Of a stretch of DNA of 64,000 nucleotides, positions 1 to 64,000 are shown piece by piece; within the stretch, counting starts at the first letter, position 1; each line of letters starts with the position of its first letter. The notes beneath the pieces were generated by a model. That model was given only the letters and a program-made list of their open reading frames with translations. It was not told where the DNA came from and did not search any database. Origin of the DNA: a virus. Taxonomy: Duplodnaviria; Caudoviricetes. The stretch spans positions 32,001 through 96,000 of the IMG/VR virus record IMGVR_UViG_3300028603_000002; one strand, 5' to 3'. The position numbers and the translations under genes are program-made.

Positions 1-1
1 A

Positions 2-388
2 AAAAGTAAAAGAAATTCAGAATATGGTAAAGCAATATTAGATATTAATGGTTTACTATTTTCTCCTGGAAGTTTAGGTAAGAATAATTTCTCAGCGACA
101 GATATAGATGCATTAAAAGCAGCCGTATCAAGAGCAGTCAAAAATAATCCAAAATTTGCTGAACAAGAGCCATTAAGATATCCGGGATTATCAGTATCAG
201 CAACATTAAGTGGCATATGGGGATTCCTACCATACAACGCAATTAGAACAACACAAATGTCAACTTCATGGCCTAAAGAATGTTATTTTATGGTTACTAA
301 AGTAAGTCATGAAATATCACCAAATGATTGGATAACAATGTTAGATGGAATATTGGGGTATCATCCAAATATTCAAGAAGTACCTTAA
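2..388 (+). CDS. 3' part of a probable baseplate-hub/tail structural protein (truncated at window start)
   Basis: Open frame 2 ending in TAA at 386-388. C-terminus CYFMVTKVSHEISPNDWITMLDG resembles baseplate hub C-termini. Stop overlaps the next ATG. Confidence 0.45.
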   Translation, partial: KSKRNSEYGKAILDINGLLFSPGSLGKNNFSATDIDALKAAVSRAVKNNPKFAEQEPLRYPGLSVSATLSGIWGFLPYNAIRTTQMSTSWPKECYFMVTKVSHEISPNDWITMLDGILGYHPNIQEVP

Positions 389-948
389 TGAGAGCGCATT
401 ATAATATACATAAAGTCCGAACTGGCTTGTATACTAAAGGTAATGAATTTACATTACCCAGCGGAAAGATGTATGTTGGTGCATATCATGAATTGCCTAA
501 TGGGGAATTTTGGACAAAATTTGTTCCTGAAATTGATAGTCTATTATTAACAAGAGTTGATAGAAATGCTAGTGAAGATGTACTATCATTTAATAGGGTT
601 AGAACTCCATTAGCAAATAATTATATTAATCCAGTATCTTATTATCCGCAACCAACAATCGAAGAAATAAATAGTGGAGTAATGGAAAGATTTTTTGTTC
701 AAAAAAGAAATAATCCATTAAATACTATTCATGAAATAGATGTAGAACAATATAATTCTATCAATACTGAAAATAAAGTTGGTATTAATGGTGTATTATG
801 GAAGGGAATTTTATTATATTGGCGGATATCAAAGTATGGTAGGGAAGTTTCAGGAGATCTTAATAGAAAAGAAATTATAAAAGCATCAAGAATCTTCCCA
901 GGAATTGCTACTTATTTAAGAGATGTTTTAGAGTTATACAAGCATTAA
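388..948 (+). CDS. Hypothetical phage protein (likely start is ATG 388, not 328)
   Basis: TAATG overlap with the upstream stop; LYTKGNEF..G..YVGAYH motif typical of large-phage proteins. Confidence 0.6.
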   Translation: MRAHYNIHKVRTGLYTKGNEFTLPSGKMYVGAYHELPNGEFWTKFVPEIDSLLLTRVDRNASEDVLSFNRVRTPLANNYINPVSYYPQPTIEEINSGVMERFFVQKRNNPLNTIHEIDVEQYNSINTENKVGINGVLWKGILLYWRISKYGREVSGDLNRKEIIKASRIFPGIATYLRDVLELYKH

Positions 949-953
949 GTTTT

Positions 954-2246
954 ATGGTAAATTTATTAAGATTAGATAATGAATCTGATCTAAGTTCCAT
1001 TAAGGATGAAGTATGTTTTAGCGTAGTCGTCCAGGCAGATCAGAAACTACACGCTTATAATCAATGTATCGATGATAACGACAATCCAATAAGCTTAGTT
1101 TACTTCTATTTTCCACGCATAGGACAAGAGTTTTTAGTAGGAGTAGATATTGTGGATATGGATAGCTTTACAATTGATTACATTAAAGATATACTATCCC
1201 AAAACAAATCTATTTGTTATAATTCAAAGGTACTTTTTGATAAAAGTATAATTGATTATGAAGTGTTGTATTGGGTTCATAATTTTGAACGATTAGAATT
1301 TTATGAATTTGAATCAAAAATTAATTGGTATTATTACACACACAAAGATTTGAATAGATTGAATATTCATATACCTTTAATGGTGTTATTGGAGTATTGT
1401 AGAAATATAAGAAGGCATTATAATGGTTATATGAATTTAAAAGTTACTAAAACTGTAAAATTCTATAATTACGCATTTCATGAATTTAATAGGATTGAAA
1501 AGAATGGTATTAACTTATGTATGGCAAATGAAAATAGAATTGTATATTCACAATATAATTTCTTTACTTCAACTGGAAGGCCAAGTAATGCTTTTAATAA
1601 TGTTAACTTTGCAGCTATAAATAAGAAAACAGGCGTTAGAAAATATTTTACTAGCAGATATGAAAATGGCAGATTAGTTGAATTTGATTATAAAAGTTTT
1701 CATTTACATTTACTTGCTGATGTAATAGGATATAAATTTCCTGAAAAAGATGTACATACATATTTAGGAAAATTATATTTTAATGTTGAGGAATTAACAG
1801 ATGATCAATATGAACAATCAAAAAATATAACTTTTAAGAATTTATATGGTGAGGTTGCAGATGAATACAAAGATTTGGAATTCTTTCAAAAGATAAATAA
1901 GTTTTCAGAAGATCTATATGATTCTTATTTAAAAAATGGATATGTAGAATCTAGATATTCGAAGTTGAAAATAAAGAATATACACGAACCTAATAAATTG
2001 AAATTATTAAGTTATTATACTCAAAACCTTGAAACTGAATTCAATATACAAAATCTAAAGAAGATAAATGATTTTATTGAAGGTAGAAATATACAATTGA
2101 TACTGTATACTTACGATTCATTTTTATTCGATTGTATGAATTATGATGGAGTTGAGGAGGATTTACATTATATTTATAGTATATTGGAGATGAATAGATT
2201 TCCAGTTAAAGTTAAACGCGGCAGCAATTATCATAATTTAAAGTAA
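954..2246 (+). CDS. Divergent family A DNA polymerase-like protein
   Basis: TSTGRPSN..NFAAINK; motif A FDYKSFHLHLL; motif B SKNITFKNLYG; motif C YTYDSFLFD. Confidence 0.8.
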   Translation: MVNLLRLDNESDLSSIKDEVCFSVVVQADQKLHAYNQCIDDNDNPISLVYFYFPRIGQEFLVGVDIVDMDSFTIDYIKDILSQNKSICYNSKVLFDKSIIDYEVLYWVHNFERLEFYEFESKINWYYYTHKDLNRLNIHIPLMVLLEYCRNIRRHYNGYMNLKVTKTVKFYNYAFHEFNRIEKNGINLCMANENRIVYSQYNFFTSTGRPSNAFNNVNFAAINKKTGVRKYFTSRYENGRLVEFDYKSFHLHLLADVIGYKFPEKDVHTYLGKLYFNVEELTDDQYEQSKNITFKNLYGEVADEYKDLEFFQKINKFSEDLYDSYLKNGYVESRYSKLKIKNIHEPNKLKLLSYYTQNLETEFNIQNLKKINDFIEGRNIQLILYTYDSFLFDCMNYDGVEEDLHYIYSILEMNRFPVKVKRGSNYHNLK

Positions 2247-2261
2247 AATCGAGGTTAATGA

Positions 2262-2642
2262 GTGCACGATTACAAGTTAGTATGTACTTTTGCAAATAAA
2301 AATGATTTTGGTCTAGTTGAAAAAATTATTTTAGATTACGCAATTGTTGATAGAAACATTTATATTTATACATCTACCGAAGATGATTCACGCTTATATT
2401 TTACATATTGTATACCCACTGAATGCCAGTTAAAACCAAATACAATATATATACATAGAAAGAATATAACAAATACATTTTTTACAATCAATTCACTTAA
2501 TATATTAATACAACGAATTAATAATGGGGTATTAGATAAAAATTATGAAATTGATTGGTTTAATTATAAAGACTCAATAATATTAGTGGCAAATAATATA
2601 TTGAATATTGATAAAATAGAAAAATACAAAATAATTTGCTGA
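2262..2642 (+). CDS. Hypothetical protein
   Basis: GTG-start ORF between the polA-like gene and ssb; IHRK..TNT.FTINSLN motif. Confidence 0.6.
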   Translation: MHDYKLVCTFANKNDFGLVEKIILDYAIVDRNIYIYTSTEDDSRLYFTYCIPTECQLKPNTIYIHRKNITNTFFTINSLNILIQRINNGVLDKNYEIDWFNYKDSIILVANNILNIDKIEKYKIIC

Positions 2643-2718
2643 AAATATTTTGTTATTAGTTTAGAACTTATTAATTTTATAGGAAATTTTAATTTTGAAT
2701 TTTTAAAAATATGCAGTT

Positions 2719-3600
2719 ATGGATTTAAATCGAATCAAAAAGAAGTTAGATCAATTTAGCTCAGGCGGCGGATCATCTGATTTATTGTGGAGGCCTAAAG
2801 AAGGCAAACAAACAGTAAGGATAGTGCCTTATAAACACGACCCTGAATGGCCCTTTATTGAATTACAATTTTATTATAAATTAGTTAAAGGTAAAACTAT
2901 TGTATCTCCTATGTCATTTGGTAATGCAGATCCTGTAGTTGAATTTGCTGAAAAGTTAAAAACTACTGGTAAAAAGGAAGATTGGATTGCAGGGCAGAAT
3001 TTATTACCAAAAATAAGAATTTACGCACCCGTAATTGTAAGAGGGGAAGAAGATGAAGGTGTTAAATTTTGGGGATTTGGTCCGCAGGTTTATACAGATA
3101 TAATGAAAACTATTGATGATCCTGATTATGGGGATATAACTGATCTTAAAAATGGTAGGGATATTACTATTGAATACGAGAAAAAACCTGGTGAGAAATG
3201 GCCAACAACTACATTAAGAGTTAAACCAAATATATCTAGAGCAGTAGAAACAGCAGAGCATTTAGAGTATATTAAAAATGTTCCTAATCTAAAAGAATCT
3301 TGGAAAGAACCATCATATGAAGAATTGAAAGAATATCTAAGACAATATCTAGAAACTGATAATAGTTCTGATAATGATGAGGACGAAGAAGAAACAACTA
3401 CTCCTAAAAAATCAACAAAAAGTAAAAAGACTGATGATGATGAATTTTTAGCAGAATTGATGAAAGGCAATGCTAAGGGTGAAGAGGCTCCGGAAGAAGA
3501 AGTGAAAGCCGCCGAGGAAAAACAAGCCAAGGAAAAGGCTGCTAAGAAGCCAGATGCAAAAGCAATTGAGCAAGCATTCGAGTCATTTTTTAACGATTAA
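2719..3600 (+). CDS. Single-stranded DNA-binding protein (T4 gp32-like)
   Basis: W.PKEGKQTVRIVP, VKFWGFG, DYGDITD..GRDITI, acidic C-terminal tail; lies next to uvsX. Confidence 0.85.
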   Translation: MDLNRIKKKLDQFSSGGGSSDLLWRPKEGKQTVRIVPYKHDPEWPFIELQFYYKLVKGKTIVSPMSFGNADPVVEFAEKLKTTGKKEDWIAGQNLLPKIRIYAPVIVRGEEDEGVKFWGFGPQVYTDIMKTIDDPDYGDITDLKNGRDITIEYEKKPGEKWPTTTLRVKPNISRAVETAEHLEYIKNVPNLKESWKEPSYEELKEYLRQYLETDNSSDNDEDEEETTTPKKSTKSKKTDDDEFLAELMKGNAKGEEAPEEEVKAAEEKQAKEKAAKKPDAKAIEQAFESFFND

Positions 3601-3617
3601 TTAAGTAGGAGGCCTTA

Positions 3618-4802
3618 ATGGCGAAAAAGAAGAAAGCAGAGACTGTATCCGAGCTTGAAGATACATTGGCTAATGATATCATTAATGCTATCAATAGTAA
3701 TTTTTCCAAAAGTAAATATAAAACTGCATATCATTTAACTGATCCTGAAGCAATAAGCGATATTAGTGGATGGATTAGTACTGGATGTTCAATGTTAGAT
3801 TTAGCTATTAGCAACAGACCACATGGTGGACTTCCAATTGGAAGGATTACTGAAATAACTGGGATGGAGGCGTCAGGAAAATCTTTATTAGCTGCACATG
3901 CACTAGCAGATACACAAAGACAAGGAGGATTGGCAGTGTATATTGATACTGAAGCAGCGGTATCTCGGGAATTTTTAGAAGCTATTGGAATTGATGTTGA
4001 TACAATGTTATATATCCCATTGGAAACATTGGAAGATATATTTGAAACGATTGAATTAATAATTACTAAGGTTCGAGCATCTAATAAGGATAAAATTGTT
4101 ACTATTGTCACTGATAGTGTTATGGGTGCTACTACTAGAACTGAATTGGCTGGGGAATATGAAAAACAGGGTTGGAATACAGATAAATCAATTATCTTAA
4201 GTATGGCAATGCGAAAGATTACTAATATGATTGCAGCCCAGAAGATATGTTTAATTTTTACCAACCAATTAAGAACTAATTTAGGAGTTACTTTTGGTGA
4301 AAAATTTAGTACAAGCGGTGGTAAAGCACTCGCATTTCATTCGTCTGTAAGATTACGGTTAGCTGGCCAAGGACAAATAAAAATAGATGATTCAGTTGTT
4401 GGTATAAAAACTAAAGCTATTGTTAAGAAAAATAGATTAGGTCCACCATTAAGAACTGTAATATATGATATCTATTTTAGTTCTGGTATCGACAATTATG
4501 GTGCCTGGTTAACATTTCTCAAAGATTTGGGTGAAGTAAAGACAGGTGGTGCATGGTACACATTAACTTTAGATAAAGAAATGGATATAATTAAGAATCC
4601 AGAAACTGCTGAAGTAGTGTCTTTATCTGAAATTAAATTTTTAGCTAAAAACTTCCCTAGTTTATTAGAAATGAATCCTAATTTAAAAGAATACATATAT
4701 GATAAAATTTGTGAAAAGTATATCATGAAGTATAAAATTAACAAGGATTTTTCTATTGATGATGTTACTATTACAGATGATTTTGAAGGTGAAGAAAGCT
4801 AA
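3618..4802 (+). CDS. uvsX: RecA/UvsX recombinase
   Basis: GRITEITGMEASGKS Walker A, YIDTEAA, IFTNQLR, SGGKALAFHSSVRL, KNRLGPP. Confidence 0.95.
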   Translation: MAKKKKAETVSELEDTLANDIINAINSNFSKSKYKTAYHLTDPEAISDISGWISTGCSMLDLAISNRPHGGLPIGRITEITGMEASGKSLLAAHALADTQRQGGLAVYIDTEAAVSREFLEAIGIDVDTMLYIPLETLEDIFETIELIITKVRASNKDKIVTIVTDSVMGATTRTELAGEYEKQGWNTDKSIILSMAMRKITNMIAAQKICLIFTNQLRTNLGVTFGEKFSTSGGKALAFHSSVRLRLAGQGQIKIDDSVVGIKTKAIVKKNRLGPPLRTVIYDIYFSSGIDNYGAWLTFLKDLGEVKTGGAWYTLTLDKEMDIIKNPETAEVVSLSEIKFLAKNFPSLLEMNPNLKEYIYDKICEKYIMKYKINKDFSIDDVTITDDFEGEES

Positions 4803-4804
4803 TC

Positions 4805-5839
4805 GTGAATCAACAATATTTAGATTTATTTAATAGTCTTGATAATGGACAACGCAATAGAAATGATTGTGTAGTTATTGTAGATGGTCTTAATACCTTT
4901 ATACGAGTATTTTCAGTAGTCCCAAGTCTAAATGATGATGGAGAACATATTGGAGGAATAACTGGTTTCTTAAAATCAATAGGTTATTTAATACGTCAAT
5001 TTAATGCTACAAGATGTATTATTGTATTTGATGGAGAAGGTGGCTCTTTAAGAAGAAGGAGGATTTATTCTGAATACAAAAATAACAGAAAACCATCGAA
5101 TTATAATAGGTTGGATGATTTTGGTTCTGATGAAGATCTTGAACAATCTATGAGGAGACAGATTAGAAGAATAGGTGATTATTTATCTATAATGCCAGTA
5201 GATGTAATTCAGATTGATAAGGTAGAAGCGGATGATGTAATAGCAACTTTAGCAGTAGATTATTTCCAAAATAAAAGCAATGAAATAATAATTAATTCTA
5301 CCGATAAAGATTTCATACAATTAATTAATTCTAAGATTAAAGTATGGAGTCCTACAAAGAAGCTATTATACGATGAAGATAACCTGAAAAAGGTTTTTAA
5401 AGTTAGCAAGGGAAATTATTTATTGTATAGAGTATTAACTGGTGATAAATCAGATAATATTGATGGGGTAAAAGGATTGGGTTTAAAAACTCTAATCAAA
5501 AGATTTCCAGGAATTGTTACCGAACCATATACAATAGACAGACTATTAAATGAATGTAAACAATATATAGATAATGGTGAAAAATATAAAATTTATACAC
5601 AAATTTTAGAAGCAGAAAAGATAATTCGAAGGAATTATGAATTAATGCAGTTAAATACTAGCATTATTAATGGGAGTATTCTTTTAAAGATTTATGAAAA
5701 GTTAGATAATTCAACACCAGAATTAGATACAGTTCAATTTAAAAGAATGTTTTTACAGGATAAATTATATAGTGATATTAGAGATATTGATACTTGGTTG
5801 AGAAATAGTTTGAATAGATTACTTATTTATGGAAAATGA
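4805..5839 (+). CDS. 5'-3' exonuclease / T4 RNase H-like flap nuclease
   Basis: IVDGLNTF, VFDG, YKNNR, EADDVIA, STDKDFIQL, GDKSDNIDGVKGLG. Confidence 0.92.
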   Translation: MNQQYLDLFNSLDNGQRNRNDCVVIVDGLNTFIRVFSVVPSLNDDGEHIGGITGFLKSIGYLIRQFNATRCIIVFDGEGGSLRRRRIYSEYKNNRKPSNYNRLDDFGSDEDLEQSMRRQIRRIGDYLSIMPVDVIQIDKVEADDVIATLAVDYFQNKSNEIIINSTDKDFIQLINSKIKVWSPTKKLLYDEDNLKKVFKVSKGNYLLYRVLTGDKSDNIDGVKGLGLKTLIKRFPGIVTEPYTIDRLLNECKQYIDNGEKYKIYTQILEAEKIIRRNYELMQLNTSIINGSILLKIYEKLDNSTPELDTVQFKRMFLQDKLYSDIRDIDTWLRNSLNRLLIYGK

Positions 5840-7190
5840 TGGAAAATTTAACTATTTATTTCAAATTAAGGTATTATCATTACTACTAACAAATAAAAGT
5901 TTCGTAGCTGAAATATTCGACCTACTTAAAACAGAATATTTTCCTTCCGAATCAGTTCAATGGCTTACAGAAAAAATCTTAAGTTATTATAATGAATATA
6001 AAACATTGCCGACTTTTGATGTGTTGCGCAATGAGGTTAGCAAGATAGATGATCCTTTAGTTAAAGAAGAAGTAAATAAACATTTAAAATTAGCAATTGA
6101 AAAAATCGGATCTGATGATATTGATTATGTTAAAGACCAAGCCCATGAATTTTGTTTAAATCAAGAATTAAAAAATGCCATTATAAAATCAGTAAATCTA
6201 TTGAAATTAGGTAAGTATGAAGAGATACGTGATGGTATTGACAGGGCATTGAAACTTGGAGCAAATAGAGATATTGGATTAGATTATAAAGTAGCTGTAG
6301 AAGACAGATACAACGATGAAAATAGAAATACTATTGCTACTGGATGGCCTGTAATTAATGATTTGATGAAGGGTGGGTTATCTCATGGTGAATTAGGATG
6401 CGTAGTTGCCCCATCTGGAACTGGAAAATCTTGGGTGTTAACTCATTTAGCATATTCTGCATTAAAAGCTGGGCATAATGTTGTCTATTATACATTAGAA
6501 TTGAATGATAGATATGTAGCTAGGAGAGTGGATGCAATGGTTACTGGTATATCTTTAGATGAACTTGGAGATAATATTGAAAAGATAAAGAAATATACCA
6601 AAAAATTACCAGGTGAGTTGATTGTTAAATGGTTTCCAACTAAAAGTGTTTCTATATTAGGCATTAGAGCCCAATTGGAAAAAATGGCAATGATAGGTAA
6701 AAAACCCGCTCTTGTTATTATAGATTATGCTGATTTAATGAAAGTACCTAAAGGCGGAGATAAACATGAAGCATTACAAGATTTATACGAAGAGTTAAGG
6801 GGATTATCAGGAGAGATGAAAGTTCCGATCTGGACCGCATCACAGACAAATAGATCTGGTATTAATAAAGCGGAAATAGAAGCAGATTCAATATCAGAAA
6901 GTTATGGTAAAGTTTTTACTGCAGATTTTGTATTATCATTATCCAGGACTTCGAGGGATGTGTTAACAAAATCAGCCAGATTTTATATTATGAAAAGTAG
7001 GTTAGGTGCAGATAAGATGTTATTGAATTCTAAAATGGATACTGATAATGGATTCATTGAAATATATGCTCCCAATACAGCAGAATCAAATGAAGTAGAA
7101 AAGAAAATAGGTAATGAAGAATCACATGAAAAAGAATATTTAAGAAATAGATTAGCAGATTTAATGGGTAATGTAGGAAAAAATAACTGA
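5829..7190 (+). CDS. Replicative DnaB-like helicase (T4 gp41-like)
   Basis: APSGTGKS Walker A, YYTLEL, IIDYADL, WTASQTNR, KSRLG. Confidence 0.93.
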   Translation: MENDGKFNYLFQIKVLSLLLTNKSFVAEIFDLLKTEYFPSESVQWLTEKILSYYNEYKTLPTFDVLRNEVSKIDDPLVKEEVNKHLKLAIEKIGSDDIDYVKDQAHEFCLNQELKNAIIKSVNLLKLGKYEEIRDGIDRALKLGANRDIGLDYKVAVEDRYNDENRNTIATGWPVINDLMKGGLSHGELGCVVAPSGTGKSWVLTHLAYSALKAGHNVVYYTLELNDRYVARRVDAMVTGISLDELGDNIEKIKKYTKKLPGELIVKWFPTKSVSILGIRAQLEKMAMIGKKPALVIIDYADLMKVPKGGDKHEALQDLYEELRGLSGEMKVPIWTASQTNRSGINKAEIEADSISESYGKVFTADFVLSLSRTSRDVLTKSARFYIMKSRLGADKMLLNSKMDTDNGFIEIYAPNTAESNEVEKKIGNEESHEKEYLRNRLADLMGNVGKNN

Positions 7191-7217
7191 ATTTAAATAA
7201 TTATAAATAGAGGTATT

Positions 7218-7616
7218 ATGAAGATTATATTTAATGAAAATCAACAACCGTATTCATATTTGAAGGATTATAATTTCAACTGTTGTGCAATAAAAGATTC
7301 TTCTTCCGGGGAGTTATCTTTTTATTCAGGCAAGTTAATTTTTGAATTCACATCTTCGGAAGAAACAATTGTTAATATTGTTAATGAACAGCTGAAAATT
7401 GGTGGAATAAATTTAGATACATTAATTAATTCCATCAATAATTCATTATTAGTAGGATCAGGCGAAGTAAAATTACAAGAGGGTAGTAAGTTAAGACTTG
7501 TTCAAATGGGAGATAAATTTTCTATTAGCAATTTTTTAACGATGTTAAATACTATCCTTAGTAATGCTATTCAAGATTTAGATATTGAAGTTACATCTAT
7601 AGAATTCAACGTGTAA
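7218..7616 (+). CDS. Hypothetical protein
   Basis: ORF preceded by TATAAATA and GAGG. Confidence 0.55.
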   Translation: MKIIFNENQQPYSYLKDYNFNCCAIKDSSSGELSFYSGKLIFEFTSSEETIVNIVNEQLKIGGINLDTLINSINNSLLVGSGEVKLQEGSKLRLVQMGDKFSISNFLTMLNTILSNAIQDLDIEVTSIEFNV

Positions 7617-7646
7617 TAATTATTGTTTAGATATAGGAGGGTGTAA

Positions 7647-8159
7647 ATGCACCAAAGTTCAAAGAATACTTCGCTACACAATATACGACTAGTTAAATTT
7701 TTTTTAGATAAAGCATATCCAAATGGATATACTGTCGAAAAATTAATTGAAGATAATTTAATTGACGGAATTTTATTAAGTGAATTAGCAGTATCTATTT
7801 GTAGTAATATTGATTTATGTGATGTTGGTGTTTACCAAGATTTAGTTGATGGGACAGATGTTAAGACTGCAACAGTAGTAAAATGTAAATTTATTTCTAA
7901 AAAGGGAATTACTGGATATCATTTTGCTGCTCGTATTCAACATATAAGAAATAAGATAGGAGCATTAAGATGTATAGTATACAACAAATATAGTTTAAGG
8001 TGGCATTATTTTTTTATTACAGAAGACGCATGCGGTAATAATGATAGTATTAAAATAACGTTTGATATAAAGACTCAGTTACCAAAGGGAAAATGGGCAA
8101 AATATGAAGTTGATAGTTTTGAAGATATATGTAAACAAATAAAAAAAGAGGGACAATAA
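7647..8159 (+). CDS. Hypothetical protein, possible PD-(D/E)XK restriction-like endonuclease
   Basis: SELAVS...QDLVDGTDVKT fits E...D..D.K spacing; GGAGG upstream. Confidence 0.4.
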   Translation: MHQSSKNTSLHNIRLVKFFLDKAYPNGYTVEKLIEDNLIDGILLSELAVSICSNIDLCDVGVYQDLVDGTDVKTATVVKCKFISKKGITGYHFAARIQHIRNKIGALRCIVYNKYSLRWHYFFITEDACGNNDSIKITFDIKTQLPKGKWAKYEVDSFEDICKQIKKEGQ

Positions 8160-10018
8160 TGGATATTAGCCAGAAAATATTATCTGATATTGGTGTATAT
8201 AACAAATATGCAAAGTATTTGAAAGAATTGAAGAGGAGAGAAACATTTGAAGAAATTGTTTCTAGAAATATAGGAATGCACCAAAAAAAATATCCTGAAT
8301 TTAAGAAAGAAATATATAACGCATATAAAGGAGTATACGAGAAGAAGTATTTACCATCAATGAGAAGTTTTCAATTTGCTGGTAAGCCAATAGAAGTGAA
8401 CCCATCAAGAATGTATAATTGCGCTTATTTACCAATTGATGATTGGAGAGCATTTTCAGAAGTCATGTTCTTGCTTTTAGGCGGCTGTGGTGTGGGATAT
8501 TCTGTTCAAAAACATCATATAGAACAATTACCAGAAATAGCAAGACCTAATACTAAAAAGACTCGCCGATTTTTAATATCAGATAATATTGAAGGTTGGG
8601 CCGATGCTATAAAAATGCTGATGAAATCTTATTTTAAAGGTGGATCAACAATAAGATTTGATTTTAGCGATATTCGTCCTAAAGGTGCAGAATTAGTTAC
8701 AGCAGGAGGTAAAGCACCAGGACCACAACCACTAAAAGAATGTTTAGTTAAGATTGATGGTATACTAAATCAAAAAGAAAATGGCGAACAATTAACATCA
8801 TTAGAAATACATGATATTATTTGTCATATTGCAGATGCTGTATTAAGTGGTGGTATTAGGAGAGCTGCATTAATTTCATTATTTAGTGCTGATGATGGAG
8901 ATATGATATCTTGTAAAACAGGCAATTGGTGGGAATTGAATCCACAAAGAGGTAGGGCGAATAATAGTGCCGTTTTACTAAGACGCAAGATAGATAAGAA
9001 ATTTTTCATGAATTTGTGGGAAAGAATACAAGCAAGCAATGCAGGCGAACCCGGCATCTTTTTTAGCAATGATAAAGAATATGGGACGAATCCATGCTGT
9101 GAAGTGTCCCTGCGACCATATCAATTTTGTAATTTAGTTGAAATAAATACATCAACTATTGAATCGCAGGAAGATTTTAATGAGAGAGTAAAATGTGCAA
9201 CTATAATTGCAACATTACAAGCATCCTATACCGATTATCATTATCTACGCCCAGTATGGAGAAGAACCACGGAGAAAGATGCGCTAATCGGAATTGGACT
9301 AACAGGCATTGCGAGTAATAAATTAAAGGATATTGATTTAAAACAAGCAGTCCAAGTTGCAATTGAAACAAATAAAGAATGGGCAGAAAAATTAGGTACT
9401 AACCCAGCTGCAAGAATCACTACTGTTAAACCGTCGGGCACTACATCAATAGTATTGGGAACCAGTTCAGGAGTACACGCTTGGCATGATGAATATTATT
9501 TCAGAAGAATGCGAATAGGAAAAAATGAATCATTGTATAAATATTTAAAAGATAAAATGCCTGAGTTGGTAGAAGATGAATACTTTAAACCAGATTTAAT
9601 GTCAGTTATATCAATACCACAAAAAGCACCAGAAAATGCAATATTGAGAAATAAAGAAACTGCAATAGAATTATTAGAAAGAGTTAAATGGTTAAGTATA
9701 AACTGGATAAAACCAGGTCATATATCAGGAGCAAATACAAATAATGTGTCTGCTACTATTAATCTTAAAGAAGATGATTGGGATGAAGTAGGTGAATGGA
9801 TGTGGAATAATAGAGATTATTTTAATGGCTTATCAGTATTACCCTATGACGGAGGAACTTATATACAAGCTCCATTTGAAACAATTACAAAAGAGCAATA
9901 TGAAGAAGCGTATTCTTATTTATCACAAATTGATTTAAGTGAAGTTATTGAGGAGGAAGACAATACAACATTAAAAGAAGAATTAGCGTGTGTAGGTGAT
10001 GGTTGTGAGGTATTTTGA
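8159..10018 (+). CDS. nrdJ: Class II (adenosylcobalamin-dependent) ribonucleotide reductase
   Basis: LPSMR, YNCAY, GGIRRAALI, TNPCCEV, TTVKPSGT, C-terminal CVGDGC redox pair; no beta subunit nearby. Confidence 0.92.
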   Translation: MDISQKILSDIGVYNKYAKYLKELKRRETFEEIVSRNIGMHQKKYPEFKKEIYNAYKGVYEKKYLPSMRSFQFAGKPIEVNPSRMYNCAYLPIDDWRAFSEVMFLLLGGCGVGYSVQKHHIEQLPEIARPNTKKTRRFLISDNIEGWADAIKMLMKSYFKGGSTIRFDFSDIRPKGAELVTAGGKAPGPQPLKECLVKIDGILNQKENGEQLTSLEIHDIICHIADAVLSGGIRRAALISLFSADDGDMISCKTGNWWELNPQRGRANNSAVLLRRKIDKKFFMNLWERIQASNAGEPGIFFSNDKEYGTNPCCEVSLRPYQFCNLVEINTSTIESQEDFNERVKCATIIATLQASYTDYHYLRPVWRRTTEKDALIGIGLTGIASNKLKDIDLKQAVQVAIETNKEWAEKLGTNPAARITTVKPSGTTSIVLGTSSGVHAWHDEYYFRRMRIGKNESLYKYLKDKMPELVEDEYFKPDLMSVISIPQKAPENAILRNKETAIELLERVKWLSINWIKPGHISGANTNNVSATINLKEDDWDEVGEWMWNNRDYFNGLSVLPYDGGTYIQAPFETITKEQYEEAYSYLSQIDLSEVIEEEDNTTLKEELACVGDGCEVF

Positions 10019-10073
10019 TTTGGATATATGAAAAGTATTTTTTAATTTTATAGGGTTGAAAAATAAATAGAAA

Positions 10074-10313
10074 ATGAGGATAATTTTATTTACTTCTGAT
10101 AGTTGTAGTCCATGTAGAAGAGTAAATCAATATTTAAATTCAGGAGCATATAACGGTCCTCCCATTATAACAATGGATGCACGAAAATTCAGAGATATTG
10201 CAATTGAATATTCTATAACATCTATACCTACATTATTTGTAGATGATAATGGAGAAGAAAGAAAATTTCATGGGGCAGACATTATTATCGATCATTTAAA
10301 ATCATTGAAATGA
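10074..10313 (+). CDS. Thioredoxin/glutaredoxin-like protein
   Basis: CSPC motif and SIPTL; follows nrdJ. Confidence 0.85.
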   Translation: MRIILFTSDSCSPCRRVNQYLNSGAYNGPPIITMDARKFRDIAIEYSITSIPTLFVDDNGEERKFHGADIIIDHLKSLK

Positions 10314-10468
10314 CTGAATTTTTGAGACATTTCTTTGGATTGTGTGGTGAAGCACATCCAAATATATTAAATATATTCCTGTATTCAACACCAATTGTAT
10401 ATATAGGGATTAAAATAAAATCATACCTAACAAGTTTTAAACATCAAAATCATGATGAAGTTTCATAA
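10310..10468 (+). CDS. Small hypothetical protein (52 aa, MTEFLRHFFGLCGEAHP...), not in the ORF track
   Basis: ATGA overlap with the thioredoxin stop; fills the gap to queE. Confidence 0.55.
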   Translation: MTEFLRHFFGLCGEAHPNILNIFLYSTPIVYIGIKIKSYLTSFKHQNHDEVS

Positions 10469-11279
10469 GGATAAATTATTAATATCCGAAGATTTTTACA
10501 GCATCCAGGGCGAAGGGATAACAAGTGGCTATCCGTCTTATTTTATCCGTGTTGCAAATTGTAATTTGAATTGTGGCGCGACTCCATCCTTAGTAAATAA
10601 GTTTAAGAAGGGAGAAGAAACTGCTACACCTGGAAATTTTATTGGGGATCTACATAGCCAAGGAAAGGCCTCATGGACATGCGACACGATCCCTGTTTGG
10701 GCACGAGGAGAAAATCATGATTTTGATTATCTAATTAATAGGTGGAAAGAACAAGGAATATATGATGATATAGCAAGTGGTCTAATACACCTTATATGGA
10801 CTGGTGGAGAACCAACACTACCACCACACCAAACAAGCATATTTAATTTTTATAAACATTGGATTAAATTGGATCCTTCTATAAAACCATTTATTGAAAT
10901 TGAAACAAATGGTACATTAGAAATTGATAATTCATTATTTAGTTTATTGGATCAAATTAATTGCAGTCCTAAATTAGGTAATAGTGGAATGAGTCCATCA
11001 CAACGCATAGTTCCAAAAGCTATTGAATGTATAAAGGAACATTACAATTATCAATTTAAGTTTGTAATTAGTACTGAGGATGATATTTTTGAAATGTTTA
11101 ATACATTTATTGAACCATTTAGCATACCTTTAAAGAAAGTAGTTTGCATGCCTGGATTAGATGACCAAAATAATTTCCATGAACGAACTAGATTTGTTAT
11201 GGAAATGGCAAAAAAGTATAAGTTTATTGGATTAACTAGACTCCATGTTTCGGCATGGGATCGTACAACTGGCGTTTAA
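10452..11279 (+). CDS. queE: 7-carboxy-7-deazaguanine synthase (radical SAM)
   Basis: SEDFYSIQGEG, FIRVANCNLNC...WTCDT, TGGEP, IETNGT, CSPKL, RLHV. Confidence 0.9.
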   Translation: MMKFHKDKLLISEDFYSIQGEGITSGYPSYFIRVANCNLNCGATPSLVNKFKKGEETATPGNFIGDLHSQGKASWTCDTIPVWARGENHDFDYLINRWKEQGIYDDIASGLIHLIWTGGEPTLPPHQTSIFNFYKHWIKLDPSIKPFIEIETNGTLEIDNSLFSLLDQINCSPKLGNSGMSPSQRIVPKAIECIKEHYNYQFKFVISTEDDIFEMFNTFIEPFSIPLKKVVCMPGLDDQNNFHERTRFVMEMAKKYKFIGLTRLHVSAWDRTTGV

Positions 11280-11500
11280 TGGTTATCTTATCATGGATTG
11301 CCACTATACTAATCCTCGCAGGTTGTATTGCAAATGCTAGAAAACATCATGTTTTGGCGGTAGTATTATGGACACTTGGTGATATATCATGGATAATTTT
11401 TGATATTTACATTGCTAATTATAGTCACATTGTATTAAGTTCAGCAATAATATTCATAAATTTATATGCTATAAAGAATTTGAAGAACGATACAAACTAG
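11279..11500 (+). CDS. Small 3-TM membrane protein (PnuC/SemiSWEET-like half transporter), paralog 1
   Basis: Three hydrophobic segments; likely start at ATG 11279 overlapping the queE stop; near-identical to the next ORF. Confidence 0.6.
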   Translation: MVILSWIATILILAGCIANARKHHVLAVVLWTLGDISWIIFDIYIANYSHIVLSSAIIFINLYAIKNLKNDTN

Positions 11501-11506
11501 TATTTT

Positions 11507-11749
11507 ATGACTTTATCTACTTTAATGATAATATTTTCTTGGGCTGCAACTGCTCTTGTTTTAATTGCTTTTATAGTTAATGCCCGCAAATATCATAGAC
11601 TTGCAGTGTGGTTGTGGATAATTGGAGATATATTATGGATAATTTTTGATATTTACATTGCTAATTTTAGCCATTTGGTATTAAGTTCTGTAATAATTTT
11701 TATAAATTTATATGCAATATACAACTTAAAAAAAAATGGCCCGAGTTAA
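11507..11749 (+). CDS. Small 3-TM membrane protein, paralog 2
   Basis: Shares SW.AT...NARK.H.LAV.LW..GDI.WIIFDIYIAN.SH.VLSS.IIFINLYAI with the previous ORF. Confidence 0.6.
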   Translation: MTLSTLMIIFSWAATALVLIAFIVNARKYHRLAVWLWIIGDILWIIFDIYIANFSHLVLSSVIIFINLYAIYNLKKNGPS

Positions 11750-12206
11750 TGTCGGTATTGATCCCAAATATTTAGCAGACCAACACTTGATTGCAGAATC
11801 AGTGGAAATAATAATGATTACAGGTGGATTGAAGAAAAATAATTTTAAAATTAAAAGTGCGATACCTCCCTTCTTTAAAATGGGGAAAGGACATATAAAC
11901 TTTTTTAAAAATAAAATTGTTTATTTGAAGAGAAGGTTAGATGAAGTAAATAAAGAAATGGATAATAGAGGGTTTAAAAATAGTACTAATATTGATTTGG
12001 ATGAATATCCTGAAGATTTATTAAATGATTGGGAACCTTCTAAAATTGATTCAGAAATTATTAGAAGGCGAGTTGTTGAAAGATTAATTACTAGAATAAA
12101 GGGTAAACCTGGTTCTAAATTTTATAGATATAATCGAGTATTAATAGGAGATAAAATAGATATCTTCGCAAATGAATTAAATAATTCTAAGTTGTATTTC
12201 GTATGA
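11736..12206 (+). CDS. denV: Pyrimidine-dimer DNA glycosylase (T4 endonuclease V family)
   Basis: MARVN...LADQHLIAE..E, MGKGHINFF.NK..YL..R, EM..RGF. Confidence 0.85.
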   Translation: MARVNVGIDPKYLADQHLIAESVEIIMITGGLKKNNFKIKSAIPPFFKMGKGHINFFKNKIVYLKRRLDEVNKEMDNRGFKNSTNIDLDEYPEDLLNDWEPSKIDSEIIRRRVVERLITRIKGKPGSKFYRYNRVLIGDKIDIFANELNNSKLYFV

Positions 12207-12823
12207 TGTTAAAAACAGCAAATTCAAATATAATTCTTGATGATCAAGAACGCAATAAAATGATATTAGATGCGGCAGAAGCATATGGTAATTTTTTAGA
12301 TGCCTTAAAAATAGATTGGAGAAACGACCCTAATTCAGCAGACACTCCATTAAGAGTAGCTAAATCATATGTTAATGATTTAATTGCGGGTTGTTATACA
12401 AACCCACCAAAAATTACAAGATTTCCAAATGATCAACATTATAATGGTATAGTATTTTGCGGTGATATAGATGTAAAATCTTTGTGCAGTCATCATAACC
12501 TCCCATTTTTTGGTAAGGCTTATGTTGCATACATCCCAGATGAAAATGGAACAGTAATTGGTTTAAGTAAATTGAACCGAGTAGTAGAATGGTATGCAAG
12601 AAGACCACAAATACAAGAACAATTAACAACTCAAATACATGATCAATTGAATGATGTCATTTCGGATAATGCAGGTATTGCAGTCATGATTAAAGCAAAG
12701 CATATGTGTTCATGTTTACGGGGGGTGAAACATGACAGTTATATGGTTACTAGTAAATTGAGCGGGGCATTTTATAATGATGCATCTGCCAAAGGTGAAT
12801 TTTTTGAATTTATTAAATCTTAA
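12203..12823 (+). CDS. folE: GTP cyclohydrolase I
   Basis: DTPLRVAK, SLCSHH..PF.G, GLSKLNR, RRPQIQEQLT, HMCSCLRGV. Confidence 0.95.
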   Translation: MMLKTANSNIILDDQERNKMILDAAEAYGNFLDALKIDWRNDPNSADTPLRVAKSYVNDLIAGCYTNPPKITRFPNDQHYNGIVFCGDIDVKSLCSHHNLPFFGKAYVAYIPDENGTVIGLSKLNRVVEWYARRPQIQEQLTTQIHDQLNDVISDNAGIAVMIKAKHMCSCLRGVKHDSYMVTSKLSGAFYNDASAKGEFFEFIKS

Positions 12824-12826
12824 ACA

Positions 12827-13489
12827 ATGAATAATAAATCAAATAAAATTTCTGTGATATTGTTTACAGGTGGGATGGATTCAACAGTTGTTGCACACCA
12901 ATCTAAAGAAAAGGGTAATGATGTTTATTGTTTAACATTGTCGCAGGGTGGTTTAAATTCAATTGAAGTTGAGAAATCAAAACAACTATGTAGCCATCTG
13001 GGGGTAAAAAGTATAATATATGATATGTCTTCATATTCAGACTTAGTTGATAAACAAGTCACTAATTCATGTGGGTATAGTGAGGGAAATGAAGATGATA
13101 TTGTTAATAATTTTATTCCTAATCGCAATGCAATATTTATACTTTTAGGACATTCTCTATGCCAGAATATAATGAGAAGGAAGTCTGTAGATAAGGGTGA
13201 GGTATTGTTAGGTATGTTAAGCAGCGACCCGGATTATCCTGATTCAAGGCTAGAATTTTTTCAGGGAATGACACGTGTATTAAATATGGGGTCTTTAGAA
13301 GGCACTATTGAAGTAGGTGTTCCTTTATGGGATTACTCAAAATATGAAGTCTATAAGTATTTAAAAGAAAATAAAATACCAATTGAAATGACGTGGAGTT
13401 GTAATGAAAATGAACCTATTCCATGTGGTAAATGTTATGGGTGTACACAAAGAAAAAGACTTAATAAACAATATAATATTCAAATATGA
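12827..13489 (+). CDS. queC: QueC-family ATP pyrophosphatase, paralog 1
   Basis: LFTGGMDS PP-loop, IPNRNAIF, YPDSRLEF, TWSC..PCGKCYGC zinc site. Confidence 0.85.
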   Translation: MNNKSNKISVILFTGGMDSTVVAHQSKEKGNDVYCLTLSQGGLNSIEVEKSKQLCSHLGVKSIIYDMSSYSDLVDKQVTNSCGYSEGNEDDIVNNFIPNRNAIFILLGHSLCQNIMRRKSVDKGEVLLGMLSSDPDYPDSRLEFFQGMTRVLNMGSLEGTIEVGVPLWDYSKYEVYKYLKENKIPIEMTWSCNENEPIPCGKCYGCTQRKRLNKQYNIQI

Positions 13490-14148
13490 AAAAGTGCATT
13501 TTATTAGCTTCAGGTGGTTTAGATACTCAAATATCTATGGCAATGTTAAATGAAGATGGATATGACATACTACCTATCTATTTTGATTATGGGCAACAAA
13601 CATCAAAAAAAGAAATTCCTGCATTAAAAAAATATTCCAACAGCATATTAGGTAAAGACCCAGAAATAAGGAAATTGGATAATTATACGAGTGTATTGGA
13701 GAATATGTGGGCATTGTCTGGTGATGTTTCAGAGACATATAATGATAAAGAAAAAATATTCATCCCAGGTAGAAATATCATGTTTTTGTTATTTTCAGCT
13801 GTGATTGGATATTATGATAATCGTTATGAATTAGTATTATCATTGCATAAATCAGATACAATTTCTGGAGATTGTAAAATTGATTTTACAGAAGCATTTC
13901 AACATGCTTTAACATTAGGTATGAGCACACCCAAATATCCAGTAGAATATAAAATCATCGCCCCTTTAAAAGATATGGAGAAATGGGAGGCAATACAGGT
14001 TGGTGCTTCATTAGGTATTGATTTTTCTGAGTCGTGGAGTTGTGATGATAGCAAAGAAGAACATTGCGGAGTATGTCAACAATGTACTGAACGCAAAAAA
14101 ATGTTTAATAAAGCGAATATTACAGATCCTACAATTTATTTACAATGA
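13486..14148 (+). CDS. queC: QueC-family ATP pyrophosphatase, paralog 2
   Basis: ASGGLDT, FDYGQ, IPGRNIMF, DC..DF, SWSC..HCGVCQQCTERK. Confidence 0.85.
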   Translation: MKKCILLASGGLDTQISMAMLNEDGYDILPIYFDYGQQTSKKEIPALKKYSNSILGKDPEIRKLDNYTSVLENMWALSGDVSETYNDKEKIFIPGRNIMFLLFSAVIGYYDNRYELVLSLHKSDTISGDCKIDFTEAFQHALTLGMSTPKYPVEYKIIAPLKDMEKWEAIQVGASLGIDFSESWSCDDSKEEHCGVCQQCTERKKMFNKANITDPTIYLQ

Positions 14149-15113
14149 ATTTAAAGGATAAGTTAGATGAATTTACTTATTTAAATAAGACCGTTAAAAA
14201 TTCTGAAGTTTTTAAGTTGGGTGTTACTGAGTATAATTTATACGCAAAATTTGAATTTCAATTATTTGGTGGTAGTATTAAGGCCCGAGCTGCATATGAA
14301 ATATTGGAAGATGGTATTAATAGGGGTGTAATAAATGAAAATACAACTATAATAGAATCATCTTCTGGTAATTTTGCAATTGCAATGTCGATGTTTTGTA
14401 AAAAATTAGGTTTGAAATTTATTGCGGTTGTTGATATATTAACTAATCCTAATGCTATTAAATTTTTGAAGTTTTTTGCTCATGAGGTTGTTGTTATTAA
14501 CGAAAGAGATGATAGGGGAGGTTTTTTATTAAATCGACTTAAATATATCAAAGAGTATACATCAAACAATAAAAATATATATTGGACAAATCAATATGAA
14601 AATGAATGCAATTATCTTGCACATTACAAATATACCGCGGAAGAAATAATAGAACAAGTACCTAATTTAGATATCATATTCATTGGGGCAGGAACTTGCG
14701 GGACGTTATCAGGGGTATCAAGAAAATTAAAAGAATACAATCCTAAAATCAAGGTTGTTGCAGTTGATGTTGAGGGTTCTTCAATATTTGGGTTGATACC
14801 TAAAACTCGTTTTATCCCAGGTATGGCTTCAAGTATAAAACCACCTTTATTGAATAGAGCTTTGTATGATGAGATAATGATTATAAGCGAGGAAGAAATA
14901 ATTTATTCTTGTTATAGCTTACTTGAAAAACATATGATATTTGGTGGTGGGTCTTGTGGTGCAGTTTTTGCTGCAATTGAAAGATCATTTATATCATCGC
15001 GAATCCCATTAAATTCAAATGTATTATTTTTATGTCCTGACGGTGGTCGGTTTTATATTGATACTATTTATAACAAAGAGTGGGTAAAAGAAACATATAA
15101 TATAGAAATATGA
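14145..15113 (+). CDS. sbnA: SbnA-like PLP enzyme (ACEGA synthase, cysteine synthase fold)
   Basis: GGSIKARAA PLP lysine, ESSSGNFAIA, SbnA-type D.RGGFLLNRL loop, YWTNQYEN..N..AH, GAGTCGT; paired with sbnB. Confidence 0.85.
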   Translation: MNLKDKLDEFTYLNKTVKNSEVFKLGVTEYNLYAKFEFQLFGGSIKARAAYEILEDGINRGVINENTTIIESSSGNFAIAMSMFCKKLGLKFIAVVDILTNPNAIKFLKFFAHEVVVINERDDRGGFLLNRLKYIKEYTSNNKNIYWTNQYENECNYLAHYKYTAEEIIEQVPNLDIIFIGAGTCGTLSGVSRKLKEYNPKIKVVAVDVEGSSIFGLIPKTRFIPGMASSIKPPLLNRALYDEIMIISEEEIIYSCYSLLEKHMIFGGGSCGAVFAAIERSFISSRIPLNSNVLFLCPDGGRFYIDTIYNKEWVKETYNIEI

Positions 15114-15985
15114 AAGTTATTACAGAATTACCAGAATATAGTTGGAGTGAATTGATAGATATAATTGGAATGGTAGTTGCAGAAAATGATTTCTGTCAAC
15201 CGATTAAACCATATTTATCATTTCCAGATCCAAGCGCAAGAATTATTGCAATGCCTGCCGCAGTTGGTGGTTCGATAAGAAAAGCAGGTATAAAGTGGAT
15301 ATCTAGTTTCCCAGAAAATCATAATAAGGGATTACCACGAGCTCATTCCGTTTTAATTTTAAATGATTATGACACTGGTGTTCCATTGATTACATTTAAT
15401 ACAGCGGAATTAAGTGCTTTGCGTACCGCCGCTGTAACGGGTTATTTTTTACACCAGTATATGATGTTTAATGAAGATTTAAACTCCCTGGGTATTATTG
15501 GTTATGGTCCTATTGGGCAATGTCATGAAAGTATGATACAGACTATTTTTCCATTTGTGAAAATAATGATTTGTGATCAAAAACATATTACAAATTCAAA
15601 ATGGGAAACATATACAAACTATAAAAATATGATTGGGAATGTTGATGGTATTATTACATGTACTGCAGGATCTGATTCTAATCATTATATTGAAGAAATA
15701 ACTGATAATATAAAAGTATTTTTAAATATATCATTGAGAGATATGAAAATATCAAAATCAAATTTTGAGTATTTTGATAGGTGGGTAGTTGATTCGTGGG
15801 ATGAAGTTAATCGACATGGTACTGATTTTTCTTTATTTGAAAAGAATTACAAATTTAACAATGAACAATGGTCTACACTCTTTGACATGGATGAAACATT
15901 TTTGAAAGGTAAAATATGTTTTAATCCAATGGGTATGGCATGTTTTGACATTGCAATTGCATCATATTTTTTAAATAAATTATAG
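15110..15985 (+). CDS. sbnB: SbnB-like NAD-dependent 2,3-diaminopropionate-forming dehydrogenase (ornithine cyclodeaminase fold)
   Basis: QPIKPYL.FPD..ARIIAMPA.VGG...AGIKWISSFPEN...GLPRAHSVLILND, SALRTAA, GYGPIG, NPMGMACFDIA. Confidence 0.87.
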   Translation: MKVITELPEYSWSELIDIIGMVVAENDFCQPIKPYLSFPDPSARIIAMPAAVGGSIRKAGIKWISSFPENHNKGLPRAHSVLILNDYDTGVPLITFNTAELSALRTAAVTGYFLHQYMMFNEDLNSLGIIGYGPIGQCHESMIQTIFPFVKIMICDQKHITNSKWETYTNYKNMIGNVDGIITCTAGSDSNHYIEEITDNIKVFLNISLRDMKISKSNFEYFDRWVVDSWDEVNRHGTDFSLFEKNYKFNNEQWSTLFDMDETFLKGKICFNPMGMACFDIAIASYFLNKL

Positions 15986-15990
15986 CAATA

Positions 15991-17166
15991 ATGGATAAAA
16001 AATTTATATATATACCATCTTTAAGTGCAGGTGGATATAAACAATATTTAATAGAAGATAAAATATTAGTGCACTCGGGAATCAACTCAAGATTTTATTC
16101 AGATGATTTTCCTGAAAATTTTAGATACAAAAATTTTCTATTAACTGCCGGACACTTGTATAAAAAGAAAAATATACGAGAAGAAATGGGTTTAGAAGAT
16201 TCATTTGTATTTGGTGATTCAGGTGGTTTCCAGTTTGCCTCTGGTGCAAAGGTCTTTGATAAAACTATAAGGCATGAATTATTTACTTTTTTGGAAGGAA
16301 ATTGTGATATTGCAGCAAATTTAGATATTCCGCCTAAAATGACTTTAGCTTCAAAATTTGATGAATGTCTAGAATTATCAATTGATAATTTTAAATATTT
16401 CTATGATAATCAAAGTGGCAAAGTTAAATACTTAAATATCTTGCATGGAACAACACCGGAACAATTTATCCATTGGTATGATGGTATAAAGGATTTTGAA
16501 TTTTCTGGATGGGCAACTGGTACTGCATTTAAACTTGTTAATTGGATGTATACATTACATACATTGATATCTAACAGAGAATTTGAAAAAATAAGCTGTG
16601 AATATTTTCATATTTTTGGTGTTTCATCACCCTTTGATTTTTTAATAGCAGCAAAGATTCAGGAATGTATTAACAAGTATCATGATGGTAGAGTAACAAT
16701 TACAGTAGATTCAAGTTCACCTGGGTTAGGTGCTGTGTATGGATACTATTATCATCATGTTGATTATAATAAACAATCATTTAAGAAAATGAGGTTTTTT
16801 AAAGGGAACGATATTGTGTACCCAGATGCACCATTACCATGTACAATTGGTTGTCCTGCATGCAAGAATTCCAGCATTAAACATTTTAATACATATGATA
16901 CAATGATGACAAATCATGTTGTATTACACAATACACTTATTTTTGCCAAAGCCGCCGCAGATGCAAATGATTTAATAAAAGTACCAAGTGAGGTATTAGA
17001 AGTGTTAGTTGGTAGAAACATAATAAAAATATTGAAAAGTATTGAATTAATGTTTGTAGAAAATAGTTTGCATGTATATAATAAGTTTAAACAATTATAT
17101 TTGAAGTATGGTGGTGACCATGAAAGTGAGCAAGAAGTAAAACATAATTTTTTTAATTTTAATTGA
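15991..17166 (+). CDS. dpdA: TGT/DpdA-family guanine transglycosylase (probably inserts 7-deazaguanine into DNA)
   Basis: FGDSGGFQ, NLDIPP, HIFGVS, VDSSS, C..GCPAC...HN zinc site; lies between the que genes and PolB. Confidence 0.8.
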   Translation: MDKKFIYIPSLSAGGYKQYLIEDKILVHSGINSRFYSDDFPENFRYKNFLLTAGHLYKKKNIREEMGLEDSFVFGDSGGFQFASGAKVFDKTIRHELFTFLEGNCDIAANLDIPPKMTLASKFDECLELSIDNFKYFYDNQSGKVKYLNILHGTTPEQFIHWYDGIKDFEFSGWATGTAFKLVNWMYTLHTLISNREFEKISCEYFHIFGVSSPFDFLIAAKIQECINKYHDGRVTITVDSSSPGLGAVYGYYYHHVDYNKQSFKKMRFFKGNDIVYPDAPLPCTIGCPACKNSSIKHFNTYDTMMTNHVVLHNTLIFAKAAADANDLIKVPSEVLEVLVGRNIIKILKSIELMFVENSLHVYNKFKQLYLKYGGDHESEQEVKHNFFNFN

Positions 17167-19640
17167 TGTACCAGAATATATACTACGATAAAGACGAAAA
17201 GATAATGCATCTGTGGGATGATGAGTTGGGGTATAAGAAATTCCCATGGAAGAATTATGCGTTTAAATTAAATCATAATGGTGAATATAAAACATTATTT
17301 GGAGACAAAGTTACCAAAGTTAGAAAATATCATTATAATGATAGTAATATATTTCAATCTGATGTAGATCCTGAGACGGCATATATAGTCGAAAATTATT
17401 TAGACTCTGATGAAATTTCAATAAATCATAGAATATTATGGTATGATATTGAAGTAGAAAAAACAGATTCCTTTAGTACAGCACAAGAAGCAAGAAATAA
17501 AATAATATCAGTTACGCTATGGTGTAATACAGATTCGAAGTTTATAACATTAATTCTTGGAAATAAATTTGATGTTAAATCAGCCAGAGAAAATTTTGAA
17601 TTACATTTCTTTGACAATGAAGAAGATTTATTAGAAGCATTTGTTGATTTGTGGGTATCATATAACCCAACTATCATAAGTGGATGGAACATTGATTATT
17701 TTGATACACCATATACAATTAATAGAATCAAAAAAATACTAGGTGATTATGATGCTAATAGATTATCTCCTATTAAACAGATAAAAATGGAATCCGATGG
17801 TCGGTATAGTATAAAAGGAATTACTAATTTAGATTATTTGTTTCTTTATAAAAGATTCACTCAGAATGAATTACCTAAATATTCACTCGATTATGTAGCA
17901 AAAGAAGAATTGGGAAGAGGCAAGATTGAATATGAAGGATCATTACAGCAATTATATGAAAATAATCCTGAATTATTTATAGAATACAATATTATTGATG
18001 TCGATCTACCAATTGCATTAGATAATAAATTACAATTAATTGAATTAGTTTTAACTATATGCCACGAGTGTCATGTCCCATACAACGCAATATGGCATAC
18101 AAGTCACTATTTAGATGGTGCTGCTATAACATTCTTAAATAGAAAAAATATAGTAGTACCAAATAAGAAATATAATACAGGTGATGGTACCCAAGCTCAA
18201 GGTGCATATGTAAAAGATCCACAGGTTGGTTATTATAAATGGGTATATGATTTAGATTTAAAAGCACTATATCCATCCACAATGCGTTCATTGAATATCT
18301 CCCCAGAGACTAAAGTGGGAAAAATATATAATTGGGACGAGGCGACATTTTTAAAGGATGTCGATATAACATATGATGTAGAGATACAAAATAACAGAGG
18401 AAATATTGATAAAGAAAATCTAAAAACTTTCTTTGAAGAAAATCAAATTTCAATTGCTAGCAATGGTGTATTATATAGTACTAAAAATGTTGGTTTTGTT
18501 CCTGAGATACTTGAATACTGGGATAATGAACGTACTGTATTCAAGGATAAGATGAAAGAGTATAAAAGGAAAGGCGATGACGAAAAAGGAAAATATTATT
18601 ATCTTCGTCAATGGTCAAAAAAGATTATCAGCAATTCATTTTACGGTGTATTGTTGTTAGAAACTTTCAGATTTTATGATAAAGATAATGGCGAAGCAAT
18701 AACATTGACTGGGCAATCGGTTATTAAATTTACAACTAAAGTAGCAAATAGTGTTTATAATAAAGAACTTGGAACTGTAGGGAAAGATTATTGTATTTAT
18801 ACTGACACAGATAGTGTATTTTACACTTCATTGCCGTTTATTGAGAGAGACGGTATTGACCCAGATAATGATGATGAATCAATAAAGAAAACATTAGAAG
18901 TAGCTGATTTGGCACAATCTACAATAAATGCAGCATATGATGAATATGCAAGAAGATTACATAATATTGATAAACATTGTTTTATTATTAAACAAGAAGT
19001 TGTTGCAAGAAGAGCATTATTTGTAGCTAAGAAAAGATACACTCAATGGATGGTATATGAAGAAGGTGTGTCTGTTAATAAAATGGATGTTAAAGGATTA
19101 GATACTGTAAGATCAGATTTCCCGCAATCTTTTAGGACTATTGTAGAGAAGTTATTTGAAATGGTTTTACATGATAAAGAACAAGATGAAGTAGAAAAAT
19201 TAATAGTTGATTTTAAAAAGAAGAATGTAGAGAATGAGTTATATTCACGCATGCGCCCAACTGGTGTAAAAAATATAACTAAATACAAATTTGATAATAG
19301 AGACATATTCCATTTTATGAAAGGAACACCGGTTCATGTAAAAGCAGCATTATCATATAATGATTTCTTAGAATATAAGAATGTAAGGGGATATAAGTCA
19401 ATAACAGATGGTGATAAGATAGTATATGCTTATTTAAGAGATAACCCGTTAAAACTATCCGCAATAGCATTACCAGTGGATGATGTGCCGAAAGAAGTAG
19501 AAGATTTTGTGTATAATTATATTGATGATGCACAAATTTTTGACAGTTTATTAAAAGATAAAATACAAAAAATATTTACTGCCCGCGGATGGGGGCAAAT
19601 AATTTTAAACAATACAATAAAACAATTCTTTGAATTATGA
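17163..19640 (+). CDS. Family B DNA polymerase (T4 gp43-like)
   Basis: YDIEV and GWNIDYFD exonuclease motifs; DLKALYPS, KIISNSFYG, YTDTDS, KKRY. Confidence 0.96.
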   Translation: MMYQNIYYDKDEKIMHLWDDELGYKKFPWKNYAFKLNHNGEYKTLFGDKVTKVRKYHYNDSNIFQSDVDPETAYIVENYLDSDEISINHRILWYDIEVEKTDSFSTAQEARNKIISVTLWCNTDSKFITLILGNKFDVKSARENFELHFFDNEEDLLEAFVDLWVSYNPTIISGWNIDYFDTPYTINRIKKILGDYDANRLSPIKQIKMESDGRYSIKGITNLDYLFLYKRFTQNELPKYSLDYVAKEELGRGKIEYEGSLQQLYENNPELFIEYNIIDVDLPIALDNKLQLIELVLTICHECHVPYNAIWHTSHYLDGAAITFLNRKNIVVPNKKYNTGDGTQAQGAYVKDPQVGYYKWVYDLDLKALYPSTMRSLNISPETKVGKIYNWDEATFLKDVDITYDVEIQNNRGNIDKENLKTFFEENQISIASNGVLYSTKNVGFVPEILEYWDNERTVFKDKMKEYKRKGDDEKGKYYYLRQWSKKIISNSFYGVLLLETFRFYDKDNGEAITLTGQSVIKFTTKVANSVYNKELGTVGKDYCIYTDTDSVFYTSLPFIERDGIDPDNDDESIKKTLEVADLAQSTINAAYDEYARRLHNIDKHCFIIKQEVVARRALFVAKKRYTQWMVYEEGVSVNKMDVKGLDTVRSDFPQSFRTIVEKLFEMVLHDKEQDEVEKLIVDFKKKNVENELYSRMRPTGVKNITKYKFDNRDIFHFMKGTPVHVKAALSYNDFLEYKNVRGYKSITDGDKIVYAYLRDNPLKLSAIALPVDDVPKEVEDFVYNYIDDAQIFDSLLKDKIQKIFTARGWGQIILNNTIKQFFEL

Positions 19641-20338
19641 AAAAAGTAGATTTATTAAACATGATTAAGAAGTATCATTTAAATGGTACTTGTGAAAGTT
19701 GTATATTCGATTGTACAGTGGATAATTATGCCACGGTCACCGTAGCCCCCGAAGAGAAAAATATGGTTGCAATAGTTACTTGTACTTTACCTGAATTACC
19801 AAATTCAAAATTGGGTATTTATGAGACAAGCAAATTGCTGAAATTAATATCAATTCTTGATGATGAAATTAAAATATCAATTGATGATTCAGTTTTTCAA
19901 TTGTCAGATGGTAAAATAGAATCTAATTTTATTTTAAGTGATTTAGAAATTATACCTAAACCACCAGCTATCAAGGAAATTCCTGAAATGGATATTGAAA
20001 TAGAGTTAACACCAGAATTCAGAACTAATTTCTTAAAGGCATGCAATGCTCTAACAGATAATGTTAATTTTGGTATTGTTGTAGAAGATGGGAAGATAAA
20101 TGTTATACTGAACTATTCATTACACAATGTAACTAACATTAAAATACCGGCAGCTGGTACAATTCATAATGAAATTGAACCTATTAAGTTCTATATTAAT
20201 TACTTGAAAGAAATATTACTAGCAAACTCAGAATATGAAACTAGCAAGTTTTTAATATCCGGTGCTGGATTAGCAAAAATAGCATTTACAGGAAAAGATT
20301 ATGAAGCACAATATTACTTAGTTAAATTACAAGACTAA
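19637..20338 (+). CDS. Sliding clamp (gp45-like)
   Basis: Position between PolB and clamp loader; LGIYETSKLL, C-terminal YYLV; size. Confidence 0.75.
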   Translation: MKKVDLLNMIKKYHLNGTCESCIFDCTVDNYATVTVAPEEKNMVAIVTCTLPELPNSKLGIYETSKLLKLISILDDEIKISIDDSVFQLSDGKIESNFILSDLEIIPKPPAIKEIPEMDIEIELTPEFRTNFLKACNALTDNVNFGIVVEDGKINVILNYSLHNVTNIKIPAAGTIHNEIEPIKFYINYLKEILLANSEYETSKFLISGAGLAKIAFTGKDYEAQYYLVKLQD

Positions 20339-21252
20339 TGAGTACAAATAGTTTATGGGTAGAAATGTTTAGACCCACTACTTTAGAGAATTATATTGGA
20401 AATGAACATTTGAAAGAGAAAGTTCAGAGGTATATTGATACTCAAGATGTTCCACACCTACTATTTTATGGTCGAGCTGGAACTGGTAAGACGACATTAG
20501 CTAAAATTATTGCTAATTCAGTAGATGCTGATATTATGTATATCAATGCATCTGATGAAAATAATGTTGAAACAGTTAGGACAAAGGTAAAGGGGTTCGC
20601 GTCTACCATTGGATTTAAGAAATGGAAAATTATAATTCTTGATGAAAGTGACTATATCACGTCTAATGGTCAGGCAGCGTTAAGAAACCTAATGGAAACA
20701 TTTTCAAAGAATACTAGATTTGTTTTAACTTGTAATTATGTTGAGAAAATTATAGATCCTATTCAAAGCAGATGTCAAACATTTGAAATTCATCCACCAT
20801 CTAAAATAGATGTTGCAAAAAGAATAGTGCAAATAATGAAGGAATTGGATGTGGAATTTACAAACCAAGATTTGGCGCATATAATCAACTTAACATATCC
20901 AGATATAAGACGGGTATTAAATTCATGCCAACGTTCTGTAATAGATGGTGTATTACAAGTAACTAGCACTGATGTCGTTAGGTCTAGCTATATTGATGAT
21001 ATCATAGAGGAATTGAAAGCAAAGGGGAATGCTAAAGATAAGTTTCAAAATATAAGAAAGATAATAGCAGATTCAAAAGTTCGAGATTTCACATCGTTGT
21101 ATAAAGAATTGTATGATAAAGTTGAAGATTACTCAAAAGATATCCCAGCATCAATACTAACAATTGCAGAACATCAAATTAATGATGTGCATATAGTTGA
21201 TAAAGAAATAAATGTTGCTGCAATGTTGTTAAAAATAATTGAACAGAAATGA
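20338..21252 (+). CDS. Clamp loader ATPase subunit (gp44/RFC-like)
   Basis: LWVEMFRP, GRAGTGKTT, INASDE, ILDESD, QAALRNLME, SRC. Confidence 0.93.
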   Translation: MSTNSLWVEMFRPTTLENYIGNEHLKEKVQRYIDTQDVPHLLFYGRAGTGKTTLAKIIANSVDADIMYINASDENNVETVRTKVKGFASTIGFKKWKIIILDESDYITSNGQAALRNLMETFSKNTRFVLTCNYVEKIIDPIQSRCQTFEIHPPSKIDVAKRIVQIMKELDVEFTNQDLAHIINLTYPDIRRVLNSCQRSVIDGVLQVTSTDVVRSSYIDDIIEELKAKGNAKDKFQNIRKIIADSKVRDFTSLYKELYDKVEDYSKDIPASILTIAEHQINDVHIVDKEINVAAMLLKIIEQK

Positions 21253-21674
21253 GTATTTTTGATCATATTAATAATTTAACTTACAAGAAAGTACCGTGGG
21301 AAAAGTTAAATGAATCTGAAAAGAAATCATTTAGTCCTTATATGACTGATAGAATTTTCAGTATGAATAGTGATCTGTTACCAATTGTGAATTTCTTACA
21401 GCGATATACAGTTGGAGAACTAACTCCGGAATTTGTATATAAATTGTATTATCATTTAATGCCCAAAAAGAAAATATATACAAAATATATTAAAGGGGCA
21501 ACAAAGGAAAAATACAAAAAAGAGTTAGTTGAAATTATGAAAAAATATTATCAATTAGCATCATATGAAGTTATTGATTATTTAGATATATTGATGGATG
21601 AAAATCCTAATGAAGTAATTAATATAATTACTAAATACGGATATACTAAAAAAGAGGCTAAGAAATTATTATGA
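21249..21674 (+). CDS. Clamp loader small subunit (gp62-like)
   Basis: MSIFDHINNL, FSPYM.DRIFSM, KYIK; follows the gp44-like gene. Confidence 0.75.
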   Translation: MSIFDHINNLTYKKVPWEKLNESEKKSFSPYMTDRIFSMNSDLLPIVNFLQRYTVGELTPEFVYKLYYHLMPKKKIYTKYIKGATKEKYKKELVEIMKKYYQLASYEVIDYLDILMDENPNEVINIITKYGYTKKEAKKLL

Positions 21675-22384
21675 AAGTAGGATTAGTTTTGCATGGTTTA
21701 GTTGGAAGTATAACGGGAAAGAATTATCAGATGATGGGTGGAAGTGATAAAGTATTGGAACACTCATCTGAACATAATATAAAAAATATAATTAATCAAT
21801 ATGATACAGATGTATATGTACATACTTGGAGTGTTGAGTTAGAAGAACAAATTAATGAAGTGTACAAGCCAGTGAAAATGGAAGCAACGGAACAAATACA
21901 ATTTGAAGTTCCTGATTATATTAAGGCAGATCATAAAAGAGCATTTGCACATTTAAGTAGGTGGTATTCATTTATGAGAGCAGTTGATTTAATATCATCA
22001 AATGATTATACACATATAATTGTTCAGAGATTTGATTTAGTTTGGAATGTTGTTCCTAAGTTTGAAGAAATGGATCCTAATTATGTATGGACAGGAATAA
22101 TACCGTTAAACCATTCATATGAATGGTGTGATAGGTGGATATGTAGTTCGTATGAAAACATGAAAAAGTTTGCTACTTTATATGAAAAAATTCCCAATTA
22201 TATGGCTACAAATGGAGATTTACCATCATCAAAACAATATGGTGGAATATCAAGTCATAAATTAACTAATCATCATGCAAAGAAATTAGCTTTGGAAGGA
22301 AAAAGAAAGTATACATTTGGTGGATATAGTTTACAACAGAATGATTATAATGAGGTTAGGCGCCAATACTATGGAGATAATTAA
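21671..22384 (+). CDS. Putative glycosyltransferase-like protein
   Basis: GLVLHG, DVYVHTW, SRWYS, IIVQRFDL pattern seen in viral glycan loci. Confidence 0.45.
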   Translation: MKVGLVLHGLVGSITGKNYQMMGGSDKVLEHSSEHNIKNIINQYDTDVYVHTWSVELEEQINEVYKPVKMEATEQIQFEVPDYIKADHKRAFAHLSRWYSFMRAVDLISSNDYTHIIVQRFDLVWNVVPKFEEMDPNYVWTGIIPLNHSYEWCDRWICSSYENMKKFATLYEKIPNYMATNGDLPSSKQYGGISSHKLTNHHAKKLALEGKRKYTFGGYSLQQNDYNEVRRQYYGDN

Positions 22385-22395
22385 CAAAGTATATT

Positions 22396-22758
22396 ATGGA
22401 AACAATAGATAAACCATGGGGCTTATATGAGGCAATAATTGCTATTGATAATATCAATCAATTTACATTGAAGCGAATAATAATAGATCCTGAAGAACAT
22501 CCATCGGATCAAAAACATGCACATAGAAATGAAATTTGGATGGTATATGCTGGAGTAGGCACATTGATTACTGAATCAGATGCAGGAAAAAATGTAATAA
22601 TAATTCGTGAAGGAGATGTTGTTCATATTGAAAAAAATACTTGGCATTTAATTATTAGCAGTGGGGATGAACCATTGGAATTCTTTGAAATACAATATGG
22701 TGAGCTGTGCGCCGAGGAGGATATAACGAGAAGATTTGACAAATATGAAAGAGAATAG
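22396..22758 (+). CDS. Cupin, mannose-6-phosphate isomerase type II C-terminal-like
   Basis: KPWG.Y, S.QKH.HRNEIW, WH.I, EIQYG...EEDI.R. Confidence 0.85.
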   Translation: METIDKPWGLYEAIIAIDNINQFTLKRIIIDPEEHPSDQKHAHRNEIWMVYAGVGTLITESDAGKNVIIIREGDVVHIEKNTWHLIISSGDEPLEFFEIQYGELCAEEDITRRFDKYERE

Positions 22759-24340
22759 AATTAAGAGAGTATTCATACCAACTGCAGGGATAGGTAGTAG
22801 GTTAGGTGAATTGACTATGGTGTTTAACAAGTGTATGTTACCATATAGAGGCAGACCTGCTATACATGCTATTATCCAAGCATATCCTGGTGAATGTGAA
22901 TTTATAATTGCATTGGGTTATGGTGGAGATATAGTGATGGATTATCTAATTACAGTATTCCCTGATAAAAAATTTAAATTTATTTTTATTAAAAAATATG
23001 ACCCATCAGAAGGTGGTAGTTTATTAGAAACATTATATCAATGCAGAGAACATTTCAACCAACCATTTATATTCCACGCAGCAGATAGTATTACACCCAG
23101 AGGATTTAACGTAAATAGTAAACATAATGTCATATTAACCAGTGAAAAATTAAATATTGATAAGTATACGAAATTAACAGTTGGTAAAAGTAAAGTAAAA
23201 GAGATTAAGGTTGATAGATATGATATAGACACTTATATGATAGGTGTTTATTCAATCATAGATTATAAGAAATTTGTTAAAGGCATCAATTATAATTACA
23301 AACATATTACTAATACAAGTGACACAGCTGTATTAGATTATATGATGAATAAAAAATGTAAGTTTGAATATTTACATATCGGTACTGGGTTTTGGGTTGA
23401 TTATGGAGATCCAATACAGGTAGAAAAACATATGAAAGATAATGTATTAGGTCTAAATACATTACCTAAAAAGAATCAAATGATATATCGATATAAAGAT
23501 CAAATTATTAAAGTATTTTCAGAACCATGGAAAAGTAGAAAGTTATATGAAACGTATAAAGTTTTGAAACCTAGTGGATTAATGGTGGATGTAGTCAATT
23601 ATTCAAAATATACATTTATAACAAAATATGCTCCAGGAATTACATTAAGAAAACATTTAGAAGGGAATTTAAATGATATATCTTTCTATAATGTTTTGGA
23701 AAAATTTCATGCTGATAATATAATCAAAAGTACACCTAAACAGAAAAGAGAATTCGTTGAGAAATTCTATATTGAAAAAACAAGAAATCGAGTCGCTGAA
23801 TTTTTAAGAACTGATCCGGTGAATGATATCGTATTAGATGATAAATTTTCGATTAATGGTATTGAAATAGATAGCATAACAGATCTGTTAGATAGGTTAT
23901 TCGAATATTTACGAACAATGGATTTATTTAATGTAACTTGTGGAAAAGTACATGGAGATTTAGTCTTAGATAATATCATTATTAATGGTAATGATATTAA
24001 ATTTATTGATTGGAGAGAAGAAACAATAGAAGGAGTACATGGTTACGGCGATCAAGTATATGATATAGCAAAATTATTACATAGTTGTTGTTTTGATCAT
24101 AATAATTTTAATGATTCACATCTTTTATTAGTAAAGAATCAACATGTAATAGTTCAAATGGTAGGACATAACTCTAAATTAATGAATATCTTAGATAATC
24201 TCCCATTGAAATACTTGCATATTTTAGTTGGGTTGATTTGGTTAAATATGTCACCATTGCATGGTAGGGAATATGGAAGATATTTATTCTTTGCTGGATT
24301 ACATAGAATAGCATTTTGGTTAAACGAAGACGATGAATAG
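22736..24340 (+). CDS. Sugar nucleotidyltransferase fused to an APH-like kinase
   Basis: N-terminal IPTAGIGSRL..NK.MLP; C-terminal HGDLVLDNII, FIDWR, YDIAKL. Confidence 0.8.
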   Translation: MTNMKENRIKRVFIPTAGIGSRLGELTMVFNKCMLPYRGRPAIHAIIQAYPGECEFIIALGYGGDIVMDYLITVFPDKKFKFIFIKKYDPSEGGSLLETLYQCREHFNQPFIFHAADSITPRGFNVNSKHNVILTSEKLNIDKYTKLTVGKSKVKEIKVDRYDIDTYMIGVYSIIDYKKFVKGINYNYKHITNTSDTAVLDYMMNKKCKFEYLHIGTGFWVDYGDPIQVEKHMKDNVLGLNTLPKKNQMIYRYKDQIIKVFSEPWKSRKLYETYKVLKPSGLMVDVVNYSKYTFITKYAPGITLRKHLEGNLNDISFYNVLEKFHADNIIKSTPKQKREFVEKFYIEKTRNRVAEFLRTDPVNDIVLDDKFSINGIEIDSITDLLDRLFEYLRTMDLFNVTCGKVHGDLVLDNIIINGNDIKFIDWREETIEGVHGYGDQVYDIAKLLHSCCFDHNNFNDSHLLLVKNQHVIVQMVGHNSKLMNILDNLPLKYLHILVGLIWLNMSPLHGREYGRYLFFAGLHRIAFWLNEDDE

Positions 24341-24860
24341 AACATTACAAAAAGCGTGCGAAGTATCATTGCATAATGATTTCACACATGTACTTGAATT
24401 TGGAGTATATAAAGGTGGCACATTAAAACAACTATCTAAATTTTATAATTCAACTGTACATGGATTTGATTCTTTTGAAGGTTTGCCTGAAGATTGGGTT
24501 GGTACTAACCACAAGAAAGGAGGCATGAGTGCTGGTGGAAGAATACCTGAAATACCAAATTGTAAGATCTGGAAGGGTTGGTTTGAGAATACTATTCCAG
24601 AATACTTAAAAGAGTATAAAGGTCCAATTAAACTATTGCATATTGATTGTGATTTATATAGTAGCACAAAAACAATATTAGAACTATTAAATGATAATAT
24701 AGTTAGTGGTACAATATTATGTTTTGATGAATGGTATTATAATCATAATCCAAAGTACAAAGACCACGAACAGAAAGCATTTTTTGAATGGATAGGAGAT
24801 AGGGAATTTGTATTGGAATTACCAATTGAAGATGAACGACAAATAGTACATATATTATGA
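24333..24860 (+). CDS. TylF/MycF-family methyltransferase
   Basis: LEFGVYKG, GFDSFEGLPEDW, KGWFENT, LHIDCDLYSST, FDE. Confidence 0.85.
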   Translation: MNRTLQKACEVSLHNDFTHVLEFGVYKGGTLKQLSKFYNSTVHGFDSFEGLPEDWVGTNHKKGGMSAGGRIPEIPNCKIWKGWFENTIPEYLKEYKGPIKLLHIDCDLYSSTKTILELLNDNIVSGTILCFDEWYYNHNPKYKDHEQKAFFEWIGDREFVLELPIEDERQIVHIL

Positions 24861-25840
24861 TATATATAGGATTGATGAACCCTATAATAACTAGGGCAGT
24901 TTTAAATTTCAATAAAAAACACAATGAATATCTAGGCTTGATAATCAGTACATCCCAGTTTAGTCATTGTGGAGGATATTATCCATCAAAATATGATTTT
25001 AATTACACCTTGAAATTAATAAAAGATATTGATTCACATATTAGAATTGGCAGAGATCATTATGATTCATTGGATAATGATTTACATTGCAGCGATATTG
25101 GAATAGTTGATTATATACATATTGATCCAATTTATGACAGCAATGGCAAGAAAAATGATATCATCGGTTATACGTCAGATGTTATTTATATGATGAACGA
25201 ACTAGTAAAATTTGATAAGAAGATTAAATTTGAAATCGGCACTGAACAAAGATTATTGAAATTTAGTATACAAGATTTTGATTATTTCTTAAGTAATATT
25301 CAACAAGTATACGGAGAGGATAAGTTAGAGTACATAGTAGTTCAAAGCAATGAAGATTTATCATATAACAATTTATTGACACAACAAGCTCCTGAAATTA
25401 CTTACGATGATTCTGCTAGATATCATCAAATGATAACAATAGCTAAAGAATACTATCCCAATGTTAAATTGAAACAACACAACCAAGATTTTGTCCCTGC
25501 CAATGATATAAGAAATAAATTGAACCTTAATTTTGGTGGATCTAATTTAGATGCTATAAATTTAGGTCCACAAATAGCTCAAATGTTTAATGAGATTGTG
25601 TATGAGGAATTAAACCCAACCCGGAGAATAGAAGTAGTTAGAAGAATACTTAAGAATGAAGCATTTAAAAAGTGGTGTACATATAATAATATAATGGATA
25701 CAACACCAGAAAAAATGTTTACTTTATTTGCACATTATATTTATAAGGAATTAGATTATTCAATAGATCACAATAGCATATTTGAAAAATTTTATCCTGA
25801 ATTTGAAAAATTTATTTTAGAAAGATTGCCTGGAGGATAA
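24857..25840 (+). CDS. GatZ/KbaZ-like TIM-barrel sugar epimerase/aldolase
   Basis: GRDH, IHIDP, EIGTEQ, KQHNQDF, AINLGPQ. Confidence 0.55.
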   Translation: MIYIGLMNPIITRAVLNFNKKHNEYLGLIISTSQFSHCGGYYPSKYDFNYTLKLIKDIDSHIRIGRDHYDSLDNDLHCSDIGIVDYIHIDPIYDSNGKKNDIIGYTSDVIYMMNELVKFDKKIKFEIGTEQRLLKFSIQDFDYFLSNIQQVYGEDKLEYIVVQSNEDLSYNNLLTQQAPEITYDDSARYHQMITIAKEYYPNVKLKQHNQDFVPANDIRNKLNLNFGGSNLDAINLGPQIAQMFNEIVYEELNPTRRIEVVRRILKNEAFKKWCTYNNIMDTTPEKMFTLFAHYIYKELDYSIDHNSIFEKFYPEFEKFILERLPGG

Positions 25841-25842
25841 GC

Positions 25843-26214
25843 ATGATTTTAGCAGTTGATTTAGATGATACATTATGTAAACGACCACCTGATAATCAAA
25901 TAATAAATTTAAATGGTTGGGACTTTAGAATTTATAAGTATACACTGTGCACACCAATAATAAAAAATATTCAGTATGTGAATAAATTAAAAAGAACAAT
26001 TAAAAAATGTAAAATGTACATTTATACTTCCAGGGGAATGTCATCATTTAAAGGAGATATTGATTTAATAGAAGCTAATTTGAGAAGCATTACTGAAACA
26101 CAATTAAATCAGTGGAATGTAAATTACGACAAATTAATATTTGGAAAGTTACATTATGATTTAATAATTGATGATAAAAGTATAAATTTATCTGATATAA
26201 ATTTTAAATTCTGA
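25843..26214 (+). CDS. HAD phosphatase (capsule-biosynthesis type)
   Basis: DLDDTLC, YTSRG, LIFGK, IDDK. Confidence 0.8.
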   Translation: MILAVDLDDTLCKRPPDNQIINLNGWDFRIYKYTLCTPIIKNIQYVNKLKRTIKKCKMYIYTSRGMSSFKGDIDLIEANLRSITETQLNQWNVNYDKLIFGKLHYDLIIDDKSINLSDINFKF

Positions 26215-26232
26215 AAAATAATTATTAATTTT

Positions 26233-26457
26233 ATGGACATGAAGAAGGGAAGATTATACAAAAAGAAAAAAGAGCTGAATGATGCTTATTATATTTTCCT
26301 TGGAGATAGCGGTTTACCTGAGTTAGGGACGTTTTTATGTGTTGTCCCTATTAATGATACCCGATTAAGAATAGTCTCGGTAGAACTAAGGAAAGCAAGT
26401 GAAATGAAGATTGTATCAGAAGAAGAATTTCGTAACTATATAGATGTATCTTGGTAA
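26233..26457 (+). CDS. Hypothetical protein
   Basis: ORF track; overlaps queD start. Confidence 0.5.
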   Translation: MDMKKGRLYKKKKELNDAYYIFLGDSGLPELGTFLCVVPINDTRLRIVSVELRKASEMKIVSEEEFRNYIDVSW

Positions 26458-27011
26458 TGTGGTTAATTGATAAAACATTTGAATTTGATTATGGTCATAG
26501 AGTTTGGACTCAAAAACTAAATTCTGACTTTAGTATTGATAATAGATGTGTATGTAGACATTTACACGGTCACCGAGGAAAAGTACATGTTTATTTAAAA
26601 TCAGATACTTTAGATGAAACTGGGATGGTTACTGATTTTAAACATTTGAATTGGTTTAAGAAATTCTTAGATGATGTGTTGGATCATAAAATGATTCTTG
26701 ATATGGATGATCCAACATTATTTTTATTGTATTCATTAGCTACTGAACATTATTTAATAGAAAATAAAGAATTTAATTATTATACAGTAGATATAGCAAA
26801 ATTAGAAACTGATTTAGGTGATACTTTTACTGATGCTGAAATGGAATTATATGAGGGATTAGTAATAGTTAACTTTGTACCGACATCAGAAAACTTAGCA
26901 AAGTGGTTAGCAGAAATAACGTCTAAGAAAATGAAAGAAATGGGGGTGAATGTAAGTCATATTGAATTCTTTGAAACTCCAAAAAGTAGAAGTACATATT
27001 ATATTGATTAA
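26451..27011 (+). CDS. queD: 6-carboxy-5,6,7,8-tetrahydropterin synthase
   Basis: FDYGHRV, CRHLHGH, DFK, LDHK, PTSENLA, ETP. Confidence 0.92.
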   Translation: MVMWLIDKTFEFDYGHRVWTQKLNSDFSIDNRCVCRHLHGHRGKVHVYLKSDTLDETGMVTDFKHLNWFKKFLDDVLDHKMILDMDDPTLFLLYSLATEHYLIENKEFNYYTVDIAKLETDLGDTFTDAEMELYEGLVIVNFVPTSENLAKWLAEITSKKMKEMGVNVSHIEFFETPKSRSTYYID

Positions 27012-27028
27012 CAATAAAAATTGAAGTT

Positions 27029-27235
27029 ATGACAGAATCATGTTATTATTTAGTAAAGGTAAAAATTCATATTATAGATGATGGTAAAGCAAAAGACGCT
27101 ACTGAACAACATCTTGTTAAAGCTGTATCAGTAGTTGATTGTGATGTAAAGATTAATGAACATTATGAAAATATGATGCATGATTGGCAGATAGTATCTG
27201 TCGCTGAAACTAAAATAATGGATGTTATTGAATGA
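27029..27235 (+). CDS. DUF4494-like protein
   Basis: Y.VKVK....DGK.K..TEQ.LV.AVS pattern of this Bacteroidota family. Confidence 0.65.
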   Translation: MTESCYYLVKVKIHIIDDGKAKDATEQHLVKAVSVVDCDVKINEHYENMMHDWQIVSVAETKIMDVIE

Positions 27236-28311
27236 AAATAATTCTAATAGAGTCTGCTGACAAACAACATAGGTATAGGAAGAGGTGGGATATGATAGTA
27301 ATGTCAGCACTGAAAAGTTTGGGGTATGATGTATTCCAAACTGGGGTGTTAGATAGCATTGGATTTGAGCATTTTGAAATGGCGGAAGCTGAACATAGTA
27401 GCAGACAATTACAAAGAATACTTTCATATTTAAATTTTGAATTTAGTTTAGATGATAAAAATGTAGATGAATTAGTAATTTTTATTAATGAATATGCCTA
27501 TAATGCAGCAATATTAGAATTGAAAAGATATGCTGATTTAAATAGGAGGAATTGGAAATTTATTGGTCTATGGCCTACAAAATTAATTTTTAATAAAAAG
27601 CACCCATATTCTAGAAGTAGAAGATTGGATGCGTGGTCGATGAAATTTGAACATTTATTATTTCAGACATATGATGCTAATATTTTCAATCATGAATTTG
27701 CAAAGACGCTTTTCTTAAAGAAGAGAAAAATAAGAAAAGAGGAATTAGTTAAAAAAGCACATTATATTGGGGAGCCGTTTGAATATCTAACAGAAATTGC
27801 GAAGGAATACAATCTGGAAAATAAGGAGGATATAATTCTAATTCCAGCAGGTATAGATGCAGACCATCAAATTAGAATTATTGAAATATTCAAAAGAGAA
27901 TTGCCAAAATATGAATTTATTTATTTAAATGATAATAAATTAGATAGGAAACAGTATTATCAAATGCTTGCTAAAGCTAAAATGATGTTATCAATTAATA
28001 CATATGATTATTATGATGATACTTTTTTAAGTTTCGAAGCATTGGCATTCAAAGTAATACCATTAGCACCAGAGTTCACACGCTTGGGAAGAACACTTCC
28101 CAGAATGTTATATACATTTGATTACTGGATTGTAATGCCACCCATGATCAATTTTGTTCGACAGAGAGGAGATATACAGAAAAAGATATCAAATTTAATG
28201 GATAATTATGAGAGTCTTACACATTATTTAGTAGAGGATACTGAAAAAATGAAACAGAGATATAGTATAGATAAATTAATTGATGTTATAGAAAAATTAA
28301 AAGAAGAGTAA
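27232..28311 (+). CDS. Divergent GT-B glycosyltransferase-like protein
   Basis: C-terminal YYQMLAKAKMMLS...FEALAFKVIPLAP; near queD. Confidence 0.55.
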   Translation: MKIILIESADKQHRYRKRWDMIVMSALKSLGYDVFQTGVLDSIGFEHFEMAEAEHSSRQLQRILSYLNFEFSLDDKNVDELVIFINEYAYNAAILELKRYADLNRRNWKFIGLWPTKLIFNKKHPYSRSRRLDAWSMKFEHLLFQTYDANIFNHEFAKTLFLKKRKIRKEELVKKAHYIGEPFEYLTEIAKEYNLENKEDIILIPAGIDADHQIRIIEIFKRELPKYEFIYLNDNKLDRKQYYQMLAKAKMMLSINTYDYYDDTFLSFEALAFKVIPLAPEFTRLGRTLPRMLYTFDYWIVMPPMINFVRQRGDIQKKISNLMDNYESLTHYLVEDTEKMKQRYSIDKLIDVIEKLKEE

Positions 28312-28313
28312 TT

Positions 28314-28589
28314 ATGGAAAATAATAAGATGAATGTAAATTTAAATCTAAATGAAACTACTGCTATACAATGTGATAATTGTAATGGTGAAATATTTGTT
28401 CCTGTTTTAATGTTAAGAAAAATACCGGCATTGTTAACAGGCACTTCACAGCCACAATTAGTACCAATACAAGTATTCAAATGTGATATTTGCAATGCAT
28501 TAATGGAAGAAATGTGGCCTAAGAATTTACCAAAACCAGGAGTAAAAATAAATATGTCAAATTCACCGAATGATACTAATAATGATTAA
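28314..28589 (+). CDS. Small zinc-ribbon protein
   Basis: CDNC...CDIC. Confidence 0.6.
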   Translation: MENNKMNVNLNLNETTAIQCDNCNGEIFVPVLMLRKIPALLTGTSQPQLVPIQVFKCDICNALMEEMWPKNLPKPGVKINMSNSPNDTNND

Positions 28590-28742
28590 ATAAATAGATT
28601 ATGAAAAAAAGTTCTAAAAAAAGATGGTGGTTGAATACAAAACCATTGTACAAAGAATTTGGAGAAAGTAAATTCAAAAGAGTTAAGAGAAGCGAAACAA
28701 TTCGACCTTCAGATAGAATTGAAAGGTTATTGAAAAAGGAGT

Positions 28743-29708
28743 ATGCCAAGTCATAATAAGCTGTTGAAGAAAATTGAGGAGATAAAGAATATTGGTTATA
28801 ACAAGGATGAAAAAATAGTTAGTTACAGCCAATATAGTAAATATCAAACATGTCCTCATAGATGGAAGCTAGAATATATAGACAAACATAAGTTTCCGGA
28901 TCCAAATATCAATTTAGTATTTGGGACTGCAATGCACGAAGTAATACAATTCTATTTACATAATGTTTATAATAAGAGTGTTAAATATGCAGACGAGAAT
29001 ATAGATCTTGAAAATCTATTAATGTTCTCAATGAAGAAAAATTACCAAAAAGAGTTTGATAAGAATGGTATAAATTTTTCAACGATGGAGGAGGTAGTTG
29101 ATTATTATGAAGATGGTTGTGCAATATTACATTTCTTTAAAAATAACAGGTCGAATTATTTCAATTCAAGAAAGTTAGAATATATTGGAATTGAAATTCC
29201 TCTTATATATACACCTATAGAAAGTCTACCAAATGTTAAATTACGCGCATATTTAGATTTGATATTTTATGATAAGGCTGCAAAACGGTATAAGATCATA
29301 GATATAAAGACTAGCAAATCTGGATGGAATAAATGGCAGAAAAAAGATAAAAGCAAAACTGATCAAGTATTATTGTATAAATATTATTTTTCTAAATTAT
29401 ATGATATTGATATTCAAGATGTAGATGTAGAGTTTTTTATAGTTAGAAGAAAAATAGAAACAGACTACGATTTTCCATTAAAAAGAATACAAGAATTTAA
29501 ACCCGCAGATGGTTCAATATCAATTAATAAATTTGTAAGGAATTTCGAGAAGTTTATTACAAATAGTTTTACAACGGAGGGATATAATAAAGAAGCTGAA
29601 TATCCTGCAGTTTGTGGTGAAAAGGGATGGAATTGTACATTTTGTCCATTTAATGAAAAAGAGAATTTATGCCCAAAAAGTAAGAGAATAACCAGCATTT
29701 CAAATTGA
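28743..29708 (+). CDS. PD-(D/E)XK (RecB/Cas4-like) exonuclease with 4-Cys cluster
   Basis: SYSQ...CP, FGTAMHE, YLDL, IIDIKTS, Q..LY, C..C...C. Confidence 0.85.
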   Translation: MPSHNKLLKKIEEIKNIGYNKDEKIVSYSQYSKYQTCPHRWKLEYIDKHKFPDPNINLVFGTAMHEVIQFYLHNVYNKSVKYADENIDLENLLMFSMKKNYQKEFDKNGINFSTMEEVVDYYEDGCAILHFFKNNRSNYFNSRKLEYIGIEIPLIYTPIESLPNVKLRAYLDLIFYDKAAKRYKIIDIKTSKSGWNKWQKKDKSKTDQVLLYKYYFSKLYDIDIQDVDVEFFIVRRKIETDYDFPLKRIQEFKPADGSISINKFVRNFEKFITNSFTTEGYNKEAEYPAVCGEKGWNCTFCPFNEKENLCPKSKRITSISN

Positions 29709-29741
29709 TTTTTGTATATATATTATTGAAAATAAAGTTAC

Positions 29742-30275
29742 ATGAGGAATAAAGTTGTATGTGAATATAATTGTTTAATGTTAGATGTTGAATTAAACAA
29801 TTGGTCTAATTGGGAAGATATAATAACACCAACCGACATCTACATTTCTGATACCATTCCTGGTTTAGAACCAACTCCACATATCACTCTTCTGCATGGA
29901 ATTGAACCTAATACACGATTAAATGAATTTGGTCATATACTACCACGAGCAAATGAATATAATGTCGAAGTAGGTGGATTACAATATTTTAACAAGTCTA
30001 CATATGATGTATTATTTTTAAAAGTAAAATGTTCTTTAATTAATGAAGTTAATTTAAAATTAAAAGAAACAATAAAATACCACCCCACCTTCCCAGTATA
30101 TACTCCACATATAACAATAGCATATTTAAAACCTGGAAAGGCAAATAAGTATGTATATAGCATACCTATAGTTAATAAACATATAAAGGCAATAAATTAT
30201 ACATATTCAACAACAAAAAATAGACCATACAGATTTAAGGAGTTTTATGGAACAACAACTACCAAAGTTAATTAA
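29742..30275 (+). CDS. 2H phosphoesterase, Acb1/T4 gp57B-like
   Basis: Two HxT motifs (PHITLLHG, PHITIAYLKPG), CLML, GLE. Confidence 0.75.
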   Translation: MRNKVVCEYNCLMLDVELNNWSNWEDIITPTDIYISDTIPGLEPTPHITLLHGIEPNTRLNEFGHILPRANEYNVEVGGLQYFNKSTYDVLFLKVKCSLINEVNLKLKETIKYHPTFPVYTPHITIAYLKPGKANKYVYSIPIVNKHIKAINYTYSTTKNRPYRFKEFYGTTTTKVN

Positions 30276-31743
30276 GGTCAACAGAGATAGACCAAAAAAG
30301 AAAAAAATACTATTATTAAGCGATGACTTAACAATGCATTCTGGCATTGCTACAATGTCAAAAGAATTTGTAATAGGTACAGCCGAACATTATGATTGGG
30401 TTCAGATAGCAGCAGGAATAGATCATCCTAAACACGGGCAATTTGAAGATTTTTCAAATAGTATAAATGAATTATTAGGAATTGATCATTCATATGTAAA
30501 ATTGTATTATCACAATGGATATGGCAATCCTCCTGTATTGCGTGAAATAATTGCATTAGAGAAACCAGATTTAATTTTACATTTTACAGACCCTAGATTC
30601 TGGGGGTGGTTGTATTCAATTGAAGATGAGATTAGGAAGTATTATAAGATACCAATTGCTTATTATAATATTTGGGATGCACCACCAGCTCCATTATGGA
30701 ACTATCCATTCTATAAGTCATGTGATTTAATAATGAATATTAGTAAACAAACACATGCACTAACAAAGATAGTTCTTAGGGATGAATATGCTGATTTAGA
30801 TGAAGGTGAAACAAAGAAAAAGAATACAGATGTTCTATTATCTTATGTTCCTCATGGGATAAATGAAAAAATGTTTTATCCTATCAATGAAGATTCAGAA
30901 GTTTATAAGGATTATTTAAAATTTAAGGAAGAATTCTATTCTAAGAATCCAAATGCTAATTTTATTGTATTTTGGAATAACAGGAATGCTGCAAGAAAAC
31001 AACCAGCGGATGTGATATTAGGATTCAAATATTTTTGTGATAAATTGTCAAAGGCAGATGCAAAGAAATGTGTATTATTAATGCATACTCAAATTATTGA
31101 TATGCACGGTACTGATTTAATGTCTATTAAACAAGATTTATGTCCTGATTATAATGTTATATTCTCAGATCATCCAGTTGATACTCATGTAATGAATTTC
31201 TTTTACAATGTATCGGATGTTACTGTCAACATTGCTAATAATGAAGGGTTTGGATTATCTGGTGCTGAATCATTAATGTCAGGAACAATGATAATTAATA
31301 ATGTTACTGGTGGATTACAGGATCAATGTGGTTTCTTAGATGAGAAACTTAACCCGATTAAAGTAACAAAAGAATTTGTATCAAATCATACTGGAAAATA
31401 TAAGAATCATGGATCGTGGGCTAGACCAATTTATCCAACATCCAGATCATTACAAGGATCTCCTCCTACACCATACATATTCAATGATAAAATTACATTT
31501 ACTGATTTAGCAGATGCTTTATTTGATGTATATGAGTACGGTCCTGAAGCTAGAAAAGTTCGTGGATTGGAAGGAAGGGAGTTTGTACTATCAAAAGAGT
31601 CGGGGATGAGTGCAACAGAAATGTGTAATAGAATGAAGAAATCAATTGATTATTTATTTGATACATGGAAACCAAATGAGAAATGGATTGTTAAACGCGC
31701 TAAGAAATATGTAGCACCAAAAAATATGGGAATAGTTATATGA
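30247..31743 (+). CDS. GT4 glycosyltransferase
   Basis: SGIAT, PHGI, NRNAARK, NEGFGLSGAESL. Confidence 0.85.
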   Translation: MEQQLPKLIKVNRDRPKKKKILLLSDDLTMHSGIATMSKEFVIGTAEHYDWVQIAAGIDHPKHGQFEDFSNSINELLGIDHSYVKLYYHNGYGNPPVLREIIALEKPDLILHFTDPRFWGWLYSIEDEIRKYYKIPIAYYNIWDAPPAPLWNYPFYKSCDLIMNISKQTHALTKIVLRDEYADLDEGETKKKNTDVLLSYVPHGINEKMFYPINEDSEVYKDYLKFKEEFYSKNPNANFIVFWNNRNAARKQPADVILGFKYFCDKLSKADAKKCVLLMHTQIIDMHGTDLMSIKQDLCPDYNVIFSDHPVDTHVMNFFYNVSDVTVNIANNEGFGLSGAESLMSGTMIINNVTGGLQDQCGFLDEKLNPIKVTKEFVSNHTGKYKNHGSWARPIYPTSRSLQGSPPTPYIFNDKITFTDLADALFDVYEYGPEARKVRGLEGREFVLSKESGMSATEMCNRMKKSIDYLFDTWKPNEKWIVKRAKKYVAPKNMGIVI

Positions 31744-33029
31744 ATATTATAGTAGCAGCACCAGTTAGGACAAGGTCAGGATACGGAGCCAGATCAAGAG
31801 ATATAGTTAAAGCATTAATTGCCAATGAAAAATATGATGTAAAAGTAATACCATTAAGATGGGGTAATACTCCCGAAACTGCATTGGATTCTAACAATGA
31901 AGAAGATCGTAAAATTTTAGATAGGTTAATTAACCCAAAAATCAATGAAAATAATAGACCTGATATTTTCATACATATTACAATACCTAATGAATTTGAA
32001 CCTGTAGGTAAGTTTAATATTGGTATAACAGCAGGTATAGAAACTACCCAATGCAAGGCAGAATGGATTGAAGGGTGTAATAAAATGGATCTTGTTTTAG
32101 TCAGTAGTAATCATTCTAAGAATGTGTTTGAATCTATTAAATACGACAAGAAAGATCAACAAGGAAATGTGTTAGGTATAGTGAAGTTAGAAAAACCAAT
32201 GGAGGTTTTATTTGAAGGAATTGATTTAGATGTTTACAATAAAAAAAATATAGTAAATATTACTAATAAATTAGAAGATATTGAAGAAGAGTTTTGTTTC
32301 TTATTTGTTGGTCATTGGTTGCAAGGAAATATAGGCGAAGACAGAAAGGATATAGGAATGTTAATTAAAACATTTTTAGAAACATTTGTTAAAAAAGCAG
32401 AACGCAATAGACCAGCATTAGTATTAAAAGTATCACATGCAGGTTTTTCAGAAACTGAATTATATGATATTGAAAAGAAAATAAATCATATTATTCTAAA
32501 TGTTGAAGCTGAGCATGGTACTAATCTACCAAGTATTTATATTGTATATGGTGATATGACTGATACAGAAATGAATTCATTATATCATCATCCTAAGATA
32601 AAGACAATGATTTCATTTTCAAAGGGAGAAGGATTCGGTAGGCCATTATTAGAATTTATGACGACTGGAAAGCCAGTTATGACTAGTAATTGGTCAGGCC
32701 CAGTAGATTTTGTTAATCCAGATTACAATATACTATTACCTGGTAGATTAACTAAGGTACCAGGAGGAGCTTCCAATGATTGGATAATAAGAGGCAGTGA
32801 ATGGTTTACAGTTGATTATAAATTTGCTTCAATGTTAATGAATAATATAATTAAAAACTATAAACAATTATCTGATATAAGTAGAAAGAATACTAAACAT
32901 GTTTCTGATAATTTTTCATTACCTTTAATGGCAGAAAAGTTATACGAGTATATAGATAAACAAAAATCACTACAACCAGAACCAATTGATAAGATGAAAA
33001 TTACGTTGCCAAAATTAACAAAAGTATGA
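31740..33029 (+). CDS. GT4 glycosyltransferase
   Basis: SGYGARSR, FLFVGHW, DRKD, KGEGFGRPLLEF. Confidence 0.85.
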   Translation: MNIIVAAPVRTRSGYGARSRDIVKALIANEKYDVKVIPLRWGNTPETALDSNNEEDRKILDRLINPKINENNRPDIFIHITIPNEFEPVGKFNIGITAGIETTQCKAEWIEGCNKMDLVLVSSNHSKNVFESIKYDKKDQQGNVLGIVKLEKPMEVLFEGIDLDVYNKKNIVNITNKLEDIEEEFCFLFVGHWLQGNIGEDRKDIGMLIKTFLETFVKKAERNRPALVLKVSHAGFSETELYDIEKKINHIILNVEAEHGTNLPSIYIVYGDMTDTEMNSLYHHPKIKTMISFSKGEGFGRPLLEFMTTGKPVMTSNWSGPVDFVNPDYNILLPGRLTKVPGGASNDWIIRGSEWFTVDYKFASMLMNNIIKNYKQLSDISRKNTKHVSDNFSLPLMAEKLYEYIDKQKSLQPEPIDKMKITLPKLTKV

Positions 33030-33526
33030 GAATACACTATGATGATTTTTCACCTATTACTGGGAATAAATGTGTTCTAAAGGAACGAACTTTATATGAG
33101 GCAAATGATCCTGGTGCATATTATGGTTTATGTATGGAGAGTGGTTATTCAACTATATATGGTCTTCATAAAGAGGGAACTAATAGTTTAGATTTTTATC
33201 TTGTTAATGTTCCGGAACGATTCAAAAAAGATGCTATAACTGATAAGAATGGCAATCGATGGCACAGGGTACCATTCTTTTCCGATAAAGCAGTATTATA
33301 CCCAGAAGGTTCTAATTGGATTATTCAGGAAATGATGGAAAAAGATTCACCTGAAATTACAGAAGAAGAAATGGGATTGACAATTAAAGTAATGAAAGAA
33401 ACTCTTGATGAATCCAATCCTGAATATGTTTTATTAGTACCGAATCCTGAAAAGAAAACTATATATGAAAAATTTGAAGAAGCACATTACGATTTCTTAA
33501 AACTTCAAAATGAAGAAAATGATTAA
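33026..33526 (+). CDS. Hypothetical protein
   Basis: ORF coupled within the glycosyltransferase cluster. Confidence 0.55.
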   Translation: MRIHYDDFSPITGNKCVLKERTLYEANDPGAYYGLCMESGYSTIYGLHKEGTNSLDFYLVNVPERFKKDAITDKNGNRWHRVPFFSDKAVLYPEGSNWIIQEMMEKDSPEITEEEMGLTIKVMKETLDESNPEYVLLVPNPEKKTIYEKFEEAHYDFLKLQNEEND

Positions 33527-34316
33527 AATAACGTATGCAGTAACAGTCTGCAATGAAGAAGAAGAATTCAGAGATTTAATGGATTGTTTATTGGAAAATA
33601 TCAATCCCACAGAATCTGAAATTTTAATTCAAATTGATTCAAGTAATACAACTGATGAAATTAGGAAATATGCTGATTTATATTTAAATTCTTTTGGGAT
33701 GGATGATAGTTATACTATTACAGTAACAGAATTTCCACTGAATAAGAATTTTGCTAACTTTAAAAATAATTTATTTGCACATGCACACGGTGAATGGATA
33801 TTTCAATTAGATGCGGATGAATTACCTCCAGAAAAAGTGTTGCAAAATATAGATGAGGTAATAAATAATGCAGATAATGAAAATATTGATTGTATAATAT
33901 TTCCAAGAATTAATATTGTGGAAGGAATTACAGAATACTTAGTTAATAAATGGAAATGGAATCTTGGAAAACTACAATTAGATGAAATGGTTGTAGAAAA
34001 AGAAGCAAGTGATATACCTCCAGAATATTATCAGACATTAGAGAAATTTAATTTTATTATAGAAACTAATGGTAATGTTGTAAAATATTACCAACCTGTA
34101 ATAAACTTTCCAGATTACCAAATGAGAATGTATAGAAATAATGGCAAGTTAAAATGGGTAGGAAAGGTACATGAGAAGATTGAAGCAATAGATGGAAGTA
34201 AAGTAGAAGCTGGAGCATTAAGTCAACAAATTGAAGTGTGTATTACACATAATAAAAATATAGACAGACAAATTAAACAGAACGATTTCTACAAACAATT
34301 GCTTGGTAATGGTTAA
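33510..34316 (+). CDS. GT2 glycosyltransferase
   Basis: AVTVCNEE, FANFKN, IFQLDADE, PDYQMR, GKVHE. Confidence 0.85.
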   Translation: MKKMIKITYAVTVCNEEEEFRDLMDCLLENINPTESEILIQIDSSNTTDEIRKYADLYLNSFGMDDSYTITVTEFPLNKNFANFKNNLFAHAHGEWIFQLDADELPPEKVLQNIDEVINNADNENIDCIIFPRINIVEGITEYLVNKWKWNLGKLQLDEMVVEKEASDIPPEYYQTLEKFNFIIETNGNVVKYYQPVINFPDYQMRMYRNNGKLKWVGKVHEKIEAIDGSKVEAGALSQQIEVCITHNKNIDRQIKQNDFYKQLLGNG

Positions 34317-35343
34317 TGTGCAGCTTGTCAATTGGAATAAGGGAAGGAATCAACCAACCTTTAGACCTTTCTTATCATTAGGACATTTATTTTCTACTTA
34401 TGGTATTAATATTGTTGATAGCAAATCTAATATCTTATGTATTGGAATGGCAGATTTTATCGACAAAAAAAAGTCATTAGAAGAATCAGTAGAATACGGG
34501 GTTAATAATATACGAAAAATACTAGACGAAAATCCACAGGCTAAAAGAGTGTTCCTTTTTGATGGGTCAGATTCTACTTCTATAATGGGAGCTTATGAAG
34601 TCTTTGAGCAAATGAGAAACGATGTTGAATTTCTCTTTAAGCCCCAAAAATTAAAAACCAAAAATTTATATTTGCCCAAATATCCTCACGGTAAATGGTT
34701 CTGGAAAAAATATGATGATGTAAAGTACAATTCATTCGGTTATGATTTATCTAATGAAATGTTTGATAGAATTAAATTAACTGGTTGGAATTTAGGATAT
34801 TATACTGATTACTTACATAATAGACTACCTATATTTGATTCCGGTGCTAAACAATATGATGTCTGTGCGGTATATCAATCAAAACATGATTATAATACTG
34901 ATTTTAATATTGAAAATTCTGACTTATATACTAAACATAGACAGGAACCTATTGAATATTTAAAGAATACTAATTTAAAGTATATAGATGGTAAATTAGC
35001 ATTTGATGAATATGTTGATTGTCTAGTTAGCAGTAGGATATGCATATCTCCATTTGGAATGGGTGAAATTTGTTTTAGAGATTTTGAATGTGTTCAATAT
35101 GGAGTTCCGTTTATTAAAATGAATATGGATAATGTAGATACATATCCGAATTTTTATACAAGTGGTATTACTTATGTTAGTTGTAATGACTGGAGTGAAT
35201 TGCCATCTACAATAGAAAAATATATGGATTCGTTAGGAAATAATTTATTAAATGAAATCACCAGGGTTACAAGAGACACATATTCAAAATTATATAATGT
35301 CGAGAATATCATACTGTATTGGAAAAAAATACTAAATATATGA
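34303..35343 (+). CDS. GT-B glycosyltransferase-like protein
   Basis: SRICISPFGMGEICFRDFE. Confidence 0.7.
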   Translation: MVMVNVQLVNWNKGRNQPTFRPFLSLGHLFSTYGINIVDSKSNILCIGMADFIDKKKSLEESVEYGVNNIRKILDENPQAKRVFLFDGSDSTSIMGAYEVFEQMRNDVEFLFKPQKLKTKNLYLPKYPHGKWFWKKYDDVKYNSFGYDLSNEMFDRIKLTGWNLGYYTDYLHNRLPIFDSGAKQYDVCAVYQSKHDYNTDFNIENSDLYTKHRQEPIEYLKNTNLKYIDGKLAFDEYVDCLVSSRICISPFGMGEICFRDFECVQYGVPFIKMNMDNVDTYPNFYTSGITYVSCNDWSELPSTIEKYMDSLGNNLLNEITRVTRDTYSKLYNVENIILYWKKILNI

Positions 35344-36137
35344 ATTATGTATTTTGGGTTGGAGTTAAATCTAAAGATTCTGTTATACGAGAGAAGCATG
35401 GGGATTTTAAATATTTGGACATATCTGAAAAATTCTGGAGAAGATGGTGTAAGAAACATAATGTTGAATTTGTTCCATATACAATAGATAATACAACTGA
35501 ATTAGATAATAATAAACATAAAGTTACTTGGACTAGATGGTTCGATATTATGGATATCTTACCTGAATCTTTAACTGGTTGGAGGTGGATAGTAGATGGT
35601 TCTTCACTTATAATCAATGATCCATTACCACCATGGGAAGTTGTTGATTTAGATGAGAATAAAGTACATGGATTCAGATCTTTAGAAAATTTAAGATGGA
35701 TTCATGAAGGAATAGCAGGATACACAAAAAAGTTATTTCCAGATCTTAAATTTGATTTTGGGAAATATATATCCTGCGGTAACCAAGTATTCACCGAAAA
35801 ACATTATTGGTTTTTAAAGGAATTGAAAAAATACTACTTTGAAAACTACGATGATATAATGTCGCTGCAACACGGAAGTGTGAAGAGAGGTACAGATCAA
35901 CCAGTATATAATTGTCTATTACAAAAATATGATAATATACACACCGCAGATCAAATACCACCAGATTATATGATAACTCATATTAACAGATTTCATTGGG
36001 ATGGCCATAATTGGCAGATAAATGATACTACACCATTCTTTATCAAGTATGGAAAAGTATTATTTTTTAGTGGATTTGTAAATAGAGGAGATAGATACCA
36101 ATTAATGGAATATGTAAATCAGAATTATAATGTCTAA
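35319..36137 (+). CDS. GT-A (GT8-like) glycosyltransferase-like protein
   Basis: W..WCKKH, YISCG, TDQPVYN; similar to the next ORF. Confidence 0.55.
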   Translation: MEKNTKYMNYVFWVGVKSKDSVIREKHGDFKYLDISEKFWRRWCKKHNVEFVPYTIDNTTELDNNKHKVTWTRWFDIMDILPESLTGWRWIVDGSSLIINDPLPPWEVVDLDENKVHGFRSLENLRWIHEGIAGYTKKLFPDLKFDFGKYISCGNQVFTEKHYWFLKELKKYYFENYDDIMSLQHGSVKRGTDQPVYNCLLQKYDNIHTADQIPPDYMITHINRFHWDGHNWQINDTTPFFIKYGKVLFFSGFVNRGDRYQLMEYVNQNYNV

Positions 36138-36897
36138 TGTGATAGTTCAAATACAAGTAAATAGGGATGATAGGGCAAAGAGTCAGAAGTATGAATACTC
36201 CCGGAAATCTTGGTCTGAATATGCGAAGAAGAATGGTTTGGAATATTTTGTATTGGAAGATGAAATTGAAGGTTGCCCATTAAAACCTCAATGGTATAAA
36301 CTATTTATTCCTAAACTATTAGATGATAATTATGCACGAATATTATATGTTGATTCAGATACAATAGTACACCCAAAGGCACCCAATATATTTGATTTAG
36401 TAGCAGATGATGAATTTGGAGTGGTGAGGAATTATGGTAGCATGGAGTGGGTATGTAGATCATGTGAATTATTTCATATAATGTTTAATGAAATAAAGGA
36501 AAGTATTTCAACTGCATTTACAACGTTACCAGGTCCACTATCACCATTTAAGTATTTTAATAGTGGTCTAATGTTATTCAACAAACAGAAATATGAAAAG
36601 GAATTTGATAGTATTATTGATTTTGTTTTTTCAGAATATCCAACACTTGATAAATATTTGAAATATTATGTGGGGAATGACCAACCAATTTTAAATTATT
36701 TCTCATATTATAGAAATTTTAAAATGAAATATTTACCTTACGAATTTAATATGCAGGATATGCATAGATTCGAGTTATTAGGTAATGATATGCTACATAC
36801 AAAAATGGGTTGGGTATATCATTTTAATGCAGGGGTGAAACCGTCACCCGGAGAATGGATGTCTGCTACGTATAAATATTTAAATTCAGAACTATGA
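36130..36897 (+). CDS. GT8-like glycosyltransferase
   Basis: LYVDSD DxD motif, YFNSGLM, DQPILNY, HF. Confidence 0.8.
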   Translation: MSNVIVQIQVNRDDRAKSQKYEYSRKSWSEYAKKNGLEYFVLEDEIEGCPLKPQWYKLFIPKLLDDNYARILYVDSDTIVHPKAPNIFDLVADDEFGVVRNYGSMEWVCRSCELFHIMFNEIKESISTAFTTLPGPLSPFKYFNSGLMLFNKQKYEKEFDSIIDFVFSEYPTLDKYLKYYVGNDQPILNYFSYYRNFKMKYLPYEFNMQDMHRFELLGNDMLHTKMGWVYHFNAGVKPSPGEWMSATYKYLNSEL

Positions 36898-37919
36898 AAA
36901 TTGTAATTGGTACAAATATAATGTTTTATGAGTATGGAATGTTAGATGATTATCTAACATCTATCAAAAATGCTATTGATACAGTTAAAGAAGAAGATGA
37001 CATTCGTGTAGAATTAGATTTCTTTATAAATTGCGATCAAACATTTGAAAAATTTGACGGTGACATTGATAAGCATTGTCTTGAAATGAAGGATAAAATT
37101 AGAGGATATTTTGATTATGCAAGAACAAAAAATTATGTAAATGGAACAATACATTCATCAGATTCAATGATATTCTACGAACCACCTCCTGTTACAATGA
37201 CATCTTATAGAAGGTGGTTAAATACTGAATATTCACATTATGATTATGTTATATGGGGAGAAACAGATTGTTTAGTACCACACGTAATATTTCATGCACT
37301 TAAACAATTAAGATTAAAAACAAATTCATTAGAAATATATAGATACATTGCTACATTTGCTACAAGAAAAATGTGGGATGAATCATGGAAACCATTAGAA
37401 TTAGATATTTTTGAAGATAAAGAATATTACGAAAGCACAGATCCAAGAAGTAAAACTGAATTGCATAGTATTAGAAGATACATGACAATAGATGAAATGA
37501 ATAAAATAAATTCAAAAGTAGAGGATCTAAAGATAAACTCTATCACTTCTCCTAAATTTGACGGTAGTATCTTAGTTATAACGGGTGATCTAATCCAAGC
37601 GGGTGCTAATATCCCTTCTGGATTTTGGGGCTTATCTGGGGAGGATACGGCGTTTATGCAGAGTTGTATGAACGTAATGAAAACTCATTACGTTCAATTT
37701 ATCTTCAAAAACATATTAAAGGTTCATAATAGAGAACATCCATTGAAGAGACAAAAGGTTTTAACAATAGATGGGGAACCGAGCACACAAGAAAATAAAG
37801 GTTCATTGTATAATAAAGTGCGTGATGTCAATAAATACAATTTGGCGACATTAACTAATCCGTCATTATTAAGAAAGAAAATGATATCATATACTGAATT
37901 TATTAAAGAAAATAATTAA
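36894..37919 (+). CDS. GT-A-like protein
   Basis: WGETD, GEDTAF; glycosyltransferase-cluster context. Confidence 0.5.
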   Translation: MKIVIGTNIMFYEYGMLDDYLTSIKNAIDTVKEEDDIRVELDFFINCDQTFEKFDGDIDKHCLEMKDKIRGYFDYARTKNYVNGTIHSSDSMIFYEPPPVTMTSYRRWLNTEYSHYDYVIWGETDCLVPHVIFHALKQLRLKTNSLEIYRYIATFATRKMWDESWKPLELDIFEDKEYYESTDPRSKTELHSIRRYMTIDEMNKINSKVEDLKINSITSPKFDGSILVITGDLIQAGANIPSGFWGLSGEDTAFMQSCMNVMKTHYVQFIFKNILKVHNREHPLKRQKVLTIDGEPSTQENKGSLYNKVRDVNKYNLATLTNPSLLRKKMISYTEFIKENN

Positions 37920-37928
37920 TTTTAATCC

Positions 37929-38612
37929 ATGGGATACATACTACCAGAAATATACAATAGCATATGTAAGTTAACCTTGCAACCAATGCCAAAGGTATTC
38001 ATTGAAACTGGGACGTTTAAGGGTGGCATACCATTTAGATGTTTGGAGGAAAAAATAGGATTGAAAGATTTTGATAAGTGGTACACAGTTGAATTAGGAG
38101 GAGAAATATGTAAAATAGCAAGTACACGATACAAAATGTTTGAAAAGTATTATAGTGGAGAAATGCCATGGCCCCACTATAAAGTATTTCACACAAATGA
38201 ACCCGATGATGATTTTGTTGGAGTAGGATCTTATTTTGAAAATAAATTAAATTTATTCCAAGGAGATAGTAAAGAAGTATTGCAAGACATATTACTTGGA
38301 GTTGATGAACCATGCTGTTTTTGGTTAGATGCTCATGCGGGGGCATCTAAATATGCTAGAGGAGAAGAAGACGTACCATTATTTGGGGAGTTAGAATGCA
38401 TAGCACATCATCATATAAAGAATCATATAATTGCAATTGATGATCCACATCTATTTGGAACTAATCAAAAAGGAATGTGTGATTATACAAATATAACATT
38501 AGAAAAGATAACAAAGATCATAAAAGATATTAATCCTGATTATGGAGTTGATATTTTTAAACCATACGGTATGGAAATGTTAATAGCAGCATTAAACTTA
38601 GAACCTCAATGA
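37929..38612 (+). CDS. Class I SAM-dependent methyltransferase-like protein
   Basis: FIETGT..G, GDS, FWLDAH, IDD. Confidence 0.7.
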   Translation: MGYILPEIYNSICKLTLQPMPKVFIETGTFKGGIPFRCLEEKIGLKDFDKWYTVELGGEICKIASTRYKMFEKYYSGEMPWPHYKVFHTNEPDDDFVGVGSYFENKLNLFQGDSKEVLQDILLGVDEPCCFWLDAHAGASKYARGEEDVPLFGELECIAHHHIKNHIIAIDDPHLFGTNQKGMCDYTNITLEKITKIIKDINPDYGVDIFKPYGMEMLIAALNLEPQ

Positions 38613-39535
38613 AAAAGATATTAGTTCTACATCAACCATTCCCAATGGGAAATTTTGGATTGAATCGATATATTGCTAATATATTAAGTGGTGATCCATA
38701 CAACTATGAAGTACACACATTACAACAATTAAATATACAATATCAATTAGAAAATCATAAAGTAATAGATAATTACGTCAAGATGATTAATGATGCTAAT
38801 TTTGATTGTATATATTATGAGATGTTAGATGCTACTACATTTGGAATTGTAAAAAGGTTGAATTGTGAAAATAGGATATTAACAGTTGCCAGCGGGGGCA
38901 TATGGGGATTTGAAAATATATTATTGAAGGCCGGTGTATACTATGATAAAATATACACGAACAGCAAAGAATTTTATAGGTCTGTGGATACTACAATTCC
39001 AAGTGGATATTTCAAATATTATCCATCAAGATTAAAGAAATTTCATACTGATAAAGTTTGGAATGACCACCGTGCGGTATTTGTAGGAATGGGTAATCAT
39101 AGAAGAATCTCCCCAGAATATAAATTGGAAAGAGATTTGTTTTTTGATAATGATATACCATTGACAATTTATGGCACTGGATGGAAAGGCCATCCAAAAT
39201 ATGCAAATCTAGTTCTATCAGATAGTAGTTTAGACAAGATATATACAGCAGCGCATTATGCAGTTGGAATGATAGCTACACAACAACGAGAACATGGAAT
39301 GATTAATAATAGGTATGTTGAAGCAATTGCATGCGGTACAAGAGTAATAACACCCAATTACGATATTGAATGGGGACCAATTGAAGAGTATTTAGATATA
39401 GTAGATACACCGGAACAAGTACAAGAAATATTAACTGAAAATATAACTGAAAAACCAACGGTAAATTCAGAAAAGTTAATTGAAGAGATTAATAATAGAT
39501 TTTTTAATACATTAGATGAACTAATTAAATTATGA
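38609..39535 (+). CDS. CgeB-like GT-B glycosyltransferase
   Basis: FVG, IYGTGW, INNRYVEAIACG. Confidence 0.7.
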   Translation: MKKILVLHQPFPMGNFGLNRYIANILSGDPYNYEVHTLQQLNIQYQLENHKVIDNYVKMINDANFDCIYYEMLDATTFGIVKRLNCENRILTVASGGIWGFENILLKAGVYYDKIYTNSKEFYRSVDTTIPSGYFKYYPSRLKKFHTDKVWNDHRAVFVGMGNHRRISPEYKLERDLFFDNDIPLTIYGTGWKGHPKYANLVLSDSSLDKIYTAAHYAVGMIATQQREHGMINNRYVEAIACGTRVITPNYDIEWGPIEEYLDIVDTPEQVQEILTENITEKPTVNSEKLIEEINNRFFNTLDELIKL

Positions 39536-40506
39536 ATGAAGACTTAGTTTTTATTGTTGAAGGAACTTCGGAATATATACATCATGTAGACAGAAAGCAT
39601 ACAAACTTAAGAACAGATTTGGCGTGGATATCTTCTATGAAAGCAAGGGTTATTAATCCACCTTTTATTAGAAAACATCTTAATGAATTTAAAGCGAAGA
39701 AAGCAATTGCTATAATACCTAAATTAAGCGCACACGATTTTATTGAATTATTAAAAGAAATTAGGCCAAATATTGGTGAATTATATATCATGCAGGAAGG
39801 TCCTAATTGGTATTGGCAGGATTGGCCTATAGAAACACAGCTTGAATACTTTCAATTTTTATGCGATCCTTATCTAAGTGATGCTATTTTAGTACACAAC
39901 CAAAATGATATATCTTACTATCGTGGATTGTTGAATAGGGACGCTATTTATACAATGCCAAGTTTAATGATAACTGATTCATTACAATTTGATATAAAAA
40001 GCAAAGAGGAGAGAGAGGGAGTTATTATAGGTGGAAATTTCGTAAGTTGGTATGGTGGGTTTGATAGTATGATGATAGCATTGCATTTAAATGATGAAGT
40101 ATATGTTCCATCAATGGGTAGAATGCAAAAGGGAGAAAGTAAAATAGGTAATTTAAAACAGATACCATATATGGAATGGAACAAATGGATGGAAGTTTTA
40201 AATACTAAAAAATATGCTGTTCATTTAATGAGAACATTCGCAGCAGGCACATTTGCATTGAATTGTGCTTATTTAGGAATACCATGTATAGGTTATGATT
40301 ATTTGGACACACAAAAATTATGCTTCCCAGAATTATCAGTTGATACAGGAGATATGCAAACAGCAAGGGAGATAGCAATAGAATTAAAAGATGATAGTTT
40401 TTATGATGAGGTATCAAAATATGCAAAACAAGCATATAAAAAATATTTTAGCGAAGAAGCATTTATTTCAAAAATGAAGTTAATTGGAATACTAGATGAA
40501 AACTGA
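39532..40506 (+). CDS. GT-B glycosyltransferase-like protein
   Basis: AAGTFALNCAYLGIPCIG. Confidence 0.65.
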   Translation: MNEDLVFIVEGTSEYIHHVDRKHTNLRTDLAWISSMKARVINPPFIRKHLNEFKAKKAIAIIPKLSAHDFIELLKEIRPNIGELYIMQEGPNWYWQDWPIETQLEYFQFLCDPYLSDAILVHNQNDISYYRGLLNRDAIYTMPSLMITDSLQFDIKSKEEREGVIIGGNFVSWYGGFDSMMIALHLNDEVYVPSMGRMQKGESKIGNLKQIPYMEWNKWMEVLNTKKYAVHLMRTFAAGTFALNCAYLGIPCIGYDYLDTQKLCFPELSVDTGDMQTAREIAIELKDDSFYDEVSKYAKQAYKKYFSEEAFISKMKLIGILDEN

Positions 40507-40921
40507 TATAGCCAAATTACACAAATTACATTTAGATAATTTAGACATTCTTAGAATATCTGGAAGAAGAATTGGTAAAACATTATATTTGGTTCATAGT
40601 ATTATAGGACATATTATGGTTACTGATAGTGAAGATGTCATTGTGGTGGTTAATTATATGCAAAGGGCGGTAGAAATATCTAGAATGATTGTAGAGGTAG
40701 CAAGAGATGAATATGGATTAGAAACGAAAATAGATTTAAAGTCAAGAAGAATCATTTTTGATGGTTGTACTAGCAGTGTAAAGATATTAACACCTGATTA
40801 TTATAATTTTTTATCACAAGCGCAGACTAATCGGCATAGTTATTTGTATATTGATTTTGGTAATGTAGTATCAATACAAACAGTTTTAGAAACATTAAAA
40901 AATGCAAAATATGAAAATTAG
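40496..40921 (+). CDS. Small protein with terminase-like Walker A
   Basis: SGRRIGKT; only 141 aa. Confidence 0.5.
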   Translation: MKTDIAKLHKLHLDNLDILRISGRRIGKTLYLVHSIIGHIMVTDSEDVIVVVNYMQRAVEISRMIVEVARDEYGLETKIDLKSRRIIFDGCTSSVKILTPDYYNFLSQAQTNRHSYLYIDFGNVVSIQTVLETLKNAKYEN

Positions 40922-42317
40922 CTTTATACAACCATCAAGAAATAACTTGCGTTACTTGAAGTGGTCTTATGATTCAATAAGAAAGAATCAGGGAGATCAC
41001 GAAGTTCAAATATGTATTGCTGATGATGCTTCAACAGATGGTACAAAAGAGTGGTTGGAAGAAGTTAGTAAGACTGATAAGAATTTAGATTATATTGTCA
41101 ATGATACTGGGAAGAGATTGGGTCATACAATACTATATGATAGGTTAGTAAAAGAGGTAGCAAAATATGAATTGTGTATGATCTACCATGCAGATATGTT
41201 TTTATGTCCTGGAGCATTGGATGCTATTGAGAAGCATATGTATAGTGGGATATATACAATTAATGTTGGGACGACACCTGCAAAAGAATTATCCGATCTA
41301 TTCGAAAAAATACAAAGCGAATATAATAATTCTACTAATCGTGATAAACTGCGTACCGAGATTGATGCATTGGGAGTTCCGTATACTTACGATAAATATG
41401 GTATTGCTAATGTAAAAACAATAGTATCTCTTACAAGAATTGAACCACCATTACACCCCGAAGGACCAGAAAAAATAATAGCTGACTTCGGTACTGAACC
41501 TGAAGATTTTAACGAAGATGGATTATTAAAATTTGTAAAAAATCTTAGAAAAGAAAATGAAGGTAAAACTACTGAAGGGATATTTGCACCATGGGCATTT
41601 TGGAAAAGCGAGTTTTTAGAAATTGGTGGTCATGACCCATTATACAAACCTCAATCGAAAGAAGACAGCGACATTTTTAATAGATTCCAACTTAATGGCA
41701 CTAAATTCATACAGACGTGGGAAGGGTTTGTATATCATATGACCTGCCGAGGCAGTAGAAGAAATACACATGATGGAGCACCAAATATTCAAACCAATAA
41801 CCCAGAATGGGAAGCACAGAATATACGTTCAACCCGCAATTTTATTAGAAAATGGGGTTCATTTGTGAAGCATGACGAATACATGAAACCAATTGTGTTG
41901 CCTAAATATCATACTACATTTATTTTGAAAAATATTGTGCCTCCAATTGGTGTAATATCTTATTTTGAACCTTGGTGTAATGTATTGATATTTGATAATA
42001 AGAATAATGTTAAGGAACAATACATAGAACAAGAACAACAAAATACATTGTATGATTTAAATAAAAGACTACGCCCAGATTTATTTGATCAAAAAGTAGA
42101 AGATGTAATTAATAATGAATATCATGATGTAGTAGTTGAAATACCACTTAATACATTAACTGATACTGATATACAATACATTTTTAATATTCCAAGATTA
42201 GTAAAAGATGCGGCAGAATTAAAAAATTGGTACCAGATTGGCAACATACTATTATACATTGATAAGAAAATAGATACTGTAAATGAATTGATAGTAAATA
42301 AAGAAGTGTATGAGTAA
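40902..42317 (+). CDS. GT2 glycosyltransferase
   Basis: ISFIQPSRN, DDASTDGT, HADM, GGHD, EDSDIF. Confidence 0.85.
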   Translation: MQNMKISFIQPSRNNLRYLKWSYDSIRKNQGDHEVQICIADDASTDGTKEWLEEVSKTDKNLDYIVNDTGKRLGHTILYDRLVKEVAKYELCMIYHADMFLCPGALDAIEKHMYSGIYTINVGTTPAKELSDLFEKIQSEYNNSTNRDKLRTEIDALGVPYTYDKYGIANVKTIVSLTRIEPPLHPEGPEKIIADFGTEPEDFNEDGLLKFVKNLRKENEGKTTEGIFAPWAFWKSEFLEIGGHDPLYKPQSKEDSDIFNRFQLNGTKFIQTWEGFVYHMTCRGSRRNTHDGAPNIQTNNPEWEAQNIRSTRNFIRKWGSFVKHDEYMKPIVLPKYHTTFILKNIVPPIGVISYFEPWCNVLIFDNKNNVKEQYIEQEQQNTLYDLNKRLRPDLFDQKVEDVINNEYHDVVVEIPLNTLTDTDIQYIFNIPRLVKDAAELKNWYQIGNILLYIDKKIDTVNELIVNKEVYE

Positions 42318-42357
42318 TAATTAAATTGTTAATTTATATTTATATACGGAGGAAAAC

Positions 42358-42879
42358 ATGTATTATTTCGATTCAGATTTTTTACAATACTATTTAGATC
42401 AAGGAATACAACCGAAAGTGTTAGTAGGTGGTAGGTTCTTAGATATACCATCAAAGGAAGATATCTCAGATCCACAGAAAGGTTATGGTATTGATGAAAG
42501 AGGACAAACACATAGTTTTGATTATAGAATGATTGAAAAATTAATAGCGGGGCAATTTGAGATGGATTTAGGATCTTTACAAACTCATATAGACGGAGAA
42601 GAAGAACCAGAAGAACCAGAAGGCGATGAAAGTATGGAAGATCAAGCATCTATAGATGCGGCTCCAGAAGAAGAAGAACCACCGCAAGAAGGTAAAAGCA
42701 ATAAAACACTTGGTAGAATTTTTGAGGTAACAAATAGAAACTCAGAACTTTATAAATGTAAAGGGGTTATTGTAGAGAATGATACCGGCGGTTTATTGAT
42801 AAAAATACACGAAAGTCCAAAATCAAAATATTTCGCAAAAATAAAATATGTGAGTTATTTAGATGGAAAAGTTAGATGA
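42358..42879 (+). CDS. Acidic hypothetical protein
   Basis: Preceded by TATTTAT and GGAGG. Confidence 0.55.
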   Translation: MYYFDSDFLQYYLDQGIQPKVLVGGRFLDIPSKEDISDPQKGYGIDERGQTHSFDYRMIEKLIAGQFEMDLGSLQTHIDGEEEPEEPEGDESMEDQASIDAAPEEEEPPQEGKSNKTLGRIFEVTNRNSELYKCKGVIVENDTGGLLIKIHESPKSKYFAKIKYVSYLDGKVR

Positions 42880-43078
42880 TGGTTATATGGAAGATATAAT
42901 GGAAGATATGTTCTTATTAATGGCTCAGGAAAATATACCTTGGCCAGAAAAATTTGGATTATATGAAAAAAAATCATTACTTTTAAAGATGAAAGAGTAT
43001 TTTTCTCATTGTGAACAATTTGAAAAGTGTTCATTTCTAACAAGTAAACTAGAAGAAATTATTTCAAATGAGCAATGA
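42863..43078 (+). CDS. Small hypothetical protein (UVR-like EQFEKC helix)
   Basis: ORF track. Confidence 0.5.
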   Translation: MEKLDDGYMEDIMEDMFLLMAQENIPWPEKFGLYEKKSLLLKMKEYFSHCEQFEKCSFLTSKLEEIISNEQ

Positions 43079-43355
43079 CGATTGTGGAAATTGTAAGAAA
43101 GATGGTAAATCAGATCTGAAGTTAGAGCTATTCTTAGAATACAGTCCTAATACTTCTGATGCATCATACACGGAAAGTCTTAGAAAAGTATTTGGATATG
43201 GTGAATATCAGTCCAAATTAGTATTAGACATAGCAAAAAAGAATGGTAGCGTGTCGATTTATGAATCAACAAGAGACGATGTATTGAATATAACAACCAA
43301 ATTAGCATTGGAATCAATACCACATCGAGTTGAAACAGTAAGTAAAATAGTCTAA
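43068..43355 (+). CDS. Divergent ClpS-like protein
   Basis: Length and pattern L.KVFGY...Q......A.KNG.VSI..S resemble the ClpS core; N-degron pocket residues not evident. Confidence 0.4.
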   Translation: MSNDDCGNCKKDGKSDLKLELFLEYSPNTSDASYTESLRKVFGYGEYQSKLVLDIAKKNGSVSIYESTRDDVLNITTKLALESIPHRVETVSKIV

Positions 43356-43356
43356 T

Positions 43357-43710
43357 ATGAGTGTTTTATTCAGTATATTAGTACCAACAATAGCAATAAT
43401 GCAATTAGCAGAAATAATTGCTAATACTGATTTATTAGATCCAATACGAGATCGATTAAAAAGTTATGGTACTATATTCTCTAAGAATTATTATGGAATT
43501 ATACATATAATTGGAGAATTATTCTTATTATTTTATAAGTTTTTATCTTGCTGTTTTTGTATACAGATATGGACATCATTAATATACATAATATATATAG
43601 ATATACCATTAGAAGATATTTATAGTAGTGGATATGTTTTAACAGATGTAATCATCAATACTTTATTTATATCTGCATTATCATGGGCATCTAAAAGATA
43701 TTTAGCATAA
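43357..43710 (+). CDS. Membrane protein (DUF1360-like)
   Basis: TM segments, P.R, LSC.FC..IW. Confidence 0.55.
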   Translation: MSVLFSILVPTIAIMQLAEIIANTDLLDPIRDRLKSYGTIFSKNYYGIIHIIGELFLLFYKFLSCCFCIQIWTSLIYIIYIDIPLEDIYSSGYVLTDVIINTLFISALSWASKRYLA

Positions 43711-43711
43711 T

Positions 43712-44242
43712 ATGAAAAGAAGAGTAGCATACAGGTTAATGGAAGATGAGATTAGATATGCTATGGCGAATAGCAGAAATAATATGGAAGCTGCGAGATT
43801 TTTACATATACATCATTTAACATGGGCAAAATATGCGAAGATGTATATAGATCCGGAAACAAATTTGACTCTATACGAATACCATAAACGATATGGTAAA
43901 CTTAATGCAAAAAGAGCGGCACCTAATGAAATAACAGCTGAGCAAGAAATAAAGAAAATACTAGTAAATAAAACAGGAAAGACTCCATTAAAAATAATTA
44001 AAGCTAAATTAATTAGATCCGGTGTATTGCCGGAAATGTGTCAATACTGTGGATTTCATGAACGAAGATTAACAGATCAAACAGCCCCATTACAATTAGT
44101 TTTCAAAGATGGAAATAAGAAAAATTTGAGCTTAGATAATTTTGAGTTAGTATGTTATAATTGCTACTACTTAATGTTTGATGATATCTTTGAAAAATCA
44201 ACACTTAAAGTACCAAAATTCAGTGAAGGAGGAAATTACTGA
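43712..44242 (+). CDS. HTH plus degenerate HNH-like protein
   Basis: CQYCG...LQLVFKDGNKKN..LDN..LVCYNC; catalytic His absent. Confidence 0.65.
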   Translation: MKRRVAYRLMEDEIRYAMANSRNNMEAARFLHIHHLTWAKYAKMYIDPETNLTLYEYHKRYGKLNAKRAAPNEITAEQEIKKILVNKTGKTPLKIIKAKLIRSGVLPEMCQYCGFHERRLTDQTAPLQLVFKDGNKKNLSLDNFELVCYNCYYLMFDDIFEKSTLKVPKFSEGGNY

Positions 44243-44475
44243 TGACAATAGATTCAATTTATGATTGGTTAATAAATCATGCTCCAAAAAACGGCACTAC
44301 AGCAATTTGGCAGAACTTGGCATCACATATTATGTTGATGAATGAATTAGAGCCTGATAATGTAGAACCTTGTAAAGTTGAGGAGATAAAAAGTTTAGCG
44401 GAGAAATATCAGATTAATATACCTGATGAAACTCATAGAAATATAATGAGTGAATTGCAAAGTTGCAGAGCATGA
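44242..44475 (+). CDS. Hypothetical protein
   Basis: ORF track. Confidence 0.45.
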   Translation: MTIDSIYDWLINHAPKNGTTAIWQNLASHIMLMNELEPDNVEPCKVEEIKSLAEKYQINIPDETHRNIMSELQSCRA

Positions 44476-44568
44476 ATGACAATATATTCGAAAGTTATGG
44501 TAGAGTCATGTTTGACATCTGTAAATTGGAACAGAGGCTGCAAGAATTATATCTAATAAAAGAATCCC

Positions 44569-44991
44569 TTGAACATGAGATTACGAAAAATAATGTTAAC
44601 GATGTTGACGGTGATACTGATACAGAAATCGACCCTAATTCAATCGAGAACTAGCTACAATATATCAGAAAACATTATTGATACTGTAAGTGCAACATGC
44701 TATTATCCAGATCCAAGTCAGACAGATAATACACCATATATAACTGCAGATAATAGCATTATAAATAAAACATCACCAATTAATCATAGATGGATAGCAG
44801 TATCAAGAGATTTATTAGGTGTTTACAATATGGGATGTACAGTTAAAATTTCAAATACTGGAGTATATGATGGGTTATGGGTAGTTAAAGATAAGATGCA
44901 TAAGAGATGGCGTAAGAAAATAGATTTCCTAGTAAACAAAGACAGTTACATTGATTCTTGGGGAGATAGTATAATAATAAAAAGAAAATGA
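44569..44991 (+). CDS. 3D-domain (MltA-like) peptidoglycan-active protein
   Basis: ATCY.P..SQTD.TP.ITA, IAVSRDL, V.D.M..R...IDFL; hydrophobic N-terminus. Confidence 0.75.
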   Translation: MNMRLRKIMLTMLTVILIQKSTLIQSRTSYNISENIIDTVSATCYYPDPSQTDNTPYITADNSIINKTSPINHRWIAVSRDLLGVYNMGCTVKISNTGVYDGLWVVKDKMHKRWRKKIDFLVNKDSYIDSWGDSIIIKRK

Positions 44992-45173
44992 AAAAAGATG
45001 CTTATATAAAAATTTACGTACTGGCAGAAGAACTGAATAGTATATTGAACAAAGGGAAGAAACCAAGTGTGTATTATTTACATAATGCCGACCCTACATT
45101 AGTTGAAATATCTATGCCATCTCATATCGTTGAAGGTTGGGGTGGCCGCCCGAAATCATTACTATTTGGATAA
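44988..45173 (+). CDS. Small hypothetical protein
   Basis: ORF track, ATGA overlap. Confidence 0.5.
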   Translation: MKKDAYIKIYVLAEELNSILNKGKKPSVYYLHNADPTLVEISMPSHIVEGWGGRPKSLLFG

Positions 45174-45433
45174 TGGCTCGTAAGAAGAAAGAAGAGATTG
45201 AAAGGCTGCTTTCTGACATAAATAGTAAAATACTATCATATTACGCCATTCATTGGACCCAACCAGAATGGATATACAGATTCACGAAATTAGCCGATGA
45301 AGTTACAGAGGAAGACTACCAGAGTTACCGTATGCGGGGGTGTAACATGACAAGAAGGATGATTTTTCCATATGATAAAAGAAAACAATATGATACTTTG
45401 TTAAAGAAGAATTCCAAAAAAATCTCGAAATAA
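45173..45433 (+). CDS. Hypothetical protein (likely start ATG 45173)
   Basis: TAATG overlap with the previous stop. Confidence 0.45.
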   Translation: MARKKKEEIERLLSDINSKILSYYAIHWTQPEWIYRFTKLADEVTEEDYQSYRMRGCNMTRRMIFPYDKRKQYDTLLKKNSKKISK

Positions 45434-45465
45434 TTTGGTAATTAGGTATAAATCTTATATCTTTA
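45434..45465 (+). promoter_or_regulatory. Bacteroidota-type promoter TTTGG-N19-TATCTTTA
   Basis: Same spacing at 10019, 53548, 56418, 60580, 62193 and 62847. Confidence 0.75.
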
Positions 45466-45499
45466 TTATGAAATTAAACAAAAACCAATTTTTGAGATT

Positions 45500-46264
45500 A
45501 TGGAATTAGTGAAAAGTTATGATGAATTGTTGAAAGTTGTCCCACAATTGGACAATAAACAACGCCATCCAGATGCCTCCAAACACTACGTGGCAGTAGA
45601 TACTGCAAAAGTAGTTAAAGGATTTATGAATTTAGGATGGCAACCACGTCAGGCATTTTCTAAAAAAGGTAGTTGGGGTCATCATATGATTAAATTAGAG
45701 CATGAAAGTGATCTGAGAGTTGGAGATGATATAATACAAATCGTCATTCAGAATTCATATGATAGAACCAGCAAATTCCAACTTAATGCTGGAGTTTTTC
45801 GAGTTGTTTGTCAAAATGGAATGATTATACCTAAGGAAAACTTAGGAATGGCATCCATCGAACAACGGCATATGGGCTTTGATCCTCAAGAATTTTATAC
45901 AATGGTAAATGAGGTGATGGAAAGTGTATCTAAAGTAGGGAATGTAATCGGATCAATGAAAGCAAAGATCTTATCAACTCCCGAAAAGATAGATTTTGCA
46001 CGAAAAACATCCTTATTGCGAGTTGATGAAAGTGTAGCTGAAACAATCAATTTTGAAGAAATATTGGAACCATCAAGGCCAGAAGATCAATATGATGATT
46101 TGTGGACTGTTTCAAATTTACTTCAAGAGAAGATGATTCGAGGTGGTGTAACGTATGTGACTGATAAAGATCGTTCACGCAGGATGAGAAAATTATCCAA
46201 CTACAAAAGAGAAGTTGAAATTACTGAAGGCATTATGAAACATGCTTTCGAATATTTGAATTAA
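45500..46264 (+). CDS. DUF932/DUF945-family protein
   Basis: HMI.L, NSYDRTS.F...AGVFRVVCQNGMI, RH.G, DLWTV.N.LQE.MIRGG. Confidence 0.8.
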   Translation: MELVKSYDELLKVVPQLDNKQRHPDASKHYVAVDTAKVVKGFMNLGWQPRQAFSKKGSWGHHMIKLEHESDLRVGDDIIQIVIQNSYDRTSKFQLNAGVFRVVCQNGMIIPKENLGMASIEQRHMGFDPQEFYTMVNEVMESVSKVGNVIGSMKAKILSTPEKIDFARKTSLLRVDESVAETINFEEILEPSRPEDQYDDLWTVSNLLQEKMIRGGVTYVTDKDRSRRMRKLSNYKREVEITEGIMKHAFEYLN

Positions 46265-46287
46265 TTGTCCATTTAATAACTAGAGTA

Positions 46288-46318
46288 AGGGGACAATTGA
46301 AAAATTGTCCCTTTTTTT
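46288..46318 (+). terminator. Rho-independent terminator
   Basis: GGGACAATT-gaa-AATTGTCCC followed by a T run. Confidence 0.85.
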
Positions 46319-46329
46319 ATTGAATACGC

Positions 46330-46785
46330 ATGAGAATATTATACAAAAAGGTAAATGGTGATGTTGTAGATATTGTAAAGTACACCAATGAAGTACTTGC
46401 TAAATATCCACATTGTGAAGTAAGGATTGGGACTGATAGTCAAGTACACAGAAAAAGTGTTCGTTATGTTACTGTAATAGCATATAGATGGGGAACAAGG
46501 GGCGTGCACTTAATATACAAGAGTGTAACAGTACCAAAGAAAGGTTTGGATCGTTATACCCGTTTATATAATGAGGCCGTTAGATCAATTGAATTAGCTG
46601 AATATTTAAAAAAAAATGGTATTCTTGTTTCTGGGATTGATATGGACTATAACGGTCAGAAGAAAACACCCTCAACACCAGTTATAGCACCTACGAAGGG
46701 ATGGGCAGAAGGATTAGGTTATACAGTTTACATTAAACCAGATGCACAATTAGCTACTAAAGCAGCAGACGAATTATGTAGATAA
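46330..46785 (+). CDS. RNase H-like YkuK (DUF458) protein
   Basis: IGTDSQ, RL..E..RSIELA, DMDYN, KPD...ATKAAD. Confidence 0.8.
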   Translation: MRILYKKVNGDVVDIVKYTNEVLAKYPHCEVRIGTDSQVHRKSVRYVTVIAYRWGTRGVHLIYKSVTVPKKGLDRYTRLYNEAVRSIELAEYLKKNGILVSGIDMDYNGQKKTPSTPVIAPTKGWAEGLGYTVYIKPDAQLATKAADELCR

Positions 46786-46803
46786 ACCTATATTTATATA
46801 AGT

Positions 46804-47517
46804 ATGGAAAAACTGAGAATATTATATAAAGATGCTTTTTATCAAAATCTCCTTAAAGAAGGAGTATATGATCCCGCAATATTCAAGGCAATATTTATGG
46901 CAGGGGGGCCTGGTTCGGGAAAATCATATATTGCAAAAAAAGTAACAGGGGGATTAGGGTACAAATTCATAAGTTCAGATATTGCTTTTGAACATTTCTT
47001 AAATAAATTAAAGATGTCTCATAAATTGGATAAATTATCTGATGAGGAATTCAATAAAGTAATACGAACTAGAAATAGGGCAAAGGAACTAACTAAGAAA
47101 ATAAAAGCTTCTCATGAAGGTGGGAGATTAGGATTGATATTTGATGGTACAGGGTATGACTATTTAAAGATAAAAAAATTGAGGGATGAAATTACTAAGT
47201 ACGGATATGATACATATATGATTTTTGTGAATACTTCTTTGGATGTAGCATTAGAAAGAAATCAAAAGAGATCAAGAACTGTACCTGAAGACGTAGTGAT
47301 AGGAAAATGGAAAGCAGTGCAAGAAAATATTGGTAAATTTCAAAATTTATTTGGATCTAATTTTACTGTTATTGATAACAATACACCAGATGTTGAAGAA
47401 ACACTTGATTTAGAACGAAAGCAAGTCATGAAATTTACTAAAGCACCCATAAAAAATCCAATTGCGAAACAGTGGATTGATAGAGAATTAGAATTAAAAA
47501 ATAGATTAAGTAAATAA
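46804..47517 (+). CDS. Zeta-toxin-like P-loop kinase
   Basis: AGGPGSGKS, IFDGTG, ALERN..R.R.VP. Confidence 0.75.
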   Translation: MEKLRILYKDAFYQNLLKEGVYDPAIFKAIFMAGGPGSGKSYIAKKVTGGLGYKFISSDIAFEHFLNKLKMSHKLDKLSDEEFNKVIRTRNRAKELTKKIKASHEGGRLGLIFDGTGYDYLKIKKLRDEITKYGYDTYMIFVNTSLDVALERNQKRSRTVPEDVVIGKWKAVQENIGKFQNLFGSNFTVIDNNTPDVEETLDLERKQVMKFTKAPIKNPIAKQWIDRELELKNRLSK

Positions 47518-47650
47518 AAGACATATTTTTTAAAAATATTACTATATTTATTAGTAGAATGAGAAGTAAATATCATATAGATAGTTTGTTTAATATTACA
47601 TGGGTACTGTCTATGTAATAAGGGAGGAATAAGAATCTGACATAGATTTA

Positions 47651-47688
47651 GCCCCTTCCAAAGCAGTTTGAGAGGGGCTTTTTATTTT
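47651..47688 (+). terminator. Rho-independent terminator after a 19-codon leader ORF (47559-47618)
   Basis: GCCCCT...AGGGGC followed by TTTTTATTTT. Confidence 0.7.
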
Positions 47689-47718
47689 GGTGTTGATATT
47701 GTTTAAAGGGAGACAACA

Positions 47719-48084
47719 ATGAAAAAAATACTAACAATTGTCGAACCAGCATTATATTGTAACAATATAGAATCAATATTAACATTAAGTAGAAAGTATA
47801 AAAATGATATTGATATATGGGTAATAACAAATTTGTGCGATGCACATAGCATAAGGATGTTAGAAAAGAAAAGAATCAACTCTTCAAATTTGTATTATGC
47901 CCAAAATAAGCAGGATAAAATACAATTCTGTAAAGAGACTAGTTGTTATCATATAGATGATGACATTAATGATGTTGAAATAATTAAATACGAAGCCAAG
48001 ATTCCAGTTAAATTAATATTTGATAGGAGAATAATTACGGACTATCGCATTTTTTTAGAAAAAAGATTAAAAAAGATTTTGTAG
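47719..48084 (+). CDS. Hypothetical protein (HAD-like remnant)
   Basis: VIT...K...HIDD. Confidence 0.45.
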   Translation: MKKILTIVEPALYCNNIESILTLSRKYKNDIDIWVITNLCDAHSIRMLEKKRINSSNLYYAQNKQDKIQFCKETSCYHIDDDINDVEIIKYEAKIPVKLIFDRRIITDYRIFLEKRLKKIL

Positions 48085-48255
48085 ATATAAAAATGTTATT
48101 TATATTTATGATGTTGAAAAGATATTTGGGTGTTATTATTCTAACACGAAGTTATTTGAAACGCTGGCAGACATAGACGCATACATCTAACCAAGTAATA
48201 CGATCTGGTATGGTAATTTTAGAATTACGAGTCAGGTGTGTATGAGTCATTTTTA

Positions 48256-48329
48256 GTAGGGGTAGCTTAATTGGCGAGAGCACTTGTTTTGGGAACAAGT
48301 AGATGTGGATTCGACTTCCACTCCCTGCA
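48256..48329 (+). tRNA. tRNA-Pro(UGG)
   Basis: Cloverleaf; CTTGT-ttTGGga-ACAAG. Confidence 0.85.
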
Positions 48330-48332
48330 CAA

Positions 48333-48409
48333 AAAATAGAAACATAATATATGTTACTTACATCAATTTCATAGACTGACTTAATTACATATATTGATTA
48401 TTCTATTTT
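48333..48409 (+). ncRNA. ACAU/GAUUA internal-loop motif RNA, copy 1
   Basis: AAAATAGAA-ACAT-AATATATGT-TACTT...ACATATATT-GATTA-TTCTATTTT. Confidence 0.7.
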
Positions 48410-48420
48410 ATTTTAAGAAC

Positions 48421-48536
48421 AAAAAGAAAACATTATTGATGTTACTCTGGATTAATCTCCCGAATGGGGGATTGATAGGTTCGATTCCTATCAGGACCGA
48501 ATGGTCTTGTTATACATCAATTGATTATTTCTTTTT
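48421..48536 (+). ncRNA. ACAU/GAUUA motif RNA, copy 2, with tRNA-like T-arm payload
   Basis: Same motif; the insert has three hairpins including GATAGG-TTCGATT-CCTATC. Confidence 0.7.
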
Positions 48537-48547
48537 TTACAATACAC

Positions 48548-48623
48548 AGCGCGGTGAGTCTGGAGAGGCACCAGGCGCGGTCTCATAAGCCGAACGACGT
48601 GGGTTCGAATCCCACCTGCGCTC
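48548..48623 (+). tRNA. tRNA-Met(CAU), initiator-like
   Basis: AGCGCGG/CTGCGCT acceptor, CGGT-ctCATaa-GCCG, GTTCGAATC. Confidence 0.75.
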
Positions 48624-48670
48624 CTAAAATTTAATTAACTTTTATATTTATTGTTAAAAGGAGTTTCAAT

Positions 48671-48895
48671 ATGGATAAGTACATTTGTACAAAAGAATGG
48701 CCAAGACATGCTAAAGGAGATGTCATTGAGGCATGGGAATATAATAGAATACCACGGGAGATTCAACAAGAACATTTTAAGAAAGTAGAAAAGGAAACTA
48801 AAAAAGAAATTAGGCCTACTGACAAAGGAAAAGGAAAAGTATCATTCACTAAAAAAATTGAAAATGAAGAACCACTGGGTAGTAACAATATCTGA
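48671..48895 (+). CDS. Small hypothetical protein
   Basis: TATTTAT and GGAG upstream. Confidence 0.5.
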   Translation: MDKYICTKEWPRHAKGDVIEAWEYNRIPREIQQEHFKKVEKETKKEIRPTDKGKGKVSFTKKIENEEPLGSNNI

Positions 48896-49034
48896 TGATG
48901 GTAATGTTAAGAAAAAAAGAAAGTTTAAGGGACCTGCAGAAGTAGTAGCAGGACAAGAATATCATAAGCAAATTAAGAAAATGGTAAACATTACTAAACA
49001 TCGTATTAGTAAGAAATACGGATTATAATTATAC

Positions 49035-49406
49035 GGGCCATACAGGAATCGACAGGTATAAGAAGTATATTAGGCGATCCGCACAATGATATTAACGTGC
49101 GTCAAAAAGGTATATCAACACAGAGTTGACAAAAATGTCAGTTTAGATTTGGCACTAGAAGCATTGAAAAATGATACTAGCGGCGGCCGTGCTATTAACA
49201 TGGTTACCAAGCCAGCAGCTTTCGCGGTAGCTGCGTAAACCAAACCGTTCTTCCTGAGCTTTCTACCATGTGTAGGTAGCCAACAATGGTTTTTCTTATT
49301 GTACCCATTAAACAATAAGATGGTGGAGTTGCAGGGTTAGTTTATGATCGTTATTCCTAGTATATGTATTATGTTCTGGATGTGGGTTCGAATCCCACAT
49401 GGTCCA
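49035..49406 (+). ncRNA. ssrA: tmRNA
   Basis: GGGCCAT/ATGGTCC acceptor with G3:U70; GGAATCGAC; 3' T-arm GTGGG-TTCGAAT-CCCAC; tag ORF ending AAFAVAA*. Confidence 0.92.
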
Positions 49407-49480
49407 CTTCAAACATGGAATGGGTCACCTCTAGAGCAGGTGTTGCAATGGGGGTGGCTTTATTAAAAACAAGGAAAGAT

Positions 49481-49990
49481 ATGAAAAAATTAATATTGTT
49501 TATTCTGTTATTAACTGTTACTACATTAAATAGTCAGGCCATAGAACAAAATAAAGTTGATAAAAACATTAAATTGCTTTCCATTCCTATAAATACAGGT
49601 ACTGAACTGACACCAGCTGTGATGGATGTAATAGATCGTGTAGCAATTGAAAATAAGATAAGAAAAGAAGTACAAGCTGAAATGGCAGCTGCTTGTGATG
49701 AAAGGCAATTAGCTATTGAAAAGATGAAGTTGGAAATTGAATGTAGAGGTATTACACCAGGTGAATTAGGAATTGCTCCAGATACTATTTGTGTTGGTTT
49801 AGGATTGTATTCCGAATGGATTGTGCGAGCTATATCTAATACAAGAATTGGTGGTACTTATACCGCATTGTTAGATCCTGCTACATCACTAAGCACACCA
49901 GGCCCATCTGGCACTCTAAGATCACGTACAATTGTAGGATTTGATAAATTTATCCCAGTAGGGACAGTGATTATAATGGCAGAAAAGTAA
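49481..49990 (+). CDS. Secreted hypothetical protein (start at ATG 49481, not 49364)
   Basis: Signal peptide MKKLILFILLLTVTTLNSQA; the upstream extension overlaps tmRNA. Confidence 0.6.
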   Translation: MKKLILFILLLTVTTLNSQAIEQNKVDKNIKLLSIPINTGTELTPAVMDVIDRVAIENKIRKEVQAEMAAACDERQLAIEKMKLEIECRGITPGELGIAPDTICVGLGLYSEWIVRAISNTRIGGTYTALLDPATSLSTPGPSGTLRSRTIVGFDKFIPVGTVIIMAEK

Positions 49991-50192
49991 TTATATTTTT
50001 AGTATGATAGTTTTAAATAAAATATATTATTTAGATCTAGGAAGTTCAAGTCCGGTGGAAGTAAAAACTATATGATTTTTACAAACTGGTGTATTATGTA
50101 AATATCTAAACTCTGCACCTGGTAGGGAAGAGGTTATTGATTACGATTTATTTGAAGAAAGTATTATAAAAGTTCATTAAAACATTTTTAAG

Positions 50193-50363
50193 ATGCCTAG
50201 AAATAACGATCCATTTAAGCCATGGAATGATGTAATGAAAGATACACCATTTGCTCCACATAACGGGCCTGAAGCAGATAATCCATTTAAACCATGGAAT
50301 GATCCTGCAGGAGATACTTCAAGATTAACAGATGAAGAAAAACGTTATTACGGTATAAGATAA
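50193..50363 (+). CDS. 56-aa repeat peptide (3 x D.PF.P[WH]N), not in the ORF track
   Basis: MPRNNDPFKPWNDVMKDTPFAPHNGPEADNPFKPWNDPAG... Confidence 0.6.
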   Translation: MPRNNDPFKPWNDVMKDTPFAPHNGPEADNPFKPWNDPAGDTSRLTDEEKRYYGIR

Positions 50364-50450
50364 CCCCCAGTGGCGAAATAGGCAGTACGCGTAAGACTTA
50401 AAATCTTATTCCTAGAAATGGGAGTGCAGGTTCGATTCCTGCCTGGGGGA
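50364..50450 (+). tRNA. tRNA-Leu(UAA)
   Basis: TAAGA-ctTAAaa-TCTTA, long variable arm. Confidence 0.9.
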
Positions 50451-50531
50451 CTAAATGACTATGTCACGGGTGTTATAAACATAGTCATCAGTTGGAATGT
50501 AGTGAATCACACCCTAACATTCCAACGAACC

Positions 50532-50605
50532 GCCTTCATAGCTCAATAGTGTAGAGTAACTGGCTCTTAACCAGTGGGTTCCGAGTTCGAGTCTCGGTGG
50601 GGGCA
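50532..50605 (+). tRNA. tRNA-Lys(CUU)
   Basis: ACTGG-ctCTTaa-CCAGT. Confidence 0.9.
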
Positions 50606-50664
50606 CTATAAACAGGCTTGGTAAAGCCTCTTGTAATTATTACAACGTAACCAAGTAATTGAAT

Positions 50665-50749
50665 GGTAGGTTGCCAGAGTGGTTAACGGAGCAGTTTGCT
50701 AAACTGTCATCTCGAAAGGGGTGCACTGGTTCGAATCCAGTACCTACCG
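50665..50749 (+). tRNA. tRNA-Ser(GCU)
   Basis: GCAGT-ttGCTaa-ACTGT, long variable arm. Confidence 0.9.
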
Positions 50750-50761
50750 CAATTTAAATAT

Positions 50762-50832
50762 TGCCCTGTAGTATAATGGTAGTATATAGGAATTTGGATC
50801 CTATGGTTTCAGTTCGAATCTGAGCAGGGCGT
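50762..50832 (+). tRNA. tRNA-Gln(UUG)
   Basis: TAGGA-atTTGga-TCCTA. Confidence 0.85.
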
Positions 50833-50840
50833 CTAATAAA

Positions 50841-50912
50841 GTCCCATAAGCATTGATGGCGATGTATCTGTTTTGTAATCAGAATAAGTCGGTTCGAATC
50901 CGGCATGGGGCT
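50841..50912 (+). tRNA. tRNA-Thr(UGU)
   Basis: TCTGt-ttTGTaa-tCAGA; U73. Confidence 0.85.
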
Positions 50913-51083
50913 CAAATAAAAAAATTTAGGATGAGGATGTGGTGAGTATAAGCTCCTAATGTGTAATAAGGAAGAAGTACAAAGAAAAAGGGATTGTAGT
51001 ATTTGTATGAAACAGCCGACACACATGAGAATCCCTGACGCCATTATGGCTAGACCCGTAACCACATCCTTTATTTTAATTAT

Positions 51084-51180
51084 GGAAGAGTAACGCCGTC
51101 AGACTGTAAATCTGATCCGCTTTAACAAATTGGCGTAGTTGGACTTCGCGGTAAGTCGGGTTCGAGTCCCACCTCTTCCA
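51084..51180 (+). tRNA. tRNA-Tyr(GUA)-like, D-armless with enlarged variable arm
   Basis: GGAAGAG/CTCTTCC acceptor, TCAGA-ctGTAaa-TCTGA; only 8 nt between acceptor and anticodon stems. Confidence 0.75.
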
Positions 51181-51189
51181 CTTATATAT

Positions 51190-51262
51190 GGCAACTGAGC
51201 AAGTGAGGTCATTGTGCTGGTCTGAAAAACCAGAGAATCCGGATCGTTACCGGGAGTTGCCG
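51190..51262 (+). tRNA. tRNA-Phe(GAA)
   Basis: CTGGT-ctGAAaa-ACCAG; variant T-loop ATCGTTA. Confidence 0.8.
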
Positions 51263-51275
51263 CAAAATTAAATAC

Positions 51276-51347
51276 GCCTCCATAGTGTAATTGATAGCAT
51301 ATGAGCTTCCAAACCTCAAGGTCCGAGTTTGAATCTTGGTGGGGGTG
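51276..51347 (+). tRNA. tRNA-Trp(CCA)
   Basis: TGAGc-ttCCAaa-cCTCA; G73. Confidence 0.75.
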
Positions 51348-51370
51348 CTAATATAAGTTTTATTTTTTAC

Positions 51371-51444
51371 GGTGTTGCAGCATATTGGTGCATGTTACCC
51401 GCCTGTCACGCGGGGGATTGTGGATTCGAATTCCATCAACACCG
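51371..51444 (+). tRNA. tRNA-Asp(GUC)
   Basis: CCCGC-ctGTCac-GCGGG. Confidence 0.88.
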
Positions 51445-51450
51445 CGATCA

Positions 51451-51524
51451 GCGGGTTACGCATAAGTGATGGTGCACCTGCCTTCCAAGCAGGAAAAGAG
51501 CCAGTTTGATCCTGGCAACCCGCA
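51451..51524 (+). tRNA. tRNA-Gly(UCC)
   Basis: CCTGC-ctTCCaa-GCAGG; GCGGGTT/AACCCGC. Confidence 0.85.
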
Positions 51525-51528
51525 CAAA

Positions 51529-51602
51529 AAATAGAAACATAACACATGTTACTTTATGAATCGTTTATTTCAACCAAACTACATGTGTTGATTATTCTAT
51601 TT
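51529..51602 (+). ncRNA. ACAU/GAUUA motif RNA, copy 3
   Basis: AAATAGAA-ACAT-AACACATGT-TACTT...ACATGTGTT-GATTA-TTCTATTT; compensatory changes relative to copy 1. Confidence 0.7.
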
Positions 51603-51611
51603 ATTTTTAAT

Positions 51612-51684
51612 GGGGGTATAGTTTAACTGGCTAAAATCAGTGATTTGCACTCACTAGATCCGATTTCGATCATCGGTACCTCCA
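51612..51684 (+). tRNA. tRNA-Ala(UGC)
   Basis: AGTGA-ttTGCac-TCACT; G3:U70. Confidence 0.88.
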
Positions 51685-51692
51685 CAAACTTT

Positions 51693-51835
51693 TGCGTGGT
51701 AGTTGAATTGGAATATTATTCGTCCGACGGTAGTATTTTGAAATGAATGACGATTCATTAAGTTTAATACCTTAGAATAATAACAACACTCCCGGCTAGA
51801 GGGAGAGATTGCAGGTTCGACTCCTGTCCACGCAA
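51693..51835 (+). tRNA. tRNA-like RNA with about 70-nt structured D-loop insertion and CUA at the anticodon position
   Basis: TGCGTGG/CCACGCA acceptor, CTCCC-ggCTAga-GGGAG, GCAGG-TTCGACT-CCTGT. Confidence 0.6.
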
Positions 51836-51858
51836 CTATTAACAGGTAACTACTAGAT

Positions 51859-51930
51859 GGCCCGTTCATCTAATGGCTAGGATACGCGACTTTCTATCGC
51901 ACAATGAGGGTTCGATTCCCTCACGGGCTG
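51859..51930 (+). tRNA. tRNA-Glu(UUC)
   Basis: GCGA-ctTTCta-TCGC; Glu-type GGCCCGTTCATCTA 5' end. Confidence 0.8.
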
Positions 51931-51940
51931 CAATAAAAAA

Positions 51941-52014
51941 GAACAGGTACTCAATATTGGCTTTGAGATAGGTCTGCAAAACCTAGAATGTGGGTTCGAT
52001 TCCCACCTTGTTCT
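51941..52014 (+). tRNA. tRNA-Cys(GCA)
   Basis: TAGGT-ctGCAaa-ACCTA; U73. Confidence 0.88.
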
Positions 52015-52021
52015 CAAATTC

Positions 52022-52095
52022 GCCTCTGATGCTCGTATGGTAGAGCACCGGACTTTTAATCCGGGTATAGCTCAGTTCGAATCTGGCCAGGGGCA
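52022..52095 (+). tRNA. tRNA-Lys(UUU)
   Basis: CCGGA-ctTTTaa-TCCGG. Confidence 0.85.
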
Positions 52096-52111
52096 CTAAA
52101 AACATTTTAAT

Positions 52112-52477
52112 ATGAAAACAGGATTTTATAATCTATCAACACTTTCTTTAGAAGAACTAAAGTCTTTTTATAAAGATACAATTCCTCTTTCATATTGTAT
52201 CATGTGTGAATCAAAATACACCACATATAAAAATAAATGGAGATCTGTAGATAATAAATACAATATCAATGATTATATTGAGAGAGTAAATCATGCTAAC
52301 CACAATGTTTGTATAGATAGATCAATTCAAGGAGCTAACCTCCCAGGAACTGAAAGAGGAGAGATTGGATTCAAATTACATGAAACATATGATAGAGACT
52401 GGCATCAAATAACATTCTATACTACATTAGAAAACTTTTATAAATTAGTTGACAAATTTAAACTAAAAGAATTATGA
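52112..52477 (+). CDS. Hypothetical protein
   Basis: ORF track. Confidence 0.55.
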   Translation: MKTGFYNLSTLSLEELKSFYKDTIPLSYCIMCESKYTTYKNKWRSVDNKYNINDYIERVNHANHNVCIDRSIQGANLPGTERGEIGFKLHETYDRDWHQITFYTTLENFYKLVDKFKLKEL

Positions 52478-53169
52478 GATGTTTAGCAGTTGGTGATATA
52501 CACGGCAATTATGATGCATTAATGGATGTATTAGAAAAATGTAATTATGATCCTAATAATGATATGTTAATTGCAATGGGCGATTATACTGATAGAGGAC
52601 CTAAAAACATTGCAGTAGTAGAATTTTTATTATCAATTGGTCATTTTATTGGATTACTTGGAAACCATGATGTTTGGGTAAGAGAATATCTAAATGGAAA
52701 TTATAGTGGAATAGATTGGATATTGAATGGTGGAAAAGTAACATATGATGAATATGAAAAAGCAAAGAAACTTGGTTCATTTGATATTGGTCTACATAAA
52801 GAATTCTTTAATAGTTTACATGAATATTATGTCTTAGAATTGAATGGTAAGAAGTATGGATTCGTCCATGGTGGATTTTATTCGTGGGATGGATTAGGAC
52901 ATGATGATACAGTAAAATATACTTGGTGCAGAGAGTTGTGGGAAGATGTATTTAATGGGCGGAATGAATCAGTAAAAAATCAGTTATCACATTATGATAC
53001 ATTATTTATAGGACATTGCCCGACAAATTTATATGGTGTTAAACCAGATAAACTTCCAGTTAAATATGCAAATGTTATTAACCTAGACCAAGGTATTGCT
53101 TATGAAAATGGAAGATTAACAATATGTGATATAGAAACTGAACAATGTTGGCAATCCAGTAAAAAGTAA
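52474..53169 (+). CDS. Ser/Thr protein phosphatase-type metallophosphoesterase (lambda NinI-like)
   Basis: GDIHG, GDYTDRG, GNHD, NGG, VHGG, GH. Confidence 0.9.
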   Translation: MRCLAVGDIHGNYDALMDVLEKCNYDPNNDMLIAMGDYTDRGPKNIAVVEFLLSIGHFIGLLGNHDVWVREYLNGNYSGIDWILNGGKVTYDEYEKAKKLGSFDIGLHKEFFNSLHEYYVLELNGKKYGFVHGGFYSWDGLGHDDTVKYTWCRELWEDVFNGRNESVKNQLSHYDTLFIGHCPTNLYGVKPDKLPVKYANVINLDQGIAYENGRLTICDIETEQCWQSSKK

Positions 53170-53173
53170 AGTC

Positions 53174-53452
53174 ATGACTTGGAATTTCAGATTAATGCTT
53201 ACAAAACACCAACATCCAACAGGTGATCCTGATAATTCTTATACTATAGGAATACATGAAGTGTATTATGATGAAGATGGGTCACCTAACGGATACCATG
53301 AAAATCCTAGAGAGATGTCGGCAGAAGATATTAAAGGTATGGAATGGTTACTCGATGCTCTTCATGGTGCATTTGATAAACCAGTATTGTGGAATAGTGA
53401 TAGATTTCCAGAAGAAGTATCTAAAGAAGATTTAAAAGCCCTTGTAGCTTAG
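53174..53452 (+). CDS. Conserved hypothetical phage protein
   Basis: MTWNFR...IHEVYYDEDG.P..Y...AF.KPVL; stop lies inside tRNA-Val. Confidence 0.65.
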   Translation: MTWNFRLMLTKHQHPTGDPDNSYTIGIHEVYYDEDGSPNGYHENPREMSAEDIKGMEWLLDALHGAFDKPVLWNSDRFPEEVSKEDLKALVA

Positions 53453-53513
53453 CCTGGTTTAAAGCGCGTATTTTACATGTACGAGATCATTGGTTCGAAT
53501 CCAGTTGAGGGCA
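53438..53513 (+). tRNA. tRNA-Val(UAC)
   Basis: CGTAT-ttTACat-GTACG. Confidence 0.85.
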
Positions 53514-53547
53514 CTAGAAAAATATATGAAAAATATTTCAAGAAATA

Positions 53548-53579
53548 TTTGGTTAATTGGAAAACATTACTTATCTTTA
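53548..53579 (+). promoter_or_regulatory. Promoter TTTGG-N19-TATCTTTA
   Basis: Repeated fixed-spacing motif. Confidence 0.75.
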
Positions 53580-53603
53580 TTATGAAATAAAAGAGTATAA
53601 GTT

Positions 53604-54050
53604 ATGAAAACCGAACAATTAAACGTTCTTCAATTAGTTAGAAAATTCGATAATGGAGATTTTGACAATCCAAGTTTTGAAACTCAATGTGATGCTGGAT
53701 GGTATGATTGGTTTTGTAAACAGACTAGTTTAGCAGGCAAGACTAGAACATTATATAGAAAGGTTAAACAGTTATTGAAAACGAAGAGAATTCAAGAATT
53801 GAACCTTGAAAAAACATATGTGTGGTTCAAAAATAATTGTCCAATGAATGGTAGTTTATATGATGATATCCGATTTGCGGATATTGAGACAGGGCAGGTT
53901 TTATTTACTATAGTACCCAAATGCGGACATAGAATAAGTGAAGGGGAAAGGGCACAAATACATGGCAACCGTTTAAACCCAGATGATGAGTTTATAATGG
54001 ATGTGTACAAAGGTGATTGGAAAGGAGTATTAGAATTTCTTAATAAATAG
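53604..54050 (+). CDS. Conserved hypothetical phage protein
   Basis: AGWYDWFC..SL, YVWFKNNCPMNG.LYDD.R. Confidence 0.7.
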   Translation: MKTEQLNVLQLVRKFDNGDFDNPSFETQCDAGWYDWFCKQTSLAGKTRTLYRKVKQLLKTKRIQELNLEKTYVWFKNNCPMNGSLYDDIRFADIETGQVLFTIVPKCGHRISEGERAQIHGNRLNPDDEFIMDVYKGDWKGVLEFLNK

Positions 54051-54110
54051 TTAACCCATATCAAATCTTCCATCAGGTAACAGCGTATAAGTGGAGACTA
54101 AGGGTTATTA

Positions 54111-54192
54111 AGGCGTATACCAGCCCATCCTGATAAGATGGAGAACTGTAGCAGGTAAGTTGAAAACATGGGTTCGAATCCCATTACGCCTA
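54111..54192 (+). tRNA. tRNA-Ile(GAU)-like, D-armless with enlarged variable arm
   Basis: AGGCGTA/TACGCCT acceptor, CCATC-ctGATaa-GATGG, ATGGG-TTCGAAT-CCCAT; 7-nt D-remnant. Confidence 0.78.
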
Positions 54193-54214
54193 CAAAAAAT
54201 GTTCATTGAAAGAT

Positions 54215-54390
54215 ATAACTGGAACTTCCAGATGAAAGTGAGTGTCGAAAGCTCATTAGATAACGGTACAAGCCCGACCCAATTGGATGCTATCATTGTA
54301 ATCTGATCAGAAGTTATGACCCTCTGCCAATGCATTGTAAAACTTGAACGCAGTTAACAGTAGAGCGAGACGGGTACTCTACACAGTTAT
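54215..54390 (+). ncRNA. Unassigned multi-helix structured RNA
   Basis: ATAACTG/CAGTTAT closure with nested AACTTC/GAAGTT, CAGAT/ATCTG, TGAG/CTCA, GTAGAG/CTCTAC. Confidence 0.55.
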
Positions 54391-54395
54391 TTTTT

Positions 54396-54470
54396 GGACC
54401 TATAGTTCAGTTGGTTTAGAATTACTCGCTCATAACGAGGAGGTCGCAGGTTCGAGTCCTGCTAGGTCCA
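54396..54470 (+). tRNA. tRNA-Met or Ile2 (CAU)
   Basis: CTCG-ctCATaa-CGAG, canonical cloverleaf. Confidence 0.85.
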
Positions 54471-54472
54471 CT

Positions 54473-54559
54473 GTGTACGAATCGGATATGGTTTGCCGAG
54501 TCAGGTTGTGACCCTGGTGTGATGAAAGTCACGTGCGAGTTCGAATCTCGTCGTACACC
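54473..54559 (+). tRNA. tRNA-His(GUG) with long variable arm
   Basis: TCAGG-ttGTGac-CCTGG; C73; extra arm GTGAT-gaaa-GTCAC. Confidence 0.8.
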
Positions 54560-54564
54560 TAATT

Positions 54565-54640
54565 GCCTGGAAAGCTTAAGTCTGGTATAAGCGGCGGTTT
54601 GTTAAACCGAGGATAGTGGGTTCGAATCCTTCTCTAGGCG
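54565..54640 (+). tRNA. tRNA-Asn(GUU)
   Basis: CGGT-ttGTTaa-ACCG; G73. Confidence 0.82.
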
Positions 54641-54734
54641 CAATTTCAAAGTTTAATTATTATGTTAATTCAATTATTATTAATAATTTTATTGTTTATT
54701 GGAGTCTTATACTTCAATACTAGAAAATAAGTAG

Positions 54735-55319
54735 ATGAGAATAATATTCGATATTCATGGAAAGATGCATCGGTATAAACAATTAACAACTGATGTCAAA
54801 AAGAGTGTACAAATAGGTGATTTAGGATTTAAAAGTCAACATGAATGGTTTTTAGCTAATATGGATTGTGATAATCATAAAGTATTATTTGGTAACCATG
54901 ATTATTATCCATATATAAATCTAAAACATTCGTTGGGTGATTTTGCTTTCTATGAAGGAATATTCTTTATACGTGGTGCTGCTTCAATTGATAAAGCATA
55001 TAGAGTTGCTTATAGAGATTGGTTCCCAGAAGAAGAATTGAATTTTAGACAAATGACTGAATGTTTCAATCTTTATAGTGAAATTAAACCAAAGATTGTA
55101 GTTAGTCATGATTGCCCACAAGCTGTATGCAAAGAATTATTCGGGCATCCAGGTTCTCACACAAGAAATTTTTTACAATTATTATTTGAAGAACATCAAC
55201 CTGATATGTGGTTATTTGGCCACCACCATCAAAATGTAGAATTGGTTCTTGATAATACTTATTTTAAATGTGGTGAAGAATTAGAATATTATGATATATC
55301 AGAAAATTTATTAAAATGA
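54735..55319 (+). CDS. Metallophosphoesterase
   Basis: DIHG, GDLG, GNHD, SHDCP, GHHH. Confidence 0.88.
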   Translation: MRIIFDIHGKMHRYKQLTTDVKKSVQIGDLGFKSQHEWFLANMDCDNHKVLFGNHDYYPYINLKHSLGDFAFYEGIFFIRGAASIDKAYRVAYRDWFPEEELNFRQMTECFNLYSEIKPKIVVSHDCPQAVCKELFGHPGSHTRNFLQLLFEEHQPDMWLFGHHHQNVELVLDNTYFKCGEELEYYDISENLLK

Positions 55320-55322
55320 AAA

Positions 55323-55396
55323 GGCGCTATGGCGGAATTGGCATACGCACATGTTTTAGGAACATGGTCTTGTGGGTTCGAGTCCCACTGGCGCTA
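55323..55396 (+). tRNA. tRNA-Leu(UAG) with short variable loop
   Basis: CATGT-ttTAGga-ACATG; variable region only GTCTT. Confidence 0.82.
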
Positions 55397-55401
55397 CTAA
55401 T

Positions 55402-55473
55402 AGCTTCATCGTTCAATTGGAAGGATACATGGCTACGAACCATGAGATGGGGGTTCGAGTCCTCTTGAGGCTA
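55402..55473 (+). tRNA. tRNA-Arg(ACG)
   Basis: CATGG-ctACGaa-CCATG. Confidence 0.88.
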
Positions 55474-55490
55474 CTAATAAAGGATATAAT

Positions 55491-56063
55491 ATGATAGAAA
55501 AAGGATACCAAATAAATGTTAATCAAACTTTAACAGTTATTAATGATGCAATTGAAAATAAAGGATTTCATCTATTAGAATCAGTTTTAGATCATATGAG
55601 GTTTGATCCATTATGTCCTAAATTAGATGGTTGGTTAAGAACATTAACTAAAGATGAGTTAATGAAATTGTTTTCAATGTATATTTCTTTCAGACATAGA
55701 AATGAGAAAAACAAATCAGGAATATTGGAAGATTTTATTGCTGAGTTTGAATTGATTATGGTATCTAAATTTATTGATTTTGATTTTAGATTAAAATTGA
55801 CAAATATTCCGGAATCAAAAACATATATTGATTTTATCAATGAGTATGAAGAACGTATACGAATACTAAGTCTAAAAGAATGTGCTGCAATAGTTGATGA
55901 TATTGAAAGATCACTAGTGTCAATTATACTATTAAAAGAAGATTGTATTAAATTGATTCAATCGGAAGGCGCAATAGATAAATGGAAGTATACAAGAACA
56001 GATAAATATAAAGAAGCGAGAGATATTATTTTAAAGTATACAAAATTAGCTCCCGTCATCTAA
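55491..56063 (+). CDS. Hypothetical protein
   Basis: ORF track; end overlaps tRNA-Arg. Confidence 0.5.
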   Translation: MIEKGYQINVNQTLTVINDAIENKGFHLLESVLDHMRFDPLCPKLDGWLRTLTKDELMKLFSMYISFRHRNEKNKSGILEDFIAEFELIMVSKFIDFDFRLKLTNIPESKTYIDFINEYEERIRILSLKECAAIVDDIERSLVSIILLKEDCIKLIQSEGAIDKWKYTRTDKYKEARDIILKYTKLAPVI

Positions 56064-56120
56064 ATGGAAAGATATGGGTCTTCTAAACCTAACATACCAG
56101 TTCGAGTCTGGTCGGGAGTA
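56049..56120 (+). tRNA. tRNA-Arg(UCU)
   Basis: TGGGT-ctTCTaa-ACCTA. Confidence 0.85.
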
Positions 56121-56125
56121 CAATC

Positions 56126-56215
56126 GGTAGGTGATATTTTTAATGGAAAAATCCCCGTCTTGAAAACGGGTGGATCTCTGAGAAAGGGGTTGGGGTTCGA
56201 GTCCTCCGCCTACCG
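56126..56215 (+). tRNA. tRNA-Ser(UGA)
   Basis: CCCGT-ctTGAaa-ACGGG, long variable arm, G73. Confidence 0.85.
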
Positions 56216-56235
56216 CAAATAAATCTTTAACACAA

Positions 56236-56406
56236 ATGAACGACTACACTATAATGTCCTTCGGAGAACATAAAGGAAAACATCTGAAGGATGTACCTGC
56301 CAGCTATTTCATATATCTACATGAAGAAAACATAGCCTTTGGACCTATTAAAAGATATATAGAAGATAACTTAGATGTATTCTATCACGAAGTTAACCAA
56401 AAATAA
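56236..56406 (+). CDS. DUF3820-like small protein (56 aa), not in the ORF track
   Basis: MSFGEHKGKHLKDVPASYF matches the MPFGKYKG..L.DVP..YL pattern. Confidence 0.7.
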   Translation: MNDYTIMSFGEHKGKHLKDVPASYFIYLHEENIAFGPIKRYIEDNLDVFYHEVNQK

Positions 56407-56417
56407 TAATGAAGATA

Positions 56418-56449
56418 TTTGGATAAGTTAAATACTTTTCTTATCTTTA
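56418..56449 (+). promoter_or_regulatory. Promoter TTTGG-N19-TATCTTTA for the motif-RNA/TROVE-TerD unit
   Basis: Repeated fixed-spacing motif. Confidence 0.75.
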
Positions 56450-56523
56450 TTGTCTAATTAATTATTTGACTTGAATACTTAGTATCATGAAAAGACTTCA
56501 TAACAACATATAACTGAAACAAG

Positions 56524-56647
56524 CAAGGGGTAGTGTAATTGGCAGCACAGGTAAATTACATTACACGATTATTATTTAAAAATAAACATGTTTAGTGTTA
56601 CTCGCTTTCTGGTAGCCCTAGTCCTGGTTCGAATCCAGGCCCCTTGC
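56524..56647 (+). tRNA. tRNA-Gln(CUG) carrying a 52-nt insertion (permuted ACAU/GAUUA motif, copy 4) in the anticodon stem
   Basis: Deleting 56552-56603 yields a canonical cloverleaf with GGGCT-ttCTGgt-AGCCC. Confidence 0.75.
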
Positions 56648-56651
56648 CTAA

Positions 56652-56712
56652 ATTAAACATCTAGCAACTTACTCTTAAATTGACAATTAAATTAGTTGTT
56701 AGGATTATTAAT
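56652..56712 (+). ncRNA. ACAU/GAUUA motif RNA, copy 5, in the 5' leader of the 694-aa gene
   Basis: ATTAA-ACAT-CTAGCAACT-TACTC...AGTTGTTAG-GATTA-TTAAT. Confidence 0.7.
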
Positions 56713-56732
56713 CTTTCTAAATTTTTAAAGTT

Positions 56733-58817
56733 ATGGAAAAACATGAATTGAAGCACAAAATTACTTTCCTAAAAGTTAAAGGGCTTCATGTTAAACAAGG
56801 TTCTGATTCAGGTAATGATAGCCTAGTACATCAAATCAACCATGAGTTGATGGGTATAGGTTATATACTTGAAAAAGACCTATTTGATAGGTTATGTACT
56901 TTAAAAGAAGGGCAGTTAAATAATGTCTATCATGGAATTGTATCCGCTATAAAAGATGTAGTTGGTGATTCTGATGGATATGAGCCTATCTACAGAAACT
57001 TTCCTCAATCAGTATTAAGCAAGTCTCATTTTGAATTATTCGTCAATGCTATAATTCATTATTGGTCACTTGGTACTTGGAGACCCGAGGATGAAGAATT
57101 TCTTAATAGAGAAGTTAAGTTAGAAAAGGTTGAATTTAAACCTGTTAGATTGCTTATCGATGAACAATTCCACAAAGTATTTGAAAACATTGCTTATAGT
57201 GGTGAATCAATAAGTGCTTTTGATAAGGAAGCTATTGATTTTTATATTGATAATTATGATGCTGTGAATATTGAATTGAGTAAAATCAGGTTCAAAGAAA
57301 CTGCATCATATATTGGTAAGAGATTGATGGATAGTAAAATTCAAATGTTACCAACTAAATCTGCTACTACTGTATTGCGTATAATGAGTGCATATTCTGG
57401 AGGTGATGAGGGATTGAAGGAAAATACTAAATTCAAAAATCCATCAACCAGACAGTGTAATATATTACGTAGGACATTGGAGCAATGTTTTGATTTAGAA
57501 GATTCATTCAAAACATATCGTGAACCATGGTTAAGGTTGTTATTTTACTTGAATCCATTAGCTTCGAATAATGTTAAGAAGTACCCAAACCTTGCAGCAT
57601 ATACTAACCTATTAAGGAATGATCCTGGGTTGTTGGAAACATTCAATGCTAAAGTTGAAAAAGCATTGCAACATAAAAGTCCTGGTATATTTGAATTGTT
57701 GAAACACCGTCCAGGAGTATTTACTAGAAGATTAGATCATTTAGTACGGGTATTTGGTGAAGTTGCAATTGATAATTACCTTCAATTATCAAAATTATCA
57801 TTTGCTAATTTAATTGATGCATATAACCATTTCAGAAGTAGAGACAAAGTACAAAATTCCCGTTCTTCCGTAGTTGCATCAAGTAAAAGAAGCAATGCAC
57901 ATTCATATAAAGCATTAGATGCATTAGATTCAAAACTAGTAGTATCTATTACATCAAAGATCCTTAATAGGATGGTTGATATGAAGGTACAAGGTTTTGA
58001 GGATAAGAAAGTATTCATTGATCGTCAATGGTATTTCAAATCAATTCCAACTAATAATAGAGCGGCTGATTTATCATTAACTCAAAATGCATCATTTGAT
58101 TGTGAGTTATATGATGATAAGAAGAAATGTATCAGGATGTATGTACATTGGCCAGGTAGGTTTGATATTGATTTATCAGGTTGGTTGGTAAATGAAGACA
58201 GAACAGAAGTTCAGAAAATTGGTTGGAATGCTAGATATCATGACAGTGATGGTGCAGTTGTTTATTCAGGTGATAATACAGGTTATAGTGCTAAGAATGC
58301 TGAATACTTAGATATCAATATTCCGAAATTAAAGAAGAAGAGTATTGAGTGGGTAATAACTGAGGCTAGAGTATATCGAGGACCCAAGTTCTCAAAATGG
58401 TCAGGTCAAGGTGTCCATACAGGATTCATGGGTATTGATCATCCTGAAGCAAATAATAGATGGCAACCAAAAACATTGGAAAATGCCATTAAGGTAACAG
58501 TTGATACAGGTAATGTTTATTTAATTGCATTCCATATACCGACTATGAATGTTGTTTATTTAAACTTATCCAGTCCAGATAATAATAGTGTTTCAAATGC
58601 TGATACAGTATTGAAATTCCTAGATATGGTTGAACAAAATGCTGCTTTAGATTCCGGAGCTGTCGAATTTAGAATGTTGGAACTAGGTAGAAAGATAACT
58701 ATTGGTCACGCTATACAGATGAGAATGCCAGCATTATCTGATACGTTAGAAGGAGCGGATGTTGTATTTGATGAAAATACACAAGTTGAAGAACTTCTAA
58801 CAATAGTTAATGACTAA
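56733..58817 (+). CDS. ROT/TROVE-like helical plus C-terminal TerD-domain protein (SCO0854/MXAN_6230-like family, RING absent)
   Basis: PIYRNFP..V, NAIIHYW, RPG.FTRRLDHL.R; TerD motifs DIDLS, YSGD, AEYLDI. Confidence 0.7.
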   Translation: MEKHELKHKITFLKVKGLHVKQGSDSGNDSLVHQINHELMGIGYILEKDLFDRLCTLKEGQLNNVYHGIVSAIKDVVGDSDGYEPIYRNFPQSVLSKSHFELFVNAIIHYWSLGTWRPEDEEFLNREVKLEKVEFKPVRLLIDEQFHKVFENIAYSGESISAFDKEAIDFYIDNYDAVNIELSKIRFKETASYIGKRLMDSKIQMLPTKSATTVLRIMSAYSGGDEGLKENTKFKNPSTRQCNILRRTLEQCFDLEDSFKTYREPWLRLLFYLNPLASNNVKKYPNLAAYTNLLRNDPGLLETFNAKVEKALQHKSPGIFELLKHRPGVFTRRLDHLVRVFGEVAIDNYLQLSKLSFANLIDAYNHFRSRDKVQNSRSSVVASSKRSNAHSYKALDALDSKLVVSITSKILNRMVDMKVQGFEDKKVFIDRQWYFKSIPTNNRAADLSLTQNASFDCELYDDKKKCIRMYVHWPGRFDIDLSGWLVNEDRTEVQKIGWNARYHDSDGAVVYSGDNTGYSAKNAEYLDINIPKLKKKSIEWVITEARVYRGPKFSKWSGQGVHTGFMGIDHPEANNRWQPKTLENAIKVTVDTGNVYLIAFHIPTMNVVYLNLSSPDNNSVSNADTVLKFLDMVEQNAALDSGAVEFRMLELGRKITIGHAIQMRMPALSDTLEGADVVFDENTQVEELLTIVND

Positions 58818-58838
58818 TGTTCAATGTGTTTAGGTGTA

Positions 58839-58878
58839 GGGAAGTATTGGAATTGTTATGATTCCTTACTTCCTTTTT
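58839..58878 (+). terminator. Rho-independent terminator
   Basis: GGAAGTA..GGAAT/ATTCC.TACTTCC followed by TTTTT. Confidence 0.65.
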
Positions 58879-58908
58879 AATATTTATTACTAAAATTGAG
58901 GGATATGA

Positions 58909-59436
58909 GTGATATTAGGTATAGACCCAGGAGGGAATGGTGGAATTTGTTTAATGAATCTAAATGGTGAAATTGTTAAGTATAACAAACTACATCCAAA
59001 AGGTTTTGATGACATTAATTCAATAAAGATTCTTTTAGAAGAATATATGACAACTGATGTATCACATATTTTTTTAGAGGATGTACATGCAATGAGAAAT
59101 GTACAAGCATCGGCTACATTTGGTTTAGGATTTGCATGTGGTTTTATTCGTGCTATATGTTTAATTTCAGAAATAGAAATTAAAATGATTCAACCTAAAG
59201 AATGGCAGAAGATAGTTTGGATTGAAAAGGATATGGTCAGAGAACCAACAAAGAGAAAAAAGAAAGATGGTTCATTCGTGATGAAGACACTAACTAAAGA
59301 AACTTCATTAAACAGTGCAAGAAGAATATGGCCGAATGAAACATTTTTTGCAACAAAGAGGTCGTATACACCGCATGATGGTATTATAGATAGTTGTTTA
59401 ATAGCCTTAGCAGGCACAAAAATAATACAGAAATGA
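58909..59436 (+). CDS. RuvC-like Holliday junction resolvase
   Basis: ILGIDPGGNGG, FLEDVHAM, FGLG, PKEWQK, DGIIDS.LIA. Confidence 0.85.
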   Translation: MILGIDPGGNGGICLMNLNGEIVKYNKLHPKGFDDINSIKILLEEYMTTDVSHIFLEDVHAMRNVQASATFGLGFACGFIRAICLISEIEIKMIQPKEWQKIVWIEKDMVREPTKRKKKDGSFVMKTLTKETSLNSARRIWPNETFFATKRSYTPHDGIIDSCLIALAGTKIIQK

Positions 59437-59669
59437 AAGTTATTAGATATCTTCCGGGAGATGTTATTGGTTATGTAGACGCAACATGTGATGAATGTGG
59501 TTGTGACTTTGAGGTTGAATACGAATACGATGATACACCAATGAATAATAATGCAATATCATTTGAACCGGAAACCGTTATTGAAGAATTATTATTAGAT
59601 GATATTGCGGAATTAATGCTATATGATATGGAATCATTAAAAAAAGCTATTGATAGTGTTAGACAATAA
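59433..59669 (+). CDS. Small acidic hypothetical protein
   Basis: ATGA overlap; CDECG. Confidence 0.5.
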   Translation: MKVIRYLPGDVIGYVDATCDECGCDFEVEYEYDDTPMNNNAISFEPETVIEELLLDDIAELMLYDMESLKKAIDSVRQ

Positions 59670-59922
59670 CTACATTCTAAATCTATTATTATACTATGTT
59701 ATCATTGCCATGGTAATAGATTTCCTATTATCCAGGTTACGATTGTACGTAAATGATGTAAATCTAAGCACACATATACCACCAGAATTAAGATTACTAA
59801 TAGCAGCTTGTTGGCCAATATGCGCAGCAATAGCTATATGTATTTTTATAGTGCTTATATTCATATTCATAGGAGGTGTAATATACGGTATTATAGAAAC
59901 AATTAAAAATATGAGAAAATGA
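59650..59922 (+). CDS. Two-TM membrane protein
   Basis: Hydrophobic segments, WP motif. Confidence 0.55.
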   Translation: MIVLDNNYILNLLLYYVIIAMVIDFLLSRLRLYVNDVNLSTHIPPELRLLIAACWPICAAIAICIFIVLIFIFIGGVIYGIIETIKNMRK

Positions 59923-60173
59923 AATACTTATTACTTTTTCTATTGATTATTTTAATATATGGTTGCGCGGAACCATTAAACATACAAGAATGTATAACTG
60001 AAACACCCGCTGGATTTTGGTCGGGTCTTATACATGGTCTTATTGCTCCTTTTACTTTCATAATTAGTTGTTTCAATGATTCGATAACTATGTATGAAGT
60101 AAACAATATAGGTGCCTGGTATGATTTTGGATTTGTACTTGGATCAGGAATACTAGTTGGAAGTTCAAGATAA
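59919..60173 (+). CDS. Small membrane lipoprotein
   Basis: Lipobox IYGC; PAGFWSGL.HG.IAP..F, YE..N.G.WYDFGF.LG. Confidence 0.7.
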   Translation: MKYLLLFLLIILIYGCAEPLNIQECITETPAGFWSGLIHGLIAPFTFIISCFNDSITMYEVNNIGAWYDFGFVLGSGILVGSSR

Positions 60174-60184
60174 AATGCAAAGAA

Positions 60185-60574
60185 ATGAAATTCCTATTTA
60201 AATTAGTTTTAACGGTAGTTTTTTGTTTTAGCATATCCTTTGTTTATTCTCAACAGAACTCACGTTACATTAGAGTATACATAACCAAATCATATGAATA
60301 TGCGGGAAGAGTTGGAGCCAAAATAACATTCGTTGATAATATCTCACAGTGTGATTGTGTTATTAAGTTAACTAAATCAAATAACCAAAGATATATAGCT
60401 AGAGAAGAAGAGTATTGGAATGTAGTTAATAGTATACATATGGCTGATTTAATTGTTAGAGAATATACATATCAATCTAGTTTTAACCATGTTAAATTGG
60501 TGAGGATATATGTAGAAGAAAATCATAATAGAATTATACCAATGAATAAGTTATGTTCAAGGTTTTTTAGGTAG
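60185..60574 (+). CDS. Secreted DUF6150-like protein
   Basis: Signal peptide; repeated V.....AD/CD..V, W.VV. Confidence 0.45.
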   Translation: MKFLFKLVLTVVFCFSISFVYSQQNSRYIRVYITKSYEYAGRVGAKITFVDNISQCDCVIKLTKSNNQRYIAREEEYWNVVNSIHMADLIVREYTYQSSFNHVKLVRIYVEENHNRIIPMNKLCSRFFR

Positions 60575-60614
60575 TATAATTTGGTTAATTCAATTATTTC
60601 TATTATTTTTATAT

Positions 60615-60962
60615 ATGGATTGGAAAAAAGAAGTATACAAAGAAGTTTTAAAACTGGGTGGTGTATTTGAAAATTTGTCTGAAGTATCAGTTGAATATCT
60701 TCAAGTCATACATAGGATCAATAAAAAAATAGGAAATAAATTCCCAGCAACATTGGGGAATAAAGCTGAAGATTTAATTGAGATTTTTGATAATGCTCCA
60801 TTACAAATAACATTTCATAAAGCAGCATTATATACTACAACATTTGAAGAAGAGTATGGTATAAAAATGACGCCTGAATTAATGTATGATTTAGCTTGTA
60901 TAATATGTAACATAGATACGGAGGCACAATGCAGAAGAACAATATCAGCTATTTGTGGATGA
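60615..60962 (+). CDS. Hypothetical protein
   Basis: Preceded by the promoter motif at 60580. Confidence 0.55.
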   Translation: MDWKKEVYKEVLKLGGVFENLSEVSVEYLQVIHRINKKIGNKFPATLGNKAEDLIEIFDNAPLQITFHKAALYTTTFEEEYGIKMTPELMYDLACIICNIDTEAQCRRTISAICG

Positions 60963-61193
60963 ATATGATGAAAGGAACATTAATAAAAAGTACGATGAAT
61001 GACGTTCTTAATGAAATAAAGAAGAAGAAACGTGGAAAAGTACGAAGAAATAAAGAAACTATACGAAAAGCTAAAACCTAATCAGCAAATCATTTTCGAT
61101 CATTATTATGATCCAAATAGATCTATATCGGTTCATTTGCATAATAGTATAGTTGAAATGCTGAAGAGATTGTAAACCAAATTTTTAAACAAT

Positions 61194-61637
61194 ATGAAAA
61201 GTTTTTTATTTACTTTATTAATGTTGTGCAGTGTTTTTGCATTTGCGCAAGAGGAACAATCCTCAAACACTCCAATTAATCAAGGTGATTTTTTGGTAGG
61301 TGCTACACAGATTTCAGGAACTTCAATTTCTGATATTGCTTTCAGTCCTTCAGTTGGATATGCAATAACAGATCAGATAGTACTTGGAGTATCTTCACTA
61401 CAAGGTGGAGACGGTGATTGGTCAGGAGGTATTTTTGGTAGATATTACTTAGATTCTCCTTTCTTTGCTGGTGCTTCTTTAGGTTATGATTCAAATACTG
61501 AAGATGCTCAAGTAGGAATTGCCGGTGGTATTACAGGATTTGTTTGTCGAACAGTATTTTTTGAACCAGTTATTAATATTGCATTTGGTGATGAAACGAC
61601 GTTTGGATTAGCATTAAACTTAGGAATTAGATTTTAA
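61194..61637 (+). CDS. Small outer-membrane beta-barrel protein
   Basis: Signal peptide ..FAFAQ, amphipathic strands, PSVGY, FGRYY, FFEP, C-terminal LGIRF. Confidence 0.8.
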   Translation: MKSFLFTLLMLCSVFAFAQEEQSSNTPINQGDFLVGATQISGTSISDIAFSPSVGYAITDQIVLGVSSLQGGDGDWSGGIFGRYYLDSPFFAGASLGYDSNTEDAQVGIAGGITGFVCRTVFFEPVINIAFGDETTFGLALNLGIRF

Positions 61638-61664
61638 GTTTTCATTTTAATTGATTTATAGTGG

Positions 61665-61700
61665 ATAGGGGTGGATAGTATTATTCATCCCTATTTTTTT
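61665..61700. terminator. Hairpin between convergent genes
   Basis: ATAGGGGTGGATA/TATTCATCCCTAT followed by a T run. Confidence 0.6.
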
Positions 61701-62110
61701 GATTTTGGTGTAATAGAAGATGTGAAAGCAATTGCATTCTCATGAAGGATTTTTGTTAAATGCTCTATTTCCTGAGTTTTTAACAATATTTCCGACTCCA
61801 GAGTAAATATCAATTTATCTTTTTCAGAAATAATGGCATCTTTTGATTCAATTGCTACTTTCAGTATTTCAACTTGATGTGATAAAGTAACAATCTTTTC
61901 ATGAAGATTTTTAATCTGATCGGTCATAGACACAATAGATGATAGATACTCGTCGGATATATTCTTAACTGTTGTAAATTCAGATGATGAAGTATCAACA
62001 TCTTTCTGACGTCTTCTAAACTTATAGAAAGCTAAGGTAGAAATAATTCCAATTAGTATATTGATTAGAGAAGTTAAATAAGGTGATAGTAAATCAATAA
62101 TTGGTTGCAT
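61691..62110 (-). CDS. N-terminal TM plus coiled-coil protein (holin-like architecture); only credible minus-strand gene
   Basis: Single TM, RRRQK, heptad repeats; TATTTAT upstream on the minus strand. Confidence 0.65.
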   Translation of the reverse strand: MQPIIDLLSPYLTSLINILIGIISTLAFYKFRRRQKDVDTSSSEFTTVKNISDEYLSSIVSMTDQIKNLHEKIVTLSHQVEILKVAIESKDAIISEKDKLIFTLESEILLKTQEIEHLTKILHENAIAFTSSITPKSKK

Positions 62111-62192
62111 GTATATTATCTCGTTATTTTTTGTGGTGATCTCTTTAATAAATATATAGTTGTAAACCCTACTTAATGATATACAAAAAATA

Positions 62193-62224
62193 TTTGGAAA
62201 TTTAATTTTTTTTATTTATCTTTA
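62193..62224 (+). promoter_or_regulatory. Promoter TTTGG-N19-TATCTTTA
   Basis: Repeated fixed-spacing motif. Confidence 0.7.
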
Positions 62225-62241
62225 TTGAAAATTTACATTAT

Positions 62242-62484
62242 ATGTCGAAGTATAACACTATTGATAGGAAGATTAAAGTGCATCATGTGCGACATGCTGG
62301 CAATTTATCACAATTAGAAGAAGCGATTGATAAATGTATTAGCGAAATTAAAAAATTACATGGTGATTTGTATGAAATAACCGATATACAAATAACGGGA
62401 GGCGTCGAGAACGGATGCGGACATACTGCATTCATCATTTATACAGTACCAAATTCTTGGGAAGATTCGGATGGGCCGGCTTAA
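62242..62484 (+). CDS. Hypothetical protein
   Basis: ORF after promoter. Confidence 0.55.
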   Translation: MSKYNTIDRKIKVHHVRHAGNLSQLEEAIDKCISEIKKLHGDLYEITDIQITGGVENGCGHTAFIIYTVPNSWEDSDGPA

Positions 62485-62512
62485 CATATTACTAACATAA
62501 AATATTTTAATC

Positions 62513-62824
62513 ATGAAAGTACATTTTGAAAACAACGAAGAGTACACGTTTAAATTCTATCAGCGTTCTCCAAATTCAGTAACAAGTAAAATCAGTACAA
62601 TTGCTAAAACTAAATCGGCTATACAAAAACCAGGGACTTCTTGTGTTTTATTAAAAGGAGATCAAAAGTTGGATGAAGTGCATTTAGCATTGCATCACAA
62701 AGATAGATTTGAAAGAAAGGTTGGTAGGAAGTATGCATTAATTGAAATTATGGATAGGCAACAATTCACAAGAGAACAACGCAAGAAAATCTGGAATGAG
62801 TATCTGAAGAAACATAAAGTATAG
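62513..62824 (+). CDS. Hypothetical phage protein
   Basis: KDRFERKVGRKYAL...R..IW..Y motif common in phages. Confidence 0.6.
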   Translation: MKVHFENNEEYTFKFYQRSPNSVTSKISTIAKTKSAIQKPGTSCVLLKGDQKLDEVHLALHHKDRFERKVGRKYALIEIMDRQQFTREQRKKIWNEYLKKHKV

Positions 62825-62846
62825 ATGAAAAATATCTGACCAGATA

Positions 62847-62878
62847 TTTGGCTATTTGCTATATTTTACTTATCTTTA
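62847..62878 (+). promoter_or_regulatory. Promoter TTTGG-N19-TATCTTTA
   Basis: Repeated motif; implies the next gene starts at ATG 62898. Confidence 0.7.
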
Positions 62879-62897
62879 TTATAGAAATAATGAAGAG

Positions 62898-63290
62898 ATG
62901 AAATTACATACCTTTAGAAACTTGCTAATAGTAGAGATAAATGATATCAAAAAGATGTCCACTCCAGATGAATTAGCAAGATTAACTACCGAGAACCTAC
63001 AGAGCACGAGTCTAACGCATTCAATTTTTGGGCAGTTAACTGGATACTCATTATCAGATAGAGCCCAGGATATTCAACCTAAAGTGTTTGGAGGGTTAAA
63101 TTTTACACACAGTGATGGTTGGAAGTTAGATATAGAAGCAGGACAATATACTATACTTGAAAGGTATATGATGCTAGCAAACAAAACATCCCAGGAAAAT
63201 GTTATTAGATATTTAAAGGGTGAAGTGGACACTCTAATCCTAGATTTCACGAACATATCACAATATTTAGTAAACGATGAGACAATATAA
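62898..63290 (+). CDS. Hypothetical protein
   Basis: ATG downstream of promoter; SIFGQLTG motif. Confidence 0.55.
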   Translation: MKLHTFRNLLIVEINDIKKMSTPDELARLTTENLQSTSLTHSIFGQLTGYSLSDRAQDIQPKVFGGLNFTHSDGWKLDIEAGQYTILERYMMLANKTSQENVIRYLKGEVDTLILDFTNISQYLVNDETI

Positions 63291-63516
63291 GAAATGGGAT
63301 GATGTAGAGAAAGGGTGCAAAGCATTGATAAGATGGATAGTTAGTTGTGAAACGAAGGAGCAGTTGAGAAATGTCGGGTTATTTGCAGCTAAGTATATCG
63401 ATACAATACCTGATTATTATATAAATATGCGTATTCTATCAAATTACATAGGTAGGATTATTCAAGCACTTGACATGAAAAAAGATGAAATCAGACGAGC
63501 GACAAAAAATTCATGA
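63277..63516 (+). CDS. Hypothetical protein
   Basis: ORF track. Confidence 0.5.
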   Translation: MRQYKKWDDVEKGCKALIRWIVSCETKEQLRNVGLFAAKYIDTIPDYYINMRILSNYIGRIIQALDMKKDEIRRATKNS

Positions 63517-64000
63517 TTTTGCTAAAGTTAATTTAGCCAATTACAATTATACTATCATAGATTTTATAATTGACGCACATGGCGATCAAAAACGCAAATA
63601 TACAGGTGAACCATATGTATATCACCCTATACAGGTTTCTTCTATTTGTGAAAAGTATGGTATTGATTTATATGGGTGCATTGCTGCATTGTTGCATGAT
63701 GTTGTGGAAGATACCGACCGTGGTTTTAATGATATACATAACATGCTAACTACTGTACTGGTTAAAAGACGTTCTATCAGTTTCGTAATGAAATACGTTA
63801 TTGATTTAACTGATGTTTATGATAAAACAGCATATCCGGAATTAAATCGGAGAGAACGTAAATCATTAGAAAGGAATAGATTGGCTCAAATAGATTCAGT
63901 TTCACAATCTATTAAATACGCAGATATCATACATAATACATCTTCAATTATATTACACGATCCTAATTTTGCTAAAGTATATCTGAAAGAAATAAAAGAT
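63485..64000 (+). CDS. HD-domain small alarmone hydrolase (SpoT/MESH1-like), truncated at window end, not in the ORF track
   Basis: AHGDQKRKYTGEPYVYHP, AALLHDVVEDT, LTD, IKYADIIHN. Confidence 0.88.
   Translation, partial: MKSDERQKIHDFAKVNLANYNYTIIDFIIDAHGDQKRKYTGEPYVYHPIQVSSICEKYGIDLYGCIAALLHDVVEDTDRGFNDIHNMLTTVLVKRRSISFVMKYVIDLTDVYDKTAYPELNRRERKSLERNRLAQIDSVSQSIKYADIIHNTSSIILHDPNFAKVYLKEIKD

Follow-up and report, generated by a model that had tools for sequence, protein, structure and literature searches.

Two non-canonical QueC proteins and an SbnA/SbnB-type pair in a phage 7-deazaguanine gene cluster: a candidate route to a diaminopropionate-bearing DNA base

Phage 7-deazaguanine systems described to date combine FolE, QueD and QueE with or without QueC, Gat-QueC, QueF, ArcS, DpdL/M/N and DpdA1–4; none contains SbnA/SbnB or two QueC paralogues, and none of the eight described bases bears an amino acid (Hutinet 2019; Cui 2023, PMC10516641). 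Both features are present in the locus considered here, which raises the question of what a phage deazaguanine pathway does with a second QueC and with the enzymes of L-2,3-diaminopropionate (L-Dap) synthesis. The window analysed is a stretch of 64,000 nucleotides (positions 32,001 to 96,000 of IMG/VR record IMGVR_UViG_3300028603_000002) from the complete 171,908-bp genome of an uncultured T4-like phage.

The genes named in the first-pass annotation were all recovered by family or motif matches, on the plus strand and at the coordinates given there. A QueE-like radical SAM enzyme (10452–11279; CPH4 to 7-carboxy-7-deazaguanine, CDG) matches phrog_2076 (E = 5.7e-42), with weak matches to QueE TIGRFAM models and an N-terminal SIQGEG motif. 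A DenV-type pyrimidine-dimer DNA glycosylase (11736–12206; PF03013, E = 9.5e-13) overlaps by four bases the start of FolE (12203–12823; PF01227, 6.7e-49), the GTP cyclohydrolase I that catalyzes the first step to CDG. There follow two QueC-family PP-loop ATPases, QueC1 (12827–13489; PF06508, 2.2e-38) and QueC2 (13486–14148; PF06508, 2.5e-33), an SbnA-type PLP enzyme (14145–15113), an SbnB-like NAD-dependent dehydrogenase (15110–15985), a DpdA-like protein (15991–17166) and a T4-type family B DNA polymerase, PolB (17163–19640; phrog_262, 2.5e-180), which is 40% identical to its counterpart in Microcystis phage Mel-JY01. From DenV/FolE to DpdA/PolB the junctions measure -4, +3, -4, -4, -4, +5 and -4 bases; the overlapping or abutting arrangement reported at first pass is borne out, and translational coupling links seven genes on the same strand, from DenV/FolE through to PolB. 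The sbnAB pair is sandwiched between queC2 and dpdA.

QueD, a 6-carboxytetrahydropterin synthase (26451–27011; PF01242, 4.7e-29; phrog_2389; CxxxHGH motif), lies apart from this block, amid sugar-type genes situated 5–11 kb downstream. With them lies a candidate GT-B/GT4-like glycosyltransferase (27232–28311), which matches GT4 clusters in the ESM Atlas by structure (TM 0.71–0.75) and is 29% identical to the product of L010 8842–9972. In related phages its homologue sits between PolB and DpdA, and it may belong to the same modification system.

Comparison with relatives provides some information on how the cluster is built. Among the 80 IMG/VR loci of the nearest DpdA relatives, PolB is present in 46 and FolE in 31 (the phage FolE is 53–63% identical to that of related phages), while QueC1, QueC2, SbnA and SbnB are found in none. 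Five whole records of relatives, one of them a 100% complete genome, all contain QueD and lack QueC and SbnA; these relatives, which retain FolE and QueD as well as a DpdA beside PolB, stop at CDG like the Campylobacter and phiST systems. On gene content, then, QueC1–QueC2–SbnA–SbnB is a four-gene add-on that extends a CDG-stop core. The GC and GC3 content of the four inserted genes is the same as that of their neighbors.

The add-on is probably not confined to this genome. QueC2-type and SbnA-type proteins appear to recur together on other, independent contigs, as judged from identical contig-size fingerprints: the closest homologues of the two proteins agree in contig count and longest contig in three cases (one contig of 10,302 bp; four, the longest of 104,989 bp; twelve, the longest of 163,672 bp), and in longest contig alone in two more (8,674 and 2,288 bp). 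In addition, the sole close homologue of QueC1 shares a contig size of 2,083 bp with a homologue of QueC2. None of these contig sizes occurs among the top 120 DpdA homologues, and among these the module is tied to this DpdA family within this genome only. The co-occurrence of sbnAB and dpdA in related phages, which the first-pass annotation had proposed as a check, needs recasting: the nearest dpdA relatives lack sbnAB, and it is with the QueC2 subfamily, rather than with dpdA in general, that sbnAB appears to travel.

The two QueC proteins are themselves unusual. Both retain the PP-loop, the RN motif, the four zinc cysteines and membership of the QueC fold family, but fall short of the TIGR00364 cut-off of 150 bits (122 bits for QueC1, 98 for QueC2). 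QueC1 has TGGMDS and YPDS motifs; from YxQxHxxE it is missing the Y, Q and H (Y35, Q37 and H39 at E. coli QueC positions), and it also has no Tyr following the first zinc Cys. QueC2 has SGGLDT, a YxQ(x)5E motif devoid of His, and SGDC in place of YPDC; it thus lacks H39, Y131 and P132 and, like QueC1, the Tyr next to that zinc Cys. Its motifs are invariant across its seven close homologues, the only ones present in 5.8 billion clusters; for QueC1, 1.84 billion representatives yielded a single relative at E ≤ 1e-30. In E. coli QueC, the substitutions Y35A, Y131A and Y189A abolish preQ0 synthesis (PMC13329287). By their residues, both phage proteins deviate from the experimentally defined preQ0-synthase signature, each missing essential positions. 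QueC1 and QueC2 are not recent duplicates: they share just 26% identity, and a quick tree gives each a long stem of its own.

Precedent for a QueC-family protein with a different amine substrate comes from bacterial defence. Cap9 (type IV CBASS) and QatC (QatABCD) are ATP-dependent ligases that form an amide between the carboxyl of CDG and a primary amine; Cap9 is reported to carry the same His-less YxQ(x)5E variant as QueC2, and in CBASS the ligase works with a TGT-fold protein, a type of protein also encoded here. Cap9 and QatC act on a partner protein, at its N-terminal glycine, whereas the presumed target here is a free amino acid supplied by adjacent genes within a phage replication module. 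Cap9 is also truncated and QatC extended, whereas the two phage QueC proteins, at 220 aa, are full-size.

The adjacent genes are most similar to those of L-Dap synthesis, SbnA/SbnB of Staphylococcus aureus (staphyloferrin B) and CmnB/CmnK (capreomycin), by both family and structure. The SbnA-type enzyme (O-phosphoserine + glutamate to ACEGA) scores 354.2 bits against TIGR03945, above the cut-off of 349.95; its best PDB match is S. aureus SbnA (215 bits), the first chain not of SbnA/CmnB type being a cystathionine beta-synthase at 119 bits. PLP Lys46, Arg131 and Tyr151 are conserved (equivalents of the PLP lysine, Arg132 and Tyr152 of S. aureus are kept). The SbnB-like protein (291 aa; ACEGA to L-Dap + 2-oxoglutarate) finds its best PDB match in S. 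aureus SbnB (4M54; 94.8 bits, the next being 49.5), carries the Rossmann motif GYGPIG and has TIGR03944 as its best family, albeit at 198.8 bits against a curated cut-off of 326.9; it is about 40 residues shorter than SbnB. The sbnA–sbnB order is that of S. aureus, and among cellular loci the two genes are adjacent in 64 of 80 and in 71 of 80. Unlike the S. aureus pair, that of the phage stands in a viral context, in a genome devoid of siderophore synthetase or NRPS. Deazaguanine genes occur in none of the nearest 160 cellular or metagenomic SbnA loci, and the association of sbnAB with such genes rests on one small viral clade.

The label dpdA/tgt was re-examined because the 391-aa protein itself matches no Pfam, NCBIfam or PHROG family. 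It nevertheless withstood scrutiny as a TGT-fold, DpdA-like guanine transglycosylase and putative DNA inserter of the modified base: the protein has a GDSGGFQ motif, a Cys cluster and invariant Asp residues; many homologues at ~40% identity, including 8 of 20 aligned members, carry PF01702; and Foldseek pairs an AlphaFold model (pLDDT 87.5, pTM 0.89) with tRNA-guanine transglycosylases from bacteria (E = 1.3e-09, probability 1.00, TM ~0.53). A TGT-superfamily protein, the presumed DNA guanine exchanger, is common to this phage and the described systems, as is the FolE/QueD/QueE core. BLAST-level matches among GenBank phages are limited to PA5oct-like phages and one Sinorhizobium phage (24–26% identity), and a profile of the family found nothing in Campylobacter phage CP220, a carrier of DpdA3.

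If these elements form a single pathway, then the following scheme would account for them. FolE, QueD and QueE would produce CDG, and SbnA and SbnB would convert O-phosphoserine and glutamate to L-Dap. One QueC would adenylate the CDG carboxyl and couple it to an amine of L-Dap instead of ammonia, giving the N-(2-amino-2-carboxyethyl) amide of CDG; the other QueC may partner the first or further process the amide. The DpdA-like transglycosylase would then swap guanine in phage DNA for the Dap-bearing base, or alternatively insert CDG, with the module subsequently acting on DNA. We infer Dap as nucleophile, the role of each QueC, the order of steps and DNA as final target. Assignment of sbnAB to the deazaguanine pathway, as originally proposed, gains support from the add-on block, the recurrence of QueC2 with SbnA, the non-canonical QueCs and the QueC-ligase precedent. 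That a TGT-fold enzyme would have to handle a bulky, zwitterionic base presumably counts against the scheme. A Dap-conjugated deazaguanine in DNA is in our judgement the best reading, with a probability of roughly 0.45.

Of the alternatives, the one that survives best, although we consider it doubtful, is that the product is ordinary: working as a heterodimer, or dividing the two ATP-dependent half-reactions between them, QueC1 and QueC2 would turn CDG and ammonia into ADG/preQ0 for insertion by DpdA. The SbnAB product would then have some other use, for instance with the neighboring sugar or glycan genes, in a component of the virion or of the host, or in the metabolism of the host, or would be no more than a nitrogen carrier. 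Both proteins keep the QueC core, a heterodimer missing canonical residues could still produce ADG or preQ0, dADG and dPreQ0 are common phage products (PMC10516641), and sugar-type genes and the GT4-like protein surround QueD. Yet a single canonical QueC suffices for preQ0, whereas both copies here miss essential residues, QueC2-type and SbnA-type proteins recur jointly, and four-base overlaps place sbnAB between queC2 and dpdA. Moreover, the absence of another Dap user, noted at first for the window, extends to the whole genome: domain searches found no IucA/IucC (NIS synthetase), NRPS, AMP-binding, Condensation, GATase_7 (glutamine amidotransferase) or ArcS DUF5591 domain. The single weak QueF match was a cross-hit on FolE itself.

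Quite improbable is a target other than DNA, with the QueC- and TGT-like proteins either linking CDG to an amine of a protein or making a soluble CDG–Dap metabolite (for example an antimetabolite or counter-defence). In type IV CBASS, protein deazaguanylation does involve a QueC-like ligase paired with a protein of TGT fold; the C-terminal half of QueC1 matches a Cap9 chain (53 bits), and QueC2 shares the Cap9 motif variant. However, in 483 viral contigs without any QueC the TGT-fold gene keeps its place beside PolB and the clamp loader, GDSGGFQ and the invariant Asp residues suit a transglycosylase that is catalytic and belongs to the replication module, and no CD-NTase or QatB-like partner was found nearby.

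Very unlikely is an altered specificity of SbnA/SbnB, giving a different amino compound, or direct alanyl alkylation of a deazaguanine intermediate, rather than free L-Dap. The substrate or product of SbnA could differ because Gly replaces Ser185, to which, along with two other residues, selectivity for O-phosphoserine is ascribed (PMC12414870): AGTCG stands in place of the VS(S/T)GG of bona fide SbnA in exactly the phage clade that travels with QueC2, and SbnB is short and below cut-off. Nevertheless, SbnA exceeds its equivalog cut-off with the key residues kept, Gly occupies the same position in some annotated cellular SbnA (P0214, P0230), and a retained SbnB makes sense only with glutamate as nitrogen carrier, as in L-Dap synthesis. 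The ArcS lysine adduct of archaeosine synthesis and glutamyl-queuosine also carry an amino acid on the 7-deazaguanine side chain, but in tRNA, by way of ArcS/RaSEA or a GluRS paralogue acting on preQ0 or queuosine; the earlier suggestion of an analogous amidine formed from preQ0 is unsupported, archaeosine synthesis using ArcS and the complete phage genome having no ArcS-like enzyme.

We found no paper linking SbnAB, a QueC pair and a DpdA cluster. If a Dap-bearing deazaguanine is indeed placed in the DNA of this phage, then it would be an undescribed kind of guanine substitute, one that carries an amino acid, and its likely benefit would be protection against host restriction.

The complete record from which the window is taken is 171,908 bp long, carries direct terminal repeats and is rated complete. 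The window has a G+C content of about 30%, and nearly all of its genes lie on the + strand. The deazaguanine cluster sits in the replication module: genes for a DnaB-like helicase, a class II ribonucleotide reductase and thioredoxin precede QueE (10452-11279), after which come, in order, two small ORFs, DenV, FolE (12203-12823), QueC1 (12827-13489), QueC2 (13486-14148), SbnA (14145-15113), an SbnB-like protein (15110-15985), a 391-aa protein (15991-17166), PolB (17163-19640), the sliding clamp and the clamp loader. Successive genes between DenV and PolB meet at junctions of -4, +3, -4, -4, -4, +5 and -4 bases; QueD (26451-27011) lies 9 kb farther along. The gene-by-gene description in the first-pass annotation is correct, with every gene present in the order it gave. 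PolB is T4-like: among GenBank phages it comes closest to Microcystis phage Mel-JY01 (40% identity), with cyanomyophages and pelagimyophages next (about 31%). Querying GenBank phages with the cluster by megablast gave no match. In QueE a CxxxC motif spans residues 36-40 and the next Cys is at 77, a spacing that implies a putative long insert within the radical-SAM cluster motif.

Judged by its motifs, neither QueC is canonical. Canonical QueC contains SGGxDS, YxQxHxxE, VPxRN, YPDC and a zinc motif, and is inactive when altered to Y35A, R99A, Y131A or Y189A (PMC13329287, 2026). The PP-loop reads TGGMDS in QueC1 and SGGLDT in QueC2, conservative Ser/Thr swaps that are each kept in the protein's own relatives; VPxRN is present as IPNRN and IPGRN, respectively, and the four Cys of the zinc site are found in both. 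At the Y, Q and H positions of YxQxHxxE, QueC1 has Q, G and N, as does its homologue P0256, while QueC2 retains Y35 and Q37 in the form YxQ(x)5E, without the His and invariant in 8 sequences, a variant reported for Cap9 (PMC13329287). In place of YPDC, QueC1 and its one relative have YPDS, with Ser for Cys, and QueC2 has SGDC, a deletion of Tyr-Pro that is invariant in the QueC2 family. The residue after the first zinc Cys, Tyr in less divergent QueCs, is Asn in QueC1 and its one relative and Asp in QueC2 and all seven of its relatives; we infer that this Tyr is E. coli Y189, and thus that both proteins lack the essential Tyr. Both score below the TIGR00364 cut-off of 150.3 bits (QueC1 122.4, QueC2 98 bits) and above that of the broad Pfam family PF06508, and neither reaches 31% identity with any QueC of a GenBank phage. 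A recent duplication of QueC was rejected: the two are 26% identical and, in a quick tree whose remaining rows were QueC1's best matches only, sit on separate long stems.

A separate observation concerns Vibrio phage 1.081.O._10N.286.52.C2 (MG592456.1, Schizotequatrovirus), which has two QueC-like places. At one locus (L170:7763-9576) a 191-aa QueC-like ORF, approximately the size of Cap9, follows a 412-aa hypothetical protein, which raises the possibility of a Cap9/Cap10-like pair carried by a phage.

SbnA scores 354.2 bits against TIGR03945, the equivalog for synthase of ACEGA (the SbnA product and SbnB substrate), where the cut-off is 349.95. S. aureus SbnA is its top PDB match (215 bits) and CmnB the second; the first chain outside the SbnA/CmnB type is cystathionine beta-synthase, at 119 bits. 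The SbnB-like protein is shorter (291 aa) and, at 198.8 bits, falls below the 326.9 cut-off of TIGR03944 (ACEGA dehydrogenase), which is still its best family by far; S. aureus SbnB is its best solved relative. L-2,3-diaminopropionate (L-Dap), formed from O-phosphoserine, glutamate and NAD+, is the likely product of the pair.

The 391-aa protein has no family match of its own, PF01702 finds nothing across the whole genome, and no PDB entry was matched by its sequence or by its family profile; the fold search alone gave a PDB match. The AlphaFold model (pLDDT 87.5, pTM 0.89) matched Z. mobilis TGT in Foldseek with an E of 1.3e-09, a probability of 1.00 and a TM of ~0.53. The protein contains GDSGGFQ and a Cys cluster (PCTIGCPAC); of its 340 homologues, many at ~40% identity carry PF01702, which is matched by 8 of 20 aligned family members (best E 7.6e-07). 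Because motif and Cys cluster, PF01702-bearing homologues and fold match agree, we assign the protein to the TGT superfamily, and to this extent the dpdA/tgt call of the first-pass annotation appears sound. Its position beside PolB and the genes for 7-carboxy-7-deazaguanine (CDG) points to the exchange of guanine in DNA for a 7-deazaguanine as a putative function. By tblastn against GenBank phages, this DpdA-like protein matches only PA5oct-like Pseudomonas phages and one Sinorhizobium phage (24-26%), with no Campylobacter, Cellulophaga or Flavobacterium phage among the matches. Membership of DpdA3 was rejected because the family profile finds nothing at E<=1 in the whole record of Campylobacter phage CP220, the one DpdA3 phage tested.

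The same profile matched 483 contigs in IMG/VR, and neighbourhoods were drawn from the best 80. In these 80 the order is FolE-PolB-x-DpdA-clamp, and none of QueC1, QueC2, SbnA and SbnB occurs within 10 kb. QueD is encoded in all five relatives for which whole records were examined, one of which is 100% complete (181,588 bp), and none of the five yielded a QueC-family or an SbnA-family match; the core of the lineage therefore stops at CDG. The systems of Campylobacter and phiST likewise stop at CDG (PMC10516641). On gene content, the four genes QueC1-QueC2-SbnA-SbnB form an accessory extension that occupies precisely the interval from FolE to DpdA. The G+C and GC3 of the module equal those of its flanks, which indicates that it is not a recent arrival; recent horizontal insertion was rejected on the same grounds.

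The contigs that carry the DpdA-like family (L001-L080 among the 483 matches) are mostly marine and T4-like, and with FolE, QueD and a TGT-fold protein beside PolB and no QueC they look like a widespread CDG-stop deazaguanine system. In one related phage a phosphoribosyltransferase (PF00156, E 3.5e-24) directly follows FolE (L010:5253-5759), which hints that the deazaguanine base may be used at the nucleotide level; no homologue of this transferase occurs in the window's genome. The DpdA-like protein of the window differs at 19 positions where 16 or more of 18 relatives without QueC have the same residue, including F82 just after GDSGGFQ, H152, S213 and A248; H152, F209 and L218 are common to P0002, its closest homologue. 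These lineage-specific differences may reflect a shift in specificity.

Close homologues of QueC2 number only seven (61-65% identity) in a collection of 5.8 billion clusters, and the closest SbnA homologues number five (53-56%). Homologues of the two proteins were paired where contig count and longest contig both matched (three pairs) or where the longest contig alone did (two pairs). The former, with the QueC2 homologue named first, are P0247 and P0125 (1 contig, 10,302 bp), P0250 and P0128 (4 contigs, longest 104,989 bp) and P0249 and P0129 (12 contigs, longest 163,672 bp); the latter are P0244 and P0255 (8,674 bp) and P0245 and P0252 (2,288 bp). For QueC1, a search of 1.84 billion representatives gave one relative at E<=1e-30 (P0256, 49%); its contig is 2,083 bp long, as is that of a further QueC2 homologue, P0246. 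That six size matches should arise by chance is not credible, and these contig-size fingerprints argue, indirectly, that the module recurs on other contigs. As to the co-occurrence of sbnAB with queC and dpdA that had been proposed from the sequence, QueC2/SbnA pairing recurs by size matches, but the best 80 DpdA loci are without sbnAB within 10 kb.

In IMG/VR, the single SbnA protein found no match, its profile found four distant viral SbnA-like loci, none with deazaguanine genes, and the QueC2 profile gave one match only, at 25% identity. Among the loci nearest the phage SbnA, SbnB adjoins in 64 of 80 from JGI metagenomes and 71 of 80 from bacterial genomes; none of the 160 has QueC, FolE, QueD, QueE or DpdA within 10 kb, and the low-GC loci among them are ordinary (for example L092, with a 2178-aa ORF upstream). 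In IMG/VR an SbnA-like gene of moderate similarity (44% identity) occurs on a single contig (L083:2243-3128), where the match falls into two pieces in different frames, which suggests a frameshift or a broken gene; there are no deazaguanine genes near it.

Sugar-type genes flank QueD (22396-28311). They include a cupin/mannose-6-phosphate isomerase C-terminal domain, a 534-aa protein with a weak APH-kinase match, a TylF-like methyltransferase, a phosphoheptose-isomerase-like ORF and a GT4-like protein of 359 aa (27232-28311), and may serve to decorate DNA or the modified base. In related phages a homologue of the GT4-like protein (29% identity; L010:8842-9972) lies between PolB and DpdA, and at another locus (L046) a Glycos_transf_1 protein adjoins FolE; on account of these placements a glycosyltransferase may belong to the ancestral CDG/DpdA system.

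Our main reading, to which we give a probability of roughly 0.45, is that the module makes a CDG-Dap conjugate that is placed in the phage DNA. FolE, QueD and QueE would, on strong homology, supply CDG, SbnA and SbnB would probably supply L-Dap, and a QueC paralogue would couple CDG-AMP to Dap. The QueC-family ligases Cap9 and QatC attach CDG to the N-terminal amine of a protein, so that a CDG amide with an amine other than ammonia has precedent in the QueC fold. We lean towards QueC2 as the coupling enzyme because it travels with SbnA and has the Cap9-type motif; QueC1 might, more speculatively, be its partner or carry out a second activation step. The TGT-fold enzyme, given its context, would insert either the finished base or CDG for later elaboration.

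It is unlikely that the product is ordinary dADG or dPreQ0, with Dap used elsewhere. Domain searches of the complete genome found no IucA/IucC, AMP-binding, Condensation, GATase_7 or ArcS domain, and the sole QueF match is a cross-match on FolE; the absence of another Dap user, of QueF and of ArcS, first noted for the window, thus extends to the whole genome. A preQ1 route and an ArcS route were rejected, QueF and ArcS being absent. Modification of a target other than DNA, in the manner of Cap9/Cap10, we regard as improbable; the YxQ(x)5E motif that QueC2 shares with Cap9 speaks for it, the putative DNA-exchanging enzyme next to PolB against it. Equally improbable is a bolder version of the chemistry, in which the two QueCs would perform both classical half-reactions with L-Dap for ammonia and a cyclic, archaeosine-like amidine base would result in DNA. 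The first QueC would form the CDG-Dap amide and the second would adenylate the amide oxygen; since a secondary amide cannot give a nitrile, the free Dap amine would attack, leaving a 2-imidazoline-4-carboxylate ring on C7. Further decoration might come from the GT4-like enzyme, which accompanies DpdA in related phages. Least probable is an altered SbnA/SbnB chemistry. Against it, the PLP lysine and the equivalents of Arg132 and Tyr152 are retained; in its favour, the equivalent of Ser185, the third residue credited with O-phosphoserine selectivity in SbnA (PMC12414870), is replaced by Gly within an AGTCG motif (residues 181-187) that is limited to the small clade of closest homologues, those travelling with QueC2, where typical cellular SbnA of Bacillus, Paenibacillus and Brevibacillus has VS(S/T)GG.

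Modification of phage DNA with 7-deazaguanines is already known; the accessory module is new, and the base is predicted to be new. In the literature searched we found no paper that ties deazaguanine or DpdA to SbnA, diaminopropionate, ornithine cyclodeaminase or cysteine synthase. To our knowledge, the 7-deazaguanine bases of DNA all bear small groups at C7 (H, carboxyl, amide, nitrile, amidine or aminomethyl, with methyl and formyl forms). If the CDG-Dap reading is true, an amino-acid-bearing deazaguanine would add a new class to the natural DNA bases, a zwitterion whose free amine could take further decoration; QueC-type ligases would be seen to accept free amino acids as well as ammonia and the N-termini of proteins, and the L-Dap pathway would gain a role beyond siderophores and peptide antibiotics. 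The module enzymes could be tools for site-specific functionalization of DNA. The sister phages, which share the CDG core and DpdA and have no module, provide a natural comparison, and the modification would bear on the resistance of phages to restriction enzymes, CRISPR nucleases and glycosylases directed against modified bases.

What the first reader, a model, noticed from the sequence alone, without database searches (positions are those of the whole stretch)
48333..58817. Five-copy covarying RNA motif linked to a TROVE-like/TerD protein: candidate new Y-RNA-like ribonucleoprotein
Seen: the motif stem1-ACAT-stem2(9 bp)-TACT[C/T]-payload-T-stem2'-GATTA-stem1' occurs at 48333-48409, 48421-48536, 51529-51602 and 56652-56712, and circularly permuted at 56552-56603. 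Loop residues are invariant while stem2 covaries: AATATATGT/ACATATATT, TATTGATGT/ACATCAATT, AACACATGT/ACATGTGTT, CTAGCAACT/AGTTGTTAG, GTTTAGTGT/ACATTACAC. One payload carries a tRNA T-arm, one copy is fused to a whole tRNA, and one sits 20 nt before the ATG of the 694-aa gene, all within a promoter-to-terminator unit for copies 4 and 5 (56418-58878). Known (from memory, unverified here): this protein family was described as ROT/TROVE-like repeats plus TerD with a predicted RNA-processing role, and Ro60 binds Y RNAs whose bacterial versions attach a tRNA-like domain to the protein-binding stem. Inference: the motif is the protein's binding site, the leader copy is autoregulatory, and the other copies are its RNA partners.
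Basis: partly seen in the sequence, partly recalled or inferred. Interest (0 to 1): 0.9.

Follow-up and report, generated by a model that had tools for sequence, protein, structure and literature searches.

The report
Ro-like protein and its RNA handle
A phage gene for a large, probably ring-shaped RNA-binding protein is always accompanied by copies of a previously undescribed folded RNA "handle", which is attached to tRNA look-alikes and even sits inside real tRNA genes, pointing to an unstudied RNA-protein machine that deals with tRNAs.

Summary
The motif stem1-NCAU-stem2 (9 bp)-UACU-payload-stem2'-GAUUN-stem1' occurs at all five stated places. A covariance model built from it finds 75 copies in 29 loci. 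The loop letters are invariant and every pair in both stems shows compensatory changes. All copies lie on the strand of, and mostly within 1 kb upstream of, homologues of the 694-aa gene, in phages and Myxococcales MAGs; the last copy usually ends 8-38 nt before the start codon. No Rfam family matches.

The protein has a clear C-terminal TerD fold. Its helical N-terminal domain has Ro60 as its best structural match, but only at modest Z, and no sequence method links it to TROVE.

The handle carries three kinds of cargo: plain loops, YrlA-like T-arm/minihelix modules, and whole tRNAs. Whole tRNAs are joined to the handle through the anticodon stem, either as an intron-like insert (here tRNA-Gln-CUG, between positions 28 and 29) or as a circularly permuted tRNA gene.

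Distant homologues in cultured phages carry arrays of the same design with different sequences.

Best reading: the handle is the protein's cognate binding site, as in Ro60-Y RNA. Binding, autoregulation, and whether the handle is ever excised remain untested.

The parts
48333..48409 (+). Handle copy 1, plain 27-nt loop payload. Stem1 48333-41 with 48401-09, ACAU 48342-45, stem2 48346-54 with 48387-95, UACUU 48355-59, GAUUA 48396-400. Lies directly after tRNA-Pro.
   Evidence: 57.4 bits, E 1e-9; MFE gives this structure, z -3.8
48421..48536 (+). Handle copy 2 with a YrlA-like payload: a hairpin, UGGAUUA, a T arm and a loop-closed 7-bp acceptor-like minihelix. It has no D arm and no anticodon loop. 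Lies directly before tRNA-Met.
   Evidence: 48.4 bits; T arm ATAGG/TTCGATT/CCTAT; acceptor closed by GAAT; z -4.9
51528..51603 (+). Handle copy 3, plain loop payload. Its stem1 and 5' flank are the same as in copy 1. Lies between two tRNA genes.
   Evidence: 69.5 bits, E 2e-12
56524..56647 (+). tRNA-Gln(CUG) gene interrupted between positions 28 and 29 (5' strand of the anticodon stem) by the handle in its permuted form.
   Evidence: deleting 56552-56603 gives GGGCU/UUCUGGU/AGCCC, five Watson-Crick pairs, U33, G37; ARAGORN finds no tRNA unspliced; it calls Gln-CUG for 51 deletion variants
56552..56603 (+). Intron-like insert: UAAAUU, stem2' 56558-66, GAUUA 56567-71, stem1 hairpin 56572-85, ACAU 56586-89, stem2 56590-98, UACUC 56599-603.
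56648..56716 (+). Leader copy of the handle, ending 17 nt before the start codon of the protein gene.
   Evidence: (60.5 bits, E 2e-10). Equivalent copies end 8-38 nt before the ATG in 25 of 27 loci.
56733..58817 (+). Gene for the 694-aa protein. Helical N-terminal domain, about residues 1-450; Ro60 is its best structural match. C-terminal TerD beta-sandwich, about residues 455-630, followed by short helices.
58839..58878 (+). Hairpin followed by UUUUU after the stop codon; terminator-like.
   Evidence: -19.3 kcal/mol, z -3.2. Not flagged by the consensus scan.

Best explanation
The handle is the specific binding site of the adjacent protein, and together they form a ribonucleoprotein that works like Ro60 with its Y RNAs. 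The handle consists of two helices separated by the invariant asymmetric loop NCAU/GAUUN, a stem of exactly 9 bp, and then single-stranded UACU. The protein has a helical, probably ring-like N-terminal domain and carries a Ca-binding TerD domain where Ro60 has vWA.

The handle tethers the protein to three kinds of cargo:
- nothing (small hairpin RNAs released from the tRNA array);
- a YrlA-like tRNA-elbow mimic (T arm plus loop-closed acceptor minihelix);
- a whole tRNA body, joined through a three-way junction in the anticodon stem, with the RNA chain ends either at the acceptor stem (intron-like form) or at stem1 (permuted-gene form).

The copy directly before the start codon lets the protein repress its own translation.

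Shown here: the structure, its covariation, the invariant letters, the linkage to the gene, the cargo classes and the TerD fold. Inferred: binding, feedback control, and an RNP role in tRNA or structured-RNA surveillance, protection or repair during infection. I lean roughly 60:40 to the handle staying on the RNA rather than being cut out.
For: 1. Structure. 75 copies carry invariant CAU, UACU and GA and show compensatory changes at all 18 pairs. Stem2 is 9 bp in essentially all of these 75 model-aligned copies (two GC-rich, degenerate copies in a Myxococcales MAG, parsed by eye, look 10 nt long). That fixed length fits one protein reading two elements at a set distance and phase.

2. Linkage to the gene.
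- All hits lie on the gene's strand.
- 28 of 29 metagenome loci that hold the gene's 5' end have a copy within 1 kb upstream; so do all 9 viral loci with homologues of at least 42% identity.
- Two GC-rich Myxococcales MAGs have them too.
- No other neighbouring gene is conserved.

3. Reverse test. Of 30 IMG/VR stretches matching a strict sub-pattern, every match with a paired stem2 (11 matches in 5 stretches) lies on one of 3 contigs that encode the protein; the 25 stretches with unpaired matches do not.

4. Co-variation of protein and RNA lineages. Homologues of 21-25% identity in Xanthomonas phages XacN1 and Xoo-sp13 and in Rhodococcus phage Weasels2 have arrays of the same design with different loop letters. 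Weasels2 again includes a permuted tRNA. These are by-eye parses.

5. Y-RNA likeness.
- At least 9 loci have T-arm plus closed-acceptor payloads preceded by UGGUU.
- The permuted payload has YrlA's arm order (T arm, acceptor, D arm) and draws a sub-threshold YrlA hit (26 bits).
- Ro60 structures are ranks 1 and 2 of 48,161 chains for the N-terminal domain.

6. tRNA-borne copies look like dedicated partners rather than needed tRNAs.
- They sit beside the protein gene even where no other tRNA lies nearby (L016, L024, L025, L030, L031, L040).
- Two duplicate a canonical tRNA of the same anticodon: Pro-UGG in L011 and Lys-CUU in Weasels2.
- 7 of 17 have non-canonical anticodon loops or no clean exon join.

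7. Leader position. The last handle ends 8-38 nt before the ATG in 25 of 27 loci.
Against: - No binding or expression data exist; no RNA run holds this DNA.
- TROVE homology has no sequence support, and the structural Z of 8-9 lies within the range that helical repeats can reach by chance (notes).
- 10 of 17 tRNA-borne copies leave, once deleted, a perfect 5-bp anticodon stem with U33 and a purine at 37, across many different anticodons. Shuffled controls average 3.3 and never exceed 7. Such upkeep of decoding features is easier to explain if the handle is removed and the tRNA is used.
- The window's interrupted tRNA-Gln(CUG) is the only tRNA with that anticodon in the window's tRNA island (ARAGORN was run on the window only).
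- RING-bearing relatives in Myxococcota show no such RNA in 1.5-kb flanks.
Confidence: 0.6

Rival explanations
1. The handle is a protein-dependent intervening or processing signal, the bacterial and phage counterpart of the archaeal bulge-helix-bulge motif. The protein, alone or with host nuclease and ligase, recognises the handle, and the RNA is cut on both sides near the outer end of stem2 and rejoined.

Interrupted genes would then yield mature tRNAs. Permuted genes would yield circular pre-tRNAs that RNase P and RNase Z open at the acceptor stem, as in Cyanidioschyzon. Stand-alone copies would be regulators, decoys or remnants. The protein still binds the handle, so this rival differs from the best explanation in the fate of the RNA.
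For: - Deleting the insert gives perfect anticodon arms in 10 of 17 tRNA-borne copies, against a mean of 3.3 and a maximum of 7 in 200 shuffles. The anticodons are sensible and varied: Gln, Lys (twice), Gly, Glu, Pro, Arg, Asp.
- Permuted genes in L010, L026 and L036 and in Weasels2 also join to proper anticodon arms.
- ARAGORN finds these tRNAs only after deletion.
- Gln-CUG is otherwise missing from the window's tRNA set.
- UACU is invariant right at the 3' junction.
- L024 and L030 share nearly the same anticodon arm plus handle in different tRNA bodies, as exon co-conversion by a mobile intron would give.
Against: - The phage genome has no match to the Pfam RtcB, RNA_ligase (PF09414) or tRNA splicing endonuclease families (PF09511 and RNase III were not searched), and no nuclease or ligase fold is evident in the protein.
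- There is no bulge-helix-bulge.
- The distances from the handle to the inferred junctions vary (4-8 nt on the 5' side, 4-6 nt on the 3' side), which fits a measuring nuclease poorly.
- YrlA-like payloads and plain loops, which are most of the copies, cannot become tRNAs.
- Two tRNA-borne copies duplicate canonical tRNAs.
- 7 of 17 have defective loops or no clean join.
- Contigs of three DNA studies keep the insert; none skips it.
Confidence: 0.28
2. The RNA acts without the protein, and sits beside the gene for another reason such as shared transcription in a tRNA-related island. It could be a small self-cleaving or self-splicing ribozyme, a mobile RNA or DNA element that targets tRNA genes, or a cis-acting leader or attenuator.
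For: - The invariant loop letters could be a catalytic core or a recognition site for a host factor.
- Copies are scattered through tRNA arrays (window 48.3 and 51.5 kb; L011 at 11079 and 13642).
- The insert sits in tRNA genes, as mobile introns do.
Against: - No known ribozyme or other Rfam family matches at E<=5.
- The linkage to this one protein family holds across phages of AT-rich and GC-rich hosts and in bacterial chromosomes, with no other conserved neighbour.
- Distant protein lineages have correspondingly different handles, which points to co-evolution with the protein.
- Both circular permutations occur, which simple insertion of a mobile element does not produce.
Confidence: 0.09
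3. The copies are chance hairpins or recent sequence repeats with no function.
For: The region is AT-rich, and copies 1 and 3 share an identical stem1 and flank.
Against: - Compensatory changes occur at all 18 pairs in 74 distinct copies.
- The loop letters are invariant across loci whose proteins are only 40-50% identical.
- None of 500 shuffles reaches the observed covariation, and none of 100 shuffles reaches the observed pattern count.
Confidence: 0.01

Closest known systems
Ro60 (Rsr) with Y RNAs, especially bacterial and phage YrlA (Chen et al. 2014, PMC4201824; Rfam RF02553)
   Same: - A large helical protein is encoded next to one or several small RNAs.
- Those RNAs combine a conserved protein-binding stem with a tRNA-like module in the order T arm, loop-closed acceptor, D arm.
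- The system occurs in phages as well as bacteria.
- Ro60 is the best structural match of the N-terminal domain.
- There is a sub-threshold YrlA hit on the Weasels2 payload.
   Different: - No TROVE Pfam hit and no profile-profile similarity.
- TerD replaces vWA.
- The handle's sequence and internal loop are unrelated to the Y RNA stem, and no Rfam hit falls in the window.
- The handle joins the tRNA body inside the anticodon stem and keeps an anticodon hairpin.
- It also occurs inside otherwise normal tRNA genes with free acceptor ends, which is not known for Y RNAs.
- A copy lies in the protein's own leader.
MXAN_6230/SCO0854 family RING domain proteins (NCBIfam NF041916). From memory, and unverified here, Pfam describes a prokaryotic RING finger fused to an alpha-helical domain, ROT/TROVE-like repeats and TerD, with a predicted RNA-processing role.
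   Same: - All 54 diverse family members match NF041916.
- The Atlas structural neighbours include that family at TM 0.76 over residues 4-450.
- The helical domain is followed by TerD in the same order.
   Different: - The window protein scores 131 bits against a cut-off of 600, and only over profile positions 387-678 of 842; it lacks the RING part.
- No RNA partner has been described for that family as far as my searches show.
- RING-type Myxococcota loci show no handle and no tRNA in their flanks.
Archaeal and eukaryal tRNA introns with the bulge-helix-bulge motif, and circularly permuted tRNA genes of Cyanidioschyzon merolae and some algae and archaea (general knowledge; reviewed in PMC3400036, found but not read here)
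   Same: - Short inserts, too small for group I or II introns, sit in or near the anticodon arm.
- The same structural signal is found as an intron and, opened up, as the flanks of permuted genes whose 3' half precedes the 5' half.
   Different: - No bulge-helix-bulge, and no splicing endonuclease or RtcB gene in the phage.
- The usual site is 28/29 or 29/30 in the stem rather than 37/38.
- The signal is a long two-helix handle with its own invariant loop.
- The host range is bacteria and phages, where I know of only group I introns in tRNA genes.
- Excision has not been shown.
Autoregulatory mRNA leaders that mimic an RNA-binding protein's main target (ribosomal protein operons, T4 RegA/gp32, MS2 coat; general knowledge)
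   Same: A copy of the protein's presumed RNA target lies directly before its own start codon, conserved in position across loci.
   Different: Repression has not been tested. In some loci the element next to the ATG is a whole handle-bearing tRNA (L016, L019).

Membership tests
Y RNA / YrlA (Rfam RF00019, RF02553) | Match to the Rfam covariance model at the gathering score | tested here: not met
   No Y_RNA or YrlA match in window 47500-57500 even at E<=5. The only hit is a 26.4-bit match (gathering score 69) on a related payload in phage Weasels2.
Y RNA / YrlA (Rfam RF00019, RF02553) | Encoded next to a Ro60/TROVE gene | tested here: inconclusive
   Adjacency to the 694-aa gene is very strong. 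Whether that protein is a Ro60 relative is unresolved.
Y RNA / YrlA (Rfam RF00019, RF02553) | tRNA-like module: T arm, loop-closed acceptor stem and D arm attached to the protein-binding stem | tested here: met
   A T arm plus closed acceptor is found in at least 9 loci, including window 48421-48536, without a D arm. Full T-acceptor-D order is found in the permuted payloads of L010, L026 and L036.
Ro60 / TROVE proteins (Pfam PF05731) | Sequence match to the TROVE profile | tested here: not met
   No PF05731 hit for the protein or for 24 and 54 relatives at E<=0.01 and E<=1 respectively. hhalign against three TROVE proteins gives probability 2.8%. The PDB profile search finds only TerD.
Ro60 / TROVE proteins (Pfam PF05731) | Ring of HEAT-like helical repeats | tested here: inconclusive
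   VIA-align: 2nvo_A Z 8.8 over 263 residues and 9l5y_B Z 8.2 over 254 residues are ranks 1-2 of 48,161 chains for the N-terminal model; other hits align only about 90 residues. The same two follow TerD for the whole model. Foldseek finds nothing. A Z below 13 can arise by chance for helical repeats.
Ro60 / TROVE proteins (Pfam PF05731) | C-terminal vWA domain with a metal site | tested here: not met
   The C-terminal domain has a TerD fold.
TerD domain (Pfam PF02342) | TerD beta-sandwich fold and conserved acidic, Ca-binding-type motifs | tested here: met
   VIA Z 12.8 (2qz7_B) and 11.6 (2kxt); Foldseek E 3.5e-4 to 8e-4. PF02342 hits 8 of 24 relatives. The PDB profile search hits 3ibz. DIDLS and SGDNTG are invariant in A1. 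The window protein itself is below Pfam's reporting level.
MXAN_6230/SCO0854 RING family (NCBIfam NF041916) | Score over the curated cut-off, with the N-terminal RING part present | tested here: not met
   131 bits against a cut-off of 600, matching profile positions 387-678 of 842 only. It is a homologue, not a member.
Bulge-helix-bulge tRNA introns (archaeal/eukaryal type) | 4-bp helix flanked by two 3-nt bulges at the splice sites; a splicing endonuclease is present | tested here: not met
   No such motif is visible by inspection of the junctions. PF01974 is absent from the phage genome.
Group I / group II introns | Conserved catalytic core of 200 nt or more | tested here: not met
   The inserts are 36-65 nt, and no intron family matches in Rfam.
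Circularly permuted tRNA genes | The 3' half precedes the 5' half, joined by a short linker between acceptor strands; the halves join to form a normal anticodon arm | tested here: met
   L010 9765-9913 (Pro-UGG: CCG plus GC/AUUGGGA/GCCGG), L026 and L036, and Weasels2 L090 4579-4702. None occurs in the window itself. Maturation has not been tested.

The most novel reading that the evidence does not exclude
Bacteria and their phages have a protein-dependent tRNA splicing and permuted-gene maturation pathway. The handle is a new kind of intron signal, recognised by the Ro-like/TerD protein. Interrupted genes yield mature tRNAs and permuted genes pass through circular intermediates. Phage tRNA supply would then depend on a phage protein, possibly letting these tRNAs evade host anticodon nucleases until they are matured.
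Probability: 0.28. Interest if true: 0.95.

Novelty: new variant of a known kind. Interest (0 to 1): 0.87.

Why it matters
The N-terminal profile finds 2,247 representative clusters at 50% identity. The family is therefore large, yet it has no named function and no known partner.

This work gives it a concrete, testable RNA partner with a defined structure and invariant letters. Culturable systems are available: Rhodococcus phage Weasels2 and Xanthomonas phages XacN1 and Xoo-sp13 carry analogous arrays.

It would extend the Ro60-Y RNA principle (a ring-like protein plus a tRNA-mimicking RNA) to a second protein lineage that is unrelated by sequence.

It also documents tRNA genes in phages and bacteria that are interrupted in the anticodon stem by a non-group-I insert, or are circularly permuted. 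To my knowledge, and in four literature searches, these gene architectures have not been reported outside archaea and eukaryotes.

Either outcome is new biology for phage tRNA islands, whether the RNP is stable or the handle is excised.

Tried and rejected
RNA family and protein sequence searches
- Rfam at gathering score and at E<=5: only tRNAs and a tmRNA, nothing on the motif.
- Pfam on the protein: no hit. PHROGs: phrog_33734, function unknown. PDB by sequence: nothing.

Tests of TROVE homology
- Profile against PDB: only TerD.
- Pfam on 54 diverse members: only TerD.
- hhalign of the N-terminal alignment against three TROVE proteins from Myxococcota: probability 2.8%.
- Foldseek on the whole model and on the N-terminal model: TerD only, or nothing.

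Other enzymes and neighbours
- RtcB, RNA_ligase (PF09414) and tRNA splicing endonuclease families: no match in the phage genome.
- Conserved neighbour genes: none beyond close relatives. Their products (OmpA-like, a DUF) are not RNA-related.

More distant homologues
- The covariance model on the 29%-identity homologue locus L018, on XacN1 and on RING-type Myxococcota loci: no hits. No tRNAs in the RING-type loci.

Expression and population data
- No RNA holder is listed for this DNA.
- DNA contigs of four runs from four studies were laid on 56000-57200. None skips 56552-56603. The one joint (56584 to 57092, run X4) has 555 other letters between and only 22 letters on one side, so it is uninformative.

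Tools, literature and remaining checks
- Burroughs and Aravind 2016 is not held.
- Four literature searches found no paper on this motif, on a TerD/TROVE RNA partner, or on permuted or stem-interrupted tRNA genes in phages.
- Promoter scan: no enrichment.
- An RNase III-like 2-nt stagger (GG|UAA paired with UUACU) is seen in the window and L016 but is not conserved elsewhere, so I dropped it.
- ARAGORN deletion scanning alone was too permissive to define junctions. A strict solver with controls replaced it.

Full report
SETTING. The window is bases 32001-96000 of a 171,908-bp viral record with direct terminal repeats. Positions 48.2-56.2 kb are a tRNA island: ARAGORN finds 22 tRNA genes, Rfam adds two more, and there is a tmRNA at 49035-49409. 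The DNA occurs in landfill and sludge metagenomes.

Reading the sequence and scanning for the pattern confirm four copies of stem1-ACAU-stem2 (9 bp)-UACUY-payload-stem2'-GAUUA-stem1', at 48333-48409, 48421-48536, 51528-51603 and 56648-56716. A fifth, circularly permuted copy lies at 56552-56603.
- ACATN9TACTY occurs 7 times against 2.3 expected; none of 100 shuffles reaches 7.
- The covariance model finds no further copy in the whole phage genome.

A REAL, CONSERVED RNA STRUCTURE. The 694-aa protein has hundreds of homologues of 40-51% identity. I fetched loci for them from three collections: viral contigs (L009-L018), one-per-species genomes (two Myxococcales MAGs, L019 and L020) and metagenomes (L021-L053).
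- A strict pattern search immediately found the same motif, with different but complementary stems, just upstream of the homologues.
- An alignment of 14 short copies (A2) gave model R1. R1 finds 75 copies at E<=0.001 in 29 sources, all on the + strand, which is the strand of the protein gene.
- In the resulting alignment CAU, UACU and GA are invariant (75 of 75) and the two U of GAUU nearly so (72 and 74 of 75). The first loop letter is A or C.
- All 18 base pairs show changes on both sides. Helix 2 is 96% paired and helix 1 is 82% paired. The covariation score is 0.85, against 0.20 in shuffles and at most 0.18 when partners are slid by 1-3 columns.
- The model favours pairing, so these figures lean upward. 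The slid control and the many pair types at each position do not depend on that.
- No Rfam family matches any copy, even at E<=5.

LINKAGE TO THE PROTEIN.
- Of 29 metagenome loci that hold the gene's 5' end, 27 have R1 hits upstream. L027 has the permuted form instead. Only L049 shows none; its 980 nt upstream are GC-rich and mostly coding.
- All nine viral loci with homologues of at least 42% identity have hits. The 29%-identity locus L018 has none.
- The GC-rich Myxococcales MAG L019 has two tRNA-borne copies directly before the gene. L020 has two degenerate copies about 100-340 nt beyond the gene's 3' end, on the opposite strand.
- The last copy ends 8-38 nt before the start codon in 25 of 27 loci, with a median of 18 nt (coordinates).
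- An all-against-all comparison of neighbouring ORFs finds no other gene conserved across the loci. The conserved module is therefore RNA copies plus this gene.
- In the reverse direction, a strict sub-pattern scan of IMG/VR returned 30 stretches. Every match with a paired stem2 (11 matches, in 5 stretches) lies on one of three contigs that encode the protein. The 25 stretches without pairing do not.

WHAT THE HANDLE CARRIES.
- (C) Plain loops of 17-40 nt; these are most of the copies, including window copies 1, 3 and the leader copy.
- (B) A T arm followed by a 7-bp acceptor-like helix closed by a 4-8 nt loop, preceded by UGGUU. This class has no D arm and no anticodon loop. It includes window copy 2 and copies in at least 8 other loci (L012, L017, L021, L022, L024, L025, L029, L047). 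This is the YrlA design minus the D arm. The GG may stand in for the D-loop G18-G19 that docks on the T loop (inference).
- (A) A whole tRNA in circularly permuted order: anticodon hairpin, variable loop, T arm, acceptor 3' strand, a 3-18 nt linker, acceptor 5' strand, D arm. Examples are L010/L011/L014 (Pro-UGG), L026 and L036.
- (D) The permuted handle (stem1 closed by a loop) inserted into an ordinary tRNA gene. Examples are the window (56524-56647), L016, L017 (two), L019 (two), L024 (two), L025 (two), L027, L029, L030, L031 (two) and L040.

Classes A and D describe the same three-dimensional object: a tRNA with an extra two-helix arm leaving the 5' strand of the anticodon stem. They differ only in where the RNA chain begins and ends.

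THE INSERT IS PRECISE. With a strict rule (five Watson-Crick pairs, U33, purine 37, junction inside the 5' strand), deleting the insert restores an anticodon arm in 10 of 17 class D genes. The controls give 22% for mismatched halves, and a mean of 3.3 and maximum of 7 in 200 shuffles of the 5' tail.
- In the window, ...GG | UAAAUU...UACUC | GCU... joins to GGGCU/UUCUGGU/AGCCC, that is tRNA-Gln(CUG), interrupted between positions 28 and 29.
- Other genes give Lys-UUU, Lys-CUU, Gly-UCC, Glu-UUC (in a Myxococcales MAG), Pro-UGG, Arg-UCG, Gln-UUG and Asp-GUC.
- The site is usually 28/29 or 29/30, once in the loop (L017a) and once apparently at 26/27 (L040).
- The single-stranded linkers vary: 4-8 nt before stem2', and UACU plus 0-2 nt after stem2.
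- Seven genes give no clean join or have odd loops: C33 in L019a, an 8-nt loop in L025a and a poor T stem in L029. The permuted gene L026 has a 6-nt loop.
- ARAGORN sees none of these genes unless the insert is removed.

THE PROTEIN. AlphaFold2 models (whole protein pLDDT 79; residues 1-450 pLDDT 81) show a helical domain followed by a beta-sandwich.
- The sandwich is TerD: VIA Z 12.8 and 11.6, Foldseek E about 5e-4, PF02342 in 8 of 24 relatives, and invariant DIDLS and SGDNTG motifs.
- For the helical domain, an exhaustive structural search ranks D. radiodurans Rsr (Z 8.8, 263 residues, rmsd 5.6) and Thermus phage phiLo Ro60 (Z 8.2, 254 residues) first and second of 48,161 chains. All other hits cover only a roughly 90-residue HEAT-like stretch.
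- The same two, plus Xenopus Ro at Z 5.0, follow TerD in the whole-protein search.
- These Z values are within what helical repeats can reach by chance. Foldseek, Pfam, PDB profile search and hhalign against three TROVE proteins give no support.
- NCBIfam relates all 54 diverse members to the MXAN_6230/SCO0854 RING family, below its cut-off and without the RING part. The Atlas lists that family and 'putative TerD family' proteins of Actinomycetota as structural neighbours at TM 0.76-0.82.
I could not verify this with the tools.
- The N-terminal profile finds 2,247 representative clusters, so the family is large.

DISTANT RELATIVES HAVE THEIR OWN HANDLES. Homologues of 21-25% identity occur in three cultured phages. 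Each has arrays of the same design next to the gene on the same strand, but with different letters. These are by-eye parses.
- XacN1 and Xoo-sp13: stem1-CCAC/CCAA-stem2-UUCCUUCUA-payload-stem2'-ACUUU/GAUUU-stem1'.
- Weasels2: stem1-AUUAAG-like-stem2 (6 bp)-UUACUUC-payload-stem2'-GCUCA-like-stem1', four copies downstream of the gene. One of them encloses a permuted tRNA-Lys(CUU)-like payload, which draws a sub-threshold YrlA hit.
- A pyrimidine-rich UUNCUUC-like element after stem2 is common to all of these lineages.
- RNA and protein lineages changing together is what a direct, specific contact predicts.

HOW IT MOST LIKELY WORKS. The fixed 9-bp spacing between an invariant internal loop and an invariant single-stranded UACU suggests that one protein reads both elements. 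So do the exclusive linkage to one protein family and the lineage-specific handle sequences. I therefore read the handle as the protein's binding site (inferred, not shown).

The stable-RNP (Y RNA-like) version is favoured by four points:
- Most copies cannot become tRNAs.
- The YrlA-like class B is widespread.
- tRNA-borne copies sit beside the protein gene even where no other tRNA is near.
- Two tRNA-borne copies duplicate canonical tRNAs on the same contig or phage: Pro-UGG in L011 and Lys-CUU in Weasels2.

The excision version is favoured by four other points:
- The exon joins are clean.
- Canonical, varied anticodon loops are maintained.
- Gln-CUG is the only tRNA with that anticodon in this phage's island.
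- Permuted genes in eukaryotes are known to mature through circles.

It is weakened by the lack of any recognisable nuclease or ligase, by the absence of a bulge-helix-bulge, and by the variable junction distances. I put the two at roughly 60:28, with the rest on protein-independent roles.

The leader copy, 8-38 nt from the ATG, most simply acts as a feedback operator.

NOT SUPPORTED OR NOT TESTABLE.
- The promoter at about 56418 is not supported; a terminator-like hairpin at 58839-58878 is present.
- No RNA-seq run holds this DNA.
- DNA contigs from relatives in other studies keep the insert.

NOVELTY. No Rfam family matches. In the held literature I found no paper describing this RNA, an RNA partner for TerD/ROT-type proteins, or stem-interrupted or permuted tRNA genes in phages or bacteria. 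I file it as a new variant of the Ro60-Y RNA kind of system. There is a substantial chance (about 0.28) that it is instead a categorically new tRNA splicing and permutation pathway.

Noticed in passing
L090 (Rhodococcus phage Weasels2, NC_041887.1) 4418-4772; L088 (Xanthomonas phage XacN1) about 3405-3790; L089 (Xoo-sp13) about 2212-2350: Cultured phages with 21-25%-identity homologues carry arrays of the same design but with different loop letters. Weasels2 includes a circularly permuted tRNA-Lys(CUU)-like payload at 4579-4702, which draws a sub-threshold Rfam YrlA hit. XacN1 has a tRNA-like RNA ending in CCA at about 3537-3612.
   Followed up: partly
L024 3408-3452 and L030 158-202: A tRNA-Pro(UGG) and a tRNA-Gln(UUG) have different acceptor, D and T arms. 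They share an almost identical anticodon arm (one letter differs, in the anticodon) and an almost identical handle stem2. This would fit co-conversion of flanking exon sequence by a mobile insert.
   Followed up: no
L009 about 5240-5290, L012 about 4700-4730, L015 about 9810-9850, L016 about 9600-9630: Bacteroidota-type promoter motifs (TTG ... TAnnTTTG) lie directly before the first handle copy. The transcript would therefore start with the handle array, and these relatives probably infect Bacteroidota.
   Followed up: no
window 52474-53169 and 54735-55319: Two calcineurin-like phosphoesterase genes lie inside the tRNA island (Pfam Metallophos, E 1.7e-21 and 1.9e-7). Phosphoesterases of this superfamily trim RNA ends in phage RNA repair systems.
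   Followed up: no
window 49035-49409: A phage-encoded tmRNA lies inside the tRNA island (Rfam RF00023, 54.4 bits against a gathering score of 47). ARAGORN did not report it.
   Followed up: no
window 51451-51524, 54111-54192, 51084-51179: Two tRNA-like genes are found by Rfam but not by ARAGORN. A weak tRNA-Sec-like match lies at 51084-51179. Other notes of the scan describe some of these as tRNAs with reworked D arms.
   Followed up: no
L011 11079-11149 and 13642-13715: Stand-alone handle copies are wedged between canonical tRNA genes (Met/Gly-UCC, and just before Pro-UGG), 3-6 kb downstream of the protein gene. As in the window, RNase P and RNase Z would release them as discrete small RNAs.
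   Followed up: no
L091 (same Myxococcales MAG as L019): The genome that carries the handle/TerD module also encodes a separate protein with a weak but above-cut-off TROVE match (27.6 bits). The two systems can therefore coexist.
   Followed up: no
L088 1595-2458 and L089 1-739: In both Xanthomonas phages a gene annotated as nucleotidyltransferase lies three to four genes upstream of the homologue. Nucleotidyltransferases are recurrent parts of RNA repair systems.
   Followed up: no

Follow-up and report, generated by a model that had tools for sequence, protein, structure and literature searches.

The locus at positions 51084-51180 (+) raises the question of how a tyrosine tRNA can be built when UAACGCCG alone lies where the D arm is expected. 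The gene, a tRNA-Tyr(GUA) of 97 nt in which CCA is not encoded, had been described in the initial annotation as a D-armless tRNA whose D remnant pairs with a loop in an enlarged variable arm. The window, that is, the whole stretch of 64,000 nucleotides that was analysed, comprises bases 32001-96000 of a complete viral record of 171,908 bp with direct terminal repeats (CheckV 100%, 31.7% GC). This record carries T4-type replication genes (PolB, a DnaB-like helicase, a UvsX-like recombinase and a ribonucleotide reductase), and the genome hosting the gene is that of a T4-like phage, the polymerase of which is closest to that of Microcystis phage Mel-JY01 (40% identity), with those of cyanomyoviruses next. 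Our analysis indicates that the locus is very probably a tyrosine tRNA gene of non-cloverleaf design, with one D-stem strand and the D-loop housed inside the variable arm. Its elements are the following:

51084-51090 and 51173-51179 (+): acceptor stem, GGAAGAG with CTCTTCC, 7/7 bp
51091-51092 (+): junction U8 A9, the same in 86/86 members of the family described below and also recovered with a search pattern that left both positions free
51093-51098 (+): D remnant ACGCCG, equivalent to the canonical 22-26 strand, joining the anticodon stem directly and pairing with 51131-51136
51099-51115 (+): anticodon arm TCAGA-CTGTAAA-TCTGA, with a 5-bp stem, the loop CUGUAAA and GUA at 51106-51108
between the anticodon arm and the variable stem (+): spacer U
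51117-51120 and 51148-51151 (+): variable-arm stem, CCGC with GCGG, covarying in homologs
51121-51130 (+): A-rich linker TTTAACAAAT (in RNA, UUUAACAAAU), leading from the variable stem back to the core
51123-51126 and 51138-51141 (+): inner stem, TAAC with GTTG, seen in the window copy
51131-51136 (+): relocated partner strand TGGCGT, equivalent to canonical 44 plus 10-13, pairing with 51093-51098
51137-51147 (+): D-loop mimic A-GTTGG-ACTTC (in RNA, AGUUGGACUUC), with GG at 51141-51142; GG is present in 82/86 members
51152-51153 (+): U69 A70, following the 3' strand of the variable stem, the same in 86/86 members without being forced by the patterns; the junction reads UAA
51155-51172 (+): T arm, GTcGGG / TTCGAGT / CCCAC, with one surplus base in the 5' strand
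51180 (+): discriminator A73

The acceptor, anticodon and T arms recognised in the initial annotation are thus all in place, the T stem with its surplus base. Measured against a cloverleaf, the gene has a 7-bp acceptor stem on a 5-bp T stem (one bulge) with T54 and A58, and a 7-nt anticodon loop with U33 and R37, while a local D hairpin at 10-25 is missing, only 6 nt separating A9 from the anticodon stem. The paired variable arm, the GUA anticodon and A73 are those of a class-II bacterial tRNA-Tyr. Standard tools pass over it: ARAGORN called 22 tRNAs, whether run on the window or on the whole genome, and this gene was not among them; the Rfam tRNA model RF00005 gave 26.1 bits (E 8.9e-4) in a 146-nt search, short of the gathering cut-off of 29, and a search at E ≤ 1 over 11 kb did not list it. 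In the Rfam alignment, 15 D-arm positions are deleted, and insertions of 37 nt in the variable region and 1 nt in the T stem are opened. On the other hand, a covariance model of its own family (R1) scored the window gene at 90.8 bits (E 2.6e-22).

This family consists of 86 distinct relatives of 87-97 nt (alignment A1), retrieved with sequence patterns from IMG/VR, from JGI/ENA metagenomes and from a set comprising a single genome for each prokaryotic species (185,579 species according to the tool description). Because TAAC, the anticodon loop, AAAT, G49 and GTA were prescribed in the patterns, these columns are uninformative and the diversity is under-sampled; likewise, the linker consensus nTTAACAAAT found across homologs is in part set by the patterns. 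Alignment A1 and model R1, both from the present analysis, define what we refer to as the rewired phage tRNA-Tyr class. Its signature, a U8-A9-ACNNCN remnant together with an NGNNGU strand in the variable-arm loop followed by A-N(N)-U-G-G, is found in the window gene.

The initial annotation proposed that the D stem is rebuilt as a pseudoknot, and covariation of remnant and loop in homologs as a way to check it. In the window copy, GGCGT (51132-51136) is the complement of ACGCC (51093-51097), and the ACGCC/GGCGU pairing around the anticodon arm already appears in the RNAfold minimum-energy structure computed from that copy alone. On the 86 sequences, the pseudoknotted structure is 97.1% paired as against 70.3% in shuffles, and its covariation score is 0.712 as against 0.185 in shuffles and 0.10-0.16 with slid partners, the shuffle controls overstating significance since many homologs are related to one another. 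Within the remnant/partner helix, pair 12:51 is GC in 62 members and AU in 24, pair 13:50 takes six pair types, and neither is unpaired in any member, whereas pair 15:48 is non-Watson-Crick in 38/86, like the canonical 26:44. The helix 10-14/49-53 was also predicted unaided by RNAalifold. The CCGC/GCGG stem claimed for the variable region behaves in the same way, 35:67 (UA 61, CG 23) and 36:66 (GC 54, CG 25) being 97.6% paired. All seven acceptor pairs covary (97.5% paired), as do the three free pairs of the anticodon stem (100% paired), and compensatory changes were found in all five helices. A73, T54, A58, C34:G68 and U69-A70 are invariant in the 86 members, although none was imposed by the patterns. 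Together, the remnant/partner helix and the variable stem support the proposed pseudoknot.

A partner strand was also found by an anchor-free test. A perfect 5-bp partner for the remnant was present in the variable region of 86/86 members, when 9.6 were expected from shuffles, and among members recovered with a pattern restricted to the 5' part it was present in 15/15 as against 1.7 expected; a reversed-remnant control gave a high count (31/86), the remnants being near-palindromic, and carries no information. These data bear on a reading in which the locus is a chance resemblance or a degenerate tRNA remnant without any selected structure. The failure of ARAGORN and of the Rfam gathering score is what such a reading would predict, but it is contradicted by the anchor-free result and by the 86 conserved homologs, which belong to unrelated phage lineages and habitats and show compensatory changes in five helices; we regard it as extremely improbable.

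Other parts of the original description need amendment. The inner TAAC/GTTG stem can be drawn in the window copy, but it is not conserved (49.2% paired as against 49.0% in shuffles) and was rejected as a structural element. The D-loop-like loop containing GGCGT does hold the complement of ACGCC, yet the mimic follows the partner strand and is not a hairpin loop. Similarly, the term D-armless is right in that no local D hairpin exists, but the 10-21 segment has been relocated rather than lost. In the three members without the GG, the T loop is TGCAAAT and has no TTC either. This joint loss, probably in one lineage, is only a hint of a contact between the GG and the T loop.

The homologs come from Crassvirales, from T4-like and jumbo phages, from human-gut contigs of about 175 kb and from one contig of 387 kb, and their habitats include gut, rumen, sea, lake, sludge and sediment. 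The sole true match in the one-per-species prokaryotic set lies on a 93-kb MAG contig, and from these matches the design looks essentially phage-restricted; a pattern match in a Chloroflexia MAG (L279) was due to chance and is no tRNA. A sensitive blastn search found a homolog in the cultured gut phage crAss001 and its relatives, in an unannotated gap between tRNA-Lys and tRNA-Phe (in crAss001, at about 4141-4235 of MH675552); the GenBank record of crAss001 carries no annotation for it, and the original ARAGORN-based description counted 25 tRNAs for 17 amino acids (PMC6235969). A megablast search of the tRNA island of the window against phages matched a tRNA-Lys fragment only. No family members with non-G34 anticodons, such as suppressors, were found in IMG/VR: a loose pattern for other anticodons gave no valid gene among the at least 118 loci listed, mostly chance matches, and the four matches to a tighter pattern were all chance matches in coding regions.

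At the 163 loci considered, the rewired Tyr gene forms part of tRNA arrays; a locus has a median of 7 tRNAs, and the closest tRNA on the same strand lies at a median distance of 14.5 nt. It is the only Tyr gene in 155 of them; a canonical tRNA-Tyr is also present in the other 8, which means that the supply of tRNA-Tyr does not always depend on the rewired gene alone. One locus carries two rewired copies (L170:2692-2786 and L170:2871-2982), the second of which is interrupted directly after the partner strand, and in L162:1172-1255 and the identical L224 the 3' strand of the variable stem has been lost and a canonical tRNA-Tyr adjoins; judging from their sequences, the second L170 copy and the L162/L224 copies look like decaying members. 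As further variation in A1, an A·G mismatch occurs at 5:68 in 11 members, and 17 of the 86 genes have C1:G72 (columns 1 and 96). C1:G72 is the Tyr identity pair of archaea and eukaryotes, the bacterial one being G1:C72.

The window gene belongs to a tRNA island at 48.2-56.2 kb. The island and its surroundings include these further features:

46804-47517, 52474-53169 and 54735-55319 (+): P-loop kinase (AAA_33/Zeta-toxin-like) and two calcineurin-like metallophosphoesterases
49035-49409 (+): tmRNA, full length, inside the island (Rfam RF00023, 54.4 bits)
51451-51524 (+): tRNA-Gly(UCC), Rfam 44.7 bits, no ARAGORN call
54111-54192 (+): rewired tRNA-Ile(GAU), no ARAGORN call, no D hairpin, 26-nt variable region
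54473-54559 (+): tRNA-His(GUG) of 87 nt, with an 8-bp acceptor stem, a 4-bp T stem and a long paired variable arm
55323-55397 (+): tRNA-Leu(UAG) of 75 nt, with a variable region of 5 nt

When Gly-UCC, Ile-GAU and the rewired Tyr, all missed by ARAGORN, are counted, the island covers all 20 amino acids, and the earlier statement that this is the only Tyr tRNA in an otherwise complete set holds for the complete genome: neither a canonical tRNA-Tyr nor any other tRNA with a GUA anticodon was found there. Neither a TyrRS nor a CCA-adding enzyme was found in the complete genome, and in the absence of a phage TyrRS the host enzyme would have to charge the rewired tRNA. The kinase and metallophosphoesterase genes are interleaved with the tRNA genes, and the set resembles polynucleotide kinase/phosphatase RNA-repair enzymes. 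Beside the array, an ORF of 694 aa (56733-58817) had no Pfam match and matched PHROG 33734, to which no function is assigned. Bacterial tRNA-Leu normally has a long variable arm, unlike the one at 55323-55397.

The tRNA-Ile(GAU) of the same island indicates that relocation of the D strand extends to another amino acid. The Rfam alignment, at 36.9 bits, deletes its D arm and inserts 23 nt in the variable region, and R1 scored it at 32.3 bits. In this gene, CAG (54121-54123) pairs with CTG (54146-54148) and C54124 with G54143, followed by UA and a GG-bearing loop. A structural scan of the fetched loci revealed further ARAGORN-missed tRNAs with the same relocated layout, and a dedicated scan yielded a class of Ile(GAU) and Ile(UAU) genes, with an alignment of 20 sequences that includes 54111-54192 and members from other phage contigs. 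Here the partner of the remnant is the strand immediately 3' to the anticodon arm, and this partner is again followed by U-A-NNN-G-G, and pairs 13:43 (CG 14, AU 3, GC 3) and 15:38 (CG 12, GC 4, GU 1) covary; as there is no variable stem, the structure is nested and not pseudoknotted. We put forward only tentatively the broad view that there is a core-permuted class of phage tRNAs (Tyr-GUA, Ile-GAU, Ile-UAU and perhaps Arg) that would be charged by the host, used by the ribosome and selected to evade immune nucleases.

We found no description of a rewired tRNA-Tyr in full-text searches or in reviews of non-canonical tRNAs (PMC7609411, PMC5389517). Fremin et al. (2023) report a candidate viral structured RNA, DNAVirus_1423, that sometimes overlaps ARAGORN tRNA-Tyr calls, and this candidate might be the rewired tRNA-Tyr family. 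With canonical class-II tRNA-Tyr(GUA), such as E. coli tyrT/tyrU or the neighbour of the rewired gene in locus L218, the RNA shares the 7-bp acceptor stem, the 5-bp T stem, the TTCGA loop, the CUGUAAA loop, A73, the setting in a tRNA array and a paired long variable arm starting 1 nt past the anticodon stem. It differs in that positions 10-25 form no D hairpin: the D loop and the 5' strand of the D stem lie in the variable-arm loop, and its D helix is formed at long range across the anticodon arm, which makes a pseudoknot of what is otherwise a cloverleaf.

Metazoan mt-tRNA-Ser(AGY) likewise lacks a D hairpin and has a short connector into an extended anticodon-side helix; in mitochondrial D-armless tRNAs, however, the arm is simply lost, the molecules are short, and the aaRS and EF-Tu are adapted to them (PMC9427863, PMC4013460). 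The rewired RNA keeps a D-type helix and a GG loop supplied from downstream and is longer than normal; its connector is not the unpaired one, devoid of a compensating helix, of the mitochondrial type, as it pairs downstream with covariation. Since there is no phage TyrRS, it must moreover use ordinary bacterial factors. Circularly permuted and split tRNA genes (Cyanidioschyzon merolae, Nanoarchaeum) also have segments in a non-canonical linear order, but processing restores that order and the mature cloverleaf (PMC3978253). In the rewired gene, by contrast, the 5' and 3' acceptor strands lie at the gene ends in the normal order, and the rearranged order would be expected to persist in the mature RNA. 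The 8/4 and 9/3 allo-tRNAs and the (8/4) tRNA-His of Mukai et al. (2017) are also deviant, found in phage clusters and missed or mis-scored, and the tRNA-His at 54473-54559 of the window resembles their phage (8/4) tRNA-His; in those variants, stem lengths are altered within the cloverleaf, and none has a relocated D strand or a pseudoknot (PMC5389517). Finally, phage T5 encodes a tRNA-Tyr with a variable arm unlike that of its host; as far as the papers describe it, this is a normal cloverleaf, unlike the rewired class, and by analogy it offers a possible selective reason for remodelling of the variable region (PMC13096335, PMC11555353).

On this basis, we consider it rather likely that the window gene is a working tRNA-Tyr of a conserved phage class with a rewired core, its charging and decoding being inferred. 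In the fold that we propose, nothing would be unusual about the acceptor/T minihelix (7 + 5 bp) or the anticodon arm, and the 6 nt after U8-A9 would act as the canonical 3' D-stem strand (22-26), leading straight into the anticodon stem. The 5' strand of the D stem, together with a short mimic of the D loop (A-N-U-G-G-A), would be housed in the loop of the class-II variable arm, and the relocated strand would pair back across the anticodon arm to form a 5-bp helix and a 26:44-like pair. The partner would be followed by U-A and an N-U-G-G-A loop, the expected site of A14 and G18-G19, so that the net effect would be to move the 10-21 segment into the variable-arm loop. The relocated GG and a U8/A54 pair may then rebuild the elbow and the core. 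RNase P, the CCA-adding enzyme and EF-Tu recognise mainly the acceptor/T minihelix, which this fold would leave unaltered. Excision from the tRNA array would fall to RNase P and 3' nucleases, a host enzyme would add CCA, the host TyrRS would charge the RNA via A73, G34-U35 and the long variable arm, and the RNA would decode UAY codons. As to why such a design was selected, our preferred guess is that it may allow escape from nucleases of the host for which the D/variable region of tRNA-Tyr serves as the recognition or cleavage site.

The fold just described assumes that the variable region stays in the RNA and that the window copy is intact. If the 37-nt variable block were instead an intervening sequence, its removal would leave a truly D-armless, mitochondrion-like tRNA, a reading suggested by Rfam's treatment of the block as a pure insertion. 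This block covaries with the 5' remnant, which makes it part of the selected structure, and bulge-helix-bulge or group I features are absent; we know of no bacterial system that splices at this position of the variable region. In RNA-library contigs of two crAss001 studies (Logan), the gene is covered colinearly, with no joints, indels or spliced form; such contigs, blind to ends, strand and level and open to DNA carry-over, argue weakly against splicing and do not count as evidence that the gene is expressed. One run (X8) gave no coverage of the gene, a result without weight either way. We hold removal of the block to be very improbable. A less drastic possibility is that the family is functional and the window copy a recent pseudogene, its T arm disrupted by the extra base at 51156 or 51157 (GTcGGG, 51155-51160). 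This base occurs in the window copy only (1/86 members), both Rfam and R1 have to open a 1-nt insertion in the T-stem 5' strand to accommodate it, and it could interfere with EF-Tu or with processing. It could equally be an indel error of metagenome assembly, and an exact 24-mer search of viral contigs found no independent assembly covering it. A single bulge still leaves G:C, U:A, G:C, G:C and G:C in the T stem, all other helices are intact, the R1 score remains high, and the complete genome, with tRNAs for all other amino acids, has no Tyr gene besides this copy; recent decay of this copy seems quite unlikely to us.

The remaining alternative concerns function rather than structure. The RNA could be a tRNA-Tyr mimic acting outside translation, as a decoy or sponge for a Septu/PtuAB-type or colicin-E5-type nuclease or for another tRNA-binding factor, in which case selection would keep the tRNA-like shape and the anticodon loop without charging. 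Septu and retron-Eco7 (PtuAB) cleave the variable arm of tRNA-Tyr at positions 48/49, overexpressed phage tRNA-Tyr neutralises both systems, and the tRNA-Tyr of T5 resists cleavage through its distinctive variable loop (PMC13096335, PMC11555353). The 8 loci that keep a canonical tRNA-Tyr beside the rewired one, and the island with its RNA-repair-like set of a P-loop kinase and two metallophosphoesterases, also fit a decoy. However, the invariant A73, T54 and A58 and the 7/5 acceptor-T minihelix would be needless in a decoy for a variable-arm nuclease, the rewired gene is the only Tyr gene in most loci (155/163) as well as in the complete genome of the window with its full set, and the same rewiring occurs in the Ile class; to our knowledge, there is no Ile-specific nuclease. 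A role solely as a decoy is therefore unlikely in our opinion. A translated tRNA, the reading that we prefer, may itself profit from its shape: by analogy, and speculatively, locking the loop of the variable arm into the core would be a plausible way to escape nucleases, although nuclease escape leaves the Ile class unexplained.

In summary, the present window adds to the rewired family a member from a complete T4-like genome, a unique T-stem irregularity, co-occurrence statistics and an ascertainment control restricted to the 5' part. Phage tRNA complements, that of crAss001 for example, are under-counted, and since crAss001 is in culture together with its host, Bacteroides intestinalis, the rewired Tyr gene is directly testable. 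As tRNA-Tyr is a target of Septu and retron-Eco7, the rewired class may represent anti-defence tRNAs of a novel type. Provided that they are charged and do decode, the rewired RNAs would be, as far as we found, the first non-cloverleaf elongator tRNAs that work with the standard bacterial machinery, with RNase P, the CCA enzyme, TyrRS, EF-Tu and the ribosome reading shape rather than topology. The L-shape could then be built from a different strand connectivity, and that of the cloverleaf would not be required for bacterial translation, which would bear on the evolution of tRNA and on the design of orthogonal tRNAs.
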